From the IMG/VR virus record IMGVR_UViG_3300031689_000528: a stretch of DNA of 64,000 nt; one strand, 5' to 3'. A program made the position numbers and the translations under genes. Under the pieces are notes generated by a model, which worked only from the letters and a program-made list of their open reading frames with translations, had not been told where the DNA came from and made no database searches. Within the stretch, counting starts at the first letter, position 1. Every line of letters starts with the position of its first letter. Below, one piece after another: positions 1 through 64,000 of the stretch. This DNA is from an uncultured virus (IMG/VR IMGVR_UViG_3300031689_000528). Lineage: Duplodnaviria; Heunggongvirae; Uroviricota; Caudoviricetes.

Positions 1-1
1 A

Positions 2-1018
2 GACACCAAAGAAGTTGAAATCTTAACTAGAGCACAAATAAGAACTGAAGAAAAATTATTAAAGAAGAAAGAACTGTCTATTATATTACTAGAGAAAGAG
101 ATTAAACTTGATAGAAAGAATTTACAAACAAAAGATAATCTATCTAACGCAGAGAAAAAGGCAACAAAAATTAGATTAGAAGAAAATTCAGAGAAGTTAC
201 AAAACATTAAAGGCGAAAGAGACCAATCAGCAGAAATGTTACAACCAAGTGGTTCAACAGTAGACACAGGCAGATCACAAGGTCTACCAATGTTTTTAGA
301 AGAACTAAAAGACGCATTTATGGGACCTTTTCAAGCAATTGGTGAATCATTTAACATGATCAAAGATATGGGTAAAAACACAGGTGAGTTAATGAAATTC
401 TTAGGTGGTGGTTTTCTTTCTACATTTAAATCATTAGGCAAAGGAATAAAAGCAATAGGTGGTTTCTTTACACTTGCAAGACTAGTGTTAATTGCTAAAT
501 TTGCATTGATTGTAGGCGCTCTAACATTTGTAGCATTGAACATCAAAAAGATCAAAAACTTCTTTGTTAAAATTATAGATTGGTTTAGAAATTCAAAACT
601 AGGTAAACTATTAGGTCTTAACAAAGACCAAACACCAGAGGAGAAAATAGAGAGAAAGAGAAAACAAGAAAGTTTTGGTATGGACGATATGATGAGTGAT
701 TTTCCTTCTGTTGAGAAATATGAAGACGCAGGTCCTCAAAATGCACCTATAGAGAAGAATAGTAAAATGGGTACAAAACGTATTGATCAATTAAATAACA
801 ATGATTTTAAGTTTACTGATAACAAAGCGGCAGTAACAGAGTTTGATAGTTTACAAAAGAAAGCAAACGAACAATTATCAAAGAATAATATAATAATTAA
901 TAATAACTCACCAACTGTAAATTCATCAAGTAGTGGATCAGTAGTATCAGGTTTTATTAATAATAGAGCAGACGATAGCTTTATAAATGTAGGCAACAAA
1001 AGTTGGGCAGACGTTTAA
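2..1018 (+). CDS. 5'-truncated virion protein (tape-measure/baseplate-hub-like C-terminal part)
   Basis: Frame is open from base 2 (DTKEVEILTRAQIR...) into the listed 236..1018 ORF. Coiled-coil-like start, Gly/Ala/hydrophobic middle and NNxxNNSPTVNSSS tail; lies next to gp4/gp48. Confidence 0.5.
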   Translation, partial: DTKEVEILTRAQIRTEEKLLKKKELSIILLEKEIKLDRKNLQTKDNLSNAEKKATKIRLEENSEKLQNIKGERDQSAEMLQPSGSTVDTGRSQGLPMFLEELKDAFMGPFQAIGESFNMIKDMGKNTGELMKFLGGGFLSTFKSLGKGIKAIGGFFTLARLVLIAKFALIVGALTFVALNIKKIKNFFVKIIDWFRNSKLGKLLGLNKDQTPEEKIERKRKQESFGMDDMMSDFPSVEKYEDAGPQNAPIEKNSKMGTKRIDQLNNNDFKFTDNKAAVTEFDSLQKKANEQLSKNNIIINNNSPTVNSSSSGSVVSGFINNRADDSFINVGNKSWADV

Positions 1019-1452
1019 CGGCCAATACCTAAATCCTTTTCAGTAATAATCTTAAATTCAGCATTTTGATCTTCACAATATTTTGAAGCGGCTTGCCATT
1101 TGGCTTGGTTCTTGATATACTCTAAAGATTCACGCATGTAAGACTTGGTCTTTCTGCTTACTGGTTTCTTTGGTGGTTTGCATTGACGTGATGGTTTAAT
1201 CTCTATAATCAATTTCTTACCTTGTTTAGTCTTCACTATGAAGTCAGGATAGTATCTGTGCCATTTGTTATCAATTGGACTGTAGTATCTAATTGCCAAT
1301 TCTTCACTTGCCCAATTATCTATGTTAGGACTGTTATCGCAGAACACCATAAACCGTCTCTCTAAAAGAGACCGATATATGATGGTCTTTACGTTACCTA
1401 CATACTTTCCTGGGTTGATTGGGTTATATATTCCTTTAAAAGACTTCTTCAT
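1015..1452 (-). CDS. gp4: Head completion nuclease (T4 gp4-like, TnsA-type endonuclease fold)
   Basis: GxYxPxNPxKYxG, IIYRSxLERRFM, WASEE, HRYYPDF and IEIKP motifs; likely start MKKS at 1452. Confidence 0.88.
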   Translation of the reverse strand: MKKSFKGIYNPINPGKYVGNVKTIIYRSLLERRFMVFCDNSPNIDNWASEELAIRYYSPIDNKWHRYYPDFIVKTKQGKKLIIEIKPSRQCKPPKKPVSRKTKSYMRESLEYIKNQAKWQAASKYCEDQNAEFKIITEKDLGIGR

Positions 1453-1457
1453 AATGT

Positions 1458-1465
1458 TATAAATA
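1458..1465 (+). promoter_or_regulatory. T4-type late promoter TATAAATA
   Basis: Exact TATAAATA 26 bp upstream of the gp48 start. Confidence 0.75.
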
Positions 1466-1491
1466 TACAATATATATAAGAGAATTAAAAT

Positions 1492-2652
1492 ATGGCTTGG
1501 ACATCAAAGATAGCAAACGTAATCAAAGGTAAAGTAGGAACAATGATTGGCTCATCAATTGCCAATAAATTGAGTTTCGCTTCATCTGGTCAAACAACCA
1601 AAGTCGCTGCTAAACTATTAAATAAATCACCACTAGAGATAGGCACAGTAGGTCCTACTTCTCACATGGAATCTGTAAACAATCCATATCAATATGGTAC
1701 TGTCTCATATCCTAGAGAGGCAGGTAATTTAGGTGCTGGTCACTATATAATATTTGATATTGTAAATCACAAGTCATCTAAATTTAAAAATCAAACATTT
1801 AAAAATGGTAAACTATCATCATCTAAAGAGGTGCCAATGGGTGATTTTGACGCTCCAAGTAACAGAATTGCTAATATCAAAAGAAAAGGTATTACACAAT
1901 CAAGCAGATTAAGATCAACATCTACAGGTATCATGTCTAAAGTTGATGACAATCACAATTATATTTCAGATAGTATTATATTATACACACCAGCCGAGGG
2001 AATGAAATTCAATTATAGTGTAAACTATGAAGACACGCAGACAGGTCTTGCAGGAGATTTAGGTCAAGCACTTGGTGGTATAATGAACGATCCAGGTTTC
2101 TTAAACAAGATAGAGGCTGGCGCCAAAGGTGTTGCCGGTATTGGTAGTGAATTAGGTAAGACTGCCTTATTCGCAGCTGCTAGTATCATACCAGGTTTTG
2201 AGAATAGTAGACAACTATACGACAAGGCACTAGGTCAGGCAAAGAACCCTAATTTAGAAACAATATTCCAATCAGTACCATTTAGATCGTTTTCTTTTCC
2301 ATTTATATTTGCACCTAAAGATGAGAAAGAGAAAGATGATGTACATAAAATTTTACAACTGTTTAGATTTCATATGTTACCAGAACAACAAGCAAGTGCT
2401 ATAACTAATGGTTATTTCAATACGCCAAGTGAGTTTCAAATTACTTACATGTATAGAGAAAATGAAAACAGTTACTTACCAAGAATTAGTAGATGTGTTT
2501 TAAAATCTTGTAACATAGACTATGCACCAGAGGGTGTTGTGTCTTCACTGATACCAGATGAGAAAGGCGCACCACCTACTATCATCAATATGAATTTAGA
2601 GTTTGGCGAAACAGAAATTATGACTAAACAAACAGTAGCGGAGGGTTTCTAA
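1492..2652 (+). CDS. gp48: Baseplate tail-tube cap (gp48-like)
   Basis: NPNLETIFQSVPFRSFSFPFIFAPK, PSEFQITY, ISRCVLKSCNIDYAP and LEFGETEIMTK; position before gp53. Confidence 0.82.
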   Translation: MAWTSKIANVIKGKVGTMIGSSIANKLSFASSGQTTKVAAKLLNKSPLEIGTVGPTSHMESVNNPYQYGTVSYPREAGNLGAGHYIIFDIVNHKSSKFKNQTFKNGKLSSSKEVPMGDFDAPSNRIANIKRKGITQSSRLRSTSTGIMSKVDDNHNYISDSIILYTPAEGMKFNYSVNYEDTQTGLAGDLGQALGGIMNDPGFLNKIEAGAKGVAGIGSELGKTALFAAASIIPGFENSRQLYDKALGQAKNPNLETIFQSVPFRSFSFPFIFAPKDEKEKDDVHKILQLFRFHMLPEQQASAITNGYFNTPSEFQITYMYRENENSYLPRISRCVLKSCNIDYAPEGVVSSLIPDEKGAPPTIINMNLEFGETEIMTKQTVAEGF

Positions 2653-2653
2653 T

Positions 2654-3178
2654 ATGTCATACTTTGATAAGTTCCCTAAAGGTAATTATTCTACTGATAA
2701 CATAACATACAAACAAGTTACTGATCTATTCAGAAAGATCAAGATCAAAGACAAGATTATAGAAGAAGCAAGTTTATACCAAGAGTATGATGTACCAAAT
2801 GGCGAGAGACCTGAAGATACATCAATGAAACACTTCGGTGATCCTCAATATCATTGGGTTGTTTTAATGACTAATGGTTCACAAGATGGTCTATACGATT
2901 GGCCACTTGATTTCAGAGCATTTGAAACATATGTAAAAGAGAAATACGCAAATCCAGATGGCATACACCATTATGAGATTGCACAGACAAGTGGTGTTAC
3001 AAAGTCTAATGATTACTCACATTTAATTGAGGTCAATGAGACGCAAGCAGGTGCAATGTCTGTTTCAAATAGAGAATATGAACAAAGACACCAAGATGAG
3101 TTAAGAAAGATTAAATTATTAAACCCAGGTTTCTTACCAATATTATTAGAAGAATTTGAGAAAATGATGAATGAATAA
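2654..3178 (+). CDS. gp53: Baseplate wedge subunit (gp53-like)
   Basis: MSYFDKFP start, LysM-like GERPED..FGDPQYHWVVLMTN, DWP, IHHYE and RKIKLL motifs. Confidence 0.88.
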   Translation: MSYFDKFPKGNYSTDNITYKQVTDLFRKIKIKDKIIEEASLYQEYDVPNGERPEDTSMKHFGDPQYHWVVLMTNGSQDGLYDWPLDFRAFETYVKEKYANPDGIHHYEIAQTSGVTKSNDYSHLIEVNETQAGAMSVSNREYEQRHQDELRKIKLLNPGFLPILLEEFEKMMNE

Positions 3179-3180
3179 TT

Positions 3181-4671
3181 ATGTACGATCAAATTAATGC
3201 TGACACTTTAACAAAAGCAGGCCAATTCGCCTTATCAGATATACAATTAATTTCTTATGTATCATCTGCTGGTGGTAATGAGCCAAAGAAAGTAAGTGTT
3301 AGAAGTTCCACAATAGAAATAAACATATACGAAGATATATTCTCAAAAGGTCTATCAGGTAACATAGTCGTAGTTGATGGTCAGAATATTGCCAATCACT
3401 TACCACTTACAGGATTTGAACGTATAGAGTTTAAGATCAATACACCAGGTATTGGAAAAGGTTTTGATTTCACGGCTGTCACAGGACACCCAATGTACAT
3501 ATATAAAATATCAGGCAGACAAGAGTTGTCACCTAGAACACAAGCATATGTACTACACTTCGCAAGTAAAGAAGTAATTACAAACGAACAAAGAAAAGTA
3601 ACCAGATCATTTACAGGCACTATTGATCAGATAGTACTAGATGTATTTCGTAATGAACTAGAATCTAATAAGACAATCATAGTAGAAGAAACAAAGGGTG
3701 CTCGTAAGTATGTACCAACAGGCAATAGACCATTTGAATTTATAGATGGTGTATCTAAAGAGGCAGAATCAGGTAGATTTGAAAACTCTGGCATGTTTTT
3801 CTATGAAGACAGTACTGGTTTTAGATTTAGAAGTTTAGAAAATATGTTGGCGATTACAGACGGCGCTGCTAGACCAGTGGTCGCAAGATTTGAAAAGAAA
3901 CCTAGATCAGTTAAAGGTGGTACAGGTATGACCAACGTAGTACAAGAAATGCAAACTGTTGATAGTTTCGTAATACAAAACCAGTTTGACACAATAAAGA
4001 ATTTAAGAAATGGCGTCTATGCTAGCAGAACGATAGCACATGACCTATTTAACAAAACGTATACAAAAATAGATTACGATTACAATACAGAGTTTAGTAA
4101 CATATATCACACTGAACATGATGGTGATGGTGGTAAAACAGATAATAAATCTATTGCACCATTGATTAACTATAATGGCAAACAATTCAGTGATTTTCCT
4201 AATGGCACATTATATCTACAGTCTACAACGACCAAGATACACAATGATTACGAAGACGCACCAAAGGGTACAAATATGGCCAAGAGATTAAGTCAGAGAT
4301 TGGCATTTGCGGCTATGCAAGTTTCATTGGACGCAAGAGGTTTTACTGGATTATCATGTGGTGATGTAGTTGCACTAGAAATTCCGTCATACGAACCAGT
4401 AGGTGCTGACAATCCCCTAGATAATGACCCTTACATGTCTGGACGCTATCTGGTGAAGTCCATAAGACACAAAATAGACACGGCTAAAGATATGCACACT
4501 ATGGCAATCAATTGTATTAAGGACGCAGTGAGAGTGCCTTATCCAGAGGAGAGTATAGATACATTTACAGGTAGAGAAAACGCCGACGCTACAAACATAT
4601 TACAATACGAGTTAGACGACACATTAATAACAGAGGCAACAGATGAATCAAATAATGGCATACTCTCGTAG
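3181..4671 (+). CDS. Putative baseplate hub protein (gp27-like position)
   Basis: INIYEDIF..LSG, LPLTGFERI, FFYEDSTGFRFRSLE and SGRYLVKSIRH motifs typical of the marine T4-like protein between gp53 and gp5. Confidence 0.6.
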   Translation: MYDQINADTLTKAGQFALSDIQLISYVSSAGGNEPKKVSVRSSTIEINIYEDIFSKGLSGNIVVVDGQNIANHLPLTGFERIEFKINTPGIGKGFDFTAVTGHPMYIYKISGRQELSPRTQAYVLHFASKEVITNEQRKVTRSFTGTIDQIVLDVFRNELESNKTIIVEETKGARKYVPTGNRPFEFIDGVSKEAESGRFENSGMFFYEDSTGFRFRSLENMLAITDGAARPVVARFEKKPRSVKGGTGMTNVVQEMQTVDSFVIQNQFDTIKNLRNGVYASRTIAHDLFNKTYTKIDYDYNTEFSNIYHTEHDGDGGKTDNKSIAPLINYNGKQFSDFPNGTLYLQSTTTKIHNDYEDAPKGTNMAKRLSQRLAFAAMQVSLDARGFTGLSCGDVVALEIPSYEPVGADNPLDNDPYMSGRYLVKSIRHKIDTAKDMHTMAINCIKDAVRVPYPEESIDTFTGRENADATNILQYELDDTLITEATDESNNGILS

Positions 4672-4801
4672 ACCATTCAGAGAATCTCCGAGATTTCCGA
4701 GTTGTCCGCTCGCTTTGACGATAGATATTACTCTAACGGCCAATACAATGGCCAGACGAGAGGATAACCCCATAACATAACACATATGAACGTGAAAGGC
4801 A

Positions 4802-5059
4802 ATGAATAAACCAACAATGAATAAACTGATAGATAAAATCAACAAACACATAGACACGGTCTCTCTGGAGGCCTTTGATAAGGCATACTCTTATCATCTA
4901 CTATACTTCTACAAGGGCCGTCAAGAAGTAATAAACACAATGAAACACGAAGTTAAAGACAAGCTAGCGCATGTCTTTTCTCATATAGGACAAGGTATAA
5001 ATAAGGTTAACAACAAAATTAAGGTTAAATGCTGGCCTGCGTACACCAAAGAGAAATAG
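4802..5059 (+). CDS. Hypothetical protein
   Basis: 85-aa ORF with AAGG upstream; no recognisable motif. Confidence 0.35.
   Translation: MNKPTMNKLIDKINKHIDTVSLEAFDKAYSYHLLYFYKGRQEVINTMKHEVKDKLAHVFSHIGQGINKVNNKIKVKCWPAYTKEK
4996..5003 (+). promoter_or_regulatory. Late promoter TATAAATA
   Basis: Exact box about 120 bp upstream of gp5. Confidence 0.55.
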
Positions 5060-5122
5060 GTAAGAATAATGGCTAGCGTTGTAATTAAAAATAAACATAT
5101 ATCGGTAAATATTTAAAAGTAC

Positions 5123-6481
5123 ATGAGCAATTTTATAGGCAAAACAAATAATTTTATCTGGTTCTCAGGTGTAGTAGAGGATAGACACGACCCACTCTAC
5201 GCTGGCCGTTTAAGAGTTAGATGTTTAGGTTATCATACTGATAGTAAGTCCGAATTACCCACAGTTGATCTACCTTGGGCAACCGTAATGTTATCAACGG
5301 CCTCACCTGGTATTTCAGGCATTGGCCATAGTCCTAGTTTTTTATTAGAAGGCAGTTGGGTATGGGGATACTTTCGTGACGAGGGTAACCAAGAGCCAAT
5401 CATCGTGGGCAGTTTACCTGGTAAACCTAGTGAACTTGGCAATACGGCCATTGGCTTTAATGACCCTAACAGCCGACTTGATAAAGACGGCGTAGAGACA
5501 GGTGTTTCGGTTTATCCTGTAAATAAGAATGAGGTGGACACCAATAGGTTGGCGGTCAATGATCCTCTCGTAGAAGCGATATCGTTAACGGCTCGTAAAA
5601 GGGATCGTATAACGGGAGTACCAACGGCAAGGTTTGACGGTTTAAATAATATTACCCAGATGTCGGACATGGACGCCATAGCGGCACAAGAGATTGGCCT
5701 GATTGACCCAGACTATAGAGGGTTAAGAAGATACAATGGAATTTTATTAAACAATGACGCCGATGCTATAGAGGCATTGTTATATGGCTCAACGTTTGAT
5801 GACGAAGAATGGTCAGCGAGGGCTCTATTGATTCGAAAGTATTCTATCACACAAGCAACAGACATACAAGCATTATTAGCCGAGATAAGAAATACAGTAA
5901 GAGGCATTATCGCAAACACAACAACGGATGCCGAATTATGGAATCAACCCGAGATTGCATACAAGGCTCTCTATCCTTATAACCATGTATTTGAATCAGA
6001 AAGCGGCCACATAAAAGAATACGATGACACGCCACAACATGAAAGAATATTTGAAAGACATAACAGTGGTAGTTCTTACGAGTATACCCCTAATGGAGAC
6101 CGAATTGATATCATCACCAATAACCATTATACACTGACAAGCAAAGATAACCTATGTAACATACAAGGCAATTCAGATATCACAGTCAATGGCCGTCACA
6201 AAGTTTATATTAACAAAGACGGACAAAACGACAATCACTATGATATACAAGTAGGGCCAAACGCCAACGTTAATATACAAGTAGACAAAGGCAATCTCAA
6301 TGTAGTAACAAAGACAGGCCAGTTTAACTTTGATGTAGGTGCAGACTTTAATGTAAACGTAGGTGGTAACTATAACCTTACAGTACAAGGTTCAGAAACA
6401 AAAACAATTGAAGGCAGTACAACACACAACACAACAGGCGCTACGATTATACGTGGTAGCACTATTGATTTGAATCCATAG
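5123..6481 (+). CDS. gp5: Baseplate hub/central spike protein gp5 (OB-fold plus beta-helix, no evident lysozyme domain)
   Basis: WFSGVVEDRHDP..GRLRVRCLGYH..LPWA N-terminus, YPYNHVFESESGHIKEYDDTP, VxG repeats and GSTIDLN C-terminus. Confidence 0.9.
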   Translation: MSNFIGKTNNFIWFSGVVEDRHDPLYAGRLRVRCLGYHTDSKSELPTVDLPWATVMLSTASPGISGIGHSPSFLLEGSWVWGYFRDEGNQEPIIVGSLPGKPSELGNTAIGFNDPNSRLDKDGVETGVSVYPVNKNEVDTNRLAVNDPLVEAISLTARKRDRITGVPTARFDGLNNITQMSDMDAIAAQEIGLIDPDYRGLRRYNGILLNNDADAIEALLYGSTFDDEEWSARALLIRKYSITQATDIQALLAEIRNTVRGIIANTTTDAELWNQPEIAYKALYPYNHVFESESGHIKEYDDTPQHERIFERHNSGSSYEYTPNGDRIDIITNNHYTLTSKDNLCNIQGNSDITVNGRHKVYINKDGQNDNHYDIQVGPNANVNIQVDKGNLNVVTKTGQFNFDVGADFNVNVGGNYNLTVQGSETKTIEGSTTHNTTGATIIRGSTIDLNP

Positions 6482-6646
6482 AAAACGAACCAGGCCTCCT
6501 GGAGAAAAAGCGCTTATTGAAATAGTGTAGTGGTTTTTAATCTATAAATGCAATAACAACTTTAAGCTTAATGTAAAGTACTTATTTTTCTTTGGAGGAT
6601 TTTCCTGGTGGCTGGAAGTTGGCCATACCTTTAATACGTTTAAGGG

Positions 6647-6675
6647 TTGACTTTATATACAAACTACTATATACT
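6647..6675 (+). promoter_or_regulatory. Sigma70-type promoter
   Basis: TTGACT (6647-6652), 17-bp spacer, TATACT (6670-6675). Confidence 0.65.
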
Positions 6676-6681
6676 TACCTA

Positions 6682-6771
6682 ATGGATTTACTTCTAGCAA
6701 TACTATACTCAGCAATGCCTCTACTTGTGATTGTATTGATGTTTATTAAATGGAATAAAGAAAAACCTTAA
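6682..6771 (+). CDS. 29-aa single-TM small protein (not in ORF track)
   Basis: MDLLLAILYSAMPLLVIVLMFIKWNKEKP*; ATG lies 7 nt after a -10 box. Confidence 0.5.
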   Translation: MDLLLAILYSAMPLLVIVLMFIKWNKEKP

Positions 6772-7328
6772 ATAAAAGGTCTACCATAAAAGAACACAGG
6801 TAGACTATGCCTTTCACCGGTCTCTATGGGTGTTACTCTATGACCTAACCAAGCAGGGAATACAACAACTGTTCCTCTTTGCATATCTATTGTAAAGTTC
6901 TCTATATCATGTTTCTTTATTTGAAACTTACCACCTGTAAATTCAGAGGGTTCATTAAGTAATATAGTCATTGATATTTTTCTTGTAAGGTTATGTAATG
7001 GATCAGCAAGGTCTTGTATTACACTATTATGGCCTACTATGCCGTCTCTATGCCACATATACTGATTACCTGGTTTATAATTATGCAGTTGTATTTGTTC
7101 GCCATCTATACTGTAGTGCCAACCTTTTCCGTTAGCCTTATTCATATAGTGATATAATCTTTCTAGTAACCACGGATCATTCTTTTCGCAGTTTATAATA
7201 CGTTTTATTTCCTCGTCATTAAAAGCGTTATGTTCCGAATAGTATAATGGATCACTTTCTTTCTGGTACTTAAAATGATTGTTACTATCAGGACAGCTTT
7301 TAGGTTTATCGTTGGTCATCCATTTCAT
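6768..7328 (-). CDS. 2OG-Fe(II) oxygenase (PKHD/P4H-like)
   Basis: WHRD, RKISMTILLN, FTGGKF, VVVFPAWLGHRVTPIETGERHSL motifs; start at 7328 is favoured because the late box lies at 7335-7342. Confidence 0.88.
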   Translation of the reverse strand: MKWMTNDKPKSCPDSNNHFKYQKESDPLYYSEHNAFNDEEIKRIINCEKNDPWLLERLYHYMNKANGKGWHYSIDGEQIQLHNYKPGNQYMWHRDGIVGHNSVIQDLADPLHNLTRKISMTILLNEPSEFTGGKFQIKKHDIENFTIDMQRGTVVVFPAWLGHRVTPIETGERHSLPVFFYGRPFI

Positions 7329-7334
7329 AAACAC

Positions 7335-7342
7335 TATTTATA
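7335..7342 (-). promoter_or_regulatory. Late promoter (TATAAATA on minus strand)
   Basis: TATTTATA on plus strand just upstream of the oxygenase. Confidence 0.65.
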
Positions 7343-7627
7343 ATGTTATCCTGTCACACCTTGCTGTGCTGTATTCTCTTATACATAACGGTGTTAGTCC
7401 GTCAGGAAAAGCTTAGAGTCCTAATGGAGATAATTTCTCACTTATACACATAAAAGTCCTAAATAGTTTAACGAGAGTGAATGTCTTCTCTCGGTAATCA
7501 AGAGACATATACACATACATTATTAGATTGGCTTGCTAATCATTGATTTTTTTATACAGTAGAGTTCGCAAGAACGGCTATGGCATAGCAACTCTGTTGC
7601 TACATAATAAACAAATAAAAGGGTAAG

Positions 7628-7957
7628 ATGGCTAATTATAAAAAGTACGCTTTAATGGCGTTAAAGAAGAAGGCACCGAAAGTACCGGCATATACTTGTA
7701 CGGATATAGATAACGTAATCACTACACTAGAAAACATACACTCAGGTACGAAGAAACTAACGAAGATACGGCTTGACGTTTTGGAACGTAAGTTGGAAAG
7801 ACTTCGGTCTTCTAATGAGGGTTTGAGAGATAGTGGTATATACTGGTATGGTATAACGAAGAAGATAATTAAGAATTTGAAAGATAATGGTAAGAAAGCG
7901 AATTTAAGTAAACGAAATAAAAAAAATCGGAAAAATCGGAATTACGACTCTGATTAA
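7628..7957 (+). CDS. Hypothetical basic protein
   Basis: 109-aa ORF with AAGGG RBS-like sequence; KKAPKVPxxTCxxID and LERLRxxNExLR motifs. Confidence 0.6.
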   Translation: MANYKKYALMALKKKAPKVPAYTCTDIDNVITTLENIHSGTKKLTKIRLDVLERKLERLRSSNEGLRDSGIYWYGITKKIIKNLKDNGKKANLSKRNKKNRKNRNYDSD

Positions 7958-7975
7958 TACTAGGAGAGAAGAAAA

Positions 7976-8218
7976 ATGGGAGAATACTTTTTAGTTATAG
8001 TATTTTGTATAATGGGTGAGTGTACATCAATAGATCCACAAACACCATATCCTGATTATAACACCTGTCAAGAGGTGAGTGAAGAAACGGCTGTGTTGTT
8101 TCAACGACAATACCCAAACAGTAAAGGTCAGATATATTGTCTTTCGGAAGATGAGTATAAGGAGTATATAAATACTACTGAACCTAAAGAAGCACCGAAA
8201 GTTGGTAGTCCAGTATGA
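7976..8218 (+). CDS. Hypothetical small Cys-containing protein with hydrophobic N-terminus
   Basis: AGGAG RBS; four spaced Cys residues. Confidence 0.6.
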   Translation: MGEYFLVIVFCIMGECTSIDPQTPYPDYNTCQEVSEETAVLFQRQYPNSKGQIYCLSEDEYKEYINTTEPKEAPKVGSPV

Positions 8219-8442
8219 CAGTTGAAAAGAAACTAACGTTTAGAGAAAAATGGAAGAACGCCTGTAATACAGACAACGCCATTGACTTCTCTGTAGACAT
8301 TGGACTTATTGCATTTGATGTATTAGCAAGTCCTATTTTAATAGTAGTTAGAGTCTTTCGTTGGGCAATGAACAAATGGGTAAACGGTTATATTAAGAGA
8401 TTTTTAAAATGGTTTGTACATAAAGTATTAAGGATAAAATGA
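8215..8442 (+). CDS. Hypothetical small membrane-associated protein
   Basis: ATGA-coupled to both neighbours; central hydrophobic stretch. Confidence 0.6.
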   Translation: MTVEKKLTFREKWKNACNTDNAIDFSVDIGLIAFDVLASPILIVVRVFRWAMNKWVNGYIKRFLKWFVHKVLRIK

Positions 8443-8747
8443 TAACAATATTAGAGAATGCAGTAAAGCATTTATCAGAATTAAAAGCCAAACACAACGT
8501 CAAATACATAAGACTTGAAGTAAAAGGTGGAGGTTGTGCTGGGTACGAATACAAGTGGAGTTTTGAGAATGAAATTAACGAGATAGATGATTTAGTAATA
8601 GGTGATCTAGTTGTTGATAGTATGTTTGAAATGTATATTGCTGGTATGGAGTTAGACTATAAAGAAGAAATCTTTGGTAGTCAATTCGTATTCAGTAATC
8701 CAAATAGTAAATCATCATGTGGTTGTGGAACCTCTTTTAGTGTGTAA
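8439..8747 (+). CDS. iscA: A-type Fe-S cluster carrier (IscA/SufA/HesB family)
   Basis: IRLEVKGGGCAGYEY and FSNPNSKSSCGCGTSF signature motifs. Confidence 0.93.
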   Translation: MITILENAVKHLSELKAKHNVKYIRLEVKGGGCAGYEYKWSFENEINEIDDLVIGDLVVDSMFEMYIAGMELDYKEEIFGSQFVFSNPNSKSSCGCGTSFSV

Positions 8748-8764
8748 CTAAATAGTCTTATATT

Positions 8765-9448
8765 ATGACTGAAACGAATAGAAGTAAAATTGAAGGAACT
8801 GAATCAGCACACAACATCACTATAAAAGAAAACAGTTTTTTTGATAGAAGACATAAACGATTAAACATTGATCTATCTCATAGATGTCCTTTAGAATGTT
8901 TAAGATGTGGTAGACAAAGAAGTTTTACCAATAAAGGTCTTAAAGTACCTGGTCGTGATCTATCAATATCCGAATTTAATAAAATACTAGATTGGTTTCC
9001 TAGAATATCTTTCTGTGGTCAATATTCTGACCCTATACACCACCCTAAAATAAACGAATTACTTACTATCACAAAAGATAGAGGTGTTAAAGTAGAGGTA
9101 CATTTAGCCTCATCTTTAAAACCAAAGAAAGCTTACATAGAAGCATTTAAAGCCAACCCTAAAGCAAACTGGATATTTGGTATAGATGGCATGCCTGAAG
9201 AAAGTAAACAATACAGAGTTAATCAAAATGGTCAGAAACTATTTGATCTTATGTTAGAGAGTAAAAAGTATTTAACAACAAGACCTCTATGGCAGTTTAT
9301 TATATTCAGTTATAATGAAAAGAGTATTGACAAAGCAATGAAGATGGCCAAAGATAACGATGTTGATTTCATATTAGTTAACAGTGCAAGATGGACAGAT
9401 GATGACGATTGGTTAATGCCAAAAACTAAAAGGACTATGAATGACTAA
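8765..9448 (+). CDS. Radical SAM protein (short core domain)
   Basis: CPLECLRC CxxxCxxC motif; FCGQYSDP; FGIDG..YRVNQ; WQFIIFSYNE. Confidence 0.85.
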   Translation: MTETNRSKIEGTESAHNITIKENSFFDRRHKRLNIDLSHRCPLECLRCGRQRSFTNKGLKVPGRDLSISEFNKILDWFPRISFCGQYSDPIHHPKINELLTITKDRGVKVEVHLASSLKPKKAYIEAFKANPKANWIFGIDGMPEESKQYRVNQNGQKLFDLMLESKKYLTTRPLWQFIIFSYNEKSIDKAMKMAKDNDVDFILVNSARWTDDDDWLMPKTKRTMND

Positions 9449-9827
9449 AGTTACTGACAATCATTTAGGTGCAGTACCATTATGGGCAGAGGGAGATATT
9501 GAATTAGACCCTTTATGTTTTAAAGACGCAATTGCTTTAGCAGTCACCAACCAAGGTGTATTAATACCTTGTTGTAGAATGGACGATCCTAAAACAATGA
9601 ACGACCCTAGAATGAAAAAGATGTTAGAGGTTAGTACTATCAATAATAACAATACAGTAGAAGATATACTAAAGTCAGGTGAATGGAAAGAATTTGCAAA
9701 CAACTTATCAAAGAACATAGGACCTAATGCGTGTAGAACAACATGTGCCAAAGCAAAAAAATATTCACAGACAGTAGAATGGATTAACACCAAAACAGGT
9801 AAAACAACTAGTACTGAAAAGAAATAA
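9441..9827 (+). CDS. Stand-alone SPASM/Twitch-like Fe-S domain protein
   Basis: C..AVTNQGVLIPCC..D...C..TC pattern; coupled to the upstream radical SAM gene. Confidence 0.7.
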   Translation: MTKVTDNHLGAVPLWAEGDIELDPLCFKDAIALAVTNQGVLIPCCRMDDPKTMNDPRMKKMLEVSTINNNNTVEDILKSGEWKEFANNLSKNIGPNACRTTCAKAKKYSQTVEWINTKTGKTTSTEKK

Positions 9828-10663
9828 TGAAAAAGAAATTGATAGTAGCAGGTTGTAGTTTTACAGATATGAACTACGTTAGTTCAATTAATACTACAGG
9901 TGGAAAACAATGTGATGAGTTTCCTACATGGGGAGAAATACTAGCAAAACAATTAGATATGGATTTAGTTTGTCTAGCAAAAAACGGTGCTGGTCAAGAG
10001 CAGATATATTCTAGTGTACAAGATTATCTATTAGAAAATGATCCAAAAGAAATAGGTTTATGTATTGCAGGTTGGTCAAAATGTCAAAGAGTAAATTGGC
10101 AAAAGAAAAACCTGGAATGGTGTGACGCTAAACCTAATATGTATGGTCATGTATATGGGTGGATAAAGTCTTCATTAAGATATCAATATGCATTTCAAAA
10201 TTTATGTGAACAACATAATATACCATATAAACATTTTCAAATGATTTCTTTATTTGTAGATCATATCTATGAATATGAATTTAAAGAAGCAGGTGGTAAT
10301 TATGAAAAGATAAGACAAGGTTGTGTTGATGTAATTAAAAACTCACCACAATATAAACATATGAAAAACTTTATTGGTTGGCCTATATTTAATGAAGAAG
10401 ATGGTTTTGTTGTTGCAGATTTAAAAATCCACAAAAATTGGGGAGTAGAAGATAGATTGGCTAATAATATACCTACATCTACTTTTAATCCTGCTAATAG
10501 AGATTACGATGAGAAGATTTACTTTACGGATATATATGGTAAGCCGGTTGGTCTAGCACCAAAAGGAACAATTGATTATGACCATGTTATTGAAAAGAGT
10601 AATCCACACCCAAACAAAAAAGGTCACGAATGGCTTGCTAAATATATAGAGGATAAATTATGA
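9827..10663 (+). CDS. SGNH/GDSL-like hydrolase or acyltransferase
   Basis: N-terminal VAGCSFT, LAKNGAGQ and C-terminal HPNKKGH motifs. Confidence 0.65.
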   Translation: MKKKLIVAGCSFTDMNYVSSINTTGGKQCDEFPTWGEILAKQLDMDLVCLAKNGAGQEQIYSSVQDYLLENDPKEIGLCIAGWSKCQRVNWQKKNLEWCDAKPNMYGHVYGWIKSSLRYQYAFQNLCEQHNIPYKHFQMISLFVDHIYEYEFKEAGGNYEKIRQGCVDVIKNSPQYKHMKNFIGWPIFNEEDGFVVADLKIHKNWGVEDRLANNIPTSTFNPANRDYDEKIYFTDIYGKPVGLAPKGTIDYDHVIEKSNPHPNKKGHEWLAKYIEDKL

Positions 10664-11076
10664 ACGATAAAAAAGTAGGATTTACATGTAGTACTTTTGA
10701 TTTGTTACATGCTGGTCATGTACAAATGTTAAAGGATGCCAAAGACCAATGCGATTACTTAATCGTAGGTTTACAAACAGACCCAACTATAGATAGACCT
10801 GATACCAAAAATAAACCAATACAAACATTGGTAGAAAGAGGTATACAGTTATCAGCAGTTAAGTATGTAGACGAAGTTATTACGTATCAAACTGAACAAG
10901 ACTTGGAAGATATATTAACAATGTTTAATATATCAGTAAGAATTATGGGAGAAGAATATCAAGGTACAGAGTTCACAGGTAAGGAGATATGTGTTAAGAA
11001 ACATATAAAGATAGTTTACAACAAAAGAGACCACCGTTTTTCATCAACAGATTTAAGAAAAAGAATTAAAAATTAG
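10660..11076 (+). CDS. tagD: Cytidylyltransferase (glycerol-3-phosphate cytidylyltransferase TagD-like)
   Basis: TFDLLHAGH (HxGH), DYLIVGL, KYVDEV and RDHRFSST motifs. Confidence 0.85.
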   Translation: MNDKKVGFTCSTFDLLHAGHVQMLKDAKDQCDYLIVGLQTDPTIDRPDTKNKPIQTLVERGIQLSAVKYVDEVITYQTEQDLEDILTMFNISVRIMGEEYQGTEFTGKEICVKKHIKIVYNKRDHRFSSTDLRKRIKN

Positions 11077-11085
11077 GAGAAAATA

Positions 11086-11514
11086 ATGTCAAAAGCAAAA
11101 CTAGGAGATGTAACTGATTTCAGTTATAGAGTTAAGAGAGTAACAAAAATAGTAGATGGTGATACAATAGATGTATTATTAGATATGGGATTTGATATTT
11201 TATATCAACAAAGAGTTAGACTATTCGGTATAGATACACCAGAGTCTAGAACAAGAGATTTAGTAGAAAAGAAATTTGGTCTTAAAGCTAAAAAGTTTCT
11301 AACAGATCAAATTAAAAAAGCAACAAAGATTACAATTAGAACATACAAAGGTGACGAAACAGGTAAGTTTGGTAGAATATTAGGCGATGTATATTGTGAT
11401 GGTAAATCCGTTAATTCATTAATGTGTAAAGTAGGTCACGCAGTACAATACTATGGACAAAACAAAGAACTTGTTGAATCAGCACATTTAAAAAACAGAA
11501 AAAGGGTAAAATAA
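11086..11514 (+). CDS. Thermonuclease (SNase-like) family protein
   Basis: KIVDGDTID, RVRLFGIDTPE and GKFGRILG motifs. Confidence 0.88.
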   Translation: MSKAKLGDVTDFSYRVKRVTKIVDGDTIDVLLDMGFDILYQQRVRLFGIDTPESRTRDLVEKKFGLKAKKFLTDQIKKATKITIRTYKGDETGKFGRILGDVYCDGKSVNSLMCKVGHAVQYYGQNKELVESAHLKNRKRVK

Positions 11515-11517
11515 TTT

Positions 11518-11742
11518 ATGAGTAATTTTGATAATCACGACAAAGATAACGATCACGATAGATCGTATGAAAATGAATCTACAAGAGATACAACACCTAT
11601 GGTTTCTATATCATTAAGAGAATATGATAAGTTAAAATCAGGAAGTGCTTTCATCACAGACAAAGCAACGATTGATATTATAGATAATCTTGAAAGACTC
11701 GTTAGAGCATTAAGAAAACATATAGTTAGATCAGAGATTTAA
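11518..11742 (+). CDS. Hypothetical protein
   Basis: 74-aa ORF packed directly after the nuclease gene. Confidence 0.6.
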   Translation: MSNFDNHDKDNDHDRSYENESTRDTTPMVSISLREYDKLKSGSAFITDKATIDIIDNLERLVRALRKHIVRSEI

Positions 11743-12006
11743 TTATCTGTGATATACGGCAAACGTTGTCGCCATGTTCATATGACAAAATGATTGTGGT
11801 CTTTTATAGAATTGAGTAGAGTTTCCTCTATATCTATATCTAATAGGTTTAGCATTTTTATGTGCCGATACTTCTTTAAAGTATTTTAAATACTTCATTG
11901 GTATGCCGGCAGCTATACATCTACTATCGCTTTTCCATGGATCCAACATATGTTTGATTAACACAGAATTTACAATTTTATTAAATACTCTTTGTCTTCT
12001 ATTCAT
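11743..12006 (-). CDS. Hypothetical protein
   Basis: Likely start MNRRQ at 12006 with GAGG RBS; RYRYRG motif. Confidence 0.6.
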   Translation of the reverse strand: MNRRQRVFNKIVNSVLIKHMLDPWKSDSRCIAAGIPMKYLKYFKEVSAHKNAKPIRYRYRGNSTQFYKRPQSFCHMNMATTFAVYHR

Positions 12007-12008
12007 AA

Positions 12009-12359
12009 TTATCCTCTCAAATATTCGGGACCAGTCCATCTAATAGAATAGCCTCCAGTTAGTACATTGCCTCTAGCTTTGTTTAATGCAGGAGCATTAA
12101 AACCAGCCGCCTTTAATACGTCACCTTTTTTAAAGTGTTTAAAGTCTTCTTTAACAATAAAAGCAAACACTCCGTTTTCTTGTACAACTTTAATGTACTT
12201 CTTACCTTGTGTTACTTTAGTTTTACTGTCCCATTCTTCTAATTGTCTTTTTCCGTAATCAGAACCTTTTCCCCAATTAGCATAATCATGTTTGGCACCA
12301 GCCATCATGTTCTTAATACCTTCGTCTAAAGTTTCTGCTGTTTTATCTACTATACTCAT
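12009..12359 (-). CDS. Conserved hypothetical phage protein
   Basis: GKKYIKV..VFAFI..GDVLKAAGFNAPA..ARGNV..WTGPEYL pattern; coupled within an operon. Confidence 0.7.
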   Translation of the reverse strand: MSIVDKTAETLDEGIKNMMAGAKHDYANWGKGSDYGKRQLEEWDSKTKVTQGKKYIKVVQENGVFAFIVKEDFKHFKKGDVLKAAGFNAPALNKARGNVLTGGYSIRWTGPEYLRG

Positions 12360-12706
12360 TATATTCCTACTCCTTCATGTCTAAAATCTACGATTGGGTG
12401 AAAATCATAAGCGTATTCATTATCAGGTAATGTACCTGACATTTGAACATGACAATCATTTTTCTTTTTATTATCAAAGAAAGTCTGTAAAGTTTTCTTT
12501 AGATTATTTGCCATCTGTTCATGTATTGAAACACCAAACTTTGCAAATAAAGTACCACACATGATAGTACAATCAGTAGCGCTTTCTTCTAATGCAAGTT
12601 TCATTATGTCTTTTCTCAATTGAATAGACTTGTTTTTATAATCAGCCATTTCTTGACCTTTTTCTTCTTGTATTCTTAACTCGTTATACATTTCTGGTGT
12701 AATCAT
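12359..12706 (-). CDS. Hypothetical protein
   Basis: 115-aa ORF with stop/start coupling and AGGAG RBS. Confidence 0.65.
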   Translation of the reverse strand: MITPEMYNELRIQEEKGQEMADYKNKSIQLRKDIMKLALEESATDCTIMCGTLFAKFGVSIHEQMANNLKKTLQTFFDNKKKNDCHVQMSGTLPDNEYAYDFHPIVDFRHEGVGI

Positions 12707-12924
12707 TATTTTTGCTCCTTATAAAGTTCTTGTGAGTACAAAGAAAGTATAAACATTGTTATACCAAGCATTGCAAGAGCACCAGCACCAATCCACTGAT
12801 CAGTTTCAACAGCACCTGCTGAACCAACTAATGCAAGAGTACCAATAATAGCACAAACTATTGTTGTAAATTCAATTAACTTTTTTTTCATAGTGTTTCC
12901 TTTTGTTATAGTGTTTTTTTTCAT
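12706..12924 (-). CDS. Small two-TM membrane protein
   Basis: Two hydrophobic helices; first gene after a sigma70-like promoter. Confidence 0.6.
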   Translation of the reverse strand: MKKNTITKGNTMKKKLIEFTTIVCAIIGTLALVGSAGAVETDQWIGAGALAMLGITMFILSLYSQELYKEQK

Positions 12925-12935
12925 ATTACTCGTCC

Positions 12936-12964
12936 ATCCTATAACATAAATACAGCAAAGTCAA
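12936..12964 (-). promoter_or_regulatory. Sigma70-type (early) promoter
   Basis: Minus strand TTGACT (12964-12959), 17-bp spacer, TAGGAT (12941-12936), with an upstream T-tract. Confidence 0.6.
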
Positions 12965-12982
12965 GAAAAAAAAGCATAAAAT

Positions 12983-13162
12983 ATGAAAATAATTCAAATA
13001 ATTGTGATTTGTTCTCTTTTTGTACTGGTTTCTTGTACTAGAAGTGTTACGGATTGCAAAATTAAGGCAGATTTAGAAAAAATAGGCGAATCAGCGTTAA
13101 AAAATAAAGAAAACTTATCTGAAACTGAATTGCGACAAGCTCAAATGTCGTGTAATTTTTAA
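12983..13162 (+). CDS. 59-aa putative lipoprotein (not in ORF track)
   Basis: MKIIQIIVICSLFVLVS|CTRSV...: basic-hydrophobic signal with a lipobox-like LVSC. Confidence 0.55.
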   Translation: MKIIQIIVICSLFVLVSCTRSVTDCKIKADLEKIGESALKNKENLSETELRQAQMSCNF

Positions 13163-13176
13163 GGATAAATAATATT

Positions 13177-13335
13177 ATGATCAATTGTCAAAATTGTGGA
13201 TATAAATGTCATTGTGGAGAAAAAAAGTACATAAATTATGGAGAAAAGAAAAAAACTGAAGTTTGTACTAATTGCCGACACAACGAATCAGACGATTCTT
13301 GGAAAGATCAAGTAAAATATGATAATACTAATTAA
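13177..13335 (+). CDS. 52-aa Cys-rich zinc-finger-like protein (not in ORF track)
   Basis: MINCQNCGYKCHCGE...VCTNCRH; preceded by a GATAAATA late-like box. Confidence 0.55.
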   Translation: MINCQNCGYKCHCGEKKYINYGEKKKTEVCTNCRHNESDDSWKDQVKYDNTN

Positions 13336-13347
13336 TGGAGTTATAAA

Positions 13348-13605
13348 ATGAAGAAAATGAGAATATTTAAGTTTTGGAATGAAGCAGGTGACGAAAAAGA
13401 GAAAGAAGCTATGAGTTTGAAGAAGGCAGTTATCTCTGTACAAGGTGATTTTAAAGATAAATTCATCGGTGTTGAATATATGAGTAAAAAAGGCAAACAA
13501 ATTACTGATTCCGTAAAAATACCTATGGGTAGAAAAATAAGACAAGCGGCAATCATAGAAAAAAAGAAAGCAGCTGCAAAAGCAGCAAAAGAATTGGGAA
13601 AATAA
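13348..13605 (+). CDS. Hypothetical basic protein
   Basis: GGAG RBS; coupled to the PAAR gene. Confidence 0.7.
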   Translation: MKKMRIFKFWNEAGDEKEKEAMSLKKAVISVQGDFKDKFIGVEYMSKKGKQITDSVKIPMGRKIRQAAIIEKKKAAAKAAKELGK

Positions 13606-13904
13606 TGCCAGCAATCAGTAGACAAGGCGACAGTTTGAGTACAGGACACATTTGTGTTGGTACAACGACTTTAAATACGCCTGGTCAAAGTACTGTTAAG
13701 GCAAATAGTATCTTAATAGCGAGAGTGGGTGACCCGACGGTCTCCCACCCATTCCCACCAGCACCACCTTGCGCTCCTCATGTTGCAGTAGTCAATGTAG
13801 GCAGTTCAACAGTAAGAGTTTGTGGCATACCGGTTGCACGTATTGGTGACAGTACAGACGCTGGAGCAATGACTTCAGGTTCTTCAAATATATTCGCCGG
13901 TTGA
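13605..13904 (+). CDS. PAAR-repeat spike tip protein (gp5.4-like)
   Basis: MPAISRQGD, IARVGD and PVARIGD repeats, GSSNIFAG end. Confidence 0.9.
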   Translation: MPAISRQGDSLSTGHICVGTTTLNTPGQSTVKANSILIARVGDPTVSHPFPPAPPCAPHVAVVNVGSSTVRVCGIPVARIGDSTDAGAMTSGSSNIFAG

Positions 13905-13906
13905 CG

Positions 13907-13914
13907 TATAAATA
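13907..13914 (+). promoter_or_regulatory. Late promoter TATAAATA
   Basis: Exact box 9 bp before the gp25 ATG. Confidence 0.75.
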
Positions 13915-13923
13915 TATGGTGTA

Positions 13924-14349
13924 ATGCCAAACTTTGATAGTAGTAATACAAACAACAGTAAACGAAAGAATAGAATCTATACAGATTTAGATTTGAATTT
14001 CGGTCGTAATACAGTTACAAGTGATGTTAATAAATTGACAGATGTAGAGGCCGTTAAAAGAAGTGTTAGAAATTTAATCAATACTTCTCACTTTGAAAGA
14101 CCTTTTCATCCAGAGATTGGTAGTGATGTAAGAAGAATGTTATTTGAACCAATGACACCTCTAACAGCATTAAATTTACAAAGAAAAGTTGGCGAAGTAT
14201 TAAATAATTTTGAACCAAGAATTAAATTAGTTCAAATTTTAGCTAGACCAGATTTAGACAGAAATAGTTATCACTTAACAATTATGTTTTATGTAATAGG
14301 TGTTTCTGAACCAGTAACAGTAGAAACTTTTTTAGAGAGAACAAGATAA
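13924..14349 (+). CDS. gp25: Baseplate wedge subunit gp25
   Basis: YTDLDLNF, AVKRSVRNLI, ERPFHPEIGS and FEPRI motifs. Confidence 0.92.
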   Translation: MPNFDSSNTNNSKRKNRIYTDLDLNFGRNTVTSDVNKLTDVEAVKRSVRNLINTSHFERPFHPEIGSDVRRMLFEPMTPLTALNLQRKVGEVLNNFEPRIKLVQILARPDLDRNSYHLTIMFYVIGVSEPVTVETFLERTR

Positions 14350-14350
14350 A

Positions 14351-16192
14351 ATGGCAAGTAACAAATTAATAGTATCTGATTTTGACTTTGATAACATAAA
14401 ATCAAACTTAAAAACATTTTTACAAAATCAACCAGAATTTTCAGACTATAATTTTGAAGGATCAGGCTTTGCCGTTCTTTTGGATACATTAGCATACAAT
14501 ACACACTATCTTGGCTTCAATGCTAACATGTTAGTTAATGAAGTTTATCTAGACAGTGCAGACGTAAGAAAAAATATAGTTTCATTAGCAAAGGCATTAG
14601 GTTATACACCATCATCAGCTAGAGCTTCAACAGCAAGTGTTGACATAACAATAAACAATGCTTCAGGTTCAAGTATCTTGATGAACAAAGGAACAACTTT
14701 CACAACAAGTGTAGATGGAACAGGATTTAATTTTTGTACTAATGAAGATATTACAATTACACCATCAAACGGTGTTTACAAATTTTCAAAAGTAAATATA
14801 TACGAAGGTACTTTAGTTACTTTCAAATATACAGTTGACAGTACAGATGTTGATCAAAAGTTTGTAATACAAAATGTTAATGCTGATACATCTACTTTAA
14901 AAGTAACAGTACAAAATTCATTATCAGATTCAACTGTAAACACTTATTCAGGCGCTACAGGTTTAAGAAACTTAAATCACTTATCTAAAGTTTACTTCAC
15001 ACAAGAAACAGATACAGGTAGATTTCAAGTTTACTTCGGTGATGATGTAATAGGTAATAAATTAGAAGATGGTAACATAGTTACTTTAGAATATATCGTT
15101 ACGAACAAAACAGAGGCTAATGGCGCTAAGTCATTTGAGTTAGGTTCTACTATCGGTAGTTTTTCAAACGTAACTATAACAACTAAATCAAGTGCTCAAG
15201 GTGGTGCAGAACCTGAAACTAAAGAGTCAATTAGATTTAATGCTCCATTACAATACACAGCACAAGACAGAGCAGTTACAGCTACAGACTATGAAACAAT
15301 TGTTAGATCAATTTATCCTAATGCATTATCTATTAGTGCTTGGGGTGGAGAAGATGATGAAACACCGGTTTATGGTGTAGTAAAAATTTCTATCAAGGCT
15401 GCTTCGGGTTCAACATTAACTGATAGTACTAAAGCGTCTATTATAAAATCTTTAATACCTTATAACGTTGCTTCAGTTAGACCAGAAATTATTGATCCAG
15501 AAATAACATCTATTCTGTTAACAACTAATGCTAAGTATGATAAGAAAAGTACAAGTAAATCACTTGATACCTTAAAGTCAGAAATCACTACTGCTATTAC
15601 AAATTACAACACTTCAACTTTACAAAAGTTTGATGGTGTCTTTAGATTTTCTAAATTAACAGGTCTAGTAGACAGTGTAGATAAAAGCATACTATCTAAC
15701 ATCACAACAGTTAAAATGAGAAAGAATTTTACACCTACTATTGCGGCTTCAACAAAATACGATATGTACTTTAGAAATGCAATACATAATCCACATTCTG
15801 GTCATACATCAATACTTTCATCTACTGGATTTAAAGTTACAGGCAGTGATAATGAAATGTTTTTAGATGATGATAGTTACGGTAACGTTAGAAGATATTA
15901 TCTAGTAAGTGGTGTTAAAACTTATGCTAATGCAACACAAGGTATAGTTAATTACAAAACAGGTCAAGTAACAATCAATTCTTTGAACGTTGCTTCAATA
16001 TCTAATATTAGAAATGCAGTATCTAACGTTATTGAGATTACGGTATCGCCTAGTTCAAACGATATAGTGCCAGTTAGAAATCAAGTAATAGAAATAGACA
16101 TAGCAAACTCAAATATAACTGTAGAACAAGATACATTTGTTGGTGGTTCAGCAGAAGCTGGTGTAGGCTATACAACTACAACAAGTTACTAA
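14351..16192 (+). CDS. gp6: Baseplate wedge subunit gp6
   Basis: DFDNIKSNLKTFL, DYNFEGSG, LAYNTHY, YFGDDVIG and QDRAVTATDY motifs. Confidence 0.93.
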   Translation: MASNKLIVSDFDFDNIKSNLKTFLQNQPEFSDYNFEGSGFAVLLDTLAYNTHYLGFNANMLVNEVYLDSADVRKNIVSLAKALGYTPSSARASTASVDITINNASGSSILMNKGTTFTTSVDGTGFNFCTNEDITITPSNGVYKFSKVNIYEGTLVTFKYTVDSTDVDQKFVIQNVNADTSTLKVTVQNSLSDSTVNTYSGATGLRNLNHLSKVYFTQETDTGRFQVYFGDDVIGNKLEDGNIVTLEYIVTNKTEANGAKSFELGSTIGSFSNVTITTKSSAQGGAEPETKESIRFNAPLQYTAQDRAVTATDYETIVRSIYPNALSISAWGGEDDETPVYGVVKISIKAASGSTLTDSTKASIIKSLIPYNVASVRPEIIDPEITSILLTTNAKYDKKSTSKSLDTLKSEITTAITNYNTSTLQKFDGVFRFSKLTGLVDSVDKSILSNITTVKMRKNFTPTIAASTKYDMYFRNAIHNPHSGHTSILSSTGFKVTGSDNEMFLDDDSYGNVRRYYLVSGVKTYANATQGIVNYKTGQVTINSLNVASISNIRNAVSNVIEITVSPSSNDIVPVRNQVIEIDIANSNITVEQDTFVGGSAEAGVGYTTTTSY

Positions 16193-16199
16193 TTAAACA

Positions 16200-18776
16200 A
16201 TGGCTAAATTTGATAATAAAATATCCAATTTAATACCAACTCAATTACCAGATTTTGTAGTTGATGATCACCCTAAATTCGTAGAATTTTTAAAAACATA
16301 CTATCAATTTATGGAAGCTGCAGAATTGCAGGTAACTTCAATTCAAACTACAGAGGGAATAACTTTAGAAAATCAAACAGGCACAAAATCTAATTTAACA
16401 CTAGACGCCGGTTCTCTTGGTTCAGAAAATACTCAATTAGATATAAATGATAAGATATTACTAGAAGAAAGTACTTTTGGTAAGTTTACATACAATGAAA
16501 CTATAACAGGACAAAATTCTAAAGCGACAGCAACAATTTTAGCTGAAGATTTAGATTCAAATAGACTATTCATAACATCACAAGACAAATTTGAAGTGGG
16601 AGAAACTATTTTAGGCAATTTGTCAAATGCAAGTGCAGTTGTTAATCTTTACAGACCTAATCCTGTTCAAACTATTCAACAATTAACAAATTTTAAGGAT
16701 CCTGACAAAGTAATCTCTAATTTCTTAAATAATTTTAGAAATGAGTTTTTTAAAACTATTCCAGAGAACTTAGCTAAAGGAATAGACAAAAGAAACCTAA
16801 TTAAAAATATTAAATCGTTATATACTTTAAAAGGCACTCAAAAAGGGCACGAACTGTTTTTTAGAATACTATTTAACGATACATCTGAAACTTTTTACCC
16901 TAGAGAGCAGATGTTAAAAGTATCTGACGGTAATTACGACACAAAAACAGTAATGAGAATAATTGCTAGTCAAGGTGATACATTAAAATTAATAGGAAGA
17001 ACAATTACAGGTAAAACTTCTAAAGCAACAGCAATAGTAGAAAATGTATCAAAATTTTATATAGGTAGCAGTGAAGTTTCTGAAATAACTGTAAACAAAG
17101 ATAGTATCGTAGGTACTTTTGTTGTAGAAGAAGATATACAAGGTACAGCAACTGATACAGACGATTACTTTATAATTGCAACAGTAACCGGAGTACCAGG
17201 AAATAAAACAATTACTAATGATGGTAATCTTTATACTACAGAGGATCAAGTTACAGTTTCAGGTGGTGGTCAACAAGCTTCGTTTCAAATCAATAATGTT
17301 GGTTCAGGTAAAGTAACTGAAACAGTTGTAGACACAGGTGGTTCAGGATATGTAATTGGAGATACTTTAAGTTTCAATAATACTAATACAAATGGTGCAG
17401 GCGCCACAGCTGTTGTTACAATTGTAAATGGTGGTATTACAGGAGATACTACTGAACACATTATACTAGAAGATGAAACATGCTCTGGTGACTATATTTC
17501 AGGAGATAAATTTGTACAAGAAACTAACACAGGCACAGGAGATATTACAGACATTTATTTAATAAGTGGTGGTGACGGATATAAATCTTTACCTACAGTT
17601 GTAGTAACATCTACTGCCGGTACAGGTGCAAAAGTATTATCTTATGGAACAGACATAGGTAAAATTTTAGGAATAGAAACATCAAATTTAGGTATAGAGT
17701 ATGAAAAATCTCCATCACCTACATTATCATTTGTACAAAATTTATTTGTAACAGGTGTTACAGGTTCTTTCACTGCTAATACTATTGTAACCGGTGGTAC
17801 ATCGGGTGCTACGGGTACTGTTACTAGTTGGAATACAAATACTAATTTATTAAAACTAAAAACAGTTTCAGGATCTTTTCAACTAAATGAATCATTATCA
17901 GCAAGTGGTGGTAGTGCAACTTTAAACAGATTAGATATACCAACAACAAGTGTATCAGTTGTTTCTGTGGTAGATACAGATGGTAAATTTATTGATGAAA
18001 AAGGATTTGTTTCAGAAAATACTATGAAAGTACAAGATAGTTTATACTATCAAGATTTTTCTTATGTATTAAAAGTAGGTAACTCAATTAATTTATGGAG
18101 AGACGCATTTAAAAAAACAATGCATACTTCAGGTTTTTATTTTACAGGACAAGTTGATATAGAAAACAGATTGAATATGAGAGTTAAAATTGCAGAGGCA
18201 ATAAACACTGGTGTAATTGGCGAACCAATAATTTCAATGATGAAATTAATATTTGAAACTGTATTTGGTAGAAGAACAGGAACAGTTGATGATGGTTCAA
18301 ATTTGTCTGCTCAACCTCAACAGCCTAATCCAAATAACTCTAGAGACGTAACTTTAACAAGAGCGCCTATAGCTATTAAATTAAATTTAAGATTAAGAAG
18401 AAAAGTTGGAACAGGCGTGACTATAAATCAAGGATTTGCATATTGTGGTCCTAGATTTGCTTCAATAAACAAGTGGGCTAATACAGCATATGGTGTTACA
18501 GGTAATAGATCAGGTGGTATTAATGGTACAACAGGTATTACTTTTGATAGATTAAATGAATTAAAGGTTACAGGTACTAGATCAAGTTTAGATGGCACAA
18601 CAGCAATATTTAATATGATAAGTGGAAACAACGCAAACGAAGATGATTTTGGTTTCATGTTAAAGACCAACTTCGCTTTTCCAACAGATATTACGTTCCC
18701 AGGTGAAGAATCGTTCAGTGGTAATACTTTGAAATATGATTCAACAAACAAAAAATTTGACAAAACAACTGTATAA
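16200..18776 (+). CDS. gp7: Baseplate wedge initiator gp7-like
   Basis: QLPDFV..DHPKFVEFLKTYY, IKNIKSLYTLKGT and QDSLYYQDFSYVLK; lies between gp6 and gp8. Confidence 0.8.
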   Translation: MAKFDNKISNLIPTQLPDFVVDDHPKFVEFLKTYYQFMEAAELQVTSIQTTEGITLENQTGTKSNLTLDAGSLGSENTQLDINDKILLEESTFGKFTYNETITGQNSKATATILAEDLDSNRLFITSQDKFEVGETILGNLSNASAVVNLYRPNPVQTIQQLTNFKDPDKVISNFLNNFRNEFFKTIPENLAKGIDKRNLIKNIKSLYTLKGTQKGHELFFRILFNDTSETFYPREQMLKVSDGNYDTKTVMRIIASQGDTLKLIGRTITGKTSKATAIVENVSKFYIGSSEVSEITVNKDSIVGTFVVEEDIQGTATDTDDYFIIATVTGVPGNKTITNDGNLYTTEDQVTVSGGGQQASFQINNVGSGKVTETVVDTGGSGYVIGDTLSFNNTNTNGAGATAVVTIVNGGITGDTTEHIILEDETCSGDYISGDKFVQETNTGTGDITDIYLISGGDGYKSLPTVVVTSTAGTGAKVLSYGTDIGKILGIETSNLGIEYEKSPSPTLSFVQNLFVTGVTGSFTANTIVTGGTSGATGTVTSWNTNTNLLKLKTVSGSFQLNESLSASGGSATLNRLDIPTTSVSVVSVVDTDGKFIDEKGFVSENTMKVQDSLYYQDFSYVLKVGNSINLWRDAFKKTMHTSGFYFTGQVDIENRLNMRVKIAEAINTGVIGEPIISMMKLIFETVFGRRTGTVDDGSNLSAQPQQPNPNNSRDVTLTRAPIAIKLNLRLRRKVGTGVTINQGFAYCGPRFASINKWANTAYGVTGNRSGGINGTTGITFDRLNELKVTGTRSSLDGTTAIFNMISGNNANEDDFGFMLKTNFAFPTDITFPGEESFSGNTLKYDSTNKKFDKTTV

Positions 18777-18791
18777 ATATAACTATAAATA
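18772..18791 (+). promoter_or_regulatory. Tandem late promoters TATAAATA (18772-18779 and 18784-18791)
   Basis: Two exact boxes immediately before ORF 18801. Confidence 0.7.
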
Positions 18792-18800
18792 GAGATAGAA

Positions 18801-19727
18801 ATGACAAAACAAACAATAGCAATAGGTTCAACTCCAAATGACGGCACAGGTTCTACTATCAGAGCTGGTGGTGACTTAATCAACGATAACTTTACCGAAA
18901 TCTATACTGCTTTCGGAGATGGTACTACTTTAAATTCTGGTGTAATTACCGGCAAACAAGAAGGATCAAATTTCGCAAACTCTTTAATGATCGGTCACTC
19001 GGTGACAGGTACTTTGAGTTCAGCACAAGAAAACGTTGCCGTTGGTAAAACATCTTTAAGATCAATTACTTCAGGAGATGATAATACTGCCTTGGGTTTT
19101 GCAGCTTTACAATCAGTTACTTCTACATCAAAAAGCACAGCCATAGGACACTCAGCAGGTAAAGACGCAACAGGAGAAAAAAATACTGTTATAGGTGCAA
19201 ATGCAGGTGTTAGAGTATCTTCAGGACAACACAATACTTTTGTAGGTTACAATGCAGGTCAAACTGTAGAAACTGGATCAGGTAATGTTATTATAGGAAA
19301 TGCCGGTGGTAATGCAGCTGCTTCAACTAGAGCAATGATAATTGCAGGATCAGATGGTTCTACTTTGACGACTTGGTTAGAAGGAGATAGTACAGGCGAG
19401 GTTACAGTATTTGGTAACCCAACAAAAAATTTAGGTATTGCAACAAAACAATACGTTGACACTCAACTTGCTAGTGAAAATGAGATAAATGAAATGAACG
19501 ATGTCACTTTAACAAGTGTTACAAGTGGTGATATTTTACAGTGGAACGGTAGTCAATTTGTCAATATAGCTTTAGGTACAATAGGTACTATGGCTGCTCA
19601 AAATTCAAACAATGTTAATATTTCTGGTGGTTCTATTACTATGGGATCTCTATCTAATACGTCAAGTGTATTAATAAAAAATTCTAGTGGTACTACATTA
19701 AAAACAATTATTGGAACAACTTCGTAG
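18801..19727 (+). CDS. Baseplate-attached fibre protein (gp9/gp10-like N-terminus, YadA-head-like repeats)
   Basis: KQTIAIGSTPNDGTGSTIRAGGDLINDNFTEIY N-terminus; NxAxG repeats; shared IKNSSG C-terminal motif. Confidence 0.7.
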   Translation: MTKQTIAIGSTPNDGTGSTIRAGGDLINDNFTEIYTAFGDGTTLNSGVITGKQEGSNFANSLMIGHSVTGTLSSAQENVAVGKTSLRSITSGDDNTALGFAALQSVTSTSKSTAIGHSAGKDATGEKNTVIGANAGVRVSSGQHNTFVGYNAGQTVETGSGNVIIGNAGGNAAASTRAMIIAGSDGSTLTTWLEGDSTGEVTVFGNPTKNLGIATKQYVDTQLASENEINEMNDVTLTSVTSGDILQWNGSQFVNIALGTIGTMAAQNSNNVNISGGSITMGSLSNTSSVLIKNSSGTTLKTIIGTTS

Positions 19728-19735
19728 GAAAGTAT

Positions 19736-19743
19736 TATAAATA
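19736..19743 (+). promoter_or_regulatory. Late promoter TATAAATA
   Basis: Exact box followed by the AGGAG RBS of gp8. Confidence 0.75.
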
Positions 19744-19755
19744 GGAGTATCAATT

Positions 19756-21225
19756 ATGCCAGCGATTATAACAACAAAATTCAGAATAAACAACAGTGAA
19801 CAGTTTCACGAATCTTTTACGGAAGCTTCTCCAAATGTTTATTACCTAGGTCTAGCAAGACCACAAGCTTTCGGCACATCTACAAGAGGTGATGGTCGTA
19901 CAGATTACGAAGGAACAGACTCAGCACCAATTATACCAGGTGATACCGTTGTTGCAGAGTTCAATACTTTTGATGATCTATTAGCTGCTAAAAAAATTAC
20001 AAGTTCAGATATTAGTTTTGCAGTACCAAGAAGAAATTGGGCAACTGGAACAACATACGATATTTACAGACACGACTATGGAGAATATATTACAGGTAGT
20101 ACATCTTTAAGAAATACTGCTAATGGTGGTGCAACAACTTTACATGACGCTAATTTTTACGTACTAACTACAGACAGAAATATTTACAAGTGTATTGACA
20201 ACGATGGTAACACGGCTTCTTCAACAGAACCAACTGGTACAAGTTCTAGTGTCATAACAACTGCTGATGGTTACAAATGGAAATATATGTCTACTATGTC
20301 AGCGGCTCAACAATCAAATTTCTTATCAACAGACTTTATGGGACTTTCAACTAACACAACTGTTAGTTCAGCTGCTGTAGACGGATCAATTGACTGTATA
20401 AAAGTTAAAACTGCCGGTTCAGGTGGTGCAGATGGTTCTCATTCAGTAACAATCAAAGGTGACGGATCAAGTGCAGTTGCTAATGTTATAGTATCAGGTG
20501 GTACTATTACTTCGGTAGTTATGACTAACGTAGGATCAGGTTATACTTTTGGTACAGTTTCAAATGCAGAAATAGTATCTGCTGGGGCAACAAGTTTAGT
20601 TGGTGCAGAATTAGACGTGATTATTTCTCCAAAAGGTGGTCATGGTTTTAATGCAATAGAAGAATTAGGTGGTTTCTTTGTAATGTTAAACGTAAATTTA
20701 GAAGGATCAGAATCAGCAAACTCTGGAGATTTCCACGCTGGTAACGACTTTAGAAAAATTTGTTTAATCAGAGATCCAAAAGCTTCAGGTTCAGCTGCAA
20801 GTACTACAACATTAAGAGGTACTAAAGCAGTAAGACTAGCAGCTAGTCCAACTCCAGGTACTTTTACAGTTGATGAAGAAATAAATCAATCAACTACAGG
20901 TGCTGTTGGTAAAGTCGTAGAATGGGACGCAACAAACAGAATTTTATACTACATTCAATCAAGACACAATGACGCCGGCGTTGACAGTAATGGTAACTTG
21001 ACAGCTATTTCTAGTACTCACGTAATCACAGGTCAAACGTCTTCAGCAACAGGAACACCAGACACAGGAGTTTCGGCAACGGTTAACAATGTTGTATTTT
21101 CAAGTGGGTATTCTGCTTCTGAAATAGATCATGACTCTGGCGATGTATTGTACATAGAAAACAGAGCACCTATTCAAAGAGCAACAGACCAAACAGAAAA
21201 TATTAAACTAGTTATTGAGTTTTAA
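19756..21225 (+). CDS. gp8: Baseplate wedge subunit gp8
   Basis: MPAIITTKFR, YKCIDN, DGYKWKYM, ISPKGGHG and YIENRAPIQRATDQTENIKLVIEF motifs. Confidence 0.9.
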   Translation: MPAIITTKFRINNSEQFHESFTEASPNVYYLGLARPQAFGTSTRGDGRTDYEGTDSAPIIPGDTVVAEFNTFDDLLAAKKITSSDISFAVPRRNWATGTTYDIYRHDYGEYITGSTSLRNTANGGATTLHDANFYVLTTDRNIYKCIDNDGNTASSTEPTGTSSSVITTADGYKWKYMSTMSAAQQSNFLSTDFMGLSTNTTVSSAAVDGSIDCIKVKTAGSGGADGSHSVTIKGDGSSAVANVIVSGGTITSVVMTNVGSGYTFGTVSNAEIVSAGATSLVGAELDVIISPKGGHGFNAIEELGGFFVMLNVNLEGSESANSGDFHAGNDFRKICLIRDPKASGSAASTTTLRGTKAVRLAASPTPGTFTVDEEINQSTTGAVGKVVEWDATNRILYYIQSRHNDAGVDSNGNLTAISSTHVITGQTSSATGTPDTGVSATVNNVVFSSGYSASEIDHDSGDVLYIENRAPIQRATDQTENIKLVIEF

Positions 21226-21236
21226 AGGGAGATATT

Positions 21237-24200
21237 ATGCCAAGTCCAACAGACTTCAATCTTTCACCTTACTACGATGACTTTAATGAAACAAAAAAGT
21301 TTCATAGAGTTCTTTTTAGACCAGCATTTGCTGTACAAGGTAGAGAGTTAACACAGTCACAGTCTATTCTACAGAATCAGATTGAGAGACTATCAGACCA
21401 CGTCTTTGAACAAGGCGCTATGGTTATACCTGGTGATATTGGCTACGACTTAAACTATTACGCAGTTAAATTAACTTCATTTACAGATTCAGCTTCAGTT
21501 GGTATTACTCTATCAAACTTTGTAGGGTTAACATTAACAGGTGCTTCTTCAGGTGTTCAGGCAAGAGTTGTACATCAAGTAGCAACAGATGGAACTGACC
21601 CTAACACATTATTTGTAAAATACATAAATTCAGGTACAGACAATACTAAAACTGCCTTTGATGATAGCGAAACAATTTCAGTTGCAACTACAATTGACGG
21701 AACAGGCACAACTGTTTCAGCAGTAGTTACTTCTACAGCAGTTGGTAGTGCAGCTTCAATTAAAGAAGGTGTTTATTACATAAATGGTTTTTATATCAAA
21801 GTAAATGACCAAGTTTTAATACTAGACAAGTATACAAACACTCCTTCTTACAGAGTAGGTTTAACAGTAACAGAAAGTTTTGTAACACAAAACGATGACG
21901 CAACTTTAAATGATAATGCACAAGGCGTTTCAAATACAAATGCTCCAGGTGCTCACAGATTTAAAATAGATTTAACATTAGCTAAAAAATCTTTAACTGC
22001 TACAGATGACGCAAGTTTCGTAGAGTTATTAAGATTAAAAAAAGGTTTTATACAAAATCAAGTTAGAACAACTGAATATGCTATATTAGAAGATACATTA
22101 GCAAGAAGAACGTTTGATGAATCAGGCGACTATGCAGTAAGAGACTTTGATTTAGATTTAAGAGAACATTTAATATCAGGTACTAACAGAGGAATATATT
22201 CATCAGGAAATGGTGGATTAGAAACTAAAATTGCAGCTGGTCTAGCACCAGGTAAAGCATACGTTAGAGGTTTTGAAATAGAAACTATCGGTACTAGTTT
22301 TGTTGACGTAAACAAAGCAAGATCATTTGATACACAAAATAATTCTAATACTAGATTTGATATAGGTAACTTTGTATATGTTAATAATGTATATGGTTCT
22401 CCAGATGTTGGATTTGTTTCAGGTGATGTTGCAGCTTTCAAAAAAGTTGGTTTATACAATAAAGAAACATCAGCAAGAGGAACAGAAAATGCTGGTTCAG
22501 GTTCTAGTATAAATTCAATAGGTCGTGCTAAGTCTAGAGGATTTGAATATACTTCAGGTTCAGCAACTTCAGGTTTCTTTGCTAGTTCTAGTGCAAACGC
22601 TTCAGTTTTCAAACACTACTTATTTGACCTTGTTATGTTTACACATATCAACGTTGCAAAAAATCAATCGTTTACTAATGGTGAAAAAATTACAGGTAGT
22701 ACTTCAGCTGCTACAGGCACATACGAAAATATTTCAACAAACAATAGTCACACAATAACAGGTGCAACAGCAGCTAATCCTGTTGTAATAACATCGTCTA
22801 ACACTTTAAAAGAAGGACAACAAGTTACAATTTCTACCGTTGTTGGTATGACAGAATTAAATGGTAATACATATACAGTAAAAAATCCAACTGCTTCAAA
22901 TTTTGAATTAGATGTAGATGGTTCTTCTTTCACTACATATACAAGTGGTGGTATAGCAGATCAATCTGTTGTTGTTTTATCTAGTGTATCAGGAACATTT
23001 ACACCTGGCGAAACTATAACAGGTGCTATTTCATCTAACACTGCCACTATTCAAGCAAATGCTAGAGGTTTCAAAGGTGTTACTTCGTTTGATTTCTCAT
23101 CTACTAAACAACTTGGTATGGCTGGATCTCCAACATACACAGCAGACACTAAATTAGATAGTACATACGGAGAAAGTCTACAAATTACAGGTACAATATC
23201 AATTGCAAACAGTAGTAATACTGTTACTGGTTTTGGTACTAAATTTAATACAGAATTAAGAGTTAATGACAAATTATCATTTACTACAAATGCAGGTACT
23301 ACAGTTAATAAAATAGTTGAAGCAATTATTTCAGATACTAGTTTAGTATTTTCAACTGCTGTTGGTGGTTCAGATGTATCAACTAAATCCAATTCAAACA
23401 GAAATAGAGGTAAACTTACAGATTCAAATAAGAACGTAAACGTATTTAAGTTACCTTATGAAAATGTTAAGACATTAAAAACAACGGCTAATTCAGGTGC
23501 TAGTGATACAAACTTTAAAGTTAGAAGACACTTCGCAACAACATTAGGATCAAATGGTGACGCAACCATTTCAGCAGGTACAAATGAAACATTTACAAGT
23601 CTAACAGAAAACGATTTTTCAGTCTCAATTATGACAACCGGTTCAGGTGGAACAGGTGCAGTAGGAGACTTTATGAGTTTAACAGGATCAAACCATGAGG
23701 GTGATTCAATATTTACATTAGGTGGTTCTCCATCAGGTAAATCTTTAACGTTAGATTTTGGTTCTAATTTTGCAGGACATAAAATTAAAATCTTAGCAAC
23801 AATCAATAGATCAGTTGTAGAAGAAAAAACAAAATCTTTAGTTACAGGTTATACAAGAAATCAAATTAGTTTAGCAGATATTAATAAACAAGGTGGTATG
23901 AGATTAAGTGTAGCTGACGTTTACAAATTAAACTCTGTTAAAATGGCAACTGCTTTTGGTACTTACTCATCTTCAGGAGAAGTTGATATTACAGATAGAT
24001 TTACTTTAGACAATGGTCAAAGAGATAACTTCTATGATATAGGTAGAGTATTTTTAAAAACAGGTGCAGTAGCACCAACAGGTTCAATTCAAATTAATGT
24101 AGATTACTTCTCTCACGGTTCAGGAGATGTATTTACTGTAGATAGTTATTCAGGTGCTGTTGACTATGCAGATATTCCTTCTCATACTTCCGATACAACA

Positions 24201-27200
24201 GGAGACATATTTGAGTTAAGAGATTGTTTAGACTTTAGACCAAGAGTTGACGATAACTCAACAATCAATAAAGGTGAACAAGACAAGTATTATAATGGTG
24301 CTGGCGCTTCAGTTGTAGATGTTGCTAAGTTCGGTACTGATATAACTTCAGATTTAGAATATTACTTACCAAGAATAGATAAAATCTTTTTAGACAGAAA
24401 CGGTAAGTTTAAGGTAGCAGAGGGCGCTAGTGCTTTAGTTCCTCAAGCACCAAAAGATATTGATAGTGCAATGCACCTTTACACTTTAGATGTGCCAGCA
24501 TATACTTTATCTACAGATGATATAACGATTACTAGAGTTGACAATAAAAGATACACAATGAGAGACATTGGTAGATTAGAGAATAGAATTGAAAATGTAG
24601 AATATTATACTCAACTATCTTTGTTAGAATCACAAGCACAAAATTTGCAAGTACAAGACGCAGAAGGATTTGATAGATTTAAGAATGGATTTATAGTAGA
24701 TAATTTCACAGGTCATAGTATAGGTGATGTAAAGAATTTAGACTACAAGGTTTCTATGGACATGGCAAGAGGTGAGTTAAGACCTATGTTCAATGAGGAT
24801 GCCGTACAATTGATTGAAAGCGACAATGACGGTACTACTATTACTGCTTTAGATAGAACTGAAGCTAAGTATGCAAAAACAGGAGATTTAATTACTTTAC
24901 CTTACACAGAGGCAACTTTAATTGATCAACCTTTTGCAAGTAAATTTGTTAACGTAAACCCTTTTGACATATTCACATGGTCAGGTAGTATTGCGTTAAC
25001 ACCACCGTCAGACGAATGGAAAGAAACAGAAAGAGTGCCAGAATTAGTTGTTAATTCAATAGGTGGTTTTGATACTCTAGTACAAAATTTAGGTAATCCA
25101 AATTTACAAAGTGTAGAAATTGGTACAGTATGGAATGAATGGCAAGATTTCTGGACAGGAACACCAACTGTAACTGGCCGTAGAAGATTAGGAAACGTTA
25201 GACGAGGTAGAAGAATTAATGCACGTCACGAAATTACTGAAACTGGTAATCAAACATCAACAAGAACAGGTGTTAGATCAACAATAGTACCACAGGTAGT
25301 AAGAAATTCAATTGGCGACAGAGTTGTTAGTGTTGGTTTTGTTCCTTTTTTAAGAAGTAGAACATTATCATTTAGTGCTACAAGATTAAAACCTTTAACA
25401 AGAGTTTACCCTTTCTTTGATAACATTGATATAGCAACTTATGTTACACCAAATGGTGGTTCATTAGGTGGTAATATAGTTACAGATATTAATGGTGCTT
25501 GTTCAGGTACTTTTGCAATTCCTGATCCAAAAGTTAATGCTAATCCAAGATGGAGAGCAGGTCAAAGAGTATTCAGATTAACAAGTTCATCAACAAACGT
25601 ATTAAGTACGGCAGTTGAAACTTCAGGTGAAGCAGACTATATCGCAAAAGGTATTTTAGAAACAGTACAAGAGACAGTTGTTTCTACAAGAGAACCTTTA
25701 GTTGTTAGAGAAAGTACTGTTGAATCAGTTAGTAGATCAAACGTAACTGCTACACGTATTACAGAAATGACAATTGGTTGGACTGACCCATTAGCACAAA
25801 CATTTATGATAGATGATGTTGGTGGTGTATTCTTAACTTCAATGGACTTATTCTTTAGTTCAAAAGATGACAATATTCCAGTAACAGTACAAATTAGAGA
25901 AGTAGTAAATGGTTATCCAGGAAAAAGAATAGTTCCATTTAGTGAATTAACTTTAAATCCGTCATCTGTAAACATAAGTACAGACGCAACAACAGCTACA
26001 ACATTTACTTTTAACTCACCAGTTTATTTACAAGAAAAAACAGAATATTGTTTTGTTGTAATGGCTAATACTAATAATTACAACTGTTATGTTGGAAGAT
26101 TAGGTGAAAAAGTAATAGGTTCAGATAGAACAATTTCTCAACAACCTTATGCTGGTGTTATGTTTAAATCTCAAAACGGTTCTACATGGACAGCAGAACA
26201 AAATGAAGATATTAAATTTAAAATCAAAAGAGCAGAATTTGAAAATGTTACAGGTACAGTTACTTTAACTAATGACGCTTTACCTACTAGAACATTAAAA
26301 ACTAATCCTATTAGAACAACAAACTCTAGTGGTGTAATGACAGTTTCACATCCTAATCACGGTATGCATGGTACAACAAACAATGTTATAATTGCAGGTA
26401 TTCCATCAGGAACTTACAATGGTGTTGCTCATTCCGATATTAATGGAACATACACAAGTATTTCAAACGTAACTTTAGATAGTTATGATATTACAACAAG
26501 TGGTACAGCAAATGCTACAGGAGATGTAGGTGGTACTGTTGTAACAGCAACACAAAACAGATTGTATGATGTTTTAAATCTAAACTTACAAACATTAAAT
26601 GTTGCCGGTACAAGCATTGCATATAACATGAGACCTACTTCAGGTAGATCAGTACATGGTTCAGAAACAGAATTTAGTTTAACAGGCGAGACTAGTCAAG
26701 TATCAACTATTGCAAATGACAATATTTACTTCACTTCACCTCAACTAGTTGCAAGTGCAATAAACGAAACAAACGAATTATCAGGAAGTAAGTCTTTATT
26801 TGTAAATCTTACTTTCAATACTACTAACACTAAATTATCTCCAGTATTAGATATGCAAAGAGTTAGTGCTTACACAATTCAAAACAGAATTAACAAAGCA
26901 ACAACAGGTAATACACCTAATTATGTTTCAGACATAGCTGCAAGTGATACATCATCAGCAGCTGCCTACATAACTAAATCTGTCGTACTAGATAATATCT
27001 CAACTGCTTTAGATGTAAGATTAACGCAGAATGTAAGATCAAGTTCTAGTGTAAAAGTTTATTACAGACTATCTTCTTCCGAAGAAGCTAGACTAATAGG
27101 TGATATAGGTTGGACACCATTTAACAGTACAGGACTAGAAGACACAACAGTTACACCTGCTGAAGATGATAATACATTTAAAGAGTACAAATATAGTGCT

Positions 27201-27311
27201 TCAGGATTAAATGAGTTTACTACTTTTCAAATAAAAATAGTTATGGAAGGAACAAACTCAGCATATCCACCAATAGTAAGAGATTTAAGAGGTATTGCAT
27301 TAGCGATATAA
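21237..27311 (+). CDS. Large virion structural protein (VrlC-like/DUF4815 type)
   Basis: NLSPYYDDF..FHRVLFRP..VQGRELTQ, APGAHR, ARRTFDESGDY, RFKNGFIVDNF, DPLAQTF and DLRGIAL; 2024 aa. Confidence 0.85.
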   Translation: MPSPTDFNLSPYYDDFNETKKFHRVLFRPAFAVQGRELTQSQSILQNQIERLSDHVFEQGAMVIPGDIGYDLNYYAVKLTSFTDSASVGITLSNFVGLTLTGASSGVQARVVHQVATDGTDPNTLFVKYINSGTDNTKTAFDDSETISVATTIDGTGTTVSAVVTSTAVGSAASIKEGVYYINGFYIKVNDQVLILDKYTNTPSYRVGLTVTESFVTQNDDATLNDNAQGVSNTNAPGAHRFKIDLTLAKKSLTATDDASFVELLRLKKGFIQNQVRTTEYAILEDTLARRTFDESGDYAVRDFDLDLREHLISGTNRGIYSSGNGGLETKIAAGLAPGKAYVRGFEIETIGTSFVDVNKARSFDTQNNSNTRFDIGNFVYVNNVYGSPDVGFVSGDVAAFKKVGLYNKETSARGTENAGSGSSINSIGRAKSRGFEYTSGSATSGFFASSSANASVFKHYLFDLVMFTHINVAKNQSFTNGEKITGSTSAATGTYENISTNNSHTITGATAANPVVITSSNTLKEGQQVTISTVVGMTELNGNTYTVKNPTASNFELDVDGSSFTTYTSGGIADQSVVVLSSVSGTFTPGETITGAISSNTATIQANARGFKGVTSFDFSSTKQLGMAGSPTYTADTKLDSTYGESLQITGTISIANSSNTVTGFGTKFNTELRVNDKLSFTTNAGTTVNKIVEAIISDTSLVFSTAVGGSDVSTKSNSNRNRGKLTDSNKNVNVFKLPYENVKTLKTTANSGASDTNFKVRRHFATTLGSNGDATISAGTNETFTSLTENDFSVSIMTTGSGGTGAVGDFMSLTGSNHEGDSIFTLGGSPSGKSLTLDFGSNFAGHKIKILATINRSVVEEKTKSLVTGYTRNQISLADINKQGGMRLSVADVYKLNSVKMATAFGTYSSSGEVDITDRFTLDNGQRDNFYDIGRVFLKTGAVAPTGSIQINVDYFSHGSGDVFTVDSYSGAVDYADIPSHTSDTTGDIFELRDCLDFRPRVDDNSTINKGEQDKYYNGAGASVVDVAKFGTDITSDLEYYLPRIDKIFLDRNGKFKVAEGASALVPQAPKDIDSAMHLYTLDVPAYTLSTDDITITRVDNKRYTMRDIGRLENRIENVEYYTQLSLLESQAQNLQVQDAEGFDRFKNGFIVDNFTGHSIGDVKNLDYKVSMDMARGELRPMFNEDAVQLIESDNDGTTITALDRTEAKYAKTGDLITLPYTEATLIDQPFASKFVNVNPFDIFTWSGSIALTPPSDEWKETERVPELVVNSIGGFDTLVQNLGNPNLQSVEIGTVWNEWQDFWTGTPTVTGRRRLGNVRRGRRINARHEITETGNQTSTRTGVRSTIVPQVVRNSIGDRVVSVGFVPFLRSRTLSFSATRLKPLTRVYPFFDNIDIATYVTPNGGSLGGNIVTDINGACSGTFAIPDPKVNANPRWRAGQRVFRLTSSSTNVLSTAVETSGEADYIAKGILETVQETVVSTREPLVVRESTVESVSRSNVTATRITEMTIGWTDPLAQTFMIDDVGGVFLTSMDLFFSSKDDNIPVTVQIREVVNGYPGKRIVPFSELTLNPSSVNISTDATTATTFTFNSPVYLQEKTEYCFVVMANTNNYNCYVGRLGEKVIGSDRTISQQPYAGVMFKSQNGSTWTAEQNEDIKFKIKRAEFENVTGTVTLTNDALPTRTLKTNPIRTTNSSGVMTVSHPNHGMHGTTNNVIIAGIPSGTYNGVAHSDINGTYTSISNVTLDSYDITTSGTANATGDVGGTVVTATQNRLYDVLNLNLQTLNVAGTSIAYNMRPTSGRSVHGSETEFSLTGETSQVSTIANDNIYFTSPQLVASAINETNELSGSKSLFVNLTFNTTNTKLSPVLDMQRVSAYTIQNRINKATTGNTPNYVSDIAASDTSSAAAYITKSVVLDNISTALDVRLTQNVRSSSSVKVYYRLSSSEEARLIGDIGWTPFNSTGLEDTTVTPAEDDNTFKEYKYSASGLNEFTTFQIKIVMEGTNSAYPPIVRDLRGIALAI

Positions 27312-27315
27312 TATT

Positions 27316-27537
27316 ATGGCAACTAATACATTAAAAGTACAAGGATTTGATGATTTAGTAAGAGACATAGATACCAAGGCTATTATTAACACTAATAGAT
27401 CAGAATATAACTCATATATGAAAAGAGTTAAATCTAGAGAAAGTGGCAATGATATGGTAAGAGGTCTTGTAACAGAGATAAATAATTTAAAGAAAGAATT
27501 ATACGATATTAAGAAAGATTTAAAAAAAGGTAAATAG
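27316..27537 (+). CDS. Conserved small phage protein following the VrlC-like gene
   Basis: LVRDxxTKAIINT plus C-terminal coiled coil. Confidence 0.7.
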   Translation: MATNTLKVQGFDDLVRDIDTKAIINTNRSEYNSYMKRVKSRESGNDMVRGLVTEINNLKKELYDIKKDLKKGK

Positions 27538-27539
27538 TT

Positions 27540-28076
27540 ATGGCAGTAAAAAATATATCAGGAACAGACACACTAGAAACATTTAGAACACAGTTTAACG
27601 ACTTAGCTTTAAATGACTTTGGTGATTCTGCTTTACTTGCAAGTGCAGGTATATCAGCAACGTCTGTTGTGGGTGCAGTAGTAGAATTATCTTCACAAAT
27701 AGGTACAGGTCAAGGACACTATATTAGAGACGCAAGTTCAACAGTTCAGTTAATTGCTCCAGGTAATACTATATCTTTTCTAGGTACAAGTAATCAGATA
27801 AATGCTGTAGTTTCAAGTCCCGATACAGTAACACTTGCTTTTCCAACTAACGTAAATGTTGTTAATTTGACAGTTAGTGGTACTTTAAATGGACAGACTG
27901 TAACCTTTCCAAGTACAGCAGGAGAAATAATATCAACTGGTTCAATAGATTTAGTTGCTGAAACTATGATGGCTGATGACGCTATTGGTTCAACACAAAT
28001 GAAAACATTATCTACACTATTAATTAAAAATAGTTCAGGTTCTACTTTAAAAACACTACACGGCGCCGGCGTTTAA
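27540..28076 (+). CDS. Short fibre-like virion protein
   Basis: TDTLETFRTQFN N-terminus; C-terminal LLIKNSSGSTLKT motif shared with other fibres. Confidence 0.65.
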   Translation: MAVKNISGTDTLETFRTQFNDLALNDFGDSALLASAGISATSVVGAVVELSSQIGTGQGHYIRDASSTVQLIAPGNTISFLGTSNQINAVVSSPDTVTLAFPTNVNVVNLTVSGTLNGQTVTFPSTAGEIISTGSIDLVAETMMADDAIGSTQMKTLSTLLIKNSSGSTLKTLHGAGV

Positions 28077-28096
28077 AACTAGTCACTTAACGGTGA

Positions 28097-28104
28097 TATA
28101 AATA
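28097..28104 (+). promoter_or_regulatory. Late promoter TATAAATA
   Basis: Exact box 5 bp before the epimerase ATG. Confidence 0.7.
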
Positions 28105-28109
28105 AGATT

Positions 28110-28841
28110 ATGAATATATTATTAACAGGCAGTGAAGGATTTATAGGTAAACACCTTCATAAACATCTAGAAAAAAACAATCACAAAGTAATCCCAATAG
28201 ACAAACTAACAGGTAACGATTTATTAAATTGTGACCTTAAATACGATGTAGATTTAGTCATACACTTGGCTGGTCTATCAGGTGTTAGAGATAGTTTAGA
28301 TAGACCTACAGAATACTGGAAAGAAAATGTAATTGCAGGTCAGAGACTATTTGAATACTTTCCAGACACAAGAATACTATATGCAAGTTCATCAACAGCA
28401 ATAGAACCTTGGCGTAATCCTTATGCCATGAGTAAACTATCTTTAGAACAATTAGCACCTAAAAATAGTGTCGGTATGAGATTTACAACTGTATACGGAC
28501 CAGGCGCTAGAGAACATATGTTGATACCAAGAATTTTAAGAAATGATGTACCATTTATTCATACCAATCATACAAGAGACTTTATTCATGTAAATGATAT
28601 ATTAAGTGCGATTGATACATTAATAAAAAGTGATTATCAAGGTGTAACCGATGTTGGTAGAGGAGAGTCTTACAATCTATTAGATTTGATCGCAACATTT
28701 AAAATTGATTGTGAAAGAGCTATAGGTGGTGAGTTTGAGAGATTAGATAACAAAGCAGATAACACAGTATTAAACAAACTAAATTGGTCAACTACAATTG
28801 ACCTATATGATTATATAAAGGATAGAAAAAATGTTCAATGA
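28110..28841 (+). CDS. NAD-dependent nucleotide-sugar epimerase/dehydratase
   Basis: TGSEGFIG, IHLAG, YASSS, YAMSK (YxxxK), RFTTVYGP and RDFIHV motifs. Confidence 0.92.
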   Translation: MNILLTGSEGFIGKHLHKHLEKNNHKVIPIDKLTGNDLLNCDLKYDVDLVIHLAGLSGVRDSLDRPTEYWKENVIAGQRLFEYFPDTRILYASSSTAIEPWRNPYAMSKLSLEQLAPKNSVGMRFTTVYGPGAREHMLIPRILRNDVPFIHTNHTRDFIHVNDILSAIDTLIKSDYQGVTDVGRGESYNLLDLIATFKIDCERAIGGEFERLDNKADNTVLNKLNWSTTIDLYDYIKDRKNVQ

Positions 28842-29313
28842 AGAATTATTAAAAAACCATCTAGTTTCAGCACACTTTACTAACAGTGATAGAACATGGA
28901 TTGAAGTATTAACAAATGAAGTAAAAGGTAGTTTAACACCTTATCATATTGAGTATGATGAAAATCATTCTCTATACCAATTGTTAAGTAAATTCGTAAC
29001 TGTAGACCAATTGCATGAAAATACATATGCTAGAAATGAAGAAGCAAGAAAAGAGTTTGAAAAATCAAGTTTAGAGATAGCTGTTAAAGCAGGTCTTGTA
29101 CAAACAGACGAAACATCACCAACTAGAGTACTTGACTACATCTTTAACAAAAAAGAAAGTGAAGATGAAATGTTTGCTTTGAAGATTGCTTTATTTGAAA
29201 TTGATGAGATTAAAGATTCTAAAGATGTCAAAGCTAAGAAAGCAATGAGAAAGAGTAAGACTAAACTTGAACTGTTGAAATCGGCGATTGATCTTTATAG
29301 TGCGGAATTATAA
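28831..29313 (+). CDS. Hypothetical protein
   Basis: 160-aa ORF overlapping the epimerase stop; helical C-terminus. Confidence 0.65.
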   Translation: MFNEELLKNHLVSAHFTNSDRTWIEVLTNEVKGSLTPYHIEYDENHSLYQLLSKFVTVDQLHENTYARNEEARKEFEKSSLEIAVKAGLVQTDETSPTRVLDYIFNKKESEDEMFALKIALFEIDEIKDSKDVKAKKAMRKSKTKLELLKSAIDLYSAEL

Positions 29314-29872
29314 AATCTGACCACCAACCATTCCAACCTGGTTCTAAAAGATGGTTCATTTGACCTAGAGTACATATACTAAATTCTTTTGGTGGCACTT
29401 CATACATATAGTTTTTAATAGAAGGACAAACTTTATCATAGTTTTTGTAATCTATTTCTCTATAGTAAAATTCATCACTACCTTTATTGTACTTTTCAAG
29501 ATACATTTTTTCATTTGATTTAAATTTATCCCATATGTGAGAAACATCTCCTGTCCATGAAACAATAGTAGAGTTTAGTGGTGTGTGGGCTTCTTCTCTC
29601 CACCACAAATCATTCAATAAAGTAAAGTCTTTACGAAATAAATTAGGTAACTCCTTCCATATAATAACATCTAAATCAAAATATAAATTTTCCCCATCAC
29701 GAAATTTGTCATACATTTGAAACTTATTGTACCAATTACCGTAAAGGTCCGTTTCTAAAACTTCAAAACTATCATAAGATATTCCAGAGTGGAAATCTAT
29801 CATATATTTTAAGTTATCAACATGCCATTGAGTAAACTTATTACCAAATTTACAAGCTATTATTCTTCTCAT
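29261..29872 (-). CDS. GT-A glycosyltransferase-like protein
   Basis: CKFGNKF, WYNKFQMY, LYFDLDVII (DxD), NSTIVSW and GSDEF motifs. Confidence 0.7.
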   Translation of the reverse strand: MRRIIACKFGNKFTQWHVDNLKYMIDFHSGISYDSFEVLETDLYGNWYNKFQMYDKFRDGENLYFDLDVIIWKELPNLFRKDFTLLNDLWWREEAHTPLNSTIVSWTGDVSHIWDKFKSNEKMYLEKYNKGSDEFYYREIDYKNYDKVCPSIKNYMYEVPPKEFSICTLGQMNHLLEPGWNGWWSDFIIPHYKDQSPISTVQV

Positions 29873-29874
29873 TA

Positions 29875-30510
29875 TTAACTCCTAGGAGGCGTTCTATCAG
29901 AAACAACATAGGGTATTCCATCACTGTAATACCTTACATCATCAATGTCACATATTAAATCAAGATTAGCCCATTGTCCTGATTTTTTAATTTTTTGATA
30001 TAAATTTGCAAAAGATTTCATATATTTTTCAGGTCCTACACCAGATACTTCATAGTCTCCACACATAGACAATATTATTTGTGTATAGTGACCTTGTTCA
30101 GCCCAACGTAAAGCAGAGTGATCTAATGTTTTAAAAACACAACCTGCTAGGTTTTGACCTGCTACAAGTACGTTTTGAATTTCTTTACCTTTTAATTTGA
30201 ATTTATTTTTTATACTCACAATGGAGTTAAGGTTTCCATTTTTATATTTGCTATCCCATTCTAACCACTGCCAATCATATCTTCCTTTAACTTCTTCGTA
30301 TAAGTTATTTAGATTGTATGCATTAGGAACTTTTTCATCTAAATTTTCAGATACTATACAAAGGTCTTCACAAGGGTGTTCAAACAGTAATCTTTTTAAA
30401 GTACTGAAACGAAGATCCTCTAACTCTTTGTCACGGTTAAGAAACGAATTACCTTCAAAGTCAATTAAGTTTAGAAGTGTGACTTGTTTAAGTTTTTCTG
30501 GGTGGTACAT
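29875..30510 (-). CDS. Cysteine hydrolase (isochorismatase/nicotinamidase-like fold), putative
   Basis: N-terminal LIDFE and VLVAGQNLAGCVxxT..SA..W...G pattern resemble the Asp/Cys catalytic motifs of this family. Confidence 0.5.
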   Translation of the reverse strand: MYHPEKLKQVTLLNLIDFEGNSFLNRDKELEDLRFSTLKRLLFEHPCEDLCIVSENLDEKVPNAYNLNNLYEEVKGRYDWQWLEWDSKYKNGNLNSIVSIKNKFKLKGKEIQNVLVAGQNLAGCVFKTLDHSALRWAEQGHYTQIILSMCGDYEVSGVGPEKYMKSFANLYQKIKKSGQWANLDLICDIDDVRYYSDGIPYVVSDRTPPRS

Positions 30511-30512
30511 TA

Positions 30513-31268
30513 TTAATCTTCAAATGCCCATGTCTTCTCGTTACACCAGAAACATTTATTACAATTTTCAAGAGTTTGCGACCAAGCACATGATTTAGTT
30601 AAAGGATATAAACTATCCATTAGATTGTGTTCTTTAAAAACACCTGCTACGAATTTCTTATCGTTTCTTAAATAAGGTTGATATGTAAGACCACCTTTAT
30701 CTATTGTGTCCATAACTTTCAGTTTACTTTCACCAGGATCTCTTTTTCTTTCTGCCACTTTATAAAATCCTCTTTCTTTCTGTACATCTACAGGAGGATT
30801 AGAAGTCATAGCCATAACAACAGGTGCGTCATACTGTAAAGACATTTTTGATCTTTTATCTCTATTTTGTAAAGCCTTTGAACAACCATTTAATGTTCCC
30901 CACATAGAAACTTTTTTACCATTTACTATAAGACTACCTTTTGGTGAGGCCATTGCTAGTTTTGCTTTCTCTTGCCAAACTGGATCAGACGTAGATACTG
31001 TAAATATCTTTAGATCATGTAGTTTAGGAAATTTGTTTTGTAACCATTGATGTACTTCTATAGCACGTTCAGTGTCTATAGGACAGTCTTCATCTTTGGT
31101 ATGAAAAGGGTACATATCTATGTTAGGAAAGTTTGTACCTATTAAGTATGTAAGTGATGATGAATCACAGCCACCTGATAATGATACTACAACCTTATCT
31201 GGTGGTCCTTCTGGAAAATGTTCTTTTCCGAATAAGTCAATAGTTTGATTGCCGTATGTTAGTTCCAT
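30513..31268 (-). CDS. PP-loop ATPase, QueC-like
   Basis: VSLSGGCDSS PP-loop; C-terminal TKSC..CNKCFWCNEK zinc site. Confidence 0.75.
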   Translation of the reverse strand: MELTYGNQTIDLFGKEHFPEGPPDKVVVSLSGGCDSSSLTYLIGTNFPNIDMYPFHTKDEDCPIDTERAIEVHQWLQNKFPKLHDLKIFTVSTSDPVWQEKAKLAMASPKGSLIVNGKKVSMWGTLNGCSKALQNRDKRSKMSLQYDAPVVMAMTSNPPVDVQKERGFYKVAERKRDPGESKLKVMDTIDKGGLTYQPYLRNDKKFVAGVFKEHNLMDSLYPLTKSCAWSQTLENCNKCFWCNEKTWAFED

Positions 31269-31277
31269 AATAAATCC

Positions 31278-32564
31278 TTAATAATTAGTTTCTCTTTTTG
31301 CCTTTAAATAGTATTCTTCTAGTTCGGGGTGTGTTGTAAATAAATCGTGTCCTTCTTTTTTACTAAAACCATTTTGGTCTAAATCGTGACAGTAATCAAT
31401 TGTCTTAATAAATTCTTCAACATCTTGTTCTTTGTCTAATGCTTTTATAATATTAGGATAGTCTTTATAAAATGGTTTTAACTTCTCTTTAATTTCTTTA
31501 GGTAAATTCTTTACTTGTAATATTCTTGGGTGTTCAATGATATAAAACGTGTGTTGTATACCCATATCTTTTAATAATGCAATTAGTTTATAATTTTCTA
31601 GTACACTTAAAAAAGATATTACAGAGTGAACATTAACTCTTGCGTTTCTTCTAGCTCTCATTGTTTTCACATTATCCAAAAGTGAAGGCCAATCTGATTT
31701 CTTTCTTAAATAGTCATTATATTTACCGTAACTATCTATTGATACTTTCATAACAAACTCTTTGAAGTGAGGAAAGTAATCTCTAAAGTTGTAACCGTCC
31801 ATATCAAATACTGATAAGTTTGTTTTATAGATTAAGTCTATACCTTTTGAATGACCTGTTGCTACTAATTTGTCTAATAGTTTGTAGTGATTTTTCATAA
31901 CTAAAGGTTCGCCACCAATTAGTTTGATTGATCTAGTATACTTTGCTACGGAGGCAACATCGTCTGTATATTCATCGTCATCATGTTTCATTGTATTCAT
32001 TCTTTCACCGTCTTTAGGGTCTAGATCAGGATCATATACTTTTTTTAATTGTTTTAGTGAGAGAGTTCTAGTGTTAGCACTTCTTGGTGTACACATATAA
32101 CAATCTAGATTACAAGCATTACCAAACATCTTCATTTTAATATCTAGTATTCTTTCATCAAATTCTGTAATTGCTCCTTCTTCAACAAACTTTTGAACGG
32201 CTCTTAATAATTCTGGTACTTTACTATCAAATGTTCCTGCTAGTATTTGTTCAGTATACTTTTGTCTGTCTGAACGACCATATTTTTGTTCTTGTTTCCA
32301 ACAACCTGTACAATGATGTCTAAAATATTTTGGATCATAATCTTCTTTTAACATTTCTGCTCTTAATTTATTTTGATAGTCGGAAGTATACCATTCTTTT
32401 ATTTTAGTATCTTCCATGTTATGGCCAGTTCTAGCTAGTGCGTCATAACAAGGTGCATATCTGCCACTTAAACTAGAGAATACGTGTGTGAAAGGAAGTG
32501 GACAAAACCATAGTTTTTTATCTTTTAGTTTTTGTTCAAACTCTTTTTTCTGTTGCTCGTTCAT
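31278..32564 (-). CDS. Radical SAM protein with N-terminal SPASM/Twitch-like domain
   Basis: FCPLPF..APC..CTGCW N-domain; GNACNLDCYMC; IGGEPL; VSIDSYG motifs. Confidence 0.88.
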   Translation of the reverse strand: MNEQQKKEFEQKLKDKKLWFCPLPFTHVFSSLSGRYAPCYDALARTGHNMEDTKIKEWYTSDYQNKLRAEMLKEDYDPKYFRHHCTGCWKQEQKYGRSDRQKYTEQILAGTFDSKVPELLRAVQKFVEEGAITEFDERILDIKMKMFGNACNLDCYMCTPRSANTRTLSLKQLKKVYDPDLDPKDGERMNTMKHDDDEYTDDVASVAKYTRSIKLIGGEPLVMKNHYKLLDKLVATGHSKGIDLIYKTNLSVFDMDGYNFRDYFPHFKEFVMKVSIDSYGKYNDYLRKKSDWPSLLDNVKTMRARRNARVNVHSVISFLSVLENYKLIALLKDMGIQHTFYIIEHPRILQVKNLPKEIKEKLKPFYKDYPNIIKALDKEQDVEEFIKTIDYCHDLDQNGFSKKEGHDLFTTHPELEEYYLKAKRETNY

Positions 32565-32565
32565 A

Positions 32566-33357
32566 CTAGTTATTTATCCATATGTTATACAACGGACTTT
32601 GAGGACTGCCATGTATAGAACGATTAGGTCCTGTATAGTGTACCATCTTTAGTGTCTCAGCTGGTTCATCTAGTAACATATAGTCAACATTAAAAGTTTT
32701 AGCGTATAGTTTATTTAAAGCAATCATATCTTCTCTATTTTCTGTATATTTACCTAACCATTCTGGTGGTGTCAAAGTAAGTTTACTTTTCTTTTCAAAT
32801 ATTTTCCAATCAACATAATTTTGTTCTCCATAATACTTAAAGTGTACTTTACCTGTATTGTAATAATGTAATTGCCAATATGGTGGATTAAGTGCGAAAT
32901 CGTCCCATATATGCTTAAACTGTCCTGATTTAAATTTATAAAAACCACCGTTTAGTGGTAAGATATTATTGTCTTTAAGTTTCTTTTCTTCACCATTTGT
33001 TGTAGCATTATTCCACCAAGTGCCATAAGATACTAGTTCATCATCACCGACAGGAAAACCTATAAGATCATCTACATTACCTACAACAACTTGATCTATA
33101 TCCATTATTATTATATCATCACCTGGCTGTTGACCACCAAATAGAGGACTAAAGAATTTTAATTTATGCCAGTGTTTTTTAATGTCGCTATGATGATTAT
33201 AAGGTAGTACAACATCTGCTTCAACATTAGGATCGTCACTTATACATACTGATCTAAAAGGTATACTACTATTCTTTCTTAAAGCCTTATAGAAGTTACC
33301 AACATAGTCTGGCGTATAAGTGCCTTTATAATATACAGTGCATATTCTAATCATCAA
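32566..33357 (-). CDS. GT-A glycosyltransferase-like protein
   Basis: WHKLKFF, IMDIDQVV (DxD), NGGFYKF, GEQNYV and VHYTG motifs; paralog-like to 29261. Confidence 0.72.
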   Translation of the reverse strand: MMIRICTVYYKGTYTPDYVGNFYKALRKNSSIPFRSVCISDDPNVEADVVLPYNHHSDIKKHWHKLKFFSPLFGGQQPGDDIIIMDIDQVVVGNVDDLIGFPVGDDELVSYGTWWNNATTNGEEKKLKDNNILPLNGGFYKFKSGQFKHIWDDFALNPPYWQLHYYNTGKVHFKYYGEQNYVDWKIFEKKSKLTLTPPEWLGKYTENREDMIALNKLYAKTFNVDYMLLDEPAETLKMVHYTGPNRSIHGSPQSPLYNIWINN

Positions 33358-34201
33358 TATGTTTCCATATCAAATCAAATCTTTTATTAATGGCATGTAT
33401 AAGTTTGGCTGTCGTAGGAATAAACATTTGACTATCAAAAAAATAATGCCAATCTTTGTCTAACCATTGTACCGGTACTTTCTTTTCTTTTAACTTAACA
33501 GCAAACAGTGTCTCGTTATCATAACCAAAGAAATCAGCAATCTTTTTAGGAAATAAATCGTATACTCCTATAAGACTTGTCATTAATTTAAGGTCATCTT
33601 TAAAATCAGTAAAGTATTCTAATTGATCTAAATGCTTTTTACTAATACCTACTATACCTGTATTAATAACATCATTGGTTGGACTTAAACCTTTCTCTAT
33701 TAACATAGCCTGAGCATTATAGTACTTGGCGTTTGGACTTCTTATTGTTTGAGTTTTAGGTGTTATTCTTTGAATAGGACTTACTCTTTCATTGTTATTT
33801 AAAACACATATACCTTTTGATAAGTCCCATACTTCAAAAAAGTTTTCATTTGTATTAGGAACAACATCAAAGTCTAGGTACAATACTTCATCGTATTTCT
33901 TACCAAACTCATATAGTAGATGTATCTTAAAGAAATTAACTATGTTATAACTTGTAATTTCTGGATAGTTTTTTCTAAAGAATTTATAGTACTCTGTATA
34001 GTCTTCAACCATTTTAAAGTCTACACCAATACTCTTAGCATATTCAACTTTACAATCTACCAATCTTTGATAGTTTATTTGAAATTCATTTTTAGTATTA
34101 TAGTTTGTATGTACGGCGTCTGGTTTCTTTATATGATCGTCAAATAAATCTAACTCTGCCTTAGGTATATCTATGAATAAACTGAATATTATTCTTTTCA
34201 T
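33347..34201 (-). CDS. GT-A glycosyltransferase (GT8-like)
   Basis: KIHLL, VLYLDFDVV, INTGIV, DNETLF and IHAINK motifs; likely start MKRII at 34201 with AGGAG RBS. Confidence 0.7.
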   Translation of the reverse strand: MKRIIFSLFIDIPKAELDLFDDHIKKPDAVHTNYNTKNEFQINYQRLVDCKVEYAKSIGVDFKMVEDYTEYYKFFRKNYPEITSYNIVNFFKIHLLYEFGKKYDEVLYLDFDVVPNTNENFFEVWDLSKGICVLNNNERVSPIQRITPKTQTIRSPNAKYYNAQAMLIEKGLSPTNDVINTGIVGISKKHLDQLEYFTDFKDDLKLMTSLIGVYDLFPKKIADFFGYDNETLFAVKLKEKKVPVQWLDKDWHYFFDSQMFIPTTAKLIHAINKRFDLIWKHIDD

Positions 34202-34202
34202 A

Positions 34203-34826
34203 CTACTCCTTGTAGTGTGCTGGTGTATCTGTTTCCAGTTTACCAATTAATAAAAATCTTGTTCCTCTATAGTCTGTTACCTTTTCTTCAGCAAGAACTG
34301 TTGCTGTATCTGGTAACTGTTTTTTAAAATCTTCTATTGTATCTACACAGTTTATATGTCCTTCAATATCATACATGTCGTTAGATGTAAAAGCAAAGTA
34401 AGAATTTATGTTACTTAAAATCTTTAAGTCTCTCATAGGTTTCATATGTTCACAAGAGGTGTTAATAATAAGTTTTGTTCTTTTAATTCTGTTAGAATCT
34501 TCAGCCCATTCAAAACAATCTTTATTAACAAAGTCTATTTGTTTATATCCTGGATATATTCTATATTTGTTTCTACTAATAACTTGTGGATCTAAATCTA
34601 TAGCAGTAATTCTTTTAACTTCATGGTAAAAGGCAGGTATTAATATACTACCATACCAACAACCAAAAATAGCTATATCATCTTCTTTTTCTAATGGTAC
34701 TAATTTCTTAATATGATCTATAAGTTTTATTTTAGTATTGAATTGGTTAGGACTTAATGAATCTAATAGATCACTATTCTCTCTAATTTCTTCCATTATA
34801 TTTTTAAATAAATTTAAATCAATCAT
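34203..34826 (-). CDS. Class I SAM-dependent methyltransferase-like protein
   Basis: IAIFGCWYG, ITAIDLD and IINTSCEHM motifs. Confidence 0.75.
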   Translation of the reverse strand: MIDLNLFKNIMEEIRENSDLLDSLSPNQFNTKIKLIDHIKKLVPLEKEDDIAIFGCWYGSILIPAFYHEVKRITAIDLDPQVISRNKYRIYPGYKQIDFVNKDCFEWAEDSNRIKRTKLIINTSCEHMKPMRDLKILSNINSYFAFTSNDMYDIEGHINCVDTIEDFKKQLPDTATVLAEEKVTDYRGTRFLLIGKLETDTPAHYKE

Positions 34827-36358
34827 TTTCTTATTATATAATCATTAATAACTAATATATCTATAGCAGTTTTCTTAAATGTTCTTAATGCATGTTCAGG
34901 AGTTTCTACAATAGGTTCTTGACAGTTAAAACTTGTATTAACTAACATAGGAACACCAGTGATCTCTCCGAACTCTCTTATAAGTTCATAGAATTTACTA
35001 TTATCTTTTTTATTTACTGTTTGTATTCTAGCCGTGCCATCAACGTGAGTAACACCAGGTATTACATTTTTCATTTCTGGTTTAACTTTACATATTCTTG
35101 ACATGTAAGGACTAGGTGAGTTAGTATCAAAGTATTGTTTATAGTGTTCTTCTAATACGGCTGGTGCAAATGGTCTAAAGTCTTCTCTCATTTTAACAGT
35201 ACCATTAATAATATCTTTTATATCAGGATTTCTAGGATCAGCTAATATACTTCTATTACCTAATGCTCTGTTACCACTTTCTGATTTACCTTGAAACCAA
35301 CCTACTATCTTGCCATCAGCAAGTGCTTGAGCAATTTCTTTATATGAAGTTAACTTTTCTTCGCCTTTGTAATAGTCATATGATTTGCCAGCATAAACGT
35401 TAGAAATATGTACATTATTGTTTATTGTATAGTCAGCATGTTGATAAGCACCAATAGCCTGTCCTTCATCACCAATTGCAGGTGGTACATGAACGTTTTG
35501 ATAGTGTTCAGTAAACATTTCATTTACATAACCATTGTAAGCAACTCCACCAGCAAGACAAAGATGATCACAAGTTTTTAATGGATAAACATATTCCTTA
35601 ATTTTTTCCATTGTAATATGTTGTAGTGTATATGCTAAGTCATTTATACCGTGTTTGTCAATCTCTATAGATTTCCATTCTGGATACTTTCTTTCTAAAA
35701 TAGGTCCTTCTAATATAGTGGTTAATACATTATAATAGTAATCACTAAATTTACCATAACCAACTTTACCCATAAGTTTACTTGCACCTAGTGTTCCGAA
35801 ACCTGTAAGATTAGACATATGATTCCATAACCACCCGATAGGAAGTTTTGATGATAGATCAGTTGCTTTACCGTCTCTATCAAAAAATAAACATCTGTAT
35901 TTTGAGCCAATGCCGTCTATTGCAAGTACATCACTTTGTTGATAACCTGAATTTAAAAATGCATAAGCAGCATGTGATTGATGATGATCAATATAATAGA
36001 TACCATCTTTATAATAATTTTGCCATAATGTTTTAACTTCGTAGTCTAAAATCTCATCATGTCCTTTAAATATAGTTTTAAATAATTCTTCTTTTGATTT
36101 TCTTATACCACCATAAGTGTATGTAAATGCTAAAACACTGTCCTCTGGTTTTTTAAGATGTTCTTTTATAAACTGATCATTTAAAGTATAGTCACCAGGA
36201 TTTAATATATCTGATTGATGATTATATGCTTCTGCTCTGTATGGTAAGTTATGTTTAAATCTAGTATGTCTTTCTATCTGATTGTGAAAGATACCATCGT
36301 AGGTATTGTGATCGTGTAAGTTAATTGCGACTGCATTTATTTTCATTTTCTTTTCCAT
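34823..36358 (-). CDS. Carbamoyltransferase (NodU/CmcH family)
   Basis: HD, HHQSHAAYAF, IDGIG, KLMG, AGGVAYN, GDEGQAIG, ESGNRALGNRSIL, REDFRPFAP, HVDGTARIQTV and NTSFN motifs. Confidence 0.93.
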   Translation of the reverse strand: MEKKMKINAVAINLHDHNTYDGIFHNQIERHTRFKHNLPYRAEAYNHQSDILNPGDYTLNDQFIKEHLKKPEDSVLAFTYTYGGIRKSKEELFKTIFKGHDEILDYEVKTLWQNYYKDGIYYIDHHQSHAAYAFLNSGYQQSDVLAIDGIGSKYRCLFFDRDGKATDLSSKLPIGWLWNHMSNLTGFGTLGASKLMGKVGYGKFSDYYYNVLTTILEGPILERKYPEWKSIEIDKHGINDLAYTLQHITMEKIKEYVYPLKTCDHLCLAGGVAYNGYVNEMFTEHYQNVHVPPAIGDEGQAIGAYQHADYTINNNVHISNVYAGKSYDYYKGEEKLTSYKEIAQALADGKIVGWFQGKSESGNRALGNRSILADPRNPDIKDIINGTVKMREDFRPFAPAVLEEHYKQYFDTNSPSPYMSRICKVKPEMKNVIPGVTHVDGTARIQTVNKKDNSKFYELIREFGEITGVPMLVNTSFNCQEPIVETPEHALRTFKKTAIDILVINDYIIRK

Positions 36359-36375
36359 TGTTATATTCGCTTTAT

Positions 36376-36774
36376 TTATAGTCCCATTAAATCTCTTATT
36401 TCAGGATCAATCATATCTCTAGACCACATAGGTGTCATTGTAATTCTGACTTTACATTTTAATCCTGGAATACTTTCAACAGCTTGTCTAACTCCATTAA
36501 CTATTTCATCTACTGCTGGACAAAAAGCAGACGTTAAACTCATTAATACAAATACATATCTTTCAGAGGTAACTTTAACGTCATATATAAGTCCAAGTGT
36601 ATATATGTCTGTATCAATTTCAGGATCATAACAAGTTTTAAGTTTCTCTGTAATCTTATTAATAAACTCTAGACGCATTTCTTGGTCGTCTTTAATATCT
36701 GATAAAGTAGCGTTAACTTGTGGGTCAACCGATGGTGTAGGTTGTCTTAAATCTGGATCATCTGTTTCATTCAT
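36376..36774 (-). CDS. sufT: DUF59/SufT (MIP18/PaaD-like) Fe-S assembly protein
   Basis: LKTCYDPEIDTDIYTLGLIYDV, MSLTSAFCP and PMWSRDM motifs. Confidence 0.88.
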   Translation of the reverse strand: MNETDDPDLRQPTPSVDPQVNATLSDIKDDQEMRLEFINKITEKLKTCYDPEIDTDIYTLGLIYDVKVTSERYVFVLMSLTSAFCPAVDEIVNGVRQAVESIPGLKCKVRITMTPMWSRDMIDPEIRDLMGL

Positions 36775-36783
36775 AATTTACTC

Positions 36784-37623
36784 CTATACGTTCAATATGT
36801 TAGCGTACTTCTCAATAGGGAAGTGTCCCTTTGGTTGTACATACTCCTTACATGTTACACAATACTTTTCATATTTAAATAACTGGAAATTCATCATCTT
36901 GTCTACGTTTTCTTTTGTCATAGGAAACGATCTAGATAGTTCAAGATTGTTAGCAAACTTTTTACTACAGTGTACTATAGTTTTTGTTTCAAAGTTTATT
37001 ACTGGTACCATTGGAAAAGCGGCACACATTTTACGATCTATTTCAGCTGCTTGTTTATGTACTTCTTCTACATCACCTTTAGTTGGTGTTCTACCATTAA
37101 ATGCTTTGAACATAGTATTTTTATGTTCTAGTTTCTTTTTAAATTCTGGATAGTTTGCTATGTATTTAAAGTAATTAGGTGTTTTAAGTACTACGTTATA
37201 GTTATTCATATCATTTGGTTCTAGATAGTCATAGTTACCTAATTTCTTTATCTCATCTGGATAAAAATCTAACGTTAAATGTTCTACATATAAAATATCT
37301 GGGTCTTTTAGTATCTCTGGGTATCTTTTTCTTATAAAAGAGTTAGATAAAACTTGGCAAATAAAATTAGGGTATTCTTTTACCATTGCAATCACTTCAC
37401 GCAAGTTCTTAATTAGACCTGGCTCTCCACCAAGTAAACATATTCTAGTCTTATAATTCTTTAAACTTTCTAACGTTTCTCTTAAAAAATCTAAATCTAC
37501 TGTTAAGTTTCTCATTTCTAGAGTATAACTTGTACAGTAGTGACAATCTTTATTACAAGACATTGATAGAAAGAAATCTACAGCTAAGTAGTTCTTTTGT
37601 GCATATGTTAAATCAAATTTCAT
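36784..37623 (-). CDS. Radical SAM protein
   Basis: CNKDCHYC, LLGGEPGL and C-terminal C..HC..CVTC. Confidence 0.85.
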   Translation of the reverse strand: MKFDLTYAQKNYLAVDFFLSMSCNKDCHYCTSYTLEMRNLTVDLDFLRETLESLKNYKTRICLLGGEPGLIKNLREVIAMVKEYPNFICQVLSNSFIRKRYPEILKDPDILYVEHLTLDFYPDEIKKLGNYDYLEPNDMNNYNVVLKTPNYFKYIANYPEFKKKLEHKNTMFKAFNGRTPTKGDVEEVHKQAAEIDRKMCAAFPMVPVINFETKTIVHCSKKFANNLELSRSFPMTKENVDKMMNFQLFKYEKYCVTCKEYVQPKGHFPIEKYANILNV

Positions 37624-38467
37624 TTTTGTCTTCTTCTAACTGTCTATTTATCTCTAGTTCACCACCAAGAGATTTTTCTATTACCATTTCTGTAAACTTT
37701 TTATCATCATAATGCCACATATCCTTTGCATTTTTAAATGTCTTACTGTCTGCTGGCTGTTTTGTCACATCAACCCAATTTATCATATCTTCATATGGTG
37801 GTTTATGATCATCTTGTACTTGATTAGTTCTTTTCATAAAATCCATTCTGTAATAGGAACCATAACCTAGTGTAACTATCATGTGTGGTGTTCTATTAAC
37901 ATAAGTAGTATCTTGCCATCTAGATGGATTTTTAGGAAAACAAGAAGTAAATGAAACGTCTATACCTTTTTCTAATGCCAGGCCAACTAATGATTGAGAA
38001 AATAATCCACATTCAAAAGAAATTAAACTGTCTATTTCGCTTAATTCACTTTCAATAGTTTGTTCCGTAAAGTGACTATCATTATCTACACCCCATTGAT
38101 TAAATTTATTGTTCTCACAAAGTCTTGATTCAAATACCAAAACATATGGAGCACTTATTATATGTTGATAGTTTCTATTTACTAAATGTATTGAATCTTT
38201 TATCTTACCCTCTCTCATGGCCCTATCTTCGGTTGCATGGTGATTAAATACTGCTTTATTCCATATCTTAATTTTTTCTGATTGATTTTCATCTCCTGGA
38301 CCTATAATGTTTATCTTATAAGGCATAAACTGTTGTTTAGAAGGAGTTACTTCATAAGCTTCTTTAATAACAGAGTTTACTTCTTCTTTAGTTGGCCATT
38401 TTTCTCTATCGTACAACCAAACTTGTTGTCTCTTATTAAGTGCTTTGTATACTGGAGATTTAGTCAT
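37613..38467 (-). CDS. Nitroreductase-family flavoprotein
   Basis: KRQQV, TPSKQQFMPYK, APYVLVF, ECGLF and IVTLGY motifs. Confidence 0.72.
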   Translation of the reverse strand: MTKSPVYKALNKRQQVWLYDREKWPTKEEVNSVIKEAYEVTPSKQQFMPYKINIIGPGDENQSEKIKIWNKAVFNHHATEDRAMREGKIKDSIHLVNRNYQHIISAPYVLVFESRLCENNKFNQWGVDNDSHFTEQTIESELSEIDSLISFECGLFSQSLVGLALEKGIDVSFTSCFPKNPSRWQDTTYVNRTPHMIVTLGYGSYYRMDFMKRTNQVQDDHKPPYEDMINWVDVTKQPADSKTFKNAKDMWHYDDKKFTEMVIEKSLGGELEINRQLEEDKNEI

Positions 38468-39278
38468 TTATTCCTATATTTAAATCTTGTTTACTAATGT
38501 TTAATCTTCTTTTCATTTCAGTTTTATTTTCGTCTGTAGTTCCAGATGTATCTTCAACCCAATTTATTACATCTTTAAAGTCTGCTTTTCTGTCCATATC
38601 CCAATTACTTTTACCGTTTTCGGTATCAGGACCATTTTCTTCCATCCACTGTTTCTTATAATATTTTCCATGTCCCATAGAACAAGTTAGAAGTGGTAAA
38701 GTTGTAACAAAATCTAGATCATGCCATTTTTCTACATCTTTAGGAAAACATTGTGTATATGTAATATCAATACCTTTCTCTACTAGTAATCCTGTAAGAG
38801 AAGCTACAAACAATCCTACTTCAACACTTGTTGCTTGTGCTAGGTTGTTTATTTGATCTTCAAATTCTGGTTCACTAAAGTGACCATCTTCAGCAATACA
38901 TTTTTGATTCCATGCATTTGTTTTTCCTGGTTCAACAACTCTAGACGTAATAACTATTACATAAGGAGCGTCTGATAAATGTTGATATGTTTTATTTACT
39001 TTTTTAGGTGATTGATCTATCTGACCTTTTGATAATGCTCTTTCTTCCACATTATGGTGGTTATGCATTGCCTTATCCCATACTTTAAGTTTTTCATCAT
39101 CAAACTTTGATTCTGGACCTAATATATTTACTTTGTAGGGATAGTAATTTTGTTTTGAGGGTGTCATATGCCAGGCTTTCCAGAGACAATCTTCTATAAC
39201 TTTTTTATCTGGTATATTATCCTTATCGTATTCTATTACATGTTTACGTTTTAAAAACGTTTCATATATTTTTGACAT
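38460..39278 (-). CDS. Nitroreductase-family flavoprotein (paralog)
   Basis: KRKHV, TPSKQNYYPYK, APYVIV and EVGLF motifs; colinear with the 37613 protein. Confidence 0.72.
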   Translation of the reverse strand: MSKIYETFLKRKHVIEYDKDNIPDKKVIEDCLWKAWHMTPSKQNYYPYKVNILGPESKFDDEKLKVWDKAMHNHHNVEERALSKGQIDQSPKKVNKTYQHLSDAPYVIVITSRVVEPGKTNAWNQKCIAEDGHFSEPEFEDQINNLAQATSVEVGLFVASLTGLLVEKGIDITYTQCFPKDVEKWHDLDFVTTLPLLTCSMGHGKYYKKQWMEENGPDTENGKSNWDMDRKADFKDVINWVEDTSGTTDENKTEMKRRLNISKQDLNIGIND

Positions 39279-40035
39279 TTATTTCTCCTATTAAGAGGTT
39301 GGTTATTGCTTGATGTCCTTTTTCGTTAGGGTGGTCATCTTGGTCAGATACTATAAGGCCTCTTTCTTCCATTTGTATTCCGTCTCTACCTAAAACATGA
39401 CCGATCATGTTAAAACCACCTAGTCTATCATATTTTTCTTGTAAACCAGGCCAACCTATAAAGTTATTTATATGTTTATTATACTTGCCTATTATTTCTA
39501 ATAATTTTTCCTCATCTTTAAGTGGATCACCTGGATATTTCATTCTATCCTCGTTTGTCATATTATGAAGTAATCTATCCGATTCTGTAGGTTTTAATCC
39601 TTTTAAATATGATTCAAACAGATCACCCATTTGAAAATGATAATATGGCAGGTTGTAGTTTTCACACATCATCTGAAAACTTAAATATGTTCTTAAACTT
39701 TTAGTTACCCAACCTAACAAGTCTCCATCTTGATCAGTTCTTTTAGAGTGCCAACTGCCTAGCCAGCCTGTTTGCCAATCTTTTCTAAATGATTGTGACC
39801 AAGCAGCTATAACTAATCCTATTTCTTCTTTAGGTGTTTTTACTATCTCATCTAATATAGTATCGTGAATGTATTGATTACCTGCTCCACTTTTCGCAAC
39901 GCAAACAAGTTCCATACCTAAATGTTTTGCAAGAAGTTCAGGCCATTTTGGCCATGAAAAGTCCCATGTAGGGTGACATATAGACCTAAATGCTAGGTCT
40001 GTACAACTATCTCCACTAACTATTAATTTTTTCAT
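39262..40035 (-). CDS. SGNH/GDSL-like hydrolase or acyltransferase
   Basis: VSGDSCTD, AKSGAGN and DDHPNEKGH motifs; paralog of 9827. Confidence 0.68.
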   Translation of the reverse strand: MKKLIVSGDSCTDLAFRSICHPTWDFSWPKWPELLAKHLGMELVCVAKSGAGNQYIHDTILDEIVKTPKEEIGLVIAAWSQSFRKDWQTGWLGSWHSKRTDQDGDLLGWVTKSLRTYLSFQMMCENYNLPYYHFQMGDLFESYLKGLKPTESDRLLHNMTNEDRMKYPGDPLKDEEKLLEIIGKYNKHINNFIGWPGLQEKYDRLGGFNMIGHVLGRDGIQMEERGLIVSDQDDHPNEKGHQAITNLLIGEINVKNI

Positions 40036-40324
40036 AGAATAATTTGTTAAATGCTATTTTAAGTTTATGTTTAGGTTCTTCTTTAAAGTTCAAAGGACCG
40101 TAATCATATTCAGGCATTAAGTAAGTCTTCTCAACAATATACTCATACACTGGTTCATGTTCTTTGTCAATTAATGTTTCGTCAAAGATGTCACTAGTAC
40201 CTAATGCTCTTTTCATCATTTGACAAGTTTTAATAAGATTATGATCGGTTATAGGAACAGGATTTTCGTTACTGTCAATATAACTAATTTGATCTAATTC
40301 TGTGTTTGCTATTATTTCAATCAT
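40016..40324 (-). CDS. Hypothetical protein
   Basis: 102-aa ORF coupled on both sides within the operon. Confidence 0.6.
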   Translation of the reverse strand: MIEIIANTELDQISYIDSNENPVPITDHNLIKTCQMMKRALGTSDIFDETLIDKEHEPVYEYIVEKTYLMPEYDYGPLNFKEEPKHKLKIAFNKLFYEKINS

Positions 40325-41391
40325 AGGTTATTTAATATTGTATTGCATACATCTTTTACTTCTTCATCTTTCATAAATGGGTGTATTGGTAATGTTAATA
40401 CAGAGCTACTAACTAGTTTACTATTTTTACAGTTATCACTTCTATGTTCTATGTTTTTATACATAGGTCTTTCCGAAATAAGTTTTTCATAATGAATATT
40501 AGCACCTAGTTTTCCTTTTATTCTATCTCTTGCCTCATTAGCTTCAACTGGATCTCCTTCATCAAATCTTATAACGTATTTATGATATGTATGATTCAGA
40601 CCATTTGTTGTTTCTTGTACAGCTACATAACCTTTTAGTTCATCATCATATTTTTTTGCTATTATTTGTTTAGCCTCAATATACTGATCTAATTTTTTTA
40701 ATCTATAATCAATAAATTTTGCATTAAAGAATAACATTTTAGAATTATATCCTAGTATCTCATGGTTACCGTGTTTTCTTAACTTGATACACATATCAGC
40801 ATGTTCTTTATTATCTGTTAATACAATTCCACCACCAGCAATACCACCAATAGTTTTGTTTGCATTGAAACTTATAGTACTAAAATCTCCTTGTGTACCT
40901 GCTTTTACACCATTAAGACTTGACCCTATGGCCTGAGCTGCGTCTTCTACAAAGTATATATTTTTCTCTTTACAAAATTTTAATATTTCTGCTATATCTG
41001 TCATACTGCCAAACAAATGTGGATAGATAATTGCTTTTACTTTATCTGAATACATTTTTTTAATACTATCAAGAGTCATATGATAAGAGTATGGGTCTAT
41101 ATCACAAAATACAGGTGTTGCACCTACCATAGATATACAAGACGCTGTTGATATCCAAGAGAAGTTGGTTGTTATTACTTCATCGCCTGGTTTTATACCT
41201 AGACATTTTAGAGAAAACATTAAGGCGTCTGTACCATTTTGACATGCTACGGCATATTTTCTACCTACTATATCTGTAACTGTTTTTTCCAGAAACTCTA
41301 TGTTTTGTTCCTGATTTTCTTTCATGCATTCATCAAAGAGTTTAGTATAATTCTCTTTGTCTTCAGCATATTCATATTTCCATGCGTCCAT
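40321..41391 (-). CDS. DegT/DnrJ/EryC1/StrS PLP-dependent sugar aminotransferase
   Basis: NGTDAL, GDEVIT, GATPVFCDI, EDAAQAIG, SFNANKTIG, GYNS and LTLPIHP motifs. Confidence 0.93.
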   Translation of the reverse strand: MDAWKYEYAEDKENYTKLFDECMKENQEQNIEFLEKTVTDIVGRKYAVACQNGTDALMFSLKCLGIKPGDEVITTNFSWISTASCISMVGATPVFCDIDPYSYHMTLDSIKKMYSDKVKAIIYPHLFGSMTDIAEILKFCKEKNIYFVEDAAQAIGSSLNGVKAGTQGDFSTISFNANKTIGGIAGGGIVLTDNKEHADMCIKLRKHGNHEILGYNSKMLFFNAKFIDYRLKKLDQYIEAKQIIAKKYDDELKGYVAVQETTNGLNHTYHKYVIRFDEGDPVEANEARDRIKGKLGANIHYEKLISERPMYKNIEHRSDNCKNSKLVSSSVLTLPIHPFMKDEEVKDVCNTILNNL

Positions 41392-41756
41392 TATTTCTCC
41401 TCTACCATTTTCTTTACTCCATTTTCATAAACAGTTTCAACCTTTATCTTATCATCTTTAGCCCTTGCTTGGCAATGGTGTAAACAAGTTTGATTGATTT
41501 TTTCTAAATTGTCTCCTTTATCTCTAGCCTGGACTAGATCATCTTCAAAAGCTTGCCATTGTTTAGTGTCTAGTATATTGTCTATACTTTTATAATCTTT
41601 AAGTTTACTAATAGAGTAAATTTCTTTAAATAGTTCACTCTTTGTAGTCTTCGGGTGATCACACCAACAACATGGTAATAAGTGACCTCTATTGTCTATT
41701 GCCAAAGGCATTGGTTTCTCACCATTTATAGGTAAACATTTAGGATTTAATTTCAT
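41391..41756 (-). CDS. Stand-alone SPASM-like Fe-S domain protein
   Basis: PKCLP..LAIDNRGHLLPCCWCD...CLHHC. Confidence 0.7.
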   Translation of the reverse strand: MKLNPKCLPINGEKPMPLAIDNRGHLLPCCWCDHPKTTKSELFKEIYSISKLKDYKSIDNILDTKQWQAFEDDLVQARDKGDNLEKINQTCLHHCQARAKDDKIKVETVYENGVKKMVEEK

Positions 41757-42369
41757 ATACTGCGTTTTTTGATATTAATGCTTTTGTAGGTTTAAGAGGA
41801 TCATCATTTGTTAACCATCTTGATGATTCTGTTAACATAAAATTTATTCCGTTATTATTTGCCATTTTTTTACAAGTCTCAATATCGTTTTCATTATAAC
41901 TAAATCTAATACATTGCCATACAGGTGTACTTAATAAATGTTTAGTCGCCTCTTTCATTATCTCAAACATCTTAACACCATCTTGATTCTTCCTGTATTT
42001 ATGACTGTCTTTAGGTAGACCATCACAGGCGAATATCCATACTGCTTTAGGATTTGCCTGCCAAGATTTAATATACCATGACATAGGTTTAGCTGTAGCT
42101 GCATTATGAACAAATACCTCTGGCACATCTTTTAGTTGAGACATTATATCATTAAATTTAGGGTGATGTACTGGATCCGATAACTGTCCACAAAATGCAA
42201 CTTCTTTAAAATGTTTTGCTATCATGTCTATCTCAACAGCGCTTAGATCACGTCCATGGGGTACCAAACCATAGTTGGTAAACGATGTTTGTCTTTGGCA
42301 GTTAGGACATTCTAAAGGACATCTATGTGTCACATCTAAATTTAATCTACTATTTTTTTTAAATGACAT
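41740..42369 (-). CDS. Radical SAM protein (short core)
   Basis: HRCPLECPNCQRQ, FCGQLSDP and FACDG..YRKNQ motifs. Confidence 0.85.
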   Translation of the reverse strand: MSFKKNSRLNLDVTHRCPLECPNCQRQTSFTNYGLVPHGRDLSAVEIDMIAKHFKEVAFCGQLSDPVHHPKFNDIMSQLKDVPEVFVHNAATAKPMSWYIKSWQANPKAVWIFACDGLPKDSHKYRKNQDGVKMFEIMKEATKHLLSTPVWQCIRFSYNENDIETCKKMANNNGINFMLTESSRWLTNDDPLKPTKALISKNAVYEIKS

Positions 42370-42752
42370 TACTTTGTATCTTTTTTTAATTCTTTTCCGT
42401 CTCTATATGTTGTTTCTACCTTTATCTTATCTTCCTTTTCTCTTACCTTACAGTGGTGAATACATACACCATTGATCTTATTAAGATTATCTCCTACGTC
42501 TCTAGCTCTAACTAAATCATTTTCAAATTCTTTCCATTCTGGTTGATCCATTAATTGTTCAACTGTATCAAAATTTTCAAGTTTACTTACATCATATATC
42601 TTTTTAAATCTTTCACTATTAGTAACTGCCCTTTCGTCACACCAACAACAAGGTAATATGTAACCTCTATTGTTTATTGCCAATGGCATAGATATGTAAT
42701 TAGGGTCGTCTGGATTAGGAAGACAACGAGGTCTTAATTTAATATTCTTCAT
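42369..42752 (-). CDS. Stand-alone SPASM-like Fe-S domain protein
   Basis: PRCLP..LAINNRGYILPCCWCD...CIHHC. Confidence 0.7.
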   Translation of the reverse strand: MKNIKLRPRCLPNPDDPNYISMPLAINNRGYILPCCWCDERAVTNSERFKKIYDVSKLENFDTVEQLMDQPEWKEFENDLVRARDVGDNLNKINGVCIHHCKVREKEDKIKVETTYRDGKELKKDTK

Positions 42753-43404
42753 ATTTCCTTCTACCTTCTAATTTATCTTTTAATGTTTGTTTATATTTAC
42801 CTGTCGGTCTAAATGGATCAGGTTTTCCGTCTCTATCTTTCCATCTGGAAGATTGTGTTAGTAGAAAATCTATTCCATTACTATTGGCCATGTTCTTAGC
42901 TTCTTCTATATCATTTTCGTTATAGTTAAATATTATGTATTGCCATATTGGTATTACTTTTAAATGTTTAACAGACTCCTTCATTATCTCAAACATTTTT
43001 TCTCCATCTTGGTTTTTTCTATACTTGTGGCTATCTTTTGGTAAACCATCACACGCAAAAGTCCATAGAGCATTTGGATTTGCTTTCCAAGATTTAATAT
43101 ACCATGCCATAGGTTTTGCTGTAGAGGCATTGTGTACTAAAACTTCAGGTATTTCAAGATCATGTAGTCTTTGTAGTATTTGAGGAAATTTAGGGTGGTG
43201 TATAGGGTCAGATAACTGACCACAGAAAGTAAAAGACTTAAAGTGTATTGCTAGTTTTTCTATTTCTATCATTGTCAAGTCACGACCATGAGGTACTTTA
43301 CCTCTAAATGTAAAAGCAGTTTGTCTTTGACAATTAGGACATTCAAGAGGACATCTATGGGAAGAGTCTACGTTTATCGTTGTTCTAGTTTTAAAGTATG
43401 TCAT
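42739..43404 (-). CDS. Radical SAM protein (short core)
   Basis: HRCPLECPNCQRQ, FCGQLSDP and WQYIIFNYNE motifs. Confidence 0.85.
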   Translation of the reverse strand: MTYFKTRTTINVDSSHRCPLECPNCQRQTAFTFRGKVPHGRDLTMIEIEKLAIHFKSFTFCGQLSDPIHHPKFPQILQRLHDLEIPEVLVHNASTAKPMAWYIKSWKANPNALWTFACDGLPKDSHKYRKNQDGEKMFEIMKESVKHLKVIPIWQYIIFNYNENDIEEAKNMANSNGIDFLLTQSSRWKDRDGKPDPFRPTGKYKQTLKDKLEGRRKYEEY

Positions 43405-44260
43405 TCATTGCCTTTATAATTACTTCTATGTTTGGTCTATTAACTGGATCAGTAAGACAGTTGGCAGGTCTTTTGTAGTAAACAGGTCCTGCGTCTTTAA
43501 TATTTTTATCTCTTACATATACAAAGTTCATTCCGAAGAAACGACACTCTTGCATTAATCTTGGTGCCGGATCAAATGTATGTTTAGTATAAACGTAAGT
43601 ATCAAACATACCTAGTAAATTTTTTACAGGTACAAATATGTGATTTAGATTATGATCTATGTACTTATCTTTGTATGCCAATATACCATGATTTTGGTAT
43701 TTGTGAATATGTTTCTTTAGTTCAGTGTAATAACTTTCATTTGTACCTAAAAATAGATACTTAAACTTAACATCTTTAACTATAGGTTTATATACACTGT
43801 AATTAATAATCTTTTCAAATTGTCTACCTATGCCATTAACATATACCTCATGGTCGCATAAGTCAATTACTTTTTCTGGTTTAAAAAATTCTAGTGCTAA
43901 AGGATATTCTTTTGGGTGGTTTTCTGAATATACTGATATAAGAGGTTTCTTAAATAACAAACGTAAAGTTAATTGTGTATCTTTATCATAATCTTTGATA
44001 CTCTTATATGCTAGAGTTATCATACTTCTACCCATAATTAAATTTACATCAGCTTCTTCATAATCAAAATATACATTTTTCATATGTATATATTTTTCTG
44101 TTAAAGCTTCAATGTATGTTTCCTTGGTAAATTTGTAGTGAGGTATAATTATAAGTTTTGCGTTGATACCTAGATCATTTAGATATTGTACTTGTTCAAA
44201 GCTATAATGCATTAATCCGTCACCTGGTTTACTAGTCACCACTATATTCAATCTCATCAT
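43391..44260 (-). CDS. Hypothetical protein, possibly GT-B glycosyltransferase-like
   Basis: First gene of the minus-strand operon. KPGDGL N-terminal loop and FDPAPRLMQEC weakly resemble GT-B motifs; start placed at MMRL because the promoter overlaps 44266. Confidence 0.45.
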   Translation of the reverse strand: MMRLNIVVTSKPGDGLMHYSFEQVQYLNDLGINAKLIIIPHYKFTKETYIEALTEKYIHMKNVYFDYEEADVNLIMGRSMITLAYKSIKDYDKDTQLTLRLLFKKPLISVYSENHPKEYPLALEFFKPEKVIDLCDHEVYVNGIGRQFEKIINYSVYKPIVKDVKFKYLFLGTNESYYTELKKHIHKYQNHGILAYKDKYIDHNLNHIFVPVKNLLGMFDTYVYTKHTFDPAPRLMQECRFFGMNFVYVRDKNIKDAGPVYYKRPANCLTDPVNRPNIEVIIKAMNDIL

Positions 44261-44265
44261 ACGCA

Positions 44266-44286
44266 TATTTATAACACTTATAAATA
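44266..44286. promoter_or_regulatory. Divergent late-promoter pair
   Basis: TATTTATA at 44266-44273 (minus) and TATAAATA at 44279-44286 (plus). Confidence 0.75.
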
Positions 44287-44308
44287 ATGGATATAGAATG
44301 GAGGTCTA

Positions 44309-44464
44309 ATGACAATAAAACAAAAACATAAAGACTTAAAGACTAAAGTAATTAAAGCAGAGACAAAAAGAGAATTGAGACGAGGTCCTACAAGTTGGTT
44401 TGACCTACGTATGTTAAAGAAACTAAAATTACAAATGAAAGACAAATTAAAATTATCTAAATGA
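44309..44464 (+). CDS. 51-aa DUF465/YdcH-like small coiled-coil protein (not in ORF track)
   Basis: GGAGG RBS; MTIKQKHKDLK...LRMLKKLKLQMKDKL; ATGA overlap with the next gene. Confidence 0.65.
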   Translation: MTIKQKHKDLKTKVIKAETKRELRRGPTSWFDLRMLKKLKLQMKDKLKLSK

Positions 44465-44916
44465 TTAAATTTCAATATGATTTAGAAAAGATTAAGAAAG
44501 AGTTGGAATCTTTACCAGATTATAACAAACAGTTATATCTGCAAGGTCACTCTAAAGATATGGATCCTGAAGAAGGAGCTGGCAAAGGTTATGATATAGA
44601 CAGTAGCGAACACACATATACTATTCCATTATTTGATATACCTTACATCAATAGTATAATGGAAGAACATAAACTTACTAGAACAAGATTAATGAGAATG
44701 AAACCTAAAGCATGTTATCTTTGGCACAATGATTTAACAAAAAGATTACACATACCAATTGTTACAAATGATCATTGTTTTTTATTATTAGACAGTGATA
44801 GAATACACATACCAGCGACAGGCGAGGCATATGTAATAGATACTACTAAATTTCATACAGCATTAAACTGCTCAAAGGAAAATCGTATTCATATTGTTGG
44901 AGGACTACCTTACTAA
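44461..44916 (+). CDS. Aspartyl/asparaginyl beta-hydroxylase-like 2OG-Fe(II) dioxygenase
   Basis: RTRLM, WHND (HxD), RLHIPIVTN, HTALN and RIHIV motifs. Confidence 0.8.
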   Translation: MIKFQYDLEKIKKELESLPDYNKQLYLQGHSKDMDPEEGAGKGYDIDSSEHTYTIPLFDIPYINSIMEEHKLTRTRLMRMKPKACYLWHNDLTKRLHIPIVTNDHCFLLLDSDRIHIPATGEAYVIDTTKFHTALNCSKENRIHIVGGLPY

Positions 44917-46202
44917 TGTTATATGACGCTCTTATAACTTCACTACCAGGAATGGATAAAAGTAAACCTGCACCTGGTCCTTCTTTTTTAAAAGGATATT
45001 TAGAGACACAAGGATTTAAAATCAAAGTTATAGATGGCAATCAGTTAGATACTTTAGATAATATTCATAAAGAAATTGCAAAATATGATTTCAGATGGCT
45101 AGGTATATCTGTATTCTCTTATGAACAAAAAGATGACGCCTTAAAATTAGGTGAAAGATATGAAAATGTATTGTATGGTGGATCGGGTGTAGATATAGCA
45201 TGGCCATCAAAATATTATATTACAGGAGAAGGAGAGTACGCCTTTGTAGAATTTTTAAATAACAATTTTGATTATCCTGGCATTAACGGAAAACAACCAA
45301 AACAAATAGAAGACATAGAGTCATTACCACCACCTGATTATTCAGACGTAATACAACAACATAACTATCGTAAATTTGTAATATCTGGTTCTAGAGGTTG
45401 CGTTAGAAATTGTACCTTTTGTGATGTTGCAAGTATATGGCCTAAATTTAGATGGAAGACAGGTAAGAAGATAGCAGACGAAATGCACCACGTATCAGAA
45501 ACTACAGGTGGAAACAAAATACATTTTTCAGACTCTTTAGTTAACGGATCAATGAAACACTTTAGGGATTTGTGTGCTGAGTTAGCTACTAGACCTAAAA
45601 AGATTAAATGGGAAGGACAGTTTATCGTTAGAGCAGAAAAAACTTTCTCTAAACAGGACTTTGATAACTTAGCCAACTCTGGTTGTAATGGTTTAGAAAT
45701 GGGTATAGAGGCAGGTAATGAAGAAGTTAGAGATCATATGAAAAAGAAGTTTACCAATGAAGACATAAAATACTTTGTAACTAATTTAGGTGAACGAAAT
45801 ATTACAATGAAGTTTTTACTTATTGTAGGTTATCCTACGGAAACGGAAAAAATGTTTGAAGATACTCTACAACTAATAAGAGACTATGCAAAGTATTCAC
45901 ATTTAATAAGTATATCACACCATGTTATGATGACCTTTAAAAATACACCATTAGACTTTGAACATAGAGAGTTGTTTGATAGTGAGTTTGGTTTTAAATG
46001 GAAGAATAAAAATTCAGACTTTGATATAAGATTTCAAAGATTTATAAAAGTATATGAGTTAGGCAATGAATTAGGTTATAATTTCCAACAACATTGTATT
46101 GATAAGATAGAGAGATACAAATCCGACAAACTTAATGAAAAAAGAAAGTCTATAGGATTTGCACACCCTAAAGCAAAGAAAACTTTACACGTTCAAAGTT
46201 AA
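44916..46202 (+). CDS. B12-binding-domain radical SAM protein
   Basis: N-terminal PAPGPSFLKGYL..D.N..LGIS..YGG..GEGE B12-binding-like domain; SRGCVRNCTFC; FSDSLVNG; GIEAG; LIVGYPTET. Confidence 0.85.
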   Translation: MLYDALITSLPGMDKSKPAPGPSFLKGYLETQGFKIKVIDGNQLDTLDNIHKEIAKYDFRWLGISVFSYEQKDDALKLGERYENVLYGGSGVDIAWPSKYYITGEGEYAFVEFLNNNFDYPGINGKQPKQIEDIESLPPPDYSDVIQQHNYRKFVISGSRGCVRNCTFCDVASIWPKFRWKTGKKIADEMHHVSETTGGNKIHFSDSLVNGSMKHFRDLCAELATRPKKIKWEGQFIVRAEKTFSKQDFDNLANSGCNGLEMGIEAGNEEVRDHMKKKFTNEDIKYFVTNLGERNITMKFLLIVGYPTETEKMFEDTLQLIRDYAKYSHLISISHHVMMTFKNTPLDFEHRELFDSEFGFKWKNKNSDFDIRFQRFIKVYELGNELGYNFQQHCIDKIERYKSDKLNEKRKSIGFAHPKAKKTLHVQS

Positions 46203-47983
46203 AAGTTCTTTTTTATTCCAAAGTTAAAGTTTCTACCATCTTGGTTATAACCATCTGGTCTTTCATAGTTTTCATCAAAAGCATTATTAAGTTTAGAGTA
46301 TATTAAATAATCTCCAATATATTTTGAAACACCAAAGTCTACTGTTGTAACCTCTGATTTAGGAATAGTAGCATAAGTCACACTATCTATATCTAAATGT
46401 TCTCCATAATAATTTATATTAGATGTTAAATTATAACCTTTGTACTCTGTATAGATACTTGTATTATTAATCCATTTTGGTTTTCTAGTTAAAGATGTTC
46501 CGTTACTTCCTTCAGAAACTATCCAACTTGTATTATTCTTTATGATAAAATTGTTTATATCATAAGTCAATCCCATTTCAGCACCATGACGAGTAGATGT
46601 ACCACTAATATTTTTTATCGTACTGTCTTGGTAGTTTAAAAGATTTTCTATATCAATTTGAAAAATAGCTATATCAATTGATTTAAGATTAGTTTCTTCA
46701 AAATGTTTTTTATATCCTATTTCGTAAGATTTACTTTCTTCAGGTTTTGCATTTTCATTACCTGAAAATCCGTAACCACTTGTACCATACATTTCATATA
46801 ACGTAGGTGCTTTATGACCTGTAGATATAGAACCTCTTATGCCGTTATGTTCAAAACCATATCTATGATTAGTAAAACTACCAAATCTTGATTGATCATC
46901 ATATCTAATACCATAAGTTAAAAAAGTATCATTAATTAAATAGTCAATTGTTCCACTGTAACCATGTAAGTGACTTTTTTTATTAACACTTGGAACATAA
47001 GAACCAATGTTAGTGTTGAAATTAACATCTGTTATTTCATGGTCAAAGCCTGAAGTAAATGATAGATTGTCATTAACAGATTTTGTATTGTCTACATGAA
47101 AAGTTTTTACATTACTTTCATATAAGTCAGTGTCGCCAGATTTAAGATATGATCTTTTATGATCACTATTATTAAATGTAAAGTGAGTATCTTTATCAAA
47201 GTAATTAATTTGTTGGTTTTTAAAATTCCACTCACTAGTGTAAGCTAAGTTATCAGAACCAGAATTATCTAAACTAGAATCATTTTGTTTGTCTATAAAA
47301 ATGGTACCTAAAGTATAACCATTATCTAAAGTAGTTTCTGTATTAAGAAAGTAACTTCTATTATCATAAGGGTCTTTTTCCGCACCTTGAGGATAAACAG
47401 AGATACCATCACTAGTCTCGTCTTCAATTCTAAAGTCTAATATAGTTTTGTGTTCTTCAAGGAATGTTCCTAATTTTATTGTTTTGTTCCATGTGTTATG
47501 AGAACCATAATCTAATGAAATTGAATTTTCATCACTAGCACAGGTTTTCATATTGATAACACCACCAATAGCTTCAGCACCATAAACTGTTCCCATAGGA
47601 CCTTTTATGATTTCTATAGCACAAGTGCCTAATGTTCCGTGTTGTCCGATATCATCTGTACCACCGGTAGTTGATCTATCTTTTATTCCGATACCATTTA
47701 ATGTTATTAATGTATGATCTGAATCTGTTCCTCTGGTAAATGTAGAAGACAGTTGATTTTTAGGACCTGAAGTTACAATATTAAGTGAAGTACTTTCATT
47801 TAAATTTTCAGGACCAATAATGTCATACGAATATGTTTTGTGTTGATGGTCGCTAGCAGTCCTTAATCCATGAATATGGAGGGTGACGACCAAGTTGCCA
47901 TCATCGTCATAGTATGATGGTTTTTCCTCATGTGCTAACGCAACGGTAGAGAAAAGAAGTATTGATAATAGTATTTTATACAT
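46199..47983 (-). CDS. btuB: TonB-dependent outer-membrane receptor, BtuB-like
   Basis: Signal peptide MYKILLSILLFSTVALA; plug motifs SSTFTRGTDSDHTLITLNGI and IEIIKGPMGTVYGAEAIGGVIN; KAPTLYEMY; PEESKSYEIG; NNAFDENYE..GRNF; terminal Phe. Confidence 0.8.
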   Translation of the reverse strand: MYKILLSILLFSTVALAHEEKPSYYDDDGNLVVTLHIHGLRTASDHQHKTYSYDIIGPENLNESTSLNIVTSGPKNQLSSTFTRGTDSDHTLITLNGIGIKDRSTTGGTDDIGQHGTLGTCAIEIIKGPMGTVYGAEAIGGVINMKTCASDENSISLDYGSHNTWNKTIKLGTFLEEHKTILDFRIEDETSDGISVYPQGAEKDPYDNRSYFLNTETTLDNGYTLGTIFIDKQNDSSLDNSGSDNLAYTSEWNFKNQQINYFDKDTHFTFNNSDHKRSYLKSGDTDLYESNVKTFHVDNTKSVNDNLSFTSGFDHEITDVNFNTNIGSYVPSVNKKSHLHGYSGTIDYLINDTFLTYGIRYDDQSRFGSFTNHRYGFEHNGIRGSISTGHKAPTLYEMYGTSGYGFSGNENAKPEESKSYEIGYKKHFEETNLKSIDIAIFQIDIENLLNYQDSTIKNISGTSTRHGAEMGLTYDINNFIIKNNTSWIVSEGSNGTSLTRKPKWINNTSIYTEYKGYNLTSNINYYGEHLDIDSVTYATIPKSEVTTVDFGVSKYIGDYLIYSKLNNAFDENYERPDGYNQDGRNFNFGIKKNF

Positions 47984-48336
47984 AGTTTTCCAATTATTAC
48001 ACATATTAAAGTTGAAACCAGTAAATTAAAATCAAATGGTATAGCCATAATATACGTTGTTAATAAATCGCCACCTGATTTATACCAGACAGCATAGTTA
48101 ATAAGAACATGCCATGTCATTACACCTACAAAAGTAGCATAGATTTCATTTTTAATAAATTTACTCGCAAGAACGAATAAGCACATACACCCATAAACAG
48201 GTATCATTAAAGAATGAAAGCCGATGAAAATATCCTTTATTAACAGAAAAGTCATTGGTAAAAGATATTGTATATAACGATTATTTGTAAGACTAGGTAA
48301 TAATATAGCAATAGCAAATAAAGGTGTCACATTCAT
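47935..48336 (-). CDS. Small integral membrane protein, DUF6580/ECF S-component-like putative transporter
   Basis: Multi-TM; MNVTPLFAIA, IKDIFIGFH..PVY, W..L.NYAVW and TYIMAIPF pattern; overlaps the btuB start. Confidence 0.6.
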   Translation of the reverse strand: MNVTPLFAIAILLPSLTNNRYIQYLLPMTFLLIKDIFIGFHSLMIPVYGCMCLFVLASKFIKNEIYATFVGVMTWHVLINYAVWYKSGGDLLTTYIMAIPFDFNLLVSTLICVIIGKLCIKYYYQYFFSLPLR

Positions 48337-48344
48337 ATTGTATC

Positions 48345-48394
48345 TATTTATACACTATTTTAAATTAAAAGGCAACCTTGAGGTCATATAAATA
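48345..48394. promoter_or_regulatory. Divergent late-promoter pair
   Basis: TATTTATA at 48345-48352 (minus, towards the membrane protein and btuB) and TATAAATA at 48387-48394 (plus). Confidence 0.72.
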
Positions 48395-48399
48395 ACTGT

Positions 48400-48741
48400 A
48401 TGGCTGGAATAGCAAACTTAACTATAGACCAAGGGTCTAATTTTACATACGATTTAGAAGTAACTAATAGTGATGGTACAGATTTTGATCTTACTGGATT
48501 TACGATGGTTGCTAAAATGTCTAAAGGTTATTCCTCTACATATCCTAGAACAGTTTTTACATGTTCAGTATCACAACCAACCGAGGGTGTCGTTACTATA
48601 AGTTTAACTGCTGATCAAACGAAAGCTTTAAAGGCAGGTCGTCACGTATTTGACGTAGTTGCTACTCATTCGGATAGTACTGTAACTCGTTTACTAGAGG
48701 GAATTGTTATTGTAACTCCCTCTGTAGTTCTTTCTTTTTAA
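48400..48741 (+). CDS. Small beta-rich virion-associated protein (hypothetical)
   Basis: ANLTIDQGSNF, DLTG, ISLTADQT, GRHVFDV and RLLEG.V.VTP pattern, common next to fibre genes in T4-like phages. Confidence 0.65.
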   Translation: MAGIANLTIDQGSNFTYDLEVTNSDGTDFDLTGFTMVAKMSKGYSSTYPRTVFTCSVSQPTEGVVTISLTADQTKALKAGRHVFDVVATHSDSTVTRLLEGIVIVTPSVVLSF

Positions 48742-50114
48742 GATTTAACAGGAGTTTTATTATACTCAAACGTTGCTTTGTTATCGCCTTTTTGTGCTAG
48801 ACCAAAACCAGCTTTAGTCATAAATTGAAGTAACATATTCCAATTTAAACCAGATATATCGTCAAAAACCCAAATTGTTTGATCGGCTTTTCTTTCATTG
48901 AAGAAAACAGCTTCTTTTATTACACTAGCAGTATCGTGAGGACCATCAAAGTGTATCATTTCATATTTGTCTAACATGATTTTATTTTCTTCGTAGATAG
49001 GAAAACCATCTTTGAATCTATTCATAAACTCTGTATCTTCTAAATTAATTAAATGAAACTCTGGATAATATTGAGCAAAGTTACCTAGTGCTTTTTGTCT
49101 CATTTTATTATCATAGTTGAATTTTTTTAAAACACCTTCGGAAGCTGCATAGTCAATATTACCATATGGATCTACACCTAAATGATTAGCTCTAACAGTT
49201 GGGTGATAATGTCTGTATGCGTCCATAATAGTTTTACTTCCTAAACCTAATCTAACACCAATCTCCATACTTACACCTATAGGATTTCTTAACATTTTTA
49301 CAGCTGTAGCTAAACTTCCATACTCTATACTATCGCCAGTGAAAATATCTCCTTCATTTACTTCTAATGAATACTTTCCAGTTACAGGATCAATACCTGG
49401 TGCTGTTCTAGCAACATCTTTAGCAGTTTTATCAAAAGGTTCTTCAACTGTCATAGTACCTGTCATTGGTGTCATTGGTGCCTGCTCTACAGCAAACATA
49501 TCAACACCTTTATTAATTTGACCTACTGTGAAAGTACTATCACCTGTATGATCACAACGTATTGTTGTATCTGCCCATAATTCAAAACCTAGATTGCCTG
49601 CTTTTCTACAGAAATCAACATCTTCGGATATTGTATTAGAATGATCAAGTGCTGAGTGATAAGTGAATTGAGGATAACCTACATCTTTTAAAACTTTTCC
49701 TTTTATAAGAACACAACCTAAACCACAAGCTGCAATTTTTATAAACGGAGTATCTTTACATTCTTCAAAAGTTATACGTTCATTTCCACCACCCTCTGGT
49801 CTTTTTTTATAAATTTCTAGTTTATGAGTGCCTTGTATTCTTTGAATATAAAGACCTGATACCATATCTTTGTCATGTTTGATCATTTTCTCTAACGTAT
49901 CTGAAGCAAAAGATATATCACTATCTACAGAAAACAAATAATCATAATGTTGACCCCATTCAGCAATTAAATTTCTTATTTGATCTACTTGATAACCAAA
50001 AAAGAATTGAAATTCAGTTGTATATCCTTCTGGTACTTTTAAATCATAAATTGCTTTGAACGTTGATGGTTCAATAAACTTGTTTGTTGGTATTGCTATC
50101 AGTATTTTTTTCAT
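48738..50114 (-). CDS. Fused GT2-like glycosyltransferase and class I methyltransferase
   Basis: N-half LFSVDSDI, GLGCVLI, SEDVDFC; C-half MEIGVRLG, GVDPY, IHFDGPH, VFDD. Confidence 0.75.
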   Translation of the reverse strand: MKKILIAIPTNKFIEPSTFKAIYDLKVPEGYTTEFQFFFGYQVDQIRNLIAEWGQHYDYLFSVDSDISFASDTLEKMIKHDKDMVSGLYIQRIQGTHKLEIYKKRPEGGGNERITFEECKDTPFIKIAACGLGCVLIKGKVLKDVGYPQFTYHSALDHSNTISEDVDFCRKAGNLGFELWADTTIRCDHTGDSTFTVGQINKGVDMFAVEQAPMTPMTGTMTVEEPFDKTAKDVARTAPGIDPVTGKYSLEVNEGDIFTGDSIEYGSLATAVKMLRNPIGVSMEIGVRLGLGSKTIMDAYRHYHPTVRANHLGVDPYGNIDYAASEGVLKKFNYDNKMRQKALGNFAQYYPEFHLINLEDTEFMNRFKDGFPIYEENKIMLDKYEMIHFDGPHDTASVIKEAVFFNERKADQTIWVFDDISGLNWNMLLQFMTKAGFGLAQKGDNKATFEYNKTPVKS

Positions 50115-52141
50115 TGTGTTATTATCCTATTTGCGTTTTTTGTTTGTTCGTTAGAGTTAATTTTATAGTCGTTTAGTGGATTTATATCGTTATAGTTATA
50201 CACTACATCTGATACTACTTTTACCTTGTCGGGATCACACTGCTCAATGAGTGTATAAAATATAGAACCATCGCCACCAGCTTTGTACCAATTTTTGTTT
50301 TCGTCTTGGAAGTTACTATAATCTACGCCATCTAAAAGTTTTGCTTTGAAAGTTCTTAAATGTGTGTATGGCATATTCCAATTAAATTTATATTCTCTGT
50401 ATTTCTTTTGTTTTTTTATTTCATCTGGATAAGGTTGTGCTACTAAAGGTATTTTATCTACCATAGACCAACATGACCCATAAGAAAATTCTGTAGTGCC
50501 GTCATAAAGATTATTATAAAAGTGAAGTATCTGATTGTTATTAACTAGAGAGTCATCGCCATCTAGGAACATTACTATATCATCTTTATCACAATATTTC
50601 TTTATAGATTCTATTTGATTACAAACAGCACCTTTGTTTACTTCATTTCTAATTACTTTAATATTTTCACTTTCATATTGTTTTGCAATTGAATATGTAT
50701 TATCAGTGGAACAATCATCAATTACTACCATTAAGTAGTTATCATAATCTTGTGTTACAACTGATCTAATACAGTTCTCTATATAGTTAGCCGAATTATA
50801 AGTCGGTGAGATTATAACTATTCTTTGTTCTTTTTTTCTAGGTAAATAATTTTCTTCTTCATTTGTAAATCTTCTACCAAATACCGTTCTATGTCTGGAG
50901 TTTATATAACTTACCTTTCTATATTCTTCTTTAGATAAGTAATCTCCTAATTTATAAAGTATATGTTGTTTCCATTGTAAAGCTACTGAATCCCAACCAA
51001 CAATACCTTTTATAAGATTACAAGCATATTGTTTTTGTTGATGTAAATATCTATTATGATGAGACATCAAAACTGCATTGACAAATTTTTCTACTTGATG
51101 TGGTTGATTAATAAATTGAAATAAATTGTTTGGTTCAATTGCATAATCTATAAGATAACAAGCTTCTTGTACTGCTGTTTCTTCTAAAGCACCAAAACGT
51201 GTGGCGATTACAGGAGTATTATATGCTAATGCTTCTAAAGTTGATATGCCAAATGTTTCAGGAAAGGCACCTGGAAATAATTTAAAACTTGCTCTTTCTA
51301 ATATTTCTGCTATTTCTGATTGTTTAATAATACCTGTAAATTCTATACCAAGCATTTTGTTTTTAGGATCACTAGACATTTTAGTCCATTCTTCTCCTTG
51401 AGCATCCATCTTTTTGCCTGGAAAAACATAAAATCCACCAATGCATATTAATTTTGCCTCTGGTATCTTTGCCTTAATTTTTGGCCATATATCGTTAACT
51501 AGAGGTGCCATACCTTTCGTGAAAGCTGCATTAAAAACGTATAGATGAGGATCTTTTTTTCTTATGTCAACATCATTTTTATAAGTTACTATTCCATTTC
51601 TAGTTTGAAAGAATTTCTTTTTTAAAACTTCAAAATTTCTTCTTTTACCATGATCACAGTTAGTTACATAAGTTGAGTGAAAATCAGATAGAGTAAATAC
51701 TTCATCTATATGTCCACCTACAACCAAGTCTTCCAAATAAATATCTCCGTTTGCAAACGTATCGTGCATCCATACTATTTTATGTTTTGCATAATTTTTT
51801 ATTGCAGAATATCTTTGAGGATTGTATTGAGCAAACTGATTATACATGTTAGGTGTTAAGAAAGGAATTATTGTTCTTAATGATATTACAACATCAAATT
51901 TAAAATCACTCTTATAATCAAGTATAGAGTTGTCTAGATATTGAACACCATCATAGTTTCCTTCTTTTGCAAGATTAGGATCTTTTGAACAGTTATTGAA
52001 GATTGTTACTTTAAAACCTAGTTTGGCAAGGTTTTTAGCCATTAATATTGTCGCTGATTCGGATCCACCGAGACCTCTTTTCTTTAAAGTATCTCCATCG
52101 TATGGTAACCCTATTATATCTAAAAATGCTATGGTTGTCAT
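50111..52141 (-). CDS. Fused GT4-like and GT2 glycosyltransferase
   Basis: GLGGSESA and FPETFGISTLEALA (GT-B); ISPTYNS, VIDDCSTD and FLDGDD (GT-A). Confidence 0.85.
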   Translation of the reverse strand: MTTIAFLDIIGLPYDGDTLKKRGLGGSESATILMAKNLAKLGFKVTIFNNCSKDPNLAKEGNYDGVQYLDNSILDYKSDFKFDVVISLRTIIPFLTPNMYNQFAQYNPQRYSAIKNYAKHKIVWMHDTFANGDIYLEDLVVGGHIDEVFTLSDFHSTYVTNCDHGKRRNFEVLKKKFFQTRNGIVTYKNDVDIRKKDPHLYVFNAAFTKGMAPLVNDIWPKIKAKIPEAKLICIGGFYVFPGKKMDAQGEEWTKMSSDPKNKMLGIEFTGIIKQSEIAEILERASFKLFPGAFPETFGISTLEALAYNTPVIATRFGALEETAVQEACYLIDYAIEPNNLFQFINQPHQVEKFVNAVLMSHHNRYLHQQKQYACNLIKGIVGWDSVALQWKQHILYKLGDYLSKEEYRKVSYINSRHRTVFGRRFTNEEENYLPRKKEQRIVIISPTYNSANYIENCIRSVVTQDYDNYLMVVIDDCSTDNTYSIAKQYESENIKVIRNEVNKGAVCNQIESIKKYCDKDDIVMFLDGDDSLVNNNQILHFYNNLYDGTTEFSYGSCWSMVDKIPLVAQPYPDEIKKQKKYREYKFNWNMPYTHLRTFKAKLLDGVDYSNFQDENKNWYKAGGDGSIFYTLIEQCDPDKVKVVSDVVYNYNDINPLNDYKINSNEQTKNANRIITQ

Positions 52142-52179
52142 ATTATTAGTATCAATTTTATTTTTAATTCACTACAGTT

Positions 52180-52191
52180 TATTTATAAATA
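52180..52191. promoter_or_regulatory. Palindromic bidirectional late promoter TATTTATAAATA
   Basis: Perfect 12-bp palindrome giving TATAAATA on both strands between the GT and collagen-fibre genes. Confidence 0.72.
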
Positions 52192-52257
52192 TACAGTAAC
52201 ACAAAAACAAATAAATGTCAATGCTTGGACATATATGAGGGGAAATAGTATCGCACA

Positions 52258-54420
52258 ATGCCAGTAATTAAGAGTCCATCGGTCCGAGTAGGTCTAGGAC
52301 GTATAGGTTATTCAGGTTCCGCTGGAACAGCAGGTTTCACTGGTTCTGCCGGTGCTACAGGTGCTGCCGGTCCTGGTGGTGGTTATGCCGGCTCTCAAGG
52401 TTATACAGGTTCAGGTGGTTTAGGTTACACAGGTTCACAAGGCGCAGGTTTCACAGGTAGTCAAGGTACAGCAGGTACTTTAGGTTACACAGGTTCACAA
52501 GGAACAGGTTTCACAGGTTCAGCAGGTACAACAGGATTTTCAGGTTCAGCAGGCTCTGTAGGTTATTCAGGATCAGCAGGTTCAACCGGTGGTTTAGGAT
52601 ATTCAGGATCAAAAGGAGATACAGGTACATCGGGTACAGTAGGATTTTCAGGTTCACAAGGCTCATTAGGATATTCAGGATCAAGAGGTACAGCAGGTAC
52701 AACAGGTGGTTTAGGATATTCAGGATCAAGAGGTACAGCAGGTACAGTAGGATTTTCAGGTTCAGCGGGTAGTCAAGGTGTTATTGGTTATTCAGGATCA
52801 AGAGGTACTGCCGGTACAGATGGTGACGATGGTTCAGACGGCTCTGTAGGTTTCACAGGTTCAACAGGTGCAGGTTATTCAGGATCAAAAGGAGATACAG
52901 GTGCTCAAGGGCCAGGTGGTGGTTATACTGGTTCAGCAGGTACAGTAGGATTTTCAGGTTCAGCAGGCTCAACCGGTGGTTTAGGATATTCAGGATCAAA
53001 AGGAGATACAGGTACAGCAGGTGGTTTAGGATATTCAGGTTCAGCAGGTTCAGCCGGTGGTTTAGGATATTCAGGATCAAGAGGTGCTTCAGGTGCCGAT
53101 GGTGCAGGTTATTCAGGATCAAAAGGAGATACAGGAACAGGATTTTCAGGTTCAGTTGGTACTGTTGGTTTCACTGGTTCAGCAGGATCAGGTTCAGATT
53201 CTCCATTTGTATTTACAACTTCAGGAGATTATAGAACACTTACAGGATATTTAGAAGGTGGTTCAACAAAAACAGTTAGAACGGCAGAGTTTTCATCTGA
53301 CTTATTAAGATTAACTTTAGCAACATTTACTCCTACTTTTTCTTCATCACCTAGTCCATCAAGTTATCTAGATTGGGATAGACCAGCAACAGGATTTTCT
53401 GTATCAATAAATAACCCTAGCGATATTACAAATGATTATATAAGTTCAGTTTACTCTATCACTCAATCAGGTGGAAGTGTTAACGGTACTTTAAGTAATT
53501 ATTCAGCAGGTAGTTATTCACAAACACCAGAAGGAGGTGTAGATTGGTCACAAAGTTTTACAACAAACAATTCTACTTCATATATCAGATCAACATCTAC
53601 TAGTCGTAGTGGTGGTTCAGCAAGTGCTGTAGTTAGATACAATCGTAACAATGGTTCAGAATCAGAATATACAGATTCAAATTCAAACATGTCTTTGAGT
53701 TGGGCAACTGCCTCTCATAGTTTATCTAAATCAAATGTTAGTGGTAAAACTTTTTTAAAAACTTACACTAGTACATCGTACAACACAAGTGTAAATAATA
53801 TTAATTCTTCAAGTAACACTTCACATGCTCTTACAGCAAGTGGTGGTTCTTTAAGTACGACTTCAGGAAGCGGGTCTGTAAGTGGAACATTTACCTTTAC
53901 ATCACCTATACACAAAAACAATACAAGCGATACAAGAACGGTTAGTAACACTACAACGTTTACTAGACCTGTCAATGTAACAGGTACCTCATATACGGTA
54001 GATCAGTCTACAACAACAAGCAACGTATCTGCTTCATTTTCATATCCGTCTTTCTGGATTTGGACAGCAGGAGTAGGTTCTACTCCATCTTTGGCCAATA
54101 TAATAAATGATTCTCAATCTACAGGTTTTGAATCAGCAGTGAATCAATTATCTGATCAAACTAAAAATTTTAGTGTTCAATCAGTTAATAATTCAGATTC
54201 TAATCCTAGAGCATTTTGGTTTGCTGTTAGGAATACTGCAAGTCAACCAACAACATTTAAAACAGGTGCTAGTGCAGGTTTATTAAGTGATGTTTCTACT
54301 ACAGATGGTGGAACAATTTCTTTAATTCCTGATTCACCACCTTCTGGTTTAACTTCCGAAAGTTATCATATTTACGGATTTACTTTACAACCAGGAACAA
54401 CATATGTGGAGATAAGTTAA
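52258..54420 (+). CDS. Collagen-like (Gly-X-Y) fibre protein with Ser/Thr-rich C-terminal domain
   Basis: About 300 aa of G(F/Y)(T/S)GSxG triplets followed by a Ser/Thr-rich beta domain. Confidence 0.8.
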   Translation: MPVIKSPSVRVGLGRIGYSGSAGTAGFTGSAGATGAAGPGGGYAGSQGYTGSGGLGYTGSQGAGFTGSQGTAGTLGYTGSQGTGFTGSAGTTGFSGSAGSVGYSGSAGSTGGLGYSGSKGDTGTSGTVGFSGSQGSLGYSGSRGTAGTTGGLGYSGSRGTAGTVGFSGSAGSQGVIGYSGSRGTAGTDGDDGSDGSVGFTGSTGAGYSGSKGDTGAQGPGGGYTGSAGTVGFSGSAGSTGGLGYSGSKGDTGTAGGLGYSGSAGSAGGLGYSGSRGASGADGAGYSGSKGDTGTGFSGSVGTVGFTGSAGSGSDSPFVFTTSGDYRTLTGYLEGGSTKTVRTAEFSSDLLRLTLATFTPTFSSSPSPSSYLDWDRPATGFSVSINNPSDITNDYISSVYSITQSGGSVNGTLSNYSAGSYSQTPEGGVDWSQSFTTNNSTSYIRSTSTSRSGGSASAVVRYNRNNGSESEYTDSNSNMSLSWATASHSLSKSNVSGKTFLKTYTSTSYNTSVNNINSSSNTSHALTASGGSLSTTSGSGSVSGTFTFTSPIHKNNTSDTRTVSNTTTFTRPVNVTGTSYTVDQSTTTSNVSASFSYPSFWIWTAGVGSTPSLANIINDSQSTGFESAVNQLSDQTKNFSVQSVNNSDSNPRAFWFAVRNTASQPTTFKTGASAGLLSDVSTTDGGTISLIPDSPPSGLTSESYHIYGFTLQPGTTYVEIS
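52306..53190 (+). repeat. In-frame collagen-like repeats (GGATATTCAGGATCAA-type units)
   Basis: Recurrent GxSGSxG codon blocks. Confidence 0.8.
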
Positions 54421-54423
54421 TAG

Positions 54424-55830
54424 ATGGCTACTAACTACGATGGATTAACCCGAAACGTTTGGCCAGGTACTTGGAGTACCGGCACTAATGCGCCTATCGT
54501 ATTAGACACAGAGGTAAGAGGAACACTTCAAAGTATATCTGGTGCTGCTAACGATCAGTTGCATAATATTCCAGGTGCTAGAATCCAGGAAGGTATGTTA
54601 GTATACGTTAAAAACGGATATACTAATGGCTCTACAACATATGTATCTGACAAATATTATACTTACAAACTTATAGGCTCAGAGACTCGTAGTAATATTA
54701 CCGGCGCTGTACCAAACGCCAACGCCAACTGGACTTTATTCAGTGTTGGTGGTGGAGCAGGTTACACTGGTTCTGCCGGTGCAATTGGTTTTACAGGTTC
54801 AGCAGGTACAGTAGGATTTTCAGGATCAAAAGGTGATCAAGGTAATTTAGGATATTCAGGATCAAAAGGTGATCAAGGTAATTTAGGATATTCAGGATCA
54901 AAAGGAGATACAGGTACAACAGGTGGTTTAGGATATTCAGGTTCAGCAGGTGTAGGATATTCAGGATCAAGAGGTACAGCAGGTACAACAGGTACAGTAG
55001 GATTTTCAGGATCAAAAGGAGATACAGGTACAACAGGTGGTTTAGGATATTCAGGATCAAAAGGTGATCAAGGTAATTTAGGATATTCAGGATCAAAAGG
55101 CGATCAAGGTAATTTAGGATATTCAGGATCAAAAGGTGATCAAGGTAATTTAGGATATTCAGGATCAGAAGGAGTTGGATATACAGGTTCACGAGGTACA
55201 CAAGGTACTGTAGGTTATGTAGGATCAGAGGGAAATTTAGACGTAACAGTAAACTCAACACCACCGGTTGGTGCTGGTATTGGTGACGTTTGGATTGATG
55301 ACGCAACAGGAATTCAATATTTCTGGATGTATGATGGTAACAGTAATCAATGGGTAGAATTAAGTAACCAAGGTGTAGTAGGATTTACAGGTTCACAAGG
55401 AGCAGTAGGAGCTATTAATGATTTATCAGACGTAACAGTTACGGCTCCAACTAGAGGTCAAACTTTAGTTTATGAAACTGCCGGTTGGATACAAAGTGTA
55501 ACGCCTATATCTCAATTTGTACTAACAGCTAACGGTTCTAGTGCATATAGATTTGACGGTGCAGGCTTTCCAGCGGGTACTAGTGGTGACAACCCTACAA
55601 TATTTTTAAAAAAAGGCCAGACATATTACTTTAGAAATACAAGTAGTGGTCACCCTTTTGAAATACGATCAACTGCCGGTGGTAGTGCGTATAACACAGG
55701 CGTTACAGATAATAACGCTTCAGGTCCTTCAGGAATAATTGTTTTTCATATTCCTATGAACGCACCTGCGACATTATACTATCAATGTTCATCGCATAGT
55801 TCAATGTTAGGAACAATTACTATCGTATAA
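54424..55830 (+). CDS. Collagen-like fibre protein with C-terminal cupredoxin-like domain
   Basis: GYSGSKGDQGNL repeats; C-terminal GHPF...LYYQCSSHSSM. Confidence 0.78.
   Translation: MATNYDGLTRNVWPGTWSTGTNAPIVLDTEVRGTLQSISGAANDQLHNIPGARIQEGMLVYVKNGYTNGSTTYVSDKYYTYKLIGSETRSNITGAVPNANANWTLFSVGGGAGYTGSAGAIGFTGSAGTVGFSGSKGDQGNLGYSGSKGDQGNLGYSGSKGDTGTTGGLGYSGSAGVGYSGSRGTAGTTGTVGFSGSKGDTGTTGGLGYSGSKGDQGNLGYSGSKGDQGNLGYSGSKGDQGNLGYSGSEGVGYTGSRGTQGTVGYVGSEGNLDVTVNSTPPVGAGIGDVWIDDATGIQYFWMYDGNSNQWVELSNQGVVGFTGSQGAVGAINDLSDVTVTAPTRGQTLVYETAGWIQSVTPISQFVLTANGSSAYRFDGAGFPAGTSGDNPTIFLKKGQTYYFRNTSSGHPFEIRSTAGGSAYNTGVTDNNASGPSGIIVFHIPMNAPATLYYQCSSHSSMLGTITIV
54815..55165 (+). repeat. 36-bp tandem coding repeats (GGATATTCAGGATCAAAAGGTGATCAAGGTAATTTA and variants)
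   Basis: Near-identical 12-codon units GYSGSKGDQGNL. Confidence 0.85.
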
Positions 55831-55883
55831 GAAAAAAAGTTTTGAAACACTTGATTTAATATCATTAATGAGAGTGTATATAT

Positions 55884-55891
55884 TATAAATA
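55884..55891 (+). promoter_or_regulatory. Late promoter TATAAATA
   Basis: Exact box; downstream context AGAGATAGAAA is the same as at 18784. Confidence 0.7.
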
Positions 55892-55982
55892 GAGATAGAA
55901 AAGATAGTTTCTTTTCTTGCAAGAGACAGAACATGACAGAAAGTGATAAGTTAAATTTAACAATAATTAGGAGACAAGCAAA

Positions 55983-57077
55983 ATGGCAATTAATTTTCCA
56001 AATAGTCCCTCATTAAACGATCTTTACACACTTGGCACACGTCAGTGGAAATGGAACGGTAATGGGTGGGCACTTCAGCCTTTAACAGCAGGTTTCACTG
56101 GATCAATCGGTTACTCCGGTTCTAAAGGTGATATTGGTTATACAGGTTCAAAAGGAAACACGGGTCAAGGTTTTAGAATTACTAAAACTTATACAAGCGT
56201 TTCTGCACTATCAGCAGACACAAGTCCATCAGGCATAGCAACTGGTGAATTTGCAATAATTGAAAACGGCTCTTTAACAGACGCCGAAAATTCTAGATTA
56301 TACCTATGGAATGGATCAAACTACAGTTTTGTATCCGATCTTTCTGGTACAATTGGTTTCACAGGATCTAAAGGAGACATTGGTTTCACAGGTTCACAAG
56401 GTGTAATTGGTTTTACTGGTTCTAAAGGTGATCAAGGTATCATTGGTTTTACAGGATCTAAAGGCGATCAAGGTATAATTGGTTTTACTGGTTCACAAGG
56501 TGTAATTGGTTTTACAGGATCAAAAGGCTTCACAGGATCTAAAGGAGACATTGGTTTCTCAGGTTCTAAAGGAGACATTGGTTTCACAGGATCAAAAGGC
56601 TTTGGCGGTTCTAAAGGTGATATTGGTTATTCAGGATCTAAAGGAGACATTGGTTTCTCAGGTTCTAAAGGCGATATTGGTTTTACGGGCTCTAAAGGTT
56701 TCGCAGGATCAGAAGGTAATTTAGATATTACAACTTCAGTAGCTCCACCATCAAGTGGTGTTGGTGAAGGTGATATTTGGGTTGACGCTAATACAGGCGT
56801 ACAGTACTTCTACTACAACGATGGTAATTCAGTTCAATGGGTTGAATTAAGTAACCAAGGTGTTGTTGGTTTTACTGGATCTAAAGGTGATACAGGTAAT
56901 CAAGGTGTTATAGGATTCTCAGGATCAAAAGGTGACCAAGGTGTTATCGGGTTCTCAGGTTCTCAAGGCGCACAAGTGGCAACAGTTGACTCAAGTAATT
57001 TTTCAGCTGCTGTAACATTACTGATTAAAAACAGTAGTGGTACTACATTAAAAACAATCATAGGTAATGCTTCATAG
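55983..57077 (+). CDS. Collagen-like fibre protein
   Basis: AINFPNSP..WKWNG N-domain, GFTGSKGD repeats, IKNSSG C-terminal motif. Confidence 0.78.
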   Translation: MAINFPNSPSLNDLYTLGTRQWKWNGNGWALQPLTAGFTGSIGYSGSKGDIGYTGSKGNTGQGFRITKTYTSVSALSADTSPSGIATGEFAIIENGSLTDAENSRLYLWNGSNYSFVSDLSGTIGFTGSKGDIGFTGSQGVIGFTGSKGDQGIIGFTGSKGDQGIIGFTGSQGVIGFTGSKGFTGSKGDIGFSGSKGDIGFTGSKGFGGSKGDIGYSGSKGDIGFSGSKGDIGFTGSKGFAGSEGNLDITTSVAPPSSGVGEGDIWVDANTGVQYFYYNDGNSVQWVELSNQGVVGFTGSKGDTGNQGVIGFSGSKGDQGVIGFSGSQGAQVATVDSSNFSAAVTLLIKNSSGTTLKTIIGNAS

Positions 57078-57109
57078 GCATAACTGAAGAATAATAGGAG
57101 AAATATAAC

Positions 57110-58045
57110 ATGGCAACAAGAAACCCCTTAATATACTCTGGGAATAACTTGGTTGAGATGACTTCAGGTCAGATGGACGCTTTAATATTGAATATTGTTT
57201 ATCAATATTCTCAAAGTCCCTCTGTAGCTTTATCTGTTGTTGGTAGTAGCGGTACTCTAGGATCATTAAGTGATACTAGATTACAGGCTGGAGCTATTTC
57301 TAATAGTAACAGTTCTTTCCCTTCACAAGGAACGACACAAGACCCACAAACGGTAACAGTTAACTATGATAAAATAACTCAAACAGTTCAATCGGTAACG
57401 AAAACAACTGACACAGGCACAACATGGCCGATCTACTACGAGACAAGTGGTGGTAATCTTCGTGCTATGCCTATTGCAGACATTAAGGACACGTTCCTTC
57501 ATCCTGCAATTGATTTATTGACAGCAAGTACAACGACTTCACAACAAGGTGGAACATATCATATATCTACATCTTCAAGTGTGTCGGGATCAACTGAAGT
57601 TTCTGGAAGTAATACACCGATCTTTATTGACACAAGAGCCAACACTGGTTCTTATGCGTCAGGATCAATCGGTGATCACGCTCAGGACAATCCAACTACG
57701 ATTACAAGTTACTATTTACAACGTGTAAATGGTGCTACATCATCATACGAACAACCTTTGACTATTGTCTCAGGAAATAACCTACAGCAAGTAACTACTT
57801 CAAACTTTAACACTTTGTTACAAGGATGGATTAGAGAAACTGCAGCTAATTCCTCTGACGGTTATTCAATACGTTACAACTTTAATGGTTCTGGTACGAC
57901 AAGAGGTTCAGGAATGGCTAACACCGTTTTGAACGGAACAAACTACCAAACTAGACAAGTTGGTGATGACTACAGAGCGCAAGAGTTTCCAGCAGGTTCT
58001 GCTACAACTCAAGCAACTCACACTTTAAAGATTCTAAAAGCATAA
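57110..58045 (+). CDS. Ser/Thr-rich virion structural protein (possible fibre tip/adhesin)
   Basis: AGGAG RBS; DTRLQAG, IFIDTRAN and DDYRAQEFP; follows a fibre gene and precedes a terminator. Confidence 0.6.
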   Translation: MATRNPLIYSGNNLVEMTSGQMDALILNIVYQYSQSPSVALSVVGSSGTLGSLSDTRLQAGAISNSNSSFPSQGTTQDPQTVTVNYDKITQTVQSVTKTTDTGTTWPIYYETSGGNLRAMPIADIKDTFLHPAIDLLTASTTTSQQGGTYHISTSSSVSGSTEVSGSNTPIFIDTRANTGSYASGSIGDHAQDNPTTITSYYLQRVNGATSSYEQPLTIVSGNNLQQVTTSNFNTLLQGWIRETAANSSDGYSIRYNFNGSGTTRGSGMANTVLNGTNYQTRQVGDDYRAQEFPAGSATTQATHTLKILKA

Positions 58046-58077
58046 TCTTTAATTTAAGTAGTTTAATCAAAAAGATT

Positions 58078-58110
58078 AACCCCTGGAATGAAAGTTCCAG
58101 GGGTTTTTTT
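58078..58110 (+). terminator. Rho-independent terminator
   Basis: AACCCCTGGAA-TGAAAG-TTCCAGGGGTT hairpin followed by a T-run. Confidence 0.9.
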
Positions 58111-58136
58111 ATGGAAAATAAGCTCTTAATATCTGT

Positions 58137-58153
58137 TATAAATATTATAAATA
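58137..58153 (+). promoter_or_regulatory. Tandem late promoters TATAAATA (58137-58144 and 58146-58153)
   Basis: Two exact boxes between the terminator and ORF 58191. Confidence 0.72.
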
Positions 58154-58190
58154 TGGTGAGAGATCAACTAAAGGTTAACAAAATTATAAC

Positions 58191-59240
58191 ATGCCGACTA
58201 TAAACTTTCCGAGTGGACCATCACTCAACGATTCTTACAATCTAGGTACTCGTACTTGGAAGTGGAATGGTGAGGCATGGGCTTTACAACCACTTACAGG
58301 TGGATTTACAGGTTCAGCAGGTGCGATTGGTTACACTGGTTCAACAGGTGCCATTGCGCCTTTGACTATAGATACAACAAACGATAGAGTTGGTATTAAT
58401 CAAACATCTCCAAGCGTAGCATTAGATGTAGTTGGTGGTATCAAAGCTACTGGTAAGATAGAGACAGGCGATACAGAATTAAATAGCGGATCAAAAAGTA
58501 TTATTAATACAGGCACCTCAAATTTGCAAATTGACGGTAGTTCCAATGGAGCTAGACTCTATATTAGAAATGGAGGCGTTGAAGGATTTTCAGCAGGATC
58601 GGAAGGCGGTCAAGGACACGGTTCAATGTCTTTACGAGGTCAACAAGTATTTGTAGGTGGTAATGGTGGTAAAGGTTTTGCAATAGGTAGAAGTGTTTCG
58701 TGGTCCGATGTTAACAGTCAGGCTAGTGGAGAAGATGATCTTTACTTAAAAGGTGATGTTAAAGTATCAGGTAGTTTAAGAGTTGTTGATGATGTAACTT
58801 TATCAAACAATAAAAAAGTAATATTTGGTGACGCTGGAGAAAACATTTTAGGTGATGGAACAAATTTAACTATTGCTTCAAGTGGTAATGCTATTATAGA
58901 CGCTACAAGTTCAATTAATTTAGACTATGGTAGTGTTGGTAATATTAATTTAAAAGACGATGGAACAAAATTTGCTTCATTTGGAAACAACTCTGGACAT
59001 TTCAATATAGACGCTGCTATACAAGATAAAGATATATCATTCAGAGGTAATGATGGTGGTTCATCAGTTACAGCATTAACTTTAGATATGTCAGATAATG
59101 GGGCTGCAACATTTAGTGGTGGAATATCTATCACAAATGGTGCCTTAACATTGTCTAGCGGAGTTAGTAACTCAACAAGTATTGTAATTAAAAATTCAAG
59201 TGGTACTGTATTAAAAACTATGTATGGAACGACAAGTTAA
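58191..59240 (+). CDS. Tail-fibre-like protein
   Basis: Same N-domain as 55983; RVGINQTSPSVALDV fibre motif; IKNSSG C-terminus. Confidence 0.72.
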   Translation: MPTINFPSGPSLNDSYNLGTRTWKWNGEAWALQPLTGGFTGSAGAIGYTGSTGAIAPLTIDTTNDRVGINQTSPSVALDVVGGIKATGKIETGDTELNSGSKSIINTGTSNLQIDGSSNGARLYIRNGGVEGFSAGSEGGQGHGSMSLRGQQVFVGGNGGKGFAIGRSVSWSDVNSQASGEDDLYLKGDVKVSGSLRVVDDVTLSNNKKVIFGDAGENILGDGTNLTIASSGNAIIDATSSINLDYGSVGNINLKDDGTKFASFGNNSGHFNIDAAIQDKDISFRGNDGGSSVTALTLDMSDNGAATFSGGISITNGALTLSSGVSNSTSIVIKNSSGTVLKTMYGTTS

Positions 59241-59259
59241 TTAGAGGATAAATAGAATT

Positions 59260-60066
59260 ATGGCACAACCAACAACTAGAGAAACATTAAAAGACTATGC
59301 TTTAAGAGCACTAGGTCAACCTGTTATAGAAATTAACGTTGACAATGATCAACTAGAAGATAGACTAGATGAAGCTTTACAGTTTTATTCTCAATATCAT
59401 TATGACGCTATTAGAAGAACATATTTAAAGTATCAATATACACAAGCAGATTATGACAGAGTTACTACTAATGCAAGTGAATCTATAACTAAAGAAGGAG
59501 TAACTACTTCTTGGAAAGAAAGTCAAAACTTTATAGTTGTTCCTGAAACTGTTATTGCAGTTACAAATATTTTTCCTTTTTCAAGTAAAGGTACTCTTAA
59601 TTTATTTGATGTAAGATACCAAATGAGATTAAATGATCTATATGATTTTTCTTCAACATCGGTAGTTAACTATGATCTCGTAATGAGACAATTAGATTTT
59701 TTAGATCATATTTTAGTTGGTGAAAAACCTTTAAGATTTAACATAAACGATAACAGACTATACATTGACATGGACTGGAAAAACGATTTACAAGTTGGTG
59801 AATTTCTTGTAATAGACTGTTATAGAAAATTAGATCCAGCAACTCATACAGACGTATTCAATGACCAATGGTTAAAAAGATATGTAGTTGCTTTATTTAA
59901 AAAACAATGGGGAGCAAACCTATCTAAATTTAATGGTGTTACTATGATTGGTGGTGTCTCACTTAACGGACAACAATTATATTCAGAGGCAATCACAGAC
60001 GTTGATAAACTAGAAACAGAAATTAGAAACGCATTTGAAATAGCCCCAGCATTTTTGATAGGTTAA
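59260..60066 (+). CDS. gp13: Neck protein gp13
   Basis: PTTRETLKDYALRALGQPVIEINV, WLKRY, KKQWGANLSKF and GGVSLNG motifs. Confidence 0.93.
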   Translation: MAQPTTRETLKDYALRALGQPVIEINVDNDQLEDRLDEALQFYSQYHYDAIRRTYLKYQYTQADYDRVTTNASESITKEGVTTSWKESQNFIVVPETVIAVTNIFPFSSKGTLNLFDVRYQMRLNDLYDFSSTSVVNYDLVMRQLDFLDHILVGEKPLRFNINDNRLYIDMDWKNDLQVGEFLVIDCYRKLDPATHTDVFNDQWLKRYVVALFKKQWGANLSKFNGVTMIGGVSLNGQQLYSEAITDVDKLETEIRNAFEIAPAFLIG

Positions 60067-60070
60067 ACTT

Positions 60071-60877
60071 ATGGTAATAATGAATCCATATTTTCAACAC
60101 GGAGATGGCATCGGTAATTCTGCCGAGAAATACCTGTATGAAGATTTAATCATAGAAGGACTAAAAATATATGGTAACTTAATCTACTATATGCCAAGAG
60201 AAATGGTAAATAGAGATTTAGTTTTAGGTGAAGATGTAAGTAGTAATTTTAAAAACGCATTACCAATAGAAATGTATTTTGAAACTACTGAAGGATTTGC
60301 AGGTCAACAAGAGTTGATTAATAAATTTGGATTAGAAATAAGAGAAGATACAACACTTGTTGTTTCTAAAAGAAGATTCCATAACAAAATAGATACTAGG
60401 GTTGCATTGGGAACACCAGGCAGACCTAACGAAGGAGATATATTATTCTTTCCTTTGATGAACAGTTTTTTTGAAATTCAATTTGTAGAAGATCAGGAAC
60501 CTTTCTTTCAATTAGGAAGTTTACCTGTTTATAAATTAAGAGTAACACGTTGGGAATATGCAAATGAATCAATTGATACAGGTTTAAAAGATATTGATAA
60601 GAGAGAAGGAGAAAATTCTGTTAATCTATTAGTAGACAGAATACCTTTAGAAGATGATCTAGGTTCATTAAGATTAGAGACAGATGATATTTCTTCAGGT
60701 AATGCTAACTTCTTATTAAACGAAGAATACAACGCAGCTACAACAACAGTACAGACTCAATCCGACTATGCACAGAATTTAGATTTAGATACGGCTGCCG
60801 GATTTGATACTGAATCAGTAACAGACGATGTACTAGATTTCACAGAAAGAAATCCATTTGGAGAGGTAGACATTTAA
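60071..60877 (+). CDS. gp14: Neck protein gp14
   Basis: NPYF, EDLIIEGLKIYG, RPNEGDILFFP, FFQLG and DFTERNPFGE motifs. Confidence 0.92.
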   Translation: MVIMNPYFQHGDGIGNSAEKYLYEDLIIEGLKIYGNLIYYMPREMVNRDLVLGEDVSSNFKNALPIEMYFETTEGFAGQQELINKFGLEIREDTTLVVSKRRFHNKIDTRVALGTPGRPNEGDILFFPLMNSFFEIQFVEDQEPFFQLGSLPVYKLRVTRWEYANESIDTGLKDIDKREGENSVNLLVDRIPLEDDLGSLRLETDDISSGNANFLLNEEYNAATTTVQTQSDYAQNLDLDTAAGFDTESVTDDVLDFTERNPFGEVDI

Positions 60878-61056
60878 TGGAAAGAGATAGACATAGACAA
60901 TTGCGTGAACACGCTAATAAAGTTCAAAGAGAAAAAAAAGAAATGGAACTATCAAGAGTTTTAAAAAAAGAAGTAGTTTCTGGTGCTAATGGCACACAAG
61001 ACTATATAATTAAAGAAGGACCTAATAAAGGTAAAATAGCAGATAAAGGACAATAA
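60877..61056 (+). CDS. 59-aa hypothetical protein (not in ORF track)
   Basis: MERDRHRQLREHANKVQ...GANGTQDYIIKEGPNKGKIADKGQ*; TAATG-coupled to both gp14 and gp15. Confidence 0.7.
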   Translation: MERDRHRQLREHANKVQREKKEMELSRVLKKEVVSGANGTQDYIIKEGPNKGKIADKGQ

Positions 61057-62000
61057 TGTTTGGAACACCGTTTTATAACGAAGGATTAAGAAAGATCATT
61101 ATCTCTTTTGGACAATTGTTTAACAACATTGTTATAGAGAATAAGAGTAGTGACGGTGCTATATTGAAAAGAATAAAAGTACCTTTAGCATATGCACCTA
61201 AAGAAAAGTTTTTAGTTCGTTTAGATGAACAAGCAAATTTAGAAGATAGATCAATGGCAATTACGTTGCCTAGAATAGGTTTTGAAATATCAGGATTACA
61301 ATATGATCCTGCAAGAAAATTGACAAGAGTACAAAAATTTATGAAGCCTCAAGTTGATTTAAGTAGAGCAGAGTCGAGTGCTTTACTAGATAAAGTATTT
61401 TTAGAAGATGACACTGGTTCTGTTTTACTTGAACAAACAAACAAGATTACAGGTAACGCAGAATATGTATTGAACGAAACAGCAAATCCAGCAAGTAAGT
61501 CAACTAAAAAAAATAGTTATAACTATGTTCCTGTTCCGTACAATATTAGTTTAAACGTTTATGCCTTTACAGCAACTGCTGAAAATGGTTTACAAATTAT
61601 AGAACAAATACTACCTTTCTTTCAACCTGATTATACAGTTACAGTAAATGTACTACCACAATTAGGTATTAAAAGAGACGTACCAATAATTCTTAACTCT
61701 ATTAACTATGAAGACAGTTATTCAGGTGACTTTACTTCACGTAGAGCGGTTATATACACAATGAATTTTACTGCTAAAACATACTTGTTTGGTCCTACGA
61801 CTAGTCAAGGTGTTATTAAAACAGTACAAGCAGATTTATATACAGACAGTGATCCAGCAACTGCTAAGAGAGAAGAAAGAATAGTAATTCAACCAAATCC
61901 ATTATCGGCTGACGCTAATGATGATTTTGGATTTACAACAACAATAACAAATTTTACAGATGGAAAAAAATATAACCCAGCAACTGATAGTGATGAATAA
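61056..62000 (+). CDS. gp15: Tail sheath stabiliser/terminator gp15
   Basis: FGQLFNNI, KVPLAYAPKEKFL, TLPRIGFE, PVPYN, QIIEQILPFFQP and FTAKTYLFGP motifs. Confidence 0.92.
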   Translation: MFGTPFYNEGLRKIIISFGQLFNNIVIENKSSDGAILKRIKVPLAYAPKEKFLVRLDEQANLEDRSMAITLPRIGFEISGLQYDPARKLTRVQKFMKPQVDLSRAESSALLDKVFLEDDTGSVLLEQTNKITGNAEYVLNETANPASKSTKKNSYNYVPVPYNISLNVYAFTATAENGLQIIEQILPFFQPDYTVTVNVLPQLGIKRDVPIILNSINYEDSYSGDFTSRRAVIYTMNFTAKTYLFGPTTSQGVIKTVQADLYTDSDPATAKREERIVIQPNPLSADANDDFGFTTTITNFTDGKKYNPATDSDE

Positions 62001-62002
62001 TT

Positions 62003-62476
62003 ATGACAAAATTAGAAGACAAGGTTAACGACATATTAGGAATTGAATCATCTTCTACAGAAATTGTAGAGAAGAAAGAATTTACACCAGTTGTACCTAG
62101 AGTTGAAGATAAAAATAAAGAAGATATAGATAACGACTACAAATACAGTAGAGAAAGTTATTTCAATTTAATAGAAAAAGGTCAAGAAGCTATTCAAGGC
62201 ATATTAGATATCGCAGCTGAGGGTCAACACCCTAGAGCATACGAAGTTGTAGGTCAATTAATAGGTCAAGTAGGTGCAACAGTTGATAAACTACAAGACT
62301 TACAAAAGAAACTTAAAGACCTTAAAGAGGTACCTAAAAGTGCCACGTCTAATATTAAAAATGCATTGTTTGTAGGTTCAACTGCTGAATTACAAAAGAT
62401 GTTAAAAGGAGATCATGTTGAAACTGTTGAAAGCAAAAACATCACACCCGAAAAAGATAGTACTAAAGATAAGTGA
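62003..62476 (+). CDS. gp16: Terminase small subunit gp16
   Basis: DYKYSRE, HPRAYEV and ALFVGSTAELQKML motifs. Confidence 0.9.
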   Translation: MTKLEDKVNDILGIESSSTEIVEKKEFTPVVPRVEDKNKEDIDNDYKYSRESYFNLIEKGQEAIQGILDIAAEGQHPRAYEVVGQLIGQVGATVDKLQDLQKKLKDLKEVPKSATSNIKNALFVGSTAELQKMLKGDHVETVESKNITPEKDSTKDK

Positions 62477-62708
62477 TTTAACTTATCTTAAATCTCACGG
62501 CGTACCATTAAAAGAATTATTAGAGGGTCAAGAATTAATTGATCCTATACAAGTTAATAAGCATAAAATAAGTCCAGTTACTAGATACGGAGTTAACGGA
62601 AACATATATATGGAAAAGGAGTGGAGTGTACATAAAGGCAATCAAAGAGTGAAAGCTGCAATACAATTAGGTTACACACACATAGAGGCAATAGTAATAA
62701 ATGAGTGA
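62415..62708 (+). CDS. Small ParB/Srx-like domain protein, putative
   Basis: LIDPIQV...VHKGNQRVKAAIQLGYTHIEA resembles the ParB-like GxxR motif. Confidence 0.5.
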   Translation: MLKLLKAKTSHPKKIVLKISDLTYLKSHGVPLKELLEGQELIDPIQVNKHKISPVTRYGVNGNIYMEKEWSVHKGNQRVKAAIQLGYTHIEAIVINE

Positions 62709-64000
62709 CGCATATTTAGGAAACCCAAATTTAAAAAAGATTAACACACCTGTTGATTTTTCTAGAGATCAGATAGTAGAATACCAAAAGTGTGCCGGTA
62801 ATCCTGTATACTTTATGGAAAAATATATACAGATCGTATCACTTGATGAGGGTCTAGTACCATTTAAGATGTATCCTTTTCAGAGAGATATTGTAAAGAC
62901 CATACACGATAATAGATTTACTATATGTAAACTACCAAGACAATCAGGAAAATCTACAACAACTATTTCTTATCTATTGCATTATGCATTATTTAATCCA
63001 AACTCTAACATAGCCATACTTGCAAACAAAAGTTCTACTGCTAGAGATATATTAGGTAGACTGCAACTTGCATATGAGAACTTACCAAAATGGTTACAAC
63101 AAGGTGTAATAAACTGGAACAAAGGTAATATAGAATTAGAAAATAAATCTACCATTGTTGCAGCCGCTACTTCTTCAAGTGCTATTCGGGGTGGTTCATT
63201 TAATATTATCTTTCTTGATGAGTTTGCTTTCGTACCTACTAACATTGCCGAAATGTTTTTTAGTTCAGTTTATCCTACAATTTCTGCTGGTACAAAAACT
63301 AAAATGATTATAGTATCCACACCTTATGGTATGAACATGTACTATAAGATTTGGACAGACGCAATTAATAAAAAAAATGATTACATTCCTATTGAAGTAC
63401 ATTGGAGTGAAGTACCAGGTCGTGATGATAAATGGAAAGAACAAACAATACGTAACACAAGTGAGGAACAATTTCAACAAGAGTTTGAGTGTGAGTTTTT
63501 AGGTTCTGTAAATACATTAATATCGGCATCAAAAATTAAATCAACACCTTACATAACACCTTTAAAGTCGGCTCAAGGTGTGGATATATTTGAAGAACCT
63601 ATTAAAGGACATACTTATCTTGCTACAGTAGATGTTTCAAGAGGAGTTGATAAAGACTTTTCCGCCTTTATTGTATTTGATGTTACAAGTATGCCTTATA
63701 AGATTGTATGTAAATATAAGAGTAACGAAATTAAACCTTTTGTTTTTCCTAATATAATATCTAAAGTATGTAAAGGATATAATGAAGCACATATACTAAC
63801 AGAGGTTAATGACATAGGTCAACAAGTTGCAGAAGCTTTGCAATACGAAATTGAATATGGTAACATATTGATGACTACTCAAAAAGGTCGTGCTGGACAA
63901 ATATTAGGTGCGATGTATAGTGGTAGAGGATCATCTTTAGGTGTTCGTATGACCAAGGCAACCAAAAGAATAGGTTGTTCCAATATTAAGACATTAATAG
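62701..64000 (+). CDS. gp17: Terminase large subunit gp17 (3'-truncated; absent from ORF track)
   Basis: MSDAYLGNPNLK start; PRQSGKST Walker A; AILANK; IFLDEFAF Walker B; IVSTPYG; QEFECEFLGS; DVSRG nuclease motif. Confidence 0.95.
   Translation, partial: MSDAYLGNPNLKKINTPVDFSRDQIVEYQKCAGNPVYFMEKYIQIVSLDEGLVPFKMYPFQRDIVKTIHDNRFTICKLPRQSGKSTTTISYLLHYALFNPNSNIAILANKSSTARDILGRLQLAYENLPKWLQQGVINWNKGNIELENKSTIVAAATSSSAIRGGSFNIIFLDEFAFVPTNIAEMFFSSVYPTISAGTKTKMIIVSTPYGMNMYYKIWTDAINKKNDYIPIEVHWSEVPGRDDKWKEQTIRNTSEEQFQQEFECEFLGSVNTLISASKIKSTPYITPLKSAQGVDIFEEPIKGHTYLATVDVSRGVDKDFSAFIVFDVTSMPYKIVCKYKSNEIKPFVFPNIISKVCKGYNEAHILTEVNDIGQQVAEALQYEIEYGNILMTTQKGRAGQILGAMYSGRGSSLGVRMTKATKRIGCSNIKTLI

What the first reader, a model, noticed from the sequence alone, without database searches (positions are those of the whole stretch)
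44309..48352. Candidate phage-encoded vitamin B12 uptake-and-use module (BtuB-like receptor, S-component-like membrane protein, B12-dependent radical SAM)
Seen: a TonB-dependent receptor with BtuB-like plug motifs and a small multi-TM protein form a two-gene minus-strand unit. It converges, with a shared TTAA stop overlap at 46199-46202, on a radical SAM gene carrying an N-terminal B12-binding-like domain. Both units have exact T4 late-promoter boxes (48345-48352; 44279-44286), and there is no room for a cobalamin riboswitch. Established: BtuB imports cobalamin across the outer membrane, solitary S-components such as BtuM move it across the inner membrane, and class B radical SAM methylases need cobalamin. 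Inference: the phage installs its own B12 import line late in infection to supply its own enzyme. This matters most if the host neither makes nor imports B12. No TonB/ExbBD genes are in the window, so energisation would depend on the host or another locus.
Basis: partly seen in the sequence, partly recalled or inferred. Interest (0 to 1): 0.92.

Follow-up and report, generated by a model that had tools for sequence, protein, structure and literature searches.

The report
Phage-borne vitamin B12 uptake gene pair
A marine T4-like phage related to SAR11 phages carries its own outer-membrane B12-type receptor and a shortened inner-membrane carrier, without the B12-sensing switch that controls the bacterial versions, so infected cells probably import B12 for the phage.

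Summary
On the minus strand, a 133-aa DUF6580 membrane protein (47935-48336) overlaps a 594/601-aa TonB-dependent receptor (46199-48004). Both sit behind a TATAAATA box. They converge, with overlapping stop codons, on a plus-strand run of a small protein, a cupin and a radical SAM gene.

The window is a pelagimyophage-like phage (gp6 is 68.8% identical to Pelagibacter phage Mosig), and the locus lies in its variable host-recognition island.

A link to B12 is well supported.
- All 9 of 9 best bacterial matches to the receptor have a cobalamin riboswitch directly upstream.
- 11 of 20 bacterial DUF6580 loci are operons of riboswitch, receptor, (TonB), PduO adenosyltransferase and DUF6580.
- The DUF6580 model has the ECF S-component fold. 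BtuM is the top match, and a family profile hits CbrT.
- The phage copies have no riboswitch and lack helix 1.

The pair is adjacent in 14 of 14 viral contigs where both are visible, and evolves under purifying selection.

The link to the radical SAM is weaker. Its fold is class B. Of 30 related loci, 9 carry the pair, 16 carry a different small receptor alone and 5 carry nothing.

No TonB/ExbB was found on the phage DNA examined. My searches found no paper describing this. Earlier notes of this scan describe it on other DNA.

The parts
48345..48352 (-). TATAAATA box (T4-type late-promoter consensus) 8 nt upstream of the DUF6580 start codon
   Evidence: RNA-library contigs of three runs end at 48323, 48337 and 48340, just downstream of the box. 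This is only a weak hint.
47935..48336 (-). DUF6580 membrane protein, 133 aa: a five-helix truncated S-component-like carrier and candidate inner-membrane corrinoid transporter
   Evidence: PF20221 at 58.5 bits, matching profile positions 27-146 of 162. AF2 model pLDDT 96.1. Best fold match is BtuM 8ovv_A, Z 12.1, rmsd 2.4 A over 125 residues, chain 27-182; 12 of the top 13 rows are S-components. A family profile hits CbrT chain 6fnp_A at E 2e-4. Bacterial homologues lie in cobalamin-riboswitch operons in 11 of 20 loci. dN/dS 0.06-0.23.
46199..48004 (-). BtuB-like TonB-dependent receptor: 601-aa ORF with a likely start at 47983 (594 aa), a signal-peptide-like N-terminus and a TonB-box-like NLVVTL
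   Evidence: Plug and barrel domains. TIGR01779 160.8 bits, below its 599.7 cut-off but 2.4 times the next family. E. coli BtuB is the full-length best PDB match. 9 of 9 best bacterial matches are riboswitch-controlled. N-terminal strand motif is kept across the clade. dN/dS 0.09-0.23.
46199..46202 (.). TTAA in which the stop codons of the convergent receptor and radical SAM genes overlap
44916..46202 (+). Radical SAM enzyme, 428 aa, with an N-terminal Rossmann-like domain (class B, cobalamin-dependent architecture); substrate unknown
   Evidence: PF04055 at 71.1 bits; PF02310 at 20.9 bits, below its cut-off. Top NCBIfam models are class B families, all far below their cut-offs. C162/C166/C169 are invariant in 49 homologues. 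AF2 pLDDT 88.7. Foldseek top matches are MgmA, TsrM, OxsB, AprD4, CysS and TokK.
44461..44916 (+). Asp/Asn beta-hydroxylase-like cupin, 151 aa, overlapping the radical SAM start by 1 nt; always found with the radical SAM
   Evidence: PF05118 at 36.1 bits. Present upstream of the radical SAM in every locus where that side is visible.
44309..44464 (+). Small basic protein, 51 aa (sub-threshold DUF465 match), first gene of the plus-strand run
   Evidence: Partly conserved in relatives.
44279..44286 (+). TATAAATA box 22 nt upstream of the plus-strand run

Best explanation
The two minus-strand genes are a phage-carried corrinoid (vitamin B12) uptake cassette. It consists of a BtuB-type TonB-dependent outer-membrane receptor and a shortened DUF6580 protein with the fold of an ECF S-component, which would carry the vitamin across the inner membrane.

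In bacteria, homologues of both genes sit in operons behind a cobalamin riboswitch that shuts them off when B12 is plentiful. The phage copies have lost the switch and sit behind a T4-type late-promoter box. An infected cell would therefore make them whatever its B12 status.

The receptor keeps a TonB-box-like strand, and no TonB/ExbB gene was found on the phage DNA examined. It must therefore borrow the host's TonB-ExbBD (inferred).

The most likely consumer is the convergent radical SAM enzyme, whose architecture is that of the cobalamin-dependent class B. This step is inferred from adjacency and fold, not shown.

Shown: gene identities, fold, conservation, loss of the riboswitch, and the B12-regulated context of the homologues. 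Inferred: substrate, transport, timing, and the link to the radical SAM.
For: Receptor:
- BtuB models are the best match by a wide margin.
- In a sample of 401 genomes of one phylum, 9 had a match at E <= 1e-25, and 9 of 9 carry RF00174 directly upstream on the same strand.
- A TonB-box-like strand is conserved across the phage clade.

Carrier:
- PF20221 member.
- S-component fold with BtuM first, Z 12.1.
- A profile of 72 homologues hits only CbrT in the PDB, E 2e-4.
- 11 of 20 bacterial DUF6580 loci read riboswitch, receptor, DUF6580 on one strand.
- Of 7 such operons examined, 6 also hold a PduO-type cobalamin adenosyltransferase and 3 hold a TonB gene.

Pair:
- Adjacent, in the same order and overlapping, in 14 of 14 viral contigs where both positions are visible.
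- Found at two different genome positions in two phage lineages.
- dN/dS 0.06-0.23.
- Fragments of all genes occur in contigs of 4 seawater RNA libraries.

Consumer:
- The radical SAM model best matches cobalamin-dependent enzymes.
- 25 of 30 related radical SAM loci have a BtuB-like receptor of one of two types in the adjacent slot.

Context: the window also carries two Fe-S assembly genes and four more radical SAM genes, a pattern of cofactor support.
Against: - Nothing here shows binding or transport.
- The receptor scores far below the NCBIfam equivalog cut-offs: 160.8 against 599.7, and 115.4 against 836. Its nearest bacterial relatives are only 24-29% identical.
- DUF6580 is itself uncharacterised, and 9 of 20 bacterial loci give no B12 context.
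- The phage carrier lacks helix 1.
- Late expression leaves little time for an outer-membrane protein to be assembled and used.
- No TonB or ExbB was found in the window or in 5 partial related viral records, 18-46% complete.
- The radical SAM occurs without any receptor in 5 of 30 loci, and with a receptor but no DUF6580 in 16 of 30.
- The Pfam B12-binding match is below its cut-off.
- AprD4, described in the literature (my recall) as working without cobalamin, is also among the top fold matches.
- RNA-library contigs do not prove transcription.
Confidence: 0.6

Rival explanations
1. The pair does import a corrinoid, but not for the neighbouring radical SAM. It would serve host or other phage B12 enzymes, or simply be a portable cassette that landed in a variable island. 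On this reading the adjacency is incidental.
For: - The pair lies at a different position (between gp25/PAAR and Fe-S genes), with no such radical SAM next to it, in 4 of 12 contigs.
- The radical SAM family is far more widespread than the pair: 1230 against 38 sequence clusters.
- The two units are convergent, so they are not co-transcribed.
- An earlier scan note calls the radical SAM a non-fixed partner of the small receptor type (unchecked).
Against: - 25 of 30 radical SAM loci keep a BtuB-like receptor of one of two types in the very next slot. That is hard to get by chance in a shuffled island.
- No other B12-dependent enzyme family was seen in the window's Pfam scans. Only 64 kb of the genome was available.
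Confidence: 0.2
2. The receptor and carrier move something other than a corrinoid, for example another tetrapyrrole, a metal chelate or another vitamin. On this reading the BtuB likeness reflects ancestry only.
For: - All BtuB models are matched far below their curated cut-offs.
- Identity to riboswitch-controlled bacterial receptors is only 24-29%.
- The phage receptor clade is separated by a large score gap from all other sequences, 312 bits down to 133.
- 9 of 20 bacterial DUF6580 genes stand alone.
- Riboswitch-controlled receptors in DUF6580 operons can themselves score higher on a siderophore model (L063, L070), so the models discriminate poorly.
Against: - Two independent lines, one for each gene, point to B12: 9 of 9 and 11 of 20 riboswitch contexts.
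- The best fold match and the only PDB profile match of the carrier are the two cobalamin S-components.
Confidence: 0.1
3. The receptor is chiefly a surface-remodelling device of the host-recognition island, for example to block or decoy competing phages or bacteriocins that use the host's B12 receptor. On this reading transport is secondary.
For: - The locus lies among tail-fibre, glycosyltransferase and sugar-modifying genes.
- The slot has three states in close relatives: pair, small receptor alone, or empty.
- In L009 the receptor is only 44% identical while DUF6580 is 91% identical and the flanks are 70-92% identical, as expected for a swapped, exposed protein.
- The pair has a late-promoter box.
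Against: - Plug, TonB-box-like strand and a dedicated inner-membrane partner are all conserved.
- Close variants show purifying selection, not diversifying selection: dN/dS 0.09-0.23.
- No test of exclusion was possible.
Confidence: 0.08
4. The genes are bacterial DNA wrongly joined to a phage contig, or decaying passengers without function.
For: None beyond the rarity of such genes in cultured phages. There is no true phage match in 50,697 records.
Against: - The same order, with phage genes on both sides, recurs in many independent viral contigs.
- GC matches the phage.
- Frames are intact and dN/dS is 0.06-0.23.
- 14 DNA runs hold 98-99% of the stretch's sampled words, though they may include the source sample.
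Confidence: 0.02

Closest known systems
E. coli BtuB, the TonB-dependent outer-membrane cobalamin transporter (PDB 1NQE-1NQH, 2GSK; TIGR01779, NF007926)
   Same: Similar size. Plug plus barrel. Aligned end to end (query 73-595 to chain 51-588, E 5.8e-22). TonB-box-like strand after the signal-peptide-like N-terminus. Ends in a C-terminal aromatic residue, a feature of outer-membrane barrels by my recall.
   Different: Identity is low: the related Salmonella BtuB aligns at about 24% by tblastn. It scores far below the equivalog cut-offs. It has no riboswitch leader, is phage-encoded behind a late-promoter box, and overlaps an upstream carrier gene.
   Same: The same two protein families occur side by side, in 11 of 20 loci.
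   Different: The bacterial order is receptor first and DUF6580 last; the phage order is DUF6580 first. The phage lacks the riboswitch, TonB and adenosyltransferase, and its DUF6580 lacks helix 1. Sequence identity is 23-39% for the carrier and 24-29% for the receptor.
BtuM of Thiobacillus denitrificans, a solitary S-component-like B12 transporter (PDB 6FFV by recall, 8OVV; PMC6072759)
   Same: Best structural match (Z 12.1, rmsd 2.4 A, 125 residues). Small solitary membrane protein. According to that paper's passages, BtuM was predicted through co-localisation with btuB.
   Different: No sequence match. DUF6580 has no invariant cysteine, whereas BtuM's Cys80 is invariant and essential. The phage form has five helices, not six.
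CbrT, the cobalamin-specific S-component of the ECF transporter of Lactobacillus delbrueckii (PDB 6FNP; PMC5997447)
   Same: The only PDB chain matched by the DUF6580 family profile, nearly end to end (E 2e-4). That the 182-residue 'Membrane protein' chain is CbrT is my inference from the entry's description in the paper.
   Different: CbrT works with an ECF module (EcfT, EcfA, EcfA'). No such genes were seen in the window or beside the bacterial DUF6580 genes examined.
Cobalamin-dependent (class B) radical SAM enzymes MgmA, TsrM, OxsB, CysS and TokK
   Same: N-terminal Rossmann-like domain plus radical SAM barrel. Foldseek E 1.2e-17 to 1e-12, TM 0.64-0.68. CxxxCxxC motif.
   Different: 14-18% identity. 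The Pfam B12-binding match is below its cut-off. The substrate is unknown. It is coupled to a small cupin. AprD4, which by my recall does not use cobalamin, matches as well.
Phage-encoded nutrient-uptake genes such as pstS of cyanomyophages and pelagimyophages (PMC12379486, passages)
   Same: A phage supplies a component of a host uptake route.
   Different: pstS is a periplasmic binding protein for an existing host ABC pump. Here the phage brings both membrane components for a vitamin, including an outer-membrane barrel.

Membership tests
BtuB (TonB-dependent cobalamin receptor, TIGR01779 / NF007926) | Plug domain plus TonB-dependent beta-barrel | tested here: met
   PF07715 at 37.5 bits and PF00593 at 80.3 bits, both above their cut-offs.
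BtuB (TonB-dependent cobalamin receptor, TIGR01779 / NF007926) | Score above the curated equivalog cut-off | tested here: not met
   160.8 against 599.7 bits, and 115.4 against 836 bits. Riboswitch-controlled bacterial receptors from DUF6580 operons also fail it, at 135-249 bits, so the cut-off is narrow.
BtuB (TonB-dependent cobalamin receptor, TIGR01779 / NF007926) | Closest characterised or regulated relatives are cobalamin receptors | tested here: met
   BtuB is the only full-length PDB match. 9 of 9 best bacterial matches have RF00174 upstream.
BtuB (TonB-dependent cobalamin receptor, TIGR01779 / NF007926) | TonB box near the N-terminus | tested here: inconclusive
   NLVVTL follows the signal-peptide-like N-terminus, and a like strand is kept across the clade. 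The comparison with the BtuB box is from my recall, and no TonB binding was tested.
BtuB (TonB-dependent cobalamin receptor, TIGR01779 / NF007926) | Binds and transports cobalamin | not testable with these tools
   Needs complementation or uptake assays.
DUF6580 (PF20221) | Match above Pfam's gathering score | tested here: met
   58.5 bits against 27. However, only profile positions 27-146 of 162 are covered: the first helix is missing.
BtuM | ECF S-component fold | tested here: met
   8ovv_A: Z 12.1, rmsd 2.4 A, 125 residues. 12 of the top 13 rows are S-components. For helical bundles, a Z under about 13 calls for caution.
BtuM | Invariant cobalt-ligating cysteine (Cys80) | tested here: not met
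   No invariant or nearly invariant cysteine in 72 DUF6580 sequences. The requirement is stated in PMC6072759 (passages).
CbrT / ECF S-components | Sequence-profile relationship | tested here: met
   6fnp_A at E 2e-4, profile 4-153 to chain 11-163. The match is weak.
CbrT / ECF S-components | Partner ECF module (EcfT and ATPases) | tested here: inconclusive
   None was seen in the window's Pfam scans or beside the bacterial homologues examined. Whole genomes and the host were not searched.
Class B (cobalamin-dependent) radical SAM | CxxxCxxC radical SAM core | tested here: met
   PF04055 at 71.1 bits. C162, C166 and C169 are invariant.
Class B (cobalamin-dependent) radical SAM | N-terminal cobalamin-binding Rossmann domain | tested here: inconclusive
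   PF02310 at 20.9 bits against a cut-off of 32.1. Some homologues carry a precomputed PF02310 hit. The fold matches class B enzymes first, but also AprD4 and MiaB/RimO. There is no cysteine in residues 1-160, which argues against a MiaB-type auxiliary cluster.
Class B (cobalamin-dependent) radical SAM | Bound cobalamin | not testable with these tools
   Needs purification and spectroscopy.
T4-type late promoter | TATAAATA box shortly upstream of the gene | tested here: met
   Boxes at 48345-48352(-) and 44279-44286(+). Activity was not tested. The window-wide count is not above chance.

The most novel reading that the evidence does not exclude
A virus makes its host build a complete, regulator-free, two-membrane vitamin B12 import route. 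The route is a miniature BtuB plus a five-helix DUF6580 carrier that needs neither a periplasmic binding protein nor an ECF module. It feeds a phage cobalamin-dependent radical SAM enzyme that works within the phage's envelope- and glycan-modifying island. If true, this would be a viral vitamin-acquisition function, and would also give DUF6580 a first functional assignment as a new family of inner-membrane B12 transporters.
Probability: 0.35. Interest if true: 0.85.

Novelty: new variant of a known kind. Interest (0 to 1): 0.72.

Why it matters
B12 is scarce in the surface ocean, and most bacterioplankton must import it. A common group of marine phages that forces infected cells to import B12 regardless of the cell's own regulation would add a viral term to the marine B12 budget. 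It would also extend phage auxiliary genes from periplasmic helpers such as PstS to whole outer-membrane transporters.

The same evidence makes DUF6580 directly testable as an undescribed inner-membrane B12 carrier in bacteria. The phage's naturally truncated five-helix form defines a minimal version. The recurring link with a class B radical SAM gives a lead to a phage chemistry that needs cobalamin.

Tried and rejected
Searches that found no phage relative:
- DNA search of the locus against 50,697 phage records: no match.
- tblastn of the receptor: only 5 records, all under 37% identity, 4 of them annotated as bacterial btuB.
- tblastn of DUF6580: none.
- tblastn of the radical SAM: best 22%.

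Structure and profile searches with weak or no result:
- phmmer of DUF6580 against the PDB: nothing.
- Foldseek of its model: no match at E <= 0.001; S-components appear only at E 3-4.

Calls that failed or were limited:
- A single bacterial DUF6580 query gave one 2.2-kb contig only.
The rest of the phage genome and the host could therefore not be searched.

Context searches that gave no B12 link:
- The nearest full-length metagenomic DUF6580 proteins (37-43% identical) showed no receptor and no riboswitch within the DNA fetched, 6 of 6 loci.
- A sample of 401 genomes of one phylum held no receptor more than 29% identical, so the donor lineage stays unknown.

Other negatives:
- The sigma-70 promoter and terminator scans were at chance level.
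- The other 428-aa radical SAM (31278-32564) is not a paralogue.
- No TonB_C or MotA_ExbB was found in 5 partial related viral records.
- Parts of the stretch without cover in RNA-library contigs say nothing.

Literature:
- 'DUF6580': 0 papers.
- 'pelagimyophage' with 'TonB': 2 papers. One mentions TonB for bacteria only. The other reports a 'TonB-dependent receptor protein' annotated among the structural genes of the podophage Skadi, read there as pointing to TonB as a putative adsorption receptor (PMC10504331, passages). No Skadi record was among the tblastn matches.
- The pelagimyophage survey PMC7029224 has no occurrence of TonB, B12 or cobalamin in its main text. Its supplements were not read.
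- 'btuB' with 'auxiliary metabolic gene', 'phage' and 'cobalamin': 3 papers, none describing a phage btuB in the passages I read.

Full report
**What the window is**

PHROGs and Pfam identify T4-type baseplate, tail, neck and sheath-stabiliser genes across the window. The gp6-like wedge protein is 68.8% identical to Pelagibacter phage Mosig, 53.1% to the OM43 phage Melnitz, 52.7% to Pelagibacter phage HTVC008M and about 40% to cyanomyophages.

The finding lies between the 2024-aa VrlC-like protein (21237-27311) and the tail-fibre and neck genes. This is the 'host recognition cluster' that Zaragoza-Solas et al. describe as a large variable island rich in glycosyltransferases and radical SAM cassettes (PMC7029224, passages). 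Here the island holds:
- an epimerase, GT8, a carbamoyltransferase, a DegT aminotransferase and glycosyltransferases;
- an Fe-S assembly protein;
- five radical SAM genes.

A second Fe-S gene lies at 8439-8747.

**The observation**

- The DUF6580 gene and the receptor gene overlap on the minus strand.
- The receptor and radical SAM stop codons share TTAA at 46199-46202.
- TATAAATA boxes lie 8 and 22 nt before the first genes of the two units.
- Only 63 nt precede DUF6580, and Rfam finds nothing in the window.
- The box count alone is not above chance: 20 against 14.2 +/- 3.6.
- The receptor probably starts at 47983, giving 594 aa.

**The receptor**

It has Plug and barrel domains. Its best family is the TonB-dependent B12 receptor, at 160.8 bits against 68.1 for the next family, though far below the 599.7-bit equivalog cut-off. 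E. coli BtuB is the only PDB protein aligned end to end, at E 5.8e-22; CirA matches the plug only.

In the large protein collection, 87 clusters of 560-626 aa are at least 35% identical. There is then a gap from 312 to 133 bits. Cluster members lie on contigs of up to about 157 kb, and JGI labels many of them 'vitamin B12 transporter'.

I searched 401 genomes sampled from one bacterial phylum. Nine had a match at E <= 1e-25, at 24-29% identity. All nine carry a cobalamin riboswitch directly upstream on the same strand.

After the signal-peptide-like N-terminus comes NLVVTL. A similar alternating strand is kept across the clade. By recall this resembles the BtuB TonB box.

**The small membrane protein**

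It is a DUF6580 member, but matches only profile positions 27-146 of 162. An exhaustive HMMER search found 167 relatives. The cellular ones are mostly 150-200 aa, and the phage protein aligns from about their residue 25-35, so the phage form lacks the first helix. All 38 close relatives are likewise short.

The AlphaFold model is confident (pLDDT 96.1). Foldseek gave nothing significant. The exhaustive structural search put BtuM with hydroxycobalamin first (Z 12.1, rmsd 2.4 A, 125 residues, chain 27-182). Eleven more S-components follow among the top 13 rows. A profile of 72 family members hit a single PDB chain, in the ECF-CbrT cobalamin transporter (E 2e-4).

The family has no invariant cysteine. 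It therefore fails the defining feature of BtuM. It works like an S-component but is its own family.

**Bacterial context of DUF6580**

The family was found in 59 of 400 genomes of one bacterial class; one of these is flagged unpublished and one further genome was not scored. I fetched 15 kb or less around 20 of them.
- Eleven of the 20 have a cobalamin riboswitch. In all eleven the order on one strand is riboswitch, TonB-dependent receptor, DUF6580.
- In 7 operons examined by Pfam, 6 also hold a PduO-type cobalamin adenosyltransferase and 3 a TonB gene. One (L075) has the receptor directly followed by DUF6580, with a BtuF-like binding protein further downstream.
- The other 9 of 20 stand alone, with uninformative neighbours.

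This is strong guilt by association for a B12 role. No paper in the held library contains the word DUF6580.

**The pair in phages**

Searching IMG/VR with DUF6580 gave 16 contigs. In the 14 where sequence downstream is visible, the receptor follows, in the same order and overlapping.
- Eight of 12 contigs with enough sequence also have the radical SAM convergent on it.
- Four do not. In that lineage (L015, L019) the pair lies between gp25/PAAR and IscA/NifU/cupin genes.
- The pair therefore moves as a unit.
- In L009, DUF6580 is 91% identical and the flanks are 70-92% identical, but the receptor is only 44% identical. This suggests the receptor gene was swapped.
- dN/dS is 0.09-0.23 for the receptor and 0.06-0.23 for the carrier.
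- Contigs from four seawater RNA libraries cover parts of all the genes. In three of them a contig spans most of DUF6580 and stops at 48323-48340, just below the box. Such libraries can hold DNA, so this is only a hint of expression.

**The radical SAM and the 'use' half of the idea**

The protein has the CxxxCxxC core, invariant in 49 homologues. Its N-terminal domain has no cysteine. Pfam's B12-binding model matches below its cut-off.

The model (pLDDT 88.7) best matches the cobalamin-dependent enzymes MgmA, TsrM, OxsB, CysS and TokK. It also matches AprD4, and more weakly MiaB/RimO.

The family is widespread, with 1230 clusters. Among 30 related viral loci, the slot next to it holds:
- the pair in 9;
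- a different BtuB-like receptor of about 537 aa, with no DUF6580, in 16;
- nothing in 5.

A BtuB-like gene therefore sits next to this enzyme in 25 of 30 loci, which favours a functional link. The enzyme clearly exists without a phage receptor, however, and the pair exists without the enzyme nearby. I rate the link as plausible, not shown.

**Energy and host**

No TonB, ExbB or ExbD family was seen in the window's ORFs. Neither TonB_C nor MotA_ExbB was seen in five partial related viral records. The host was not identified. Passages in two papers indicate that likely host groups have their own btuB: OM43 strain H5P1 behind a cobalamin riboswitch (PMC9004378), and SAR11 (PMC9296465). The phage would then add to, or override, a host route rather than create one from nothing.

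**Comparison and novelty**

This is a known kind of system, B12 uptake by a BtuB-type receptor plus a small inner-membrane carrier, in a new setting and form. It is phage-encoded, lacks the riboswitch, has the reversed gene order, and has a five-helix carrier of a family with no published function. My literature searches found no description of it.

Earlier notes of this scan describe the same or similar cassettes on other DNA, one on a near-identical sequence. I formed my reading before opening them. They are not independent evidence.

**Verdict**

The import reading is well supported by comparative evidence. The supply-to-the-radical-SAM reading is plausible. Transport itself is untested.

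Noticed in passing
L085-L088, L090, L092-L094, L097-L103, L105 (for example L102:2639-4255, minus strand): In 16 of 30 related phage loci, the slot between the radical SAM and the LtfC-like gene holds a different, smaller BtuB-like receptor. It is about 537 aa, 26-35% identical to the window's receptor, and matches TIGR01779 on the plug only (92 bits). There is no DUF6580 gene beside it. Five loci have an empty slot.
   Followed up: partly
window 8439-8747 (+), 36376-36774 (-), and the radical SAM genes at 31278-32564, 36784-37623, 41740-42369, 42739-43404 and 44916-46202: The phage carries two Fe-S cluster assembly genes (an IscA/HesB-like gene and a FeS_assembly_P gene) together with five radical SAM genes. 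This suggests cofactor support for its own enzymes.
   Followed up: partly
window 41391-43404 (-): A two-gene cassette is tandemly duplicated: a short radical SAM plus a small protein. The radical SAM copies are 67.7% identical and the small proteins 55.6% identical.
   Followed up: no
L009:8014-10133: There is a sharp change in similarity inside the pair. DUF6580 is 91% identical to the window's copy, but the overlapping receptor is only 44% identical, with flanks at 70-92%. This looks like a recombination break at the gene junction.
   Followed up: partly
L120:6959-7462 (199,541-bp metagenome contig); also L116 and L119: The nearest full-length DUF6580 proteins (37-43% identical) sit next to a cytidylyltransferase-like gene, with no receptor or riboswitch in the DNA fetched. 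In L120 the neighbours also include a dCMP deaminase and a NifU-like gene. This may be another large phage.
   Followed up: partly
L062:4549-6204 and L075:5826-7422: Some bacterial riboswitch operons with DUF6580 carry further genes: a DUF4465 protein and an unassigned 270-aa protein in L062, and a diphthamide-synthase-like protein and a BtuF-like periplasmic binding protein in L075.
   Followed up: no
window 1015-1470 (-): A TnsA-like endonuclease domain protein (PF08722, 79.2 bits) lies on the opposite strand between baseplate genes. It may be a mobile or homing element.
   Followed up: no
window 48387-48394 (+) and 44266-44273 (-): Further TATAAATA boxes face outward from both ends of the locus, towards the LtfC-like gene and the 291-aa gene. 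Each intergenic gap therefore holds a divergent pair of boxes.
   Followed up: no
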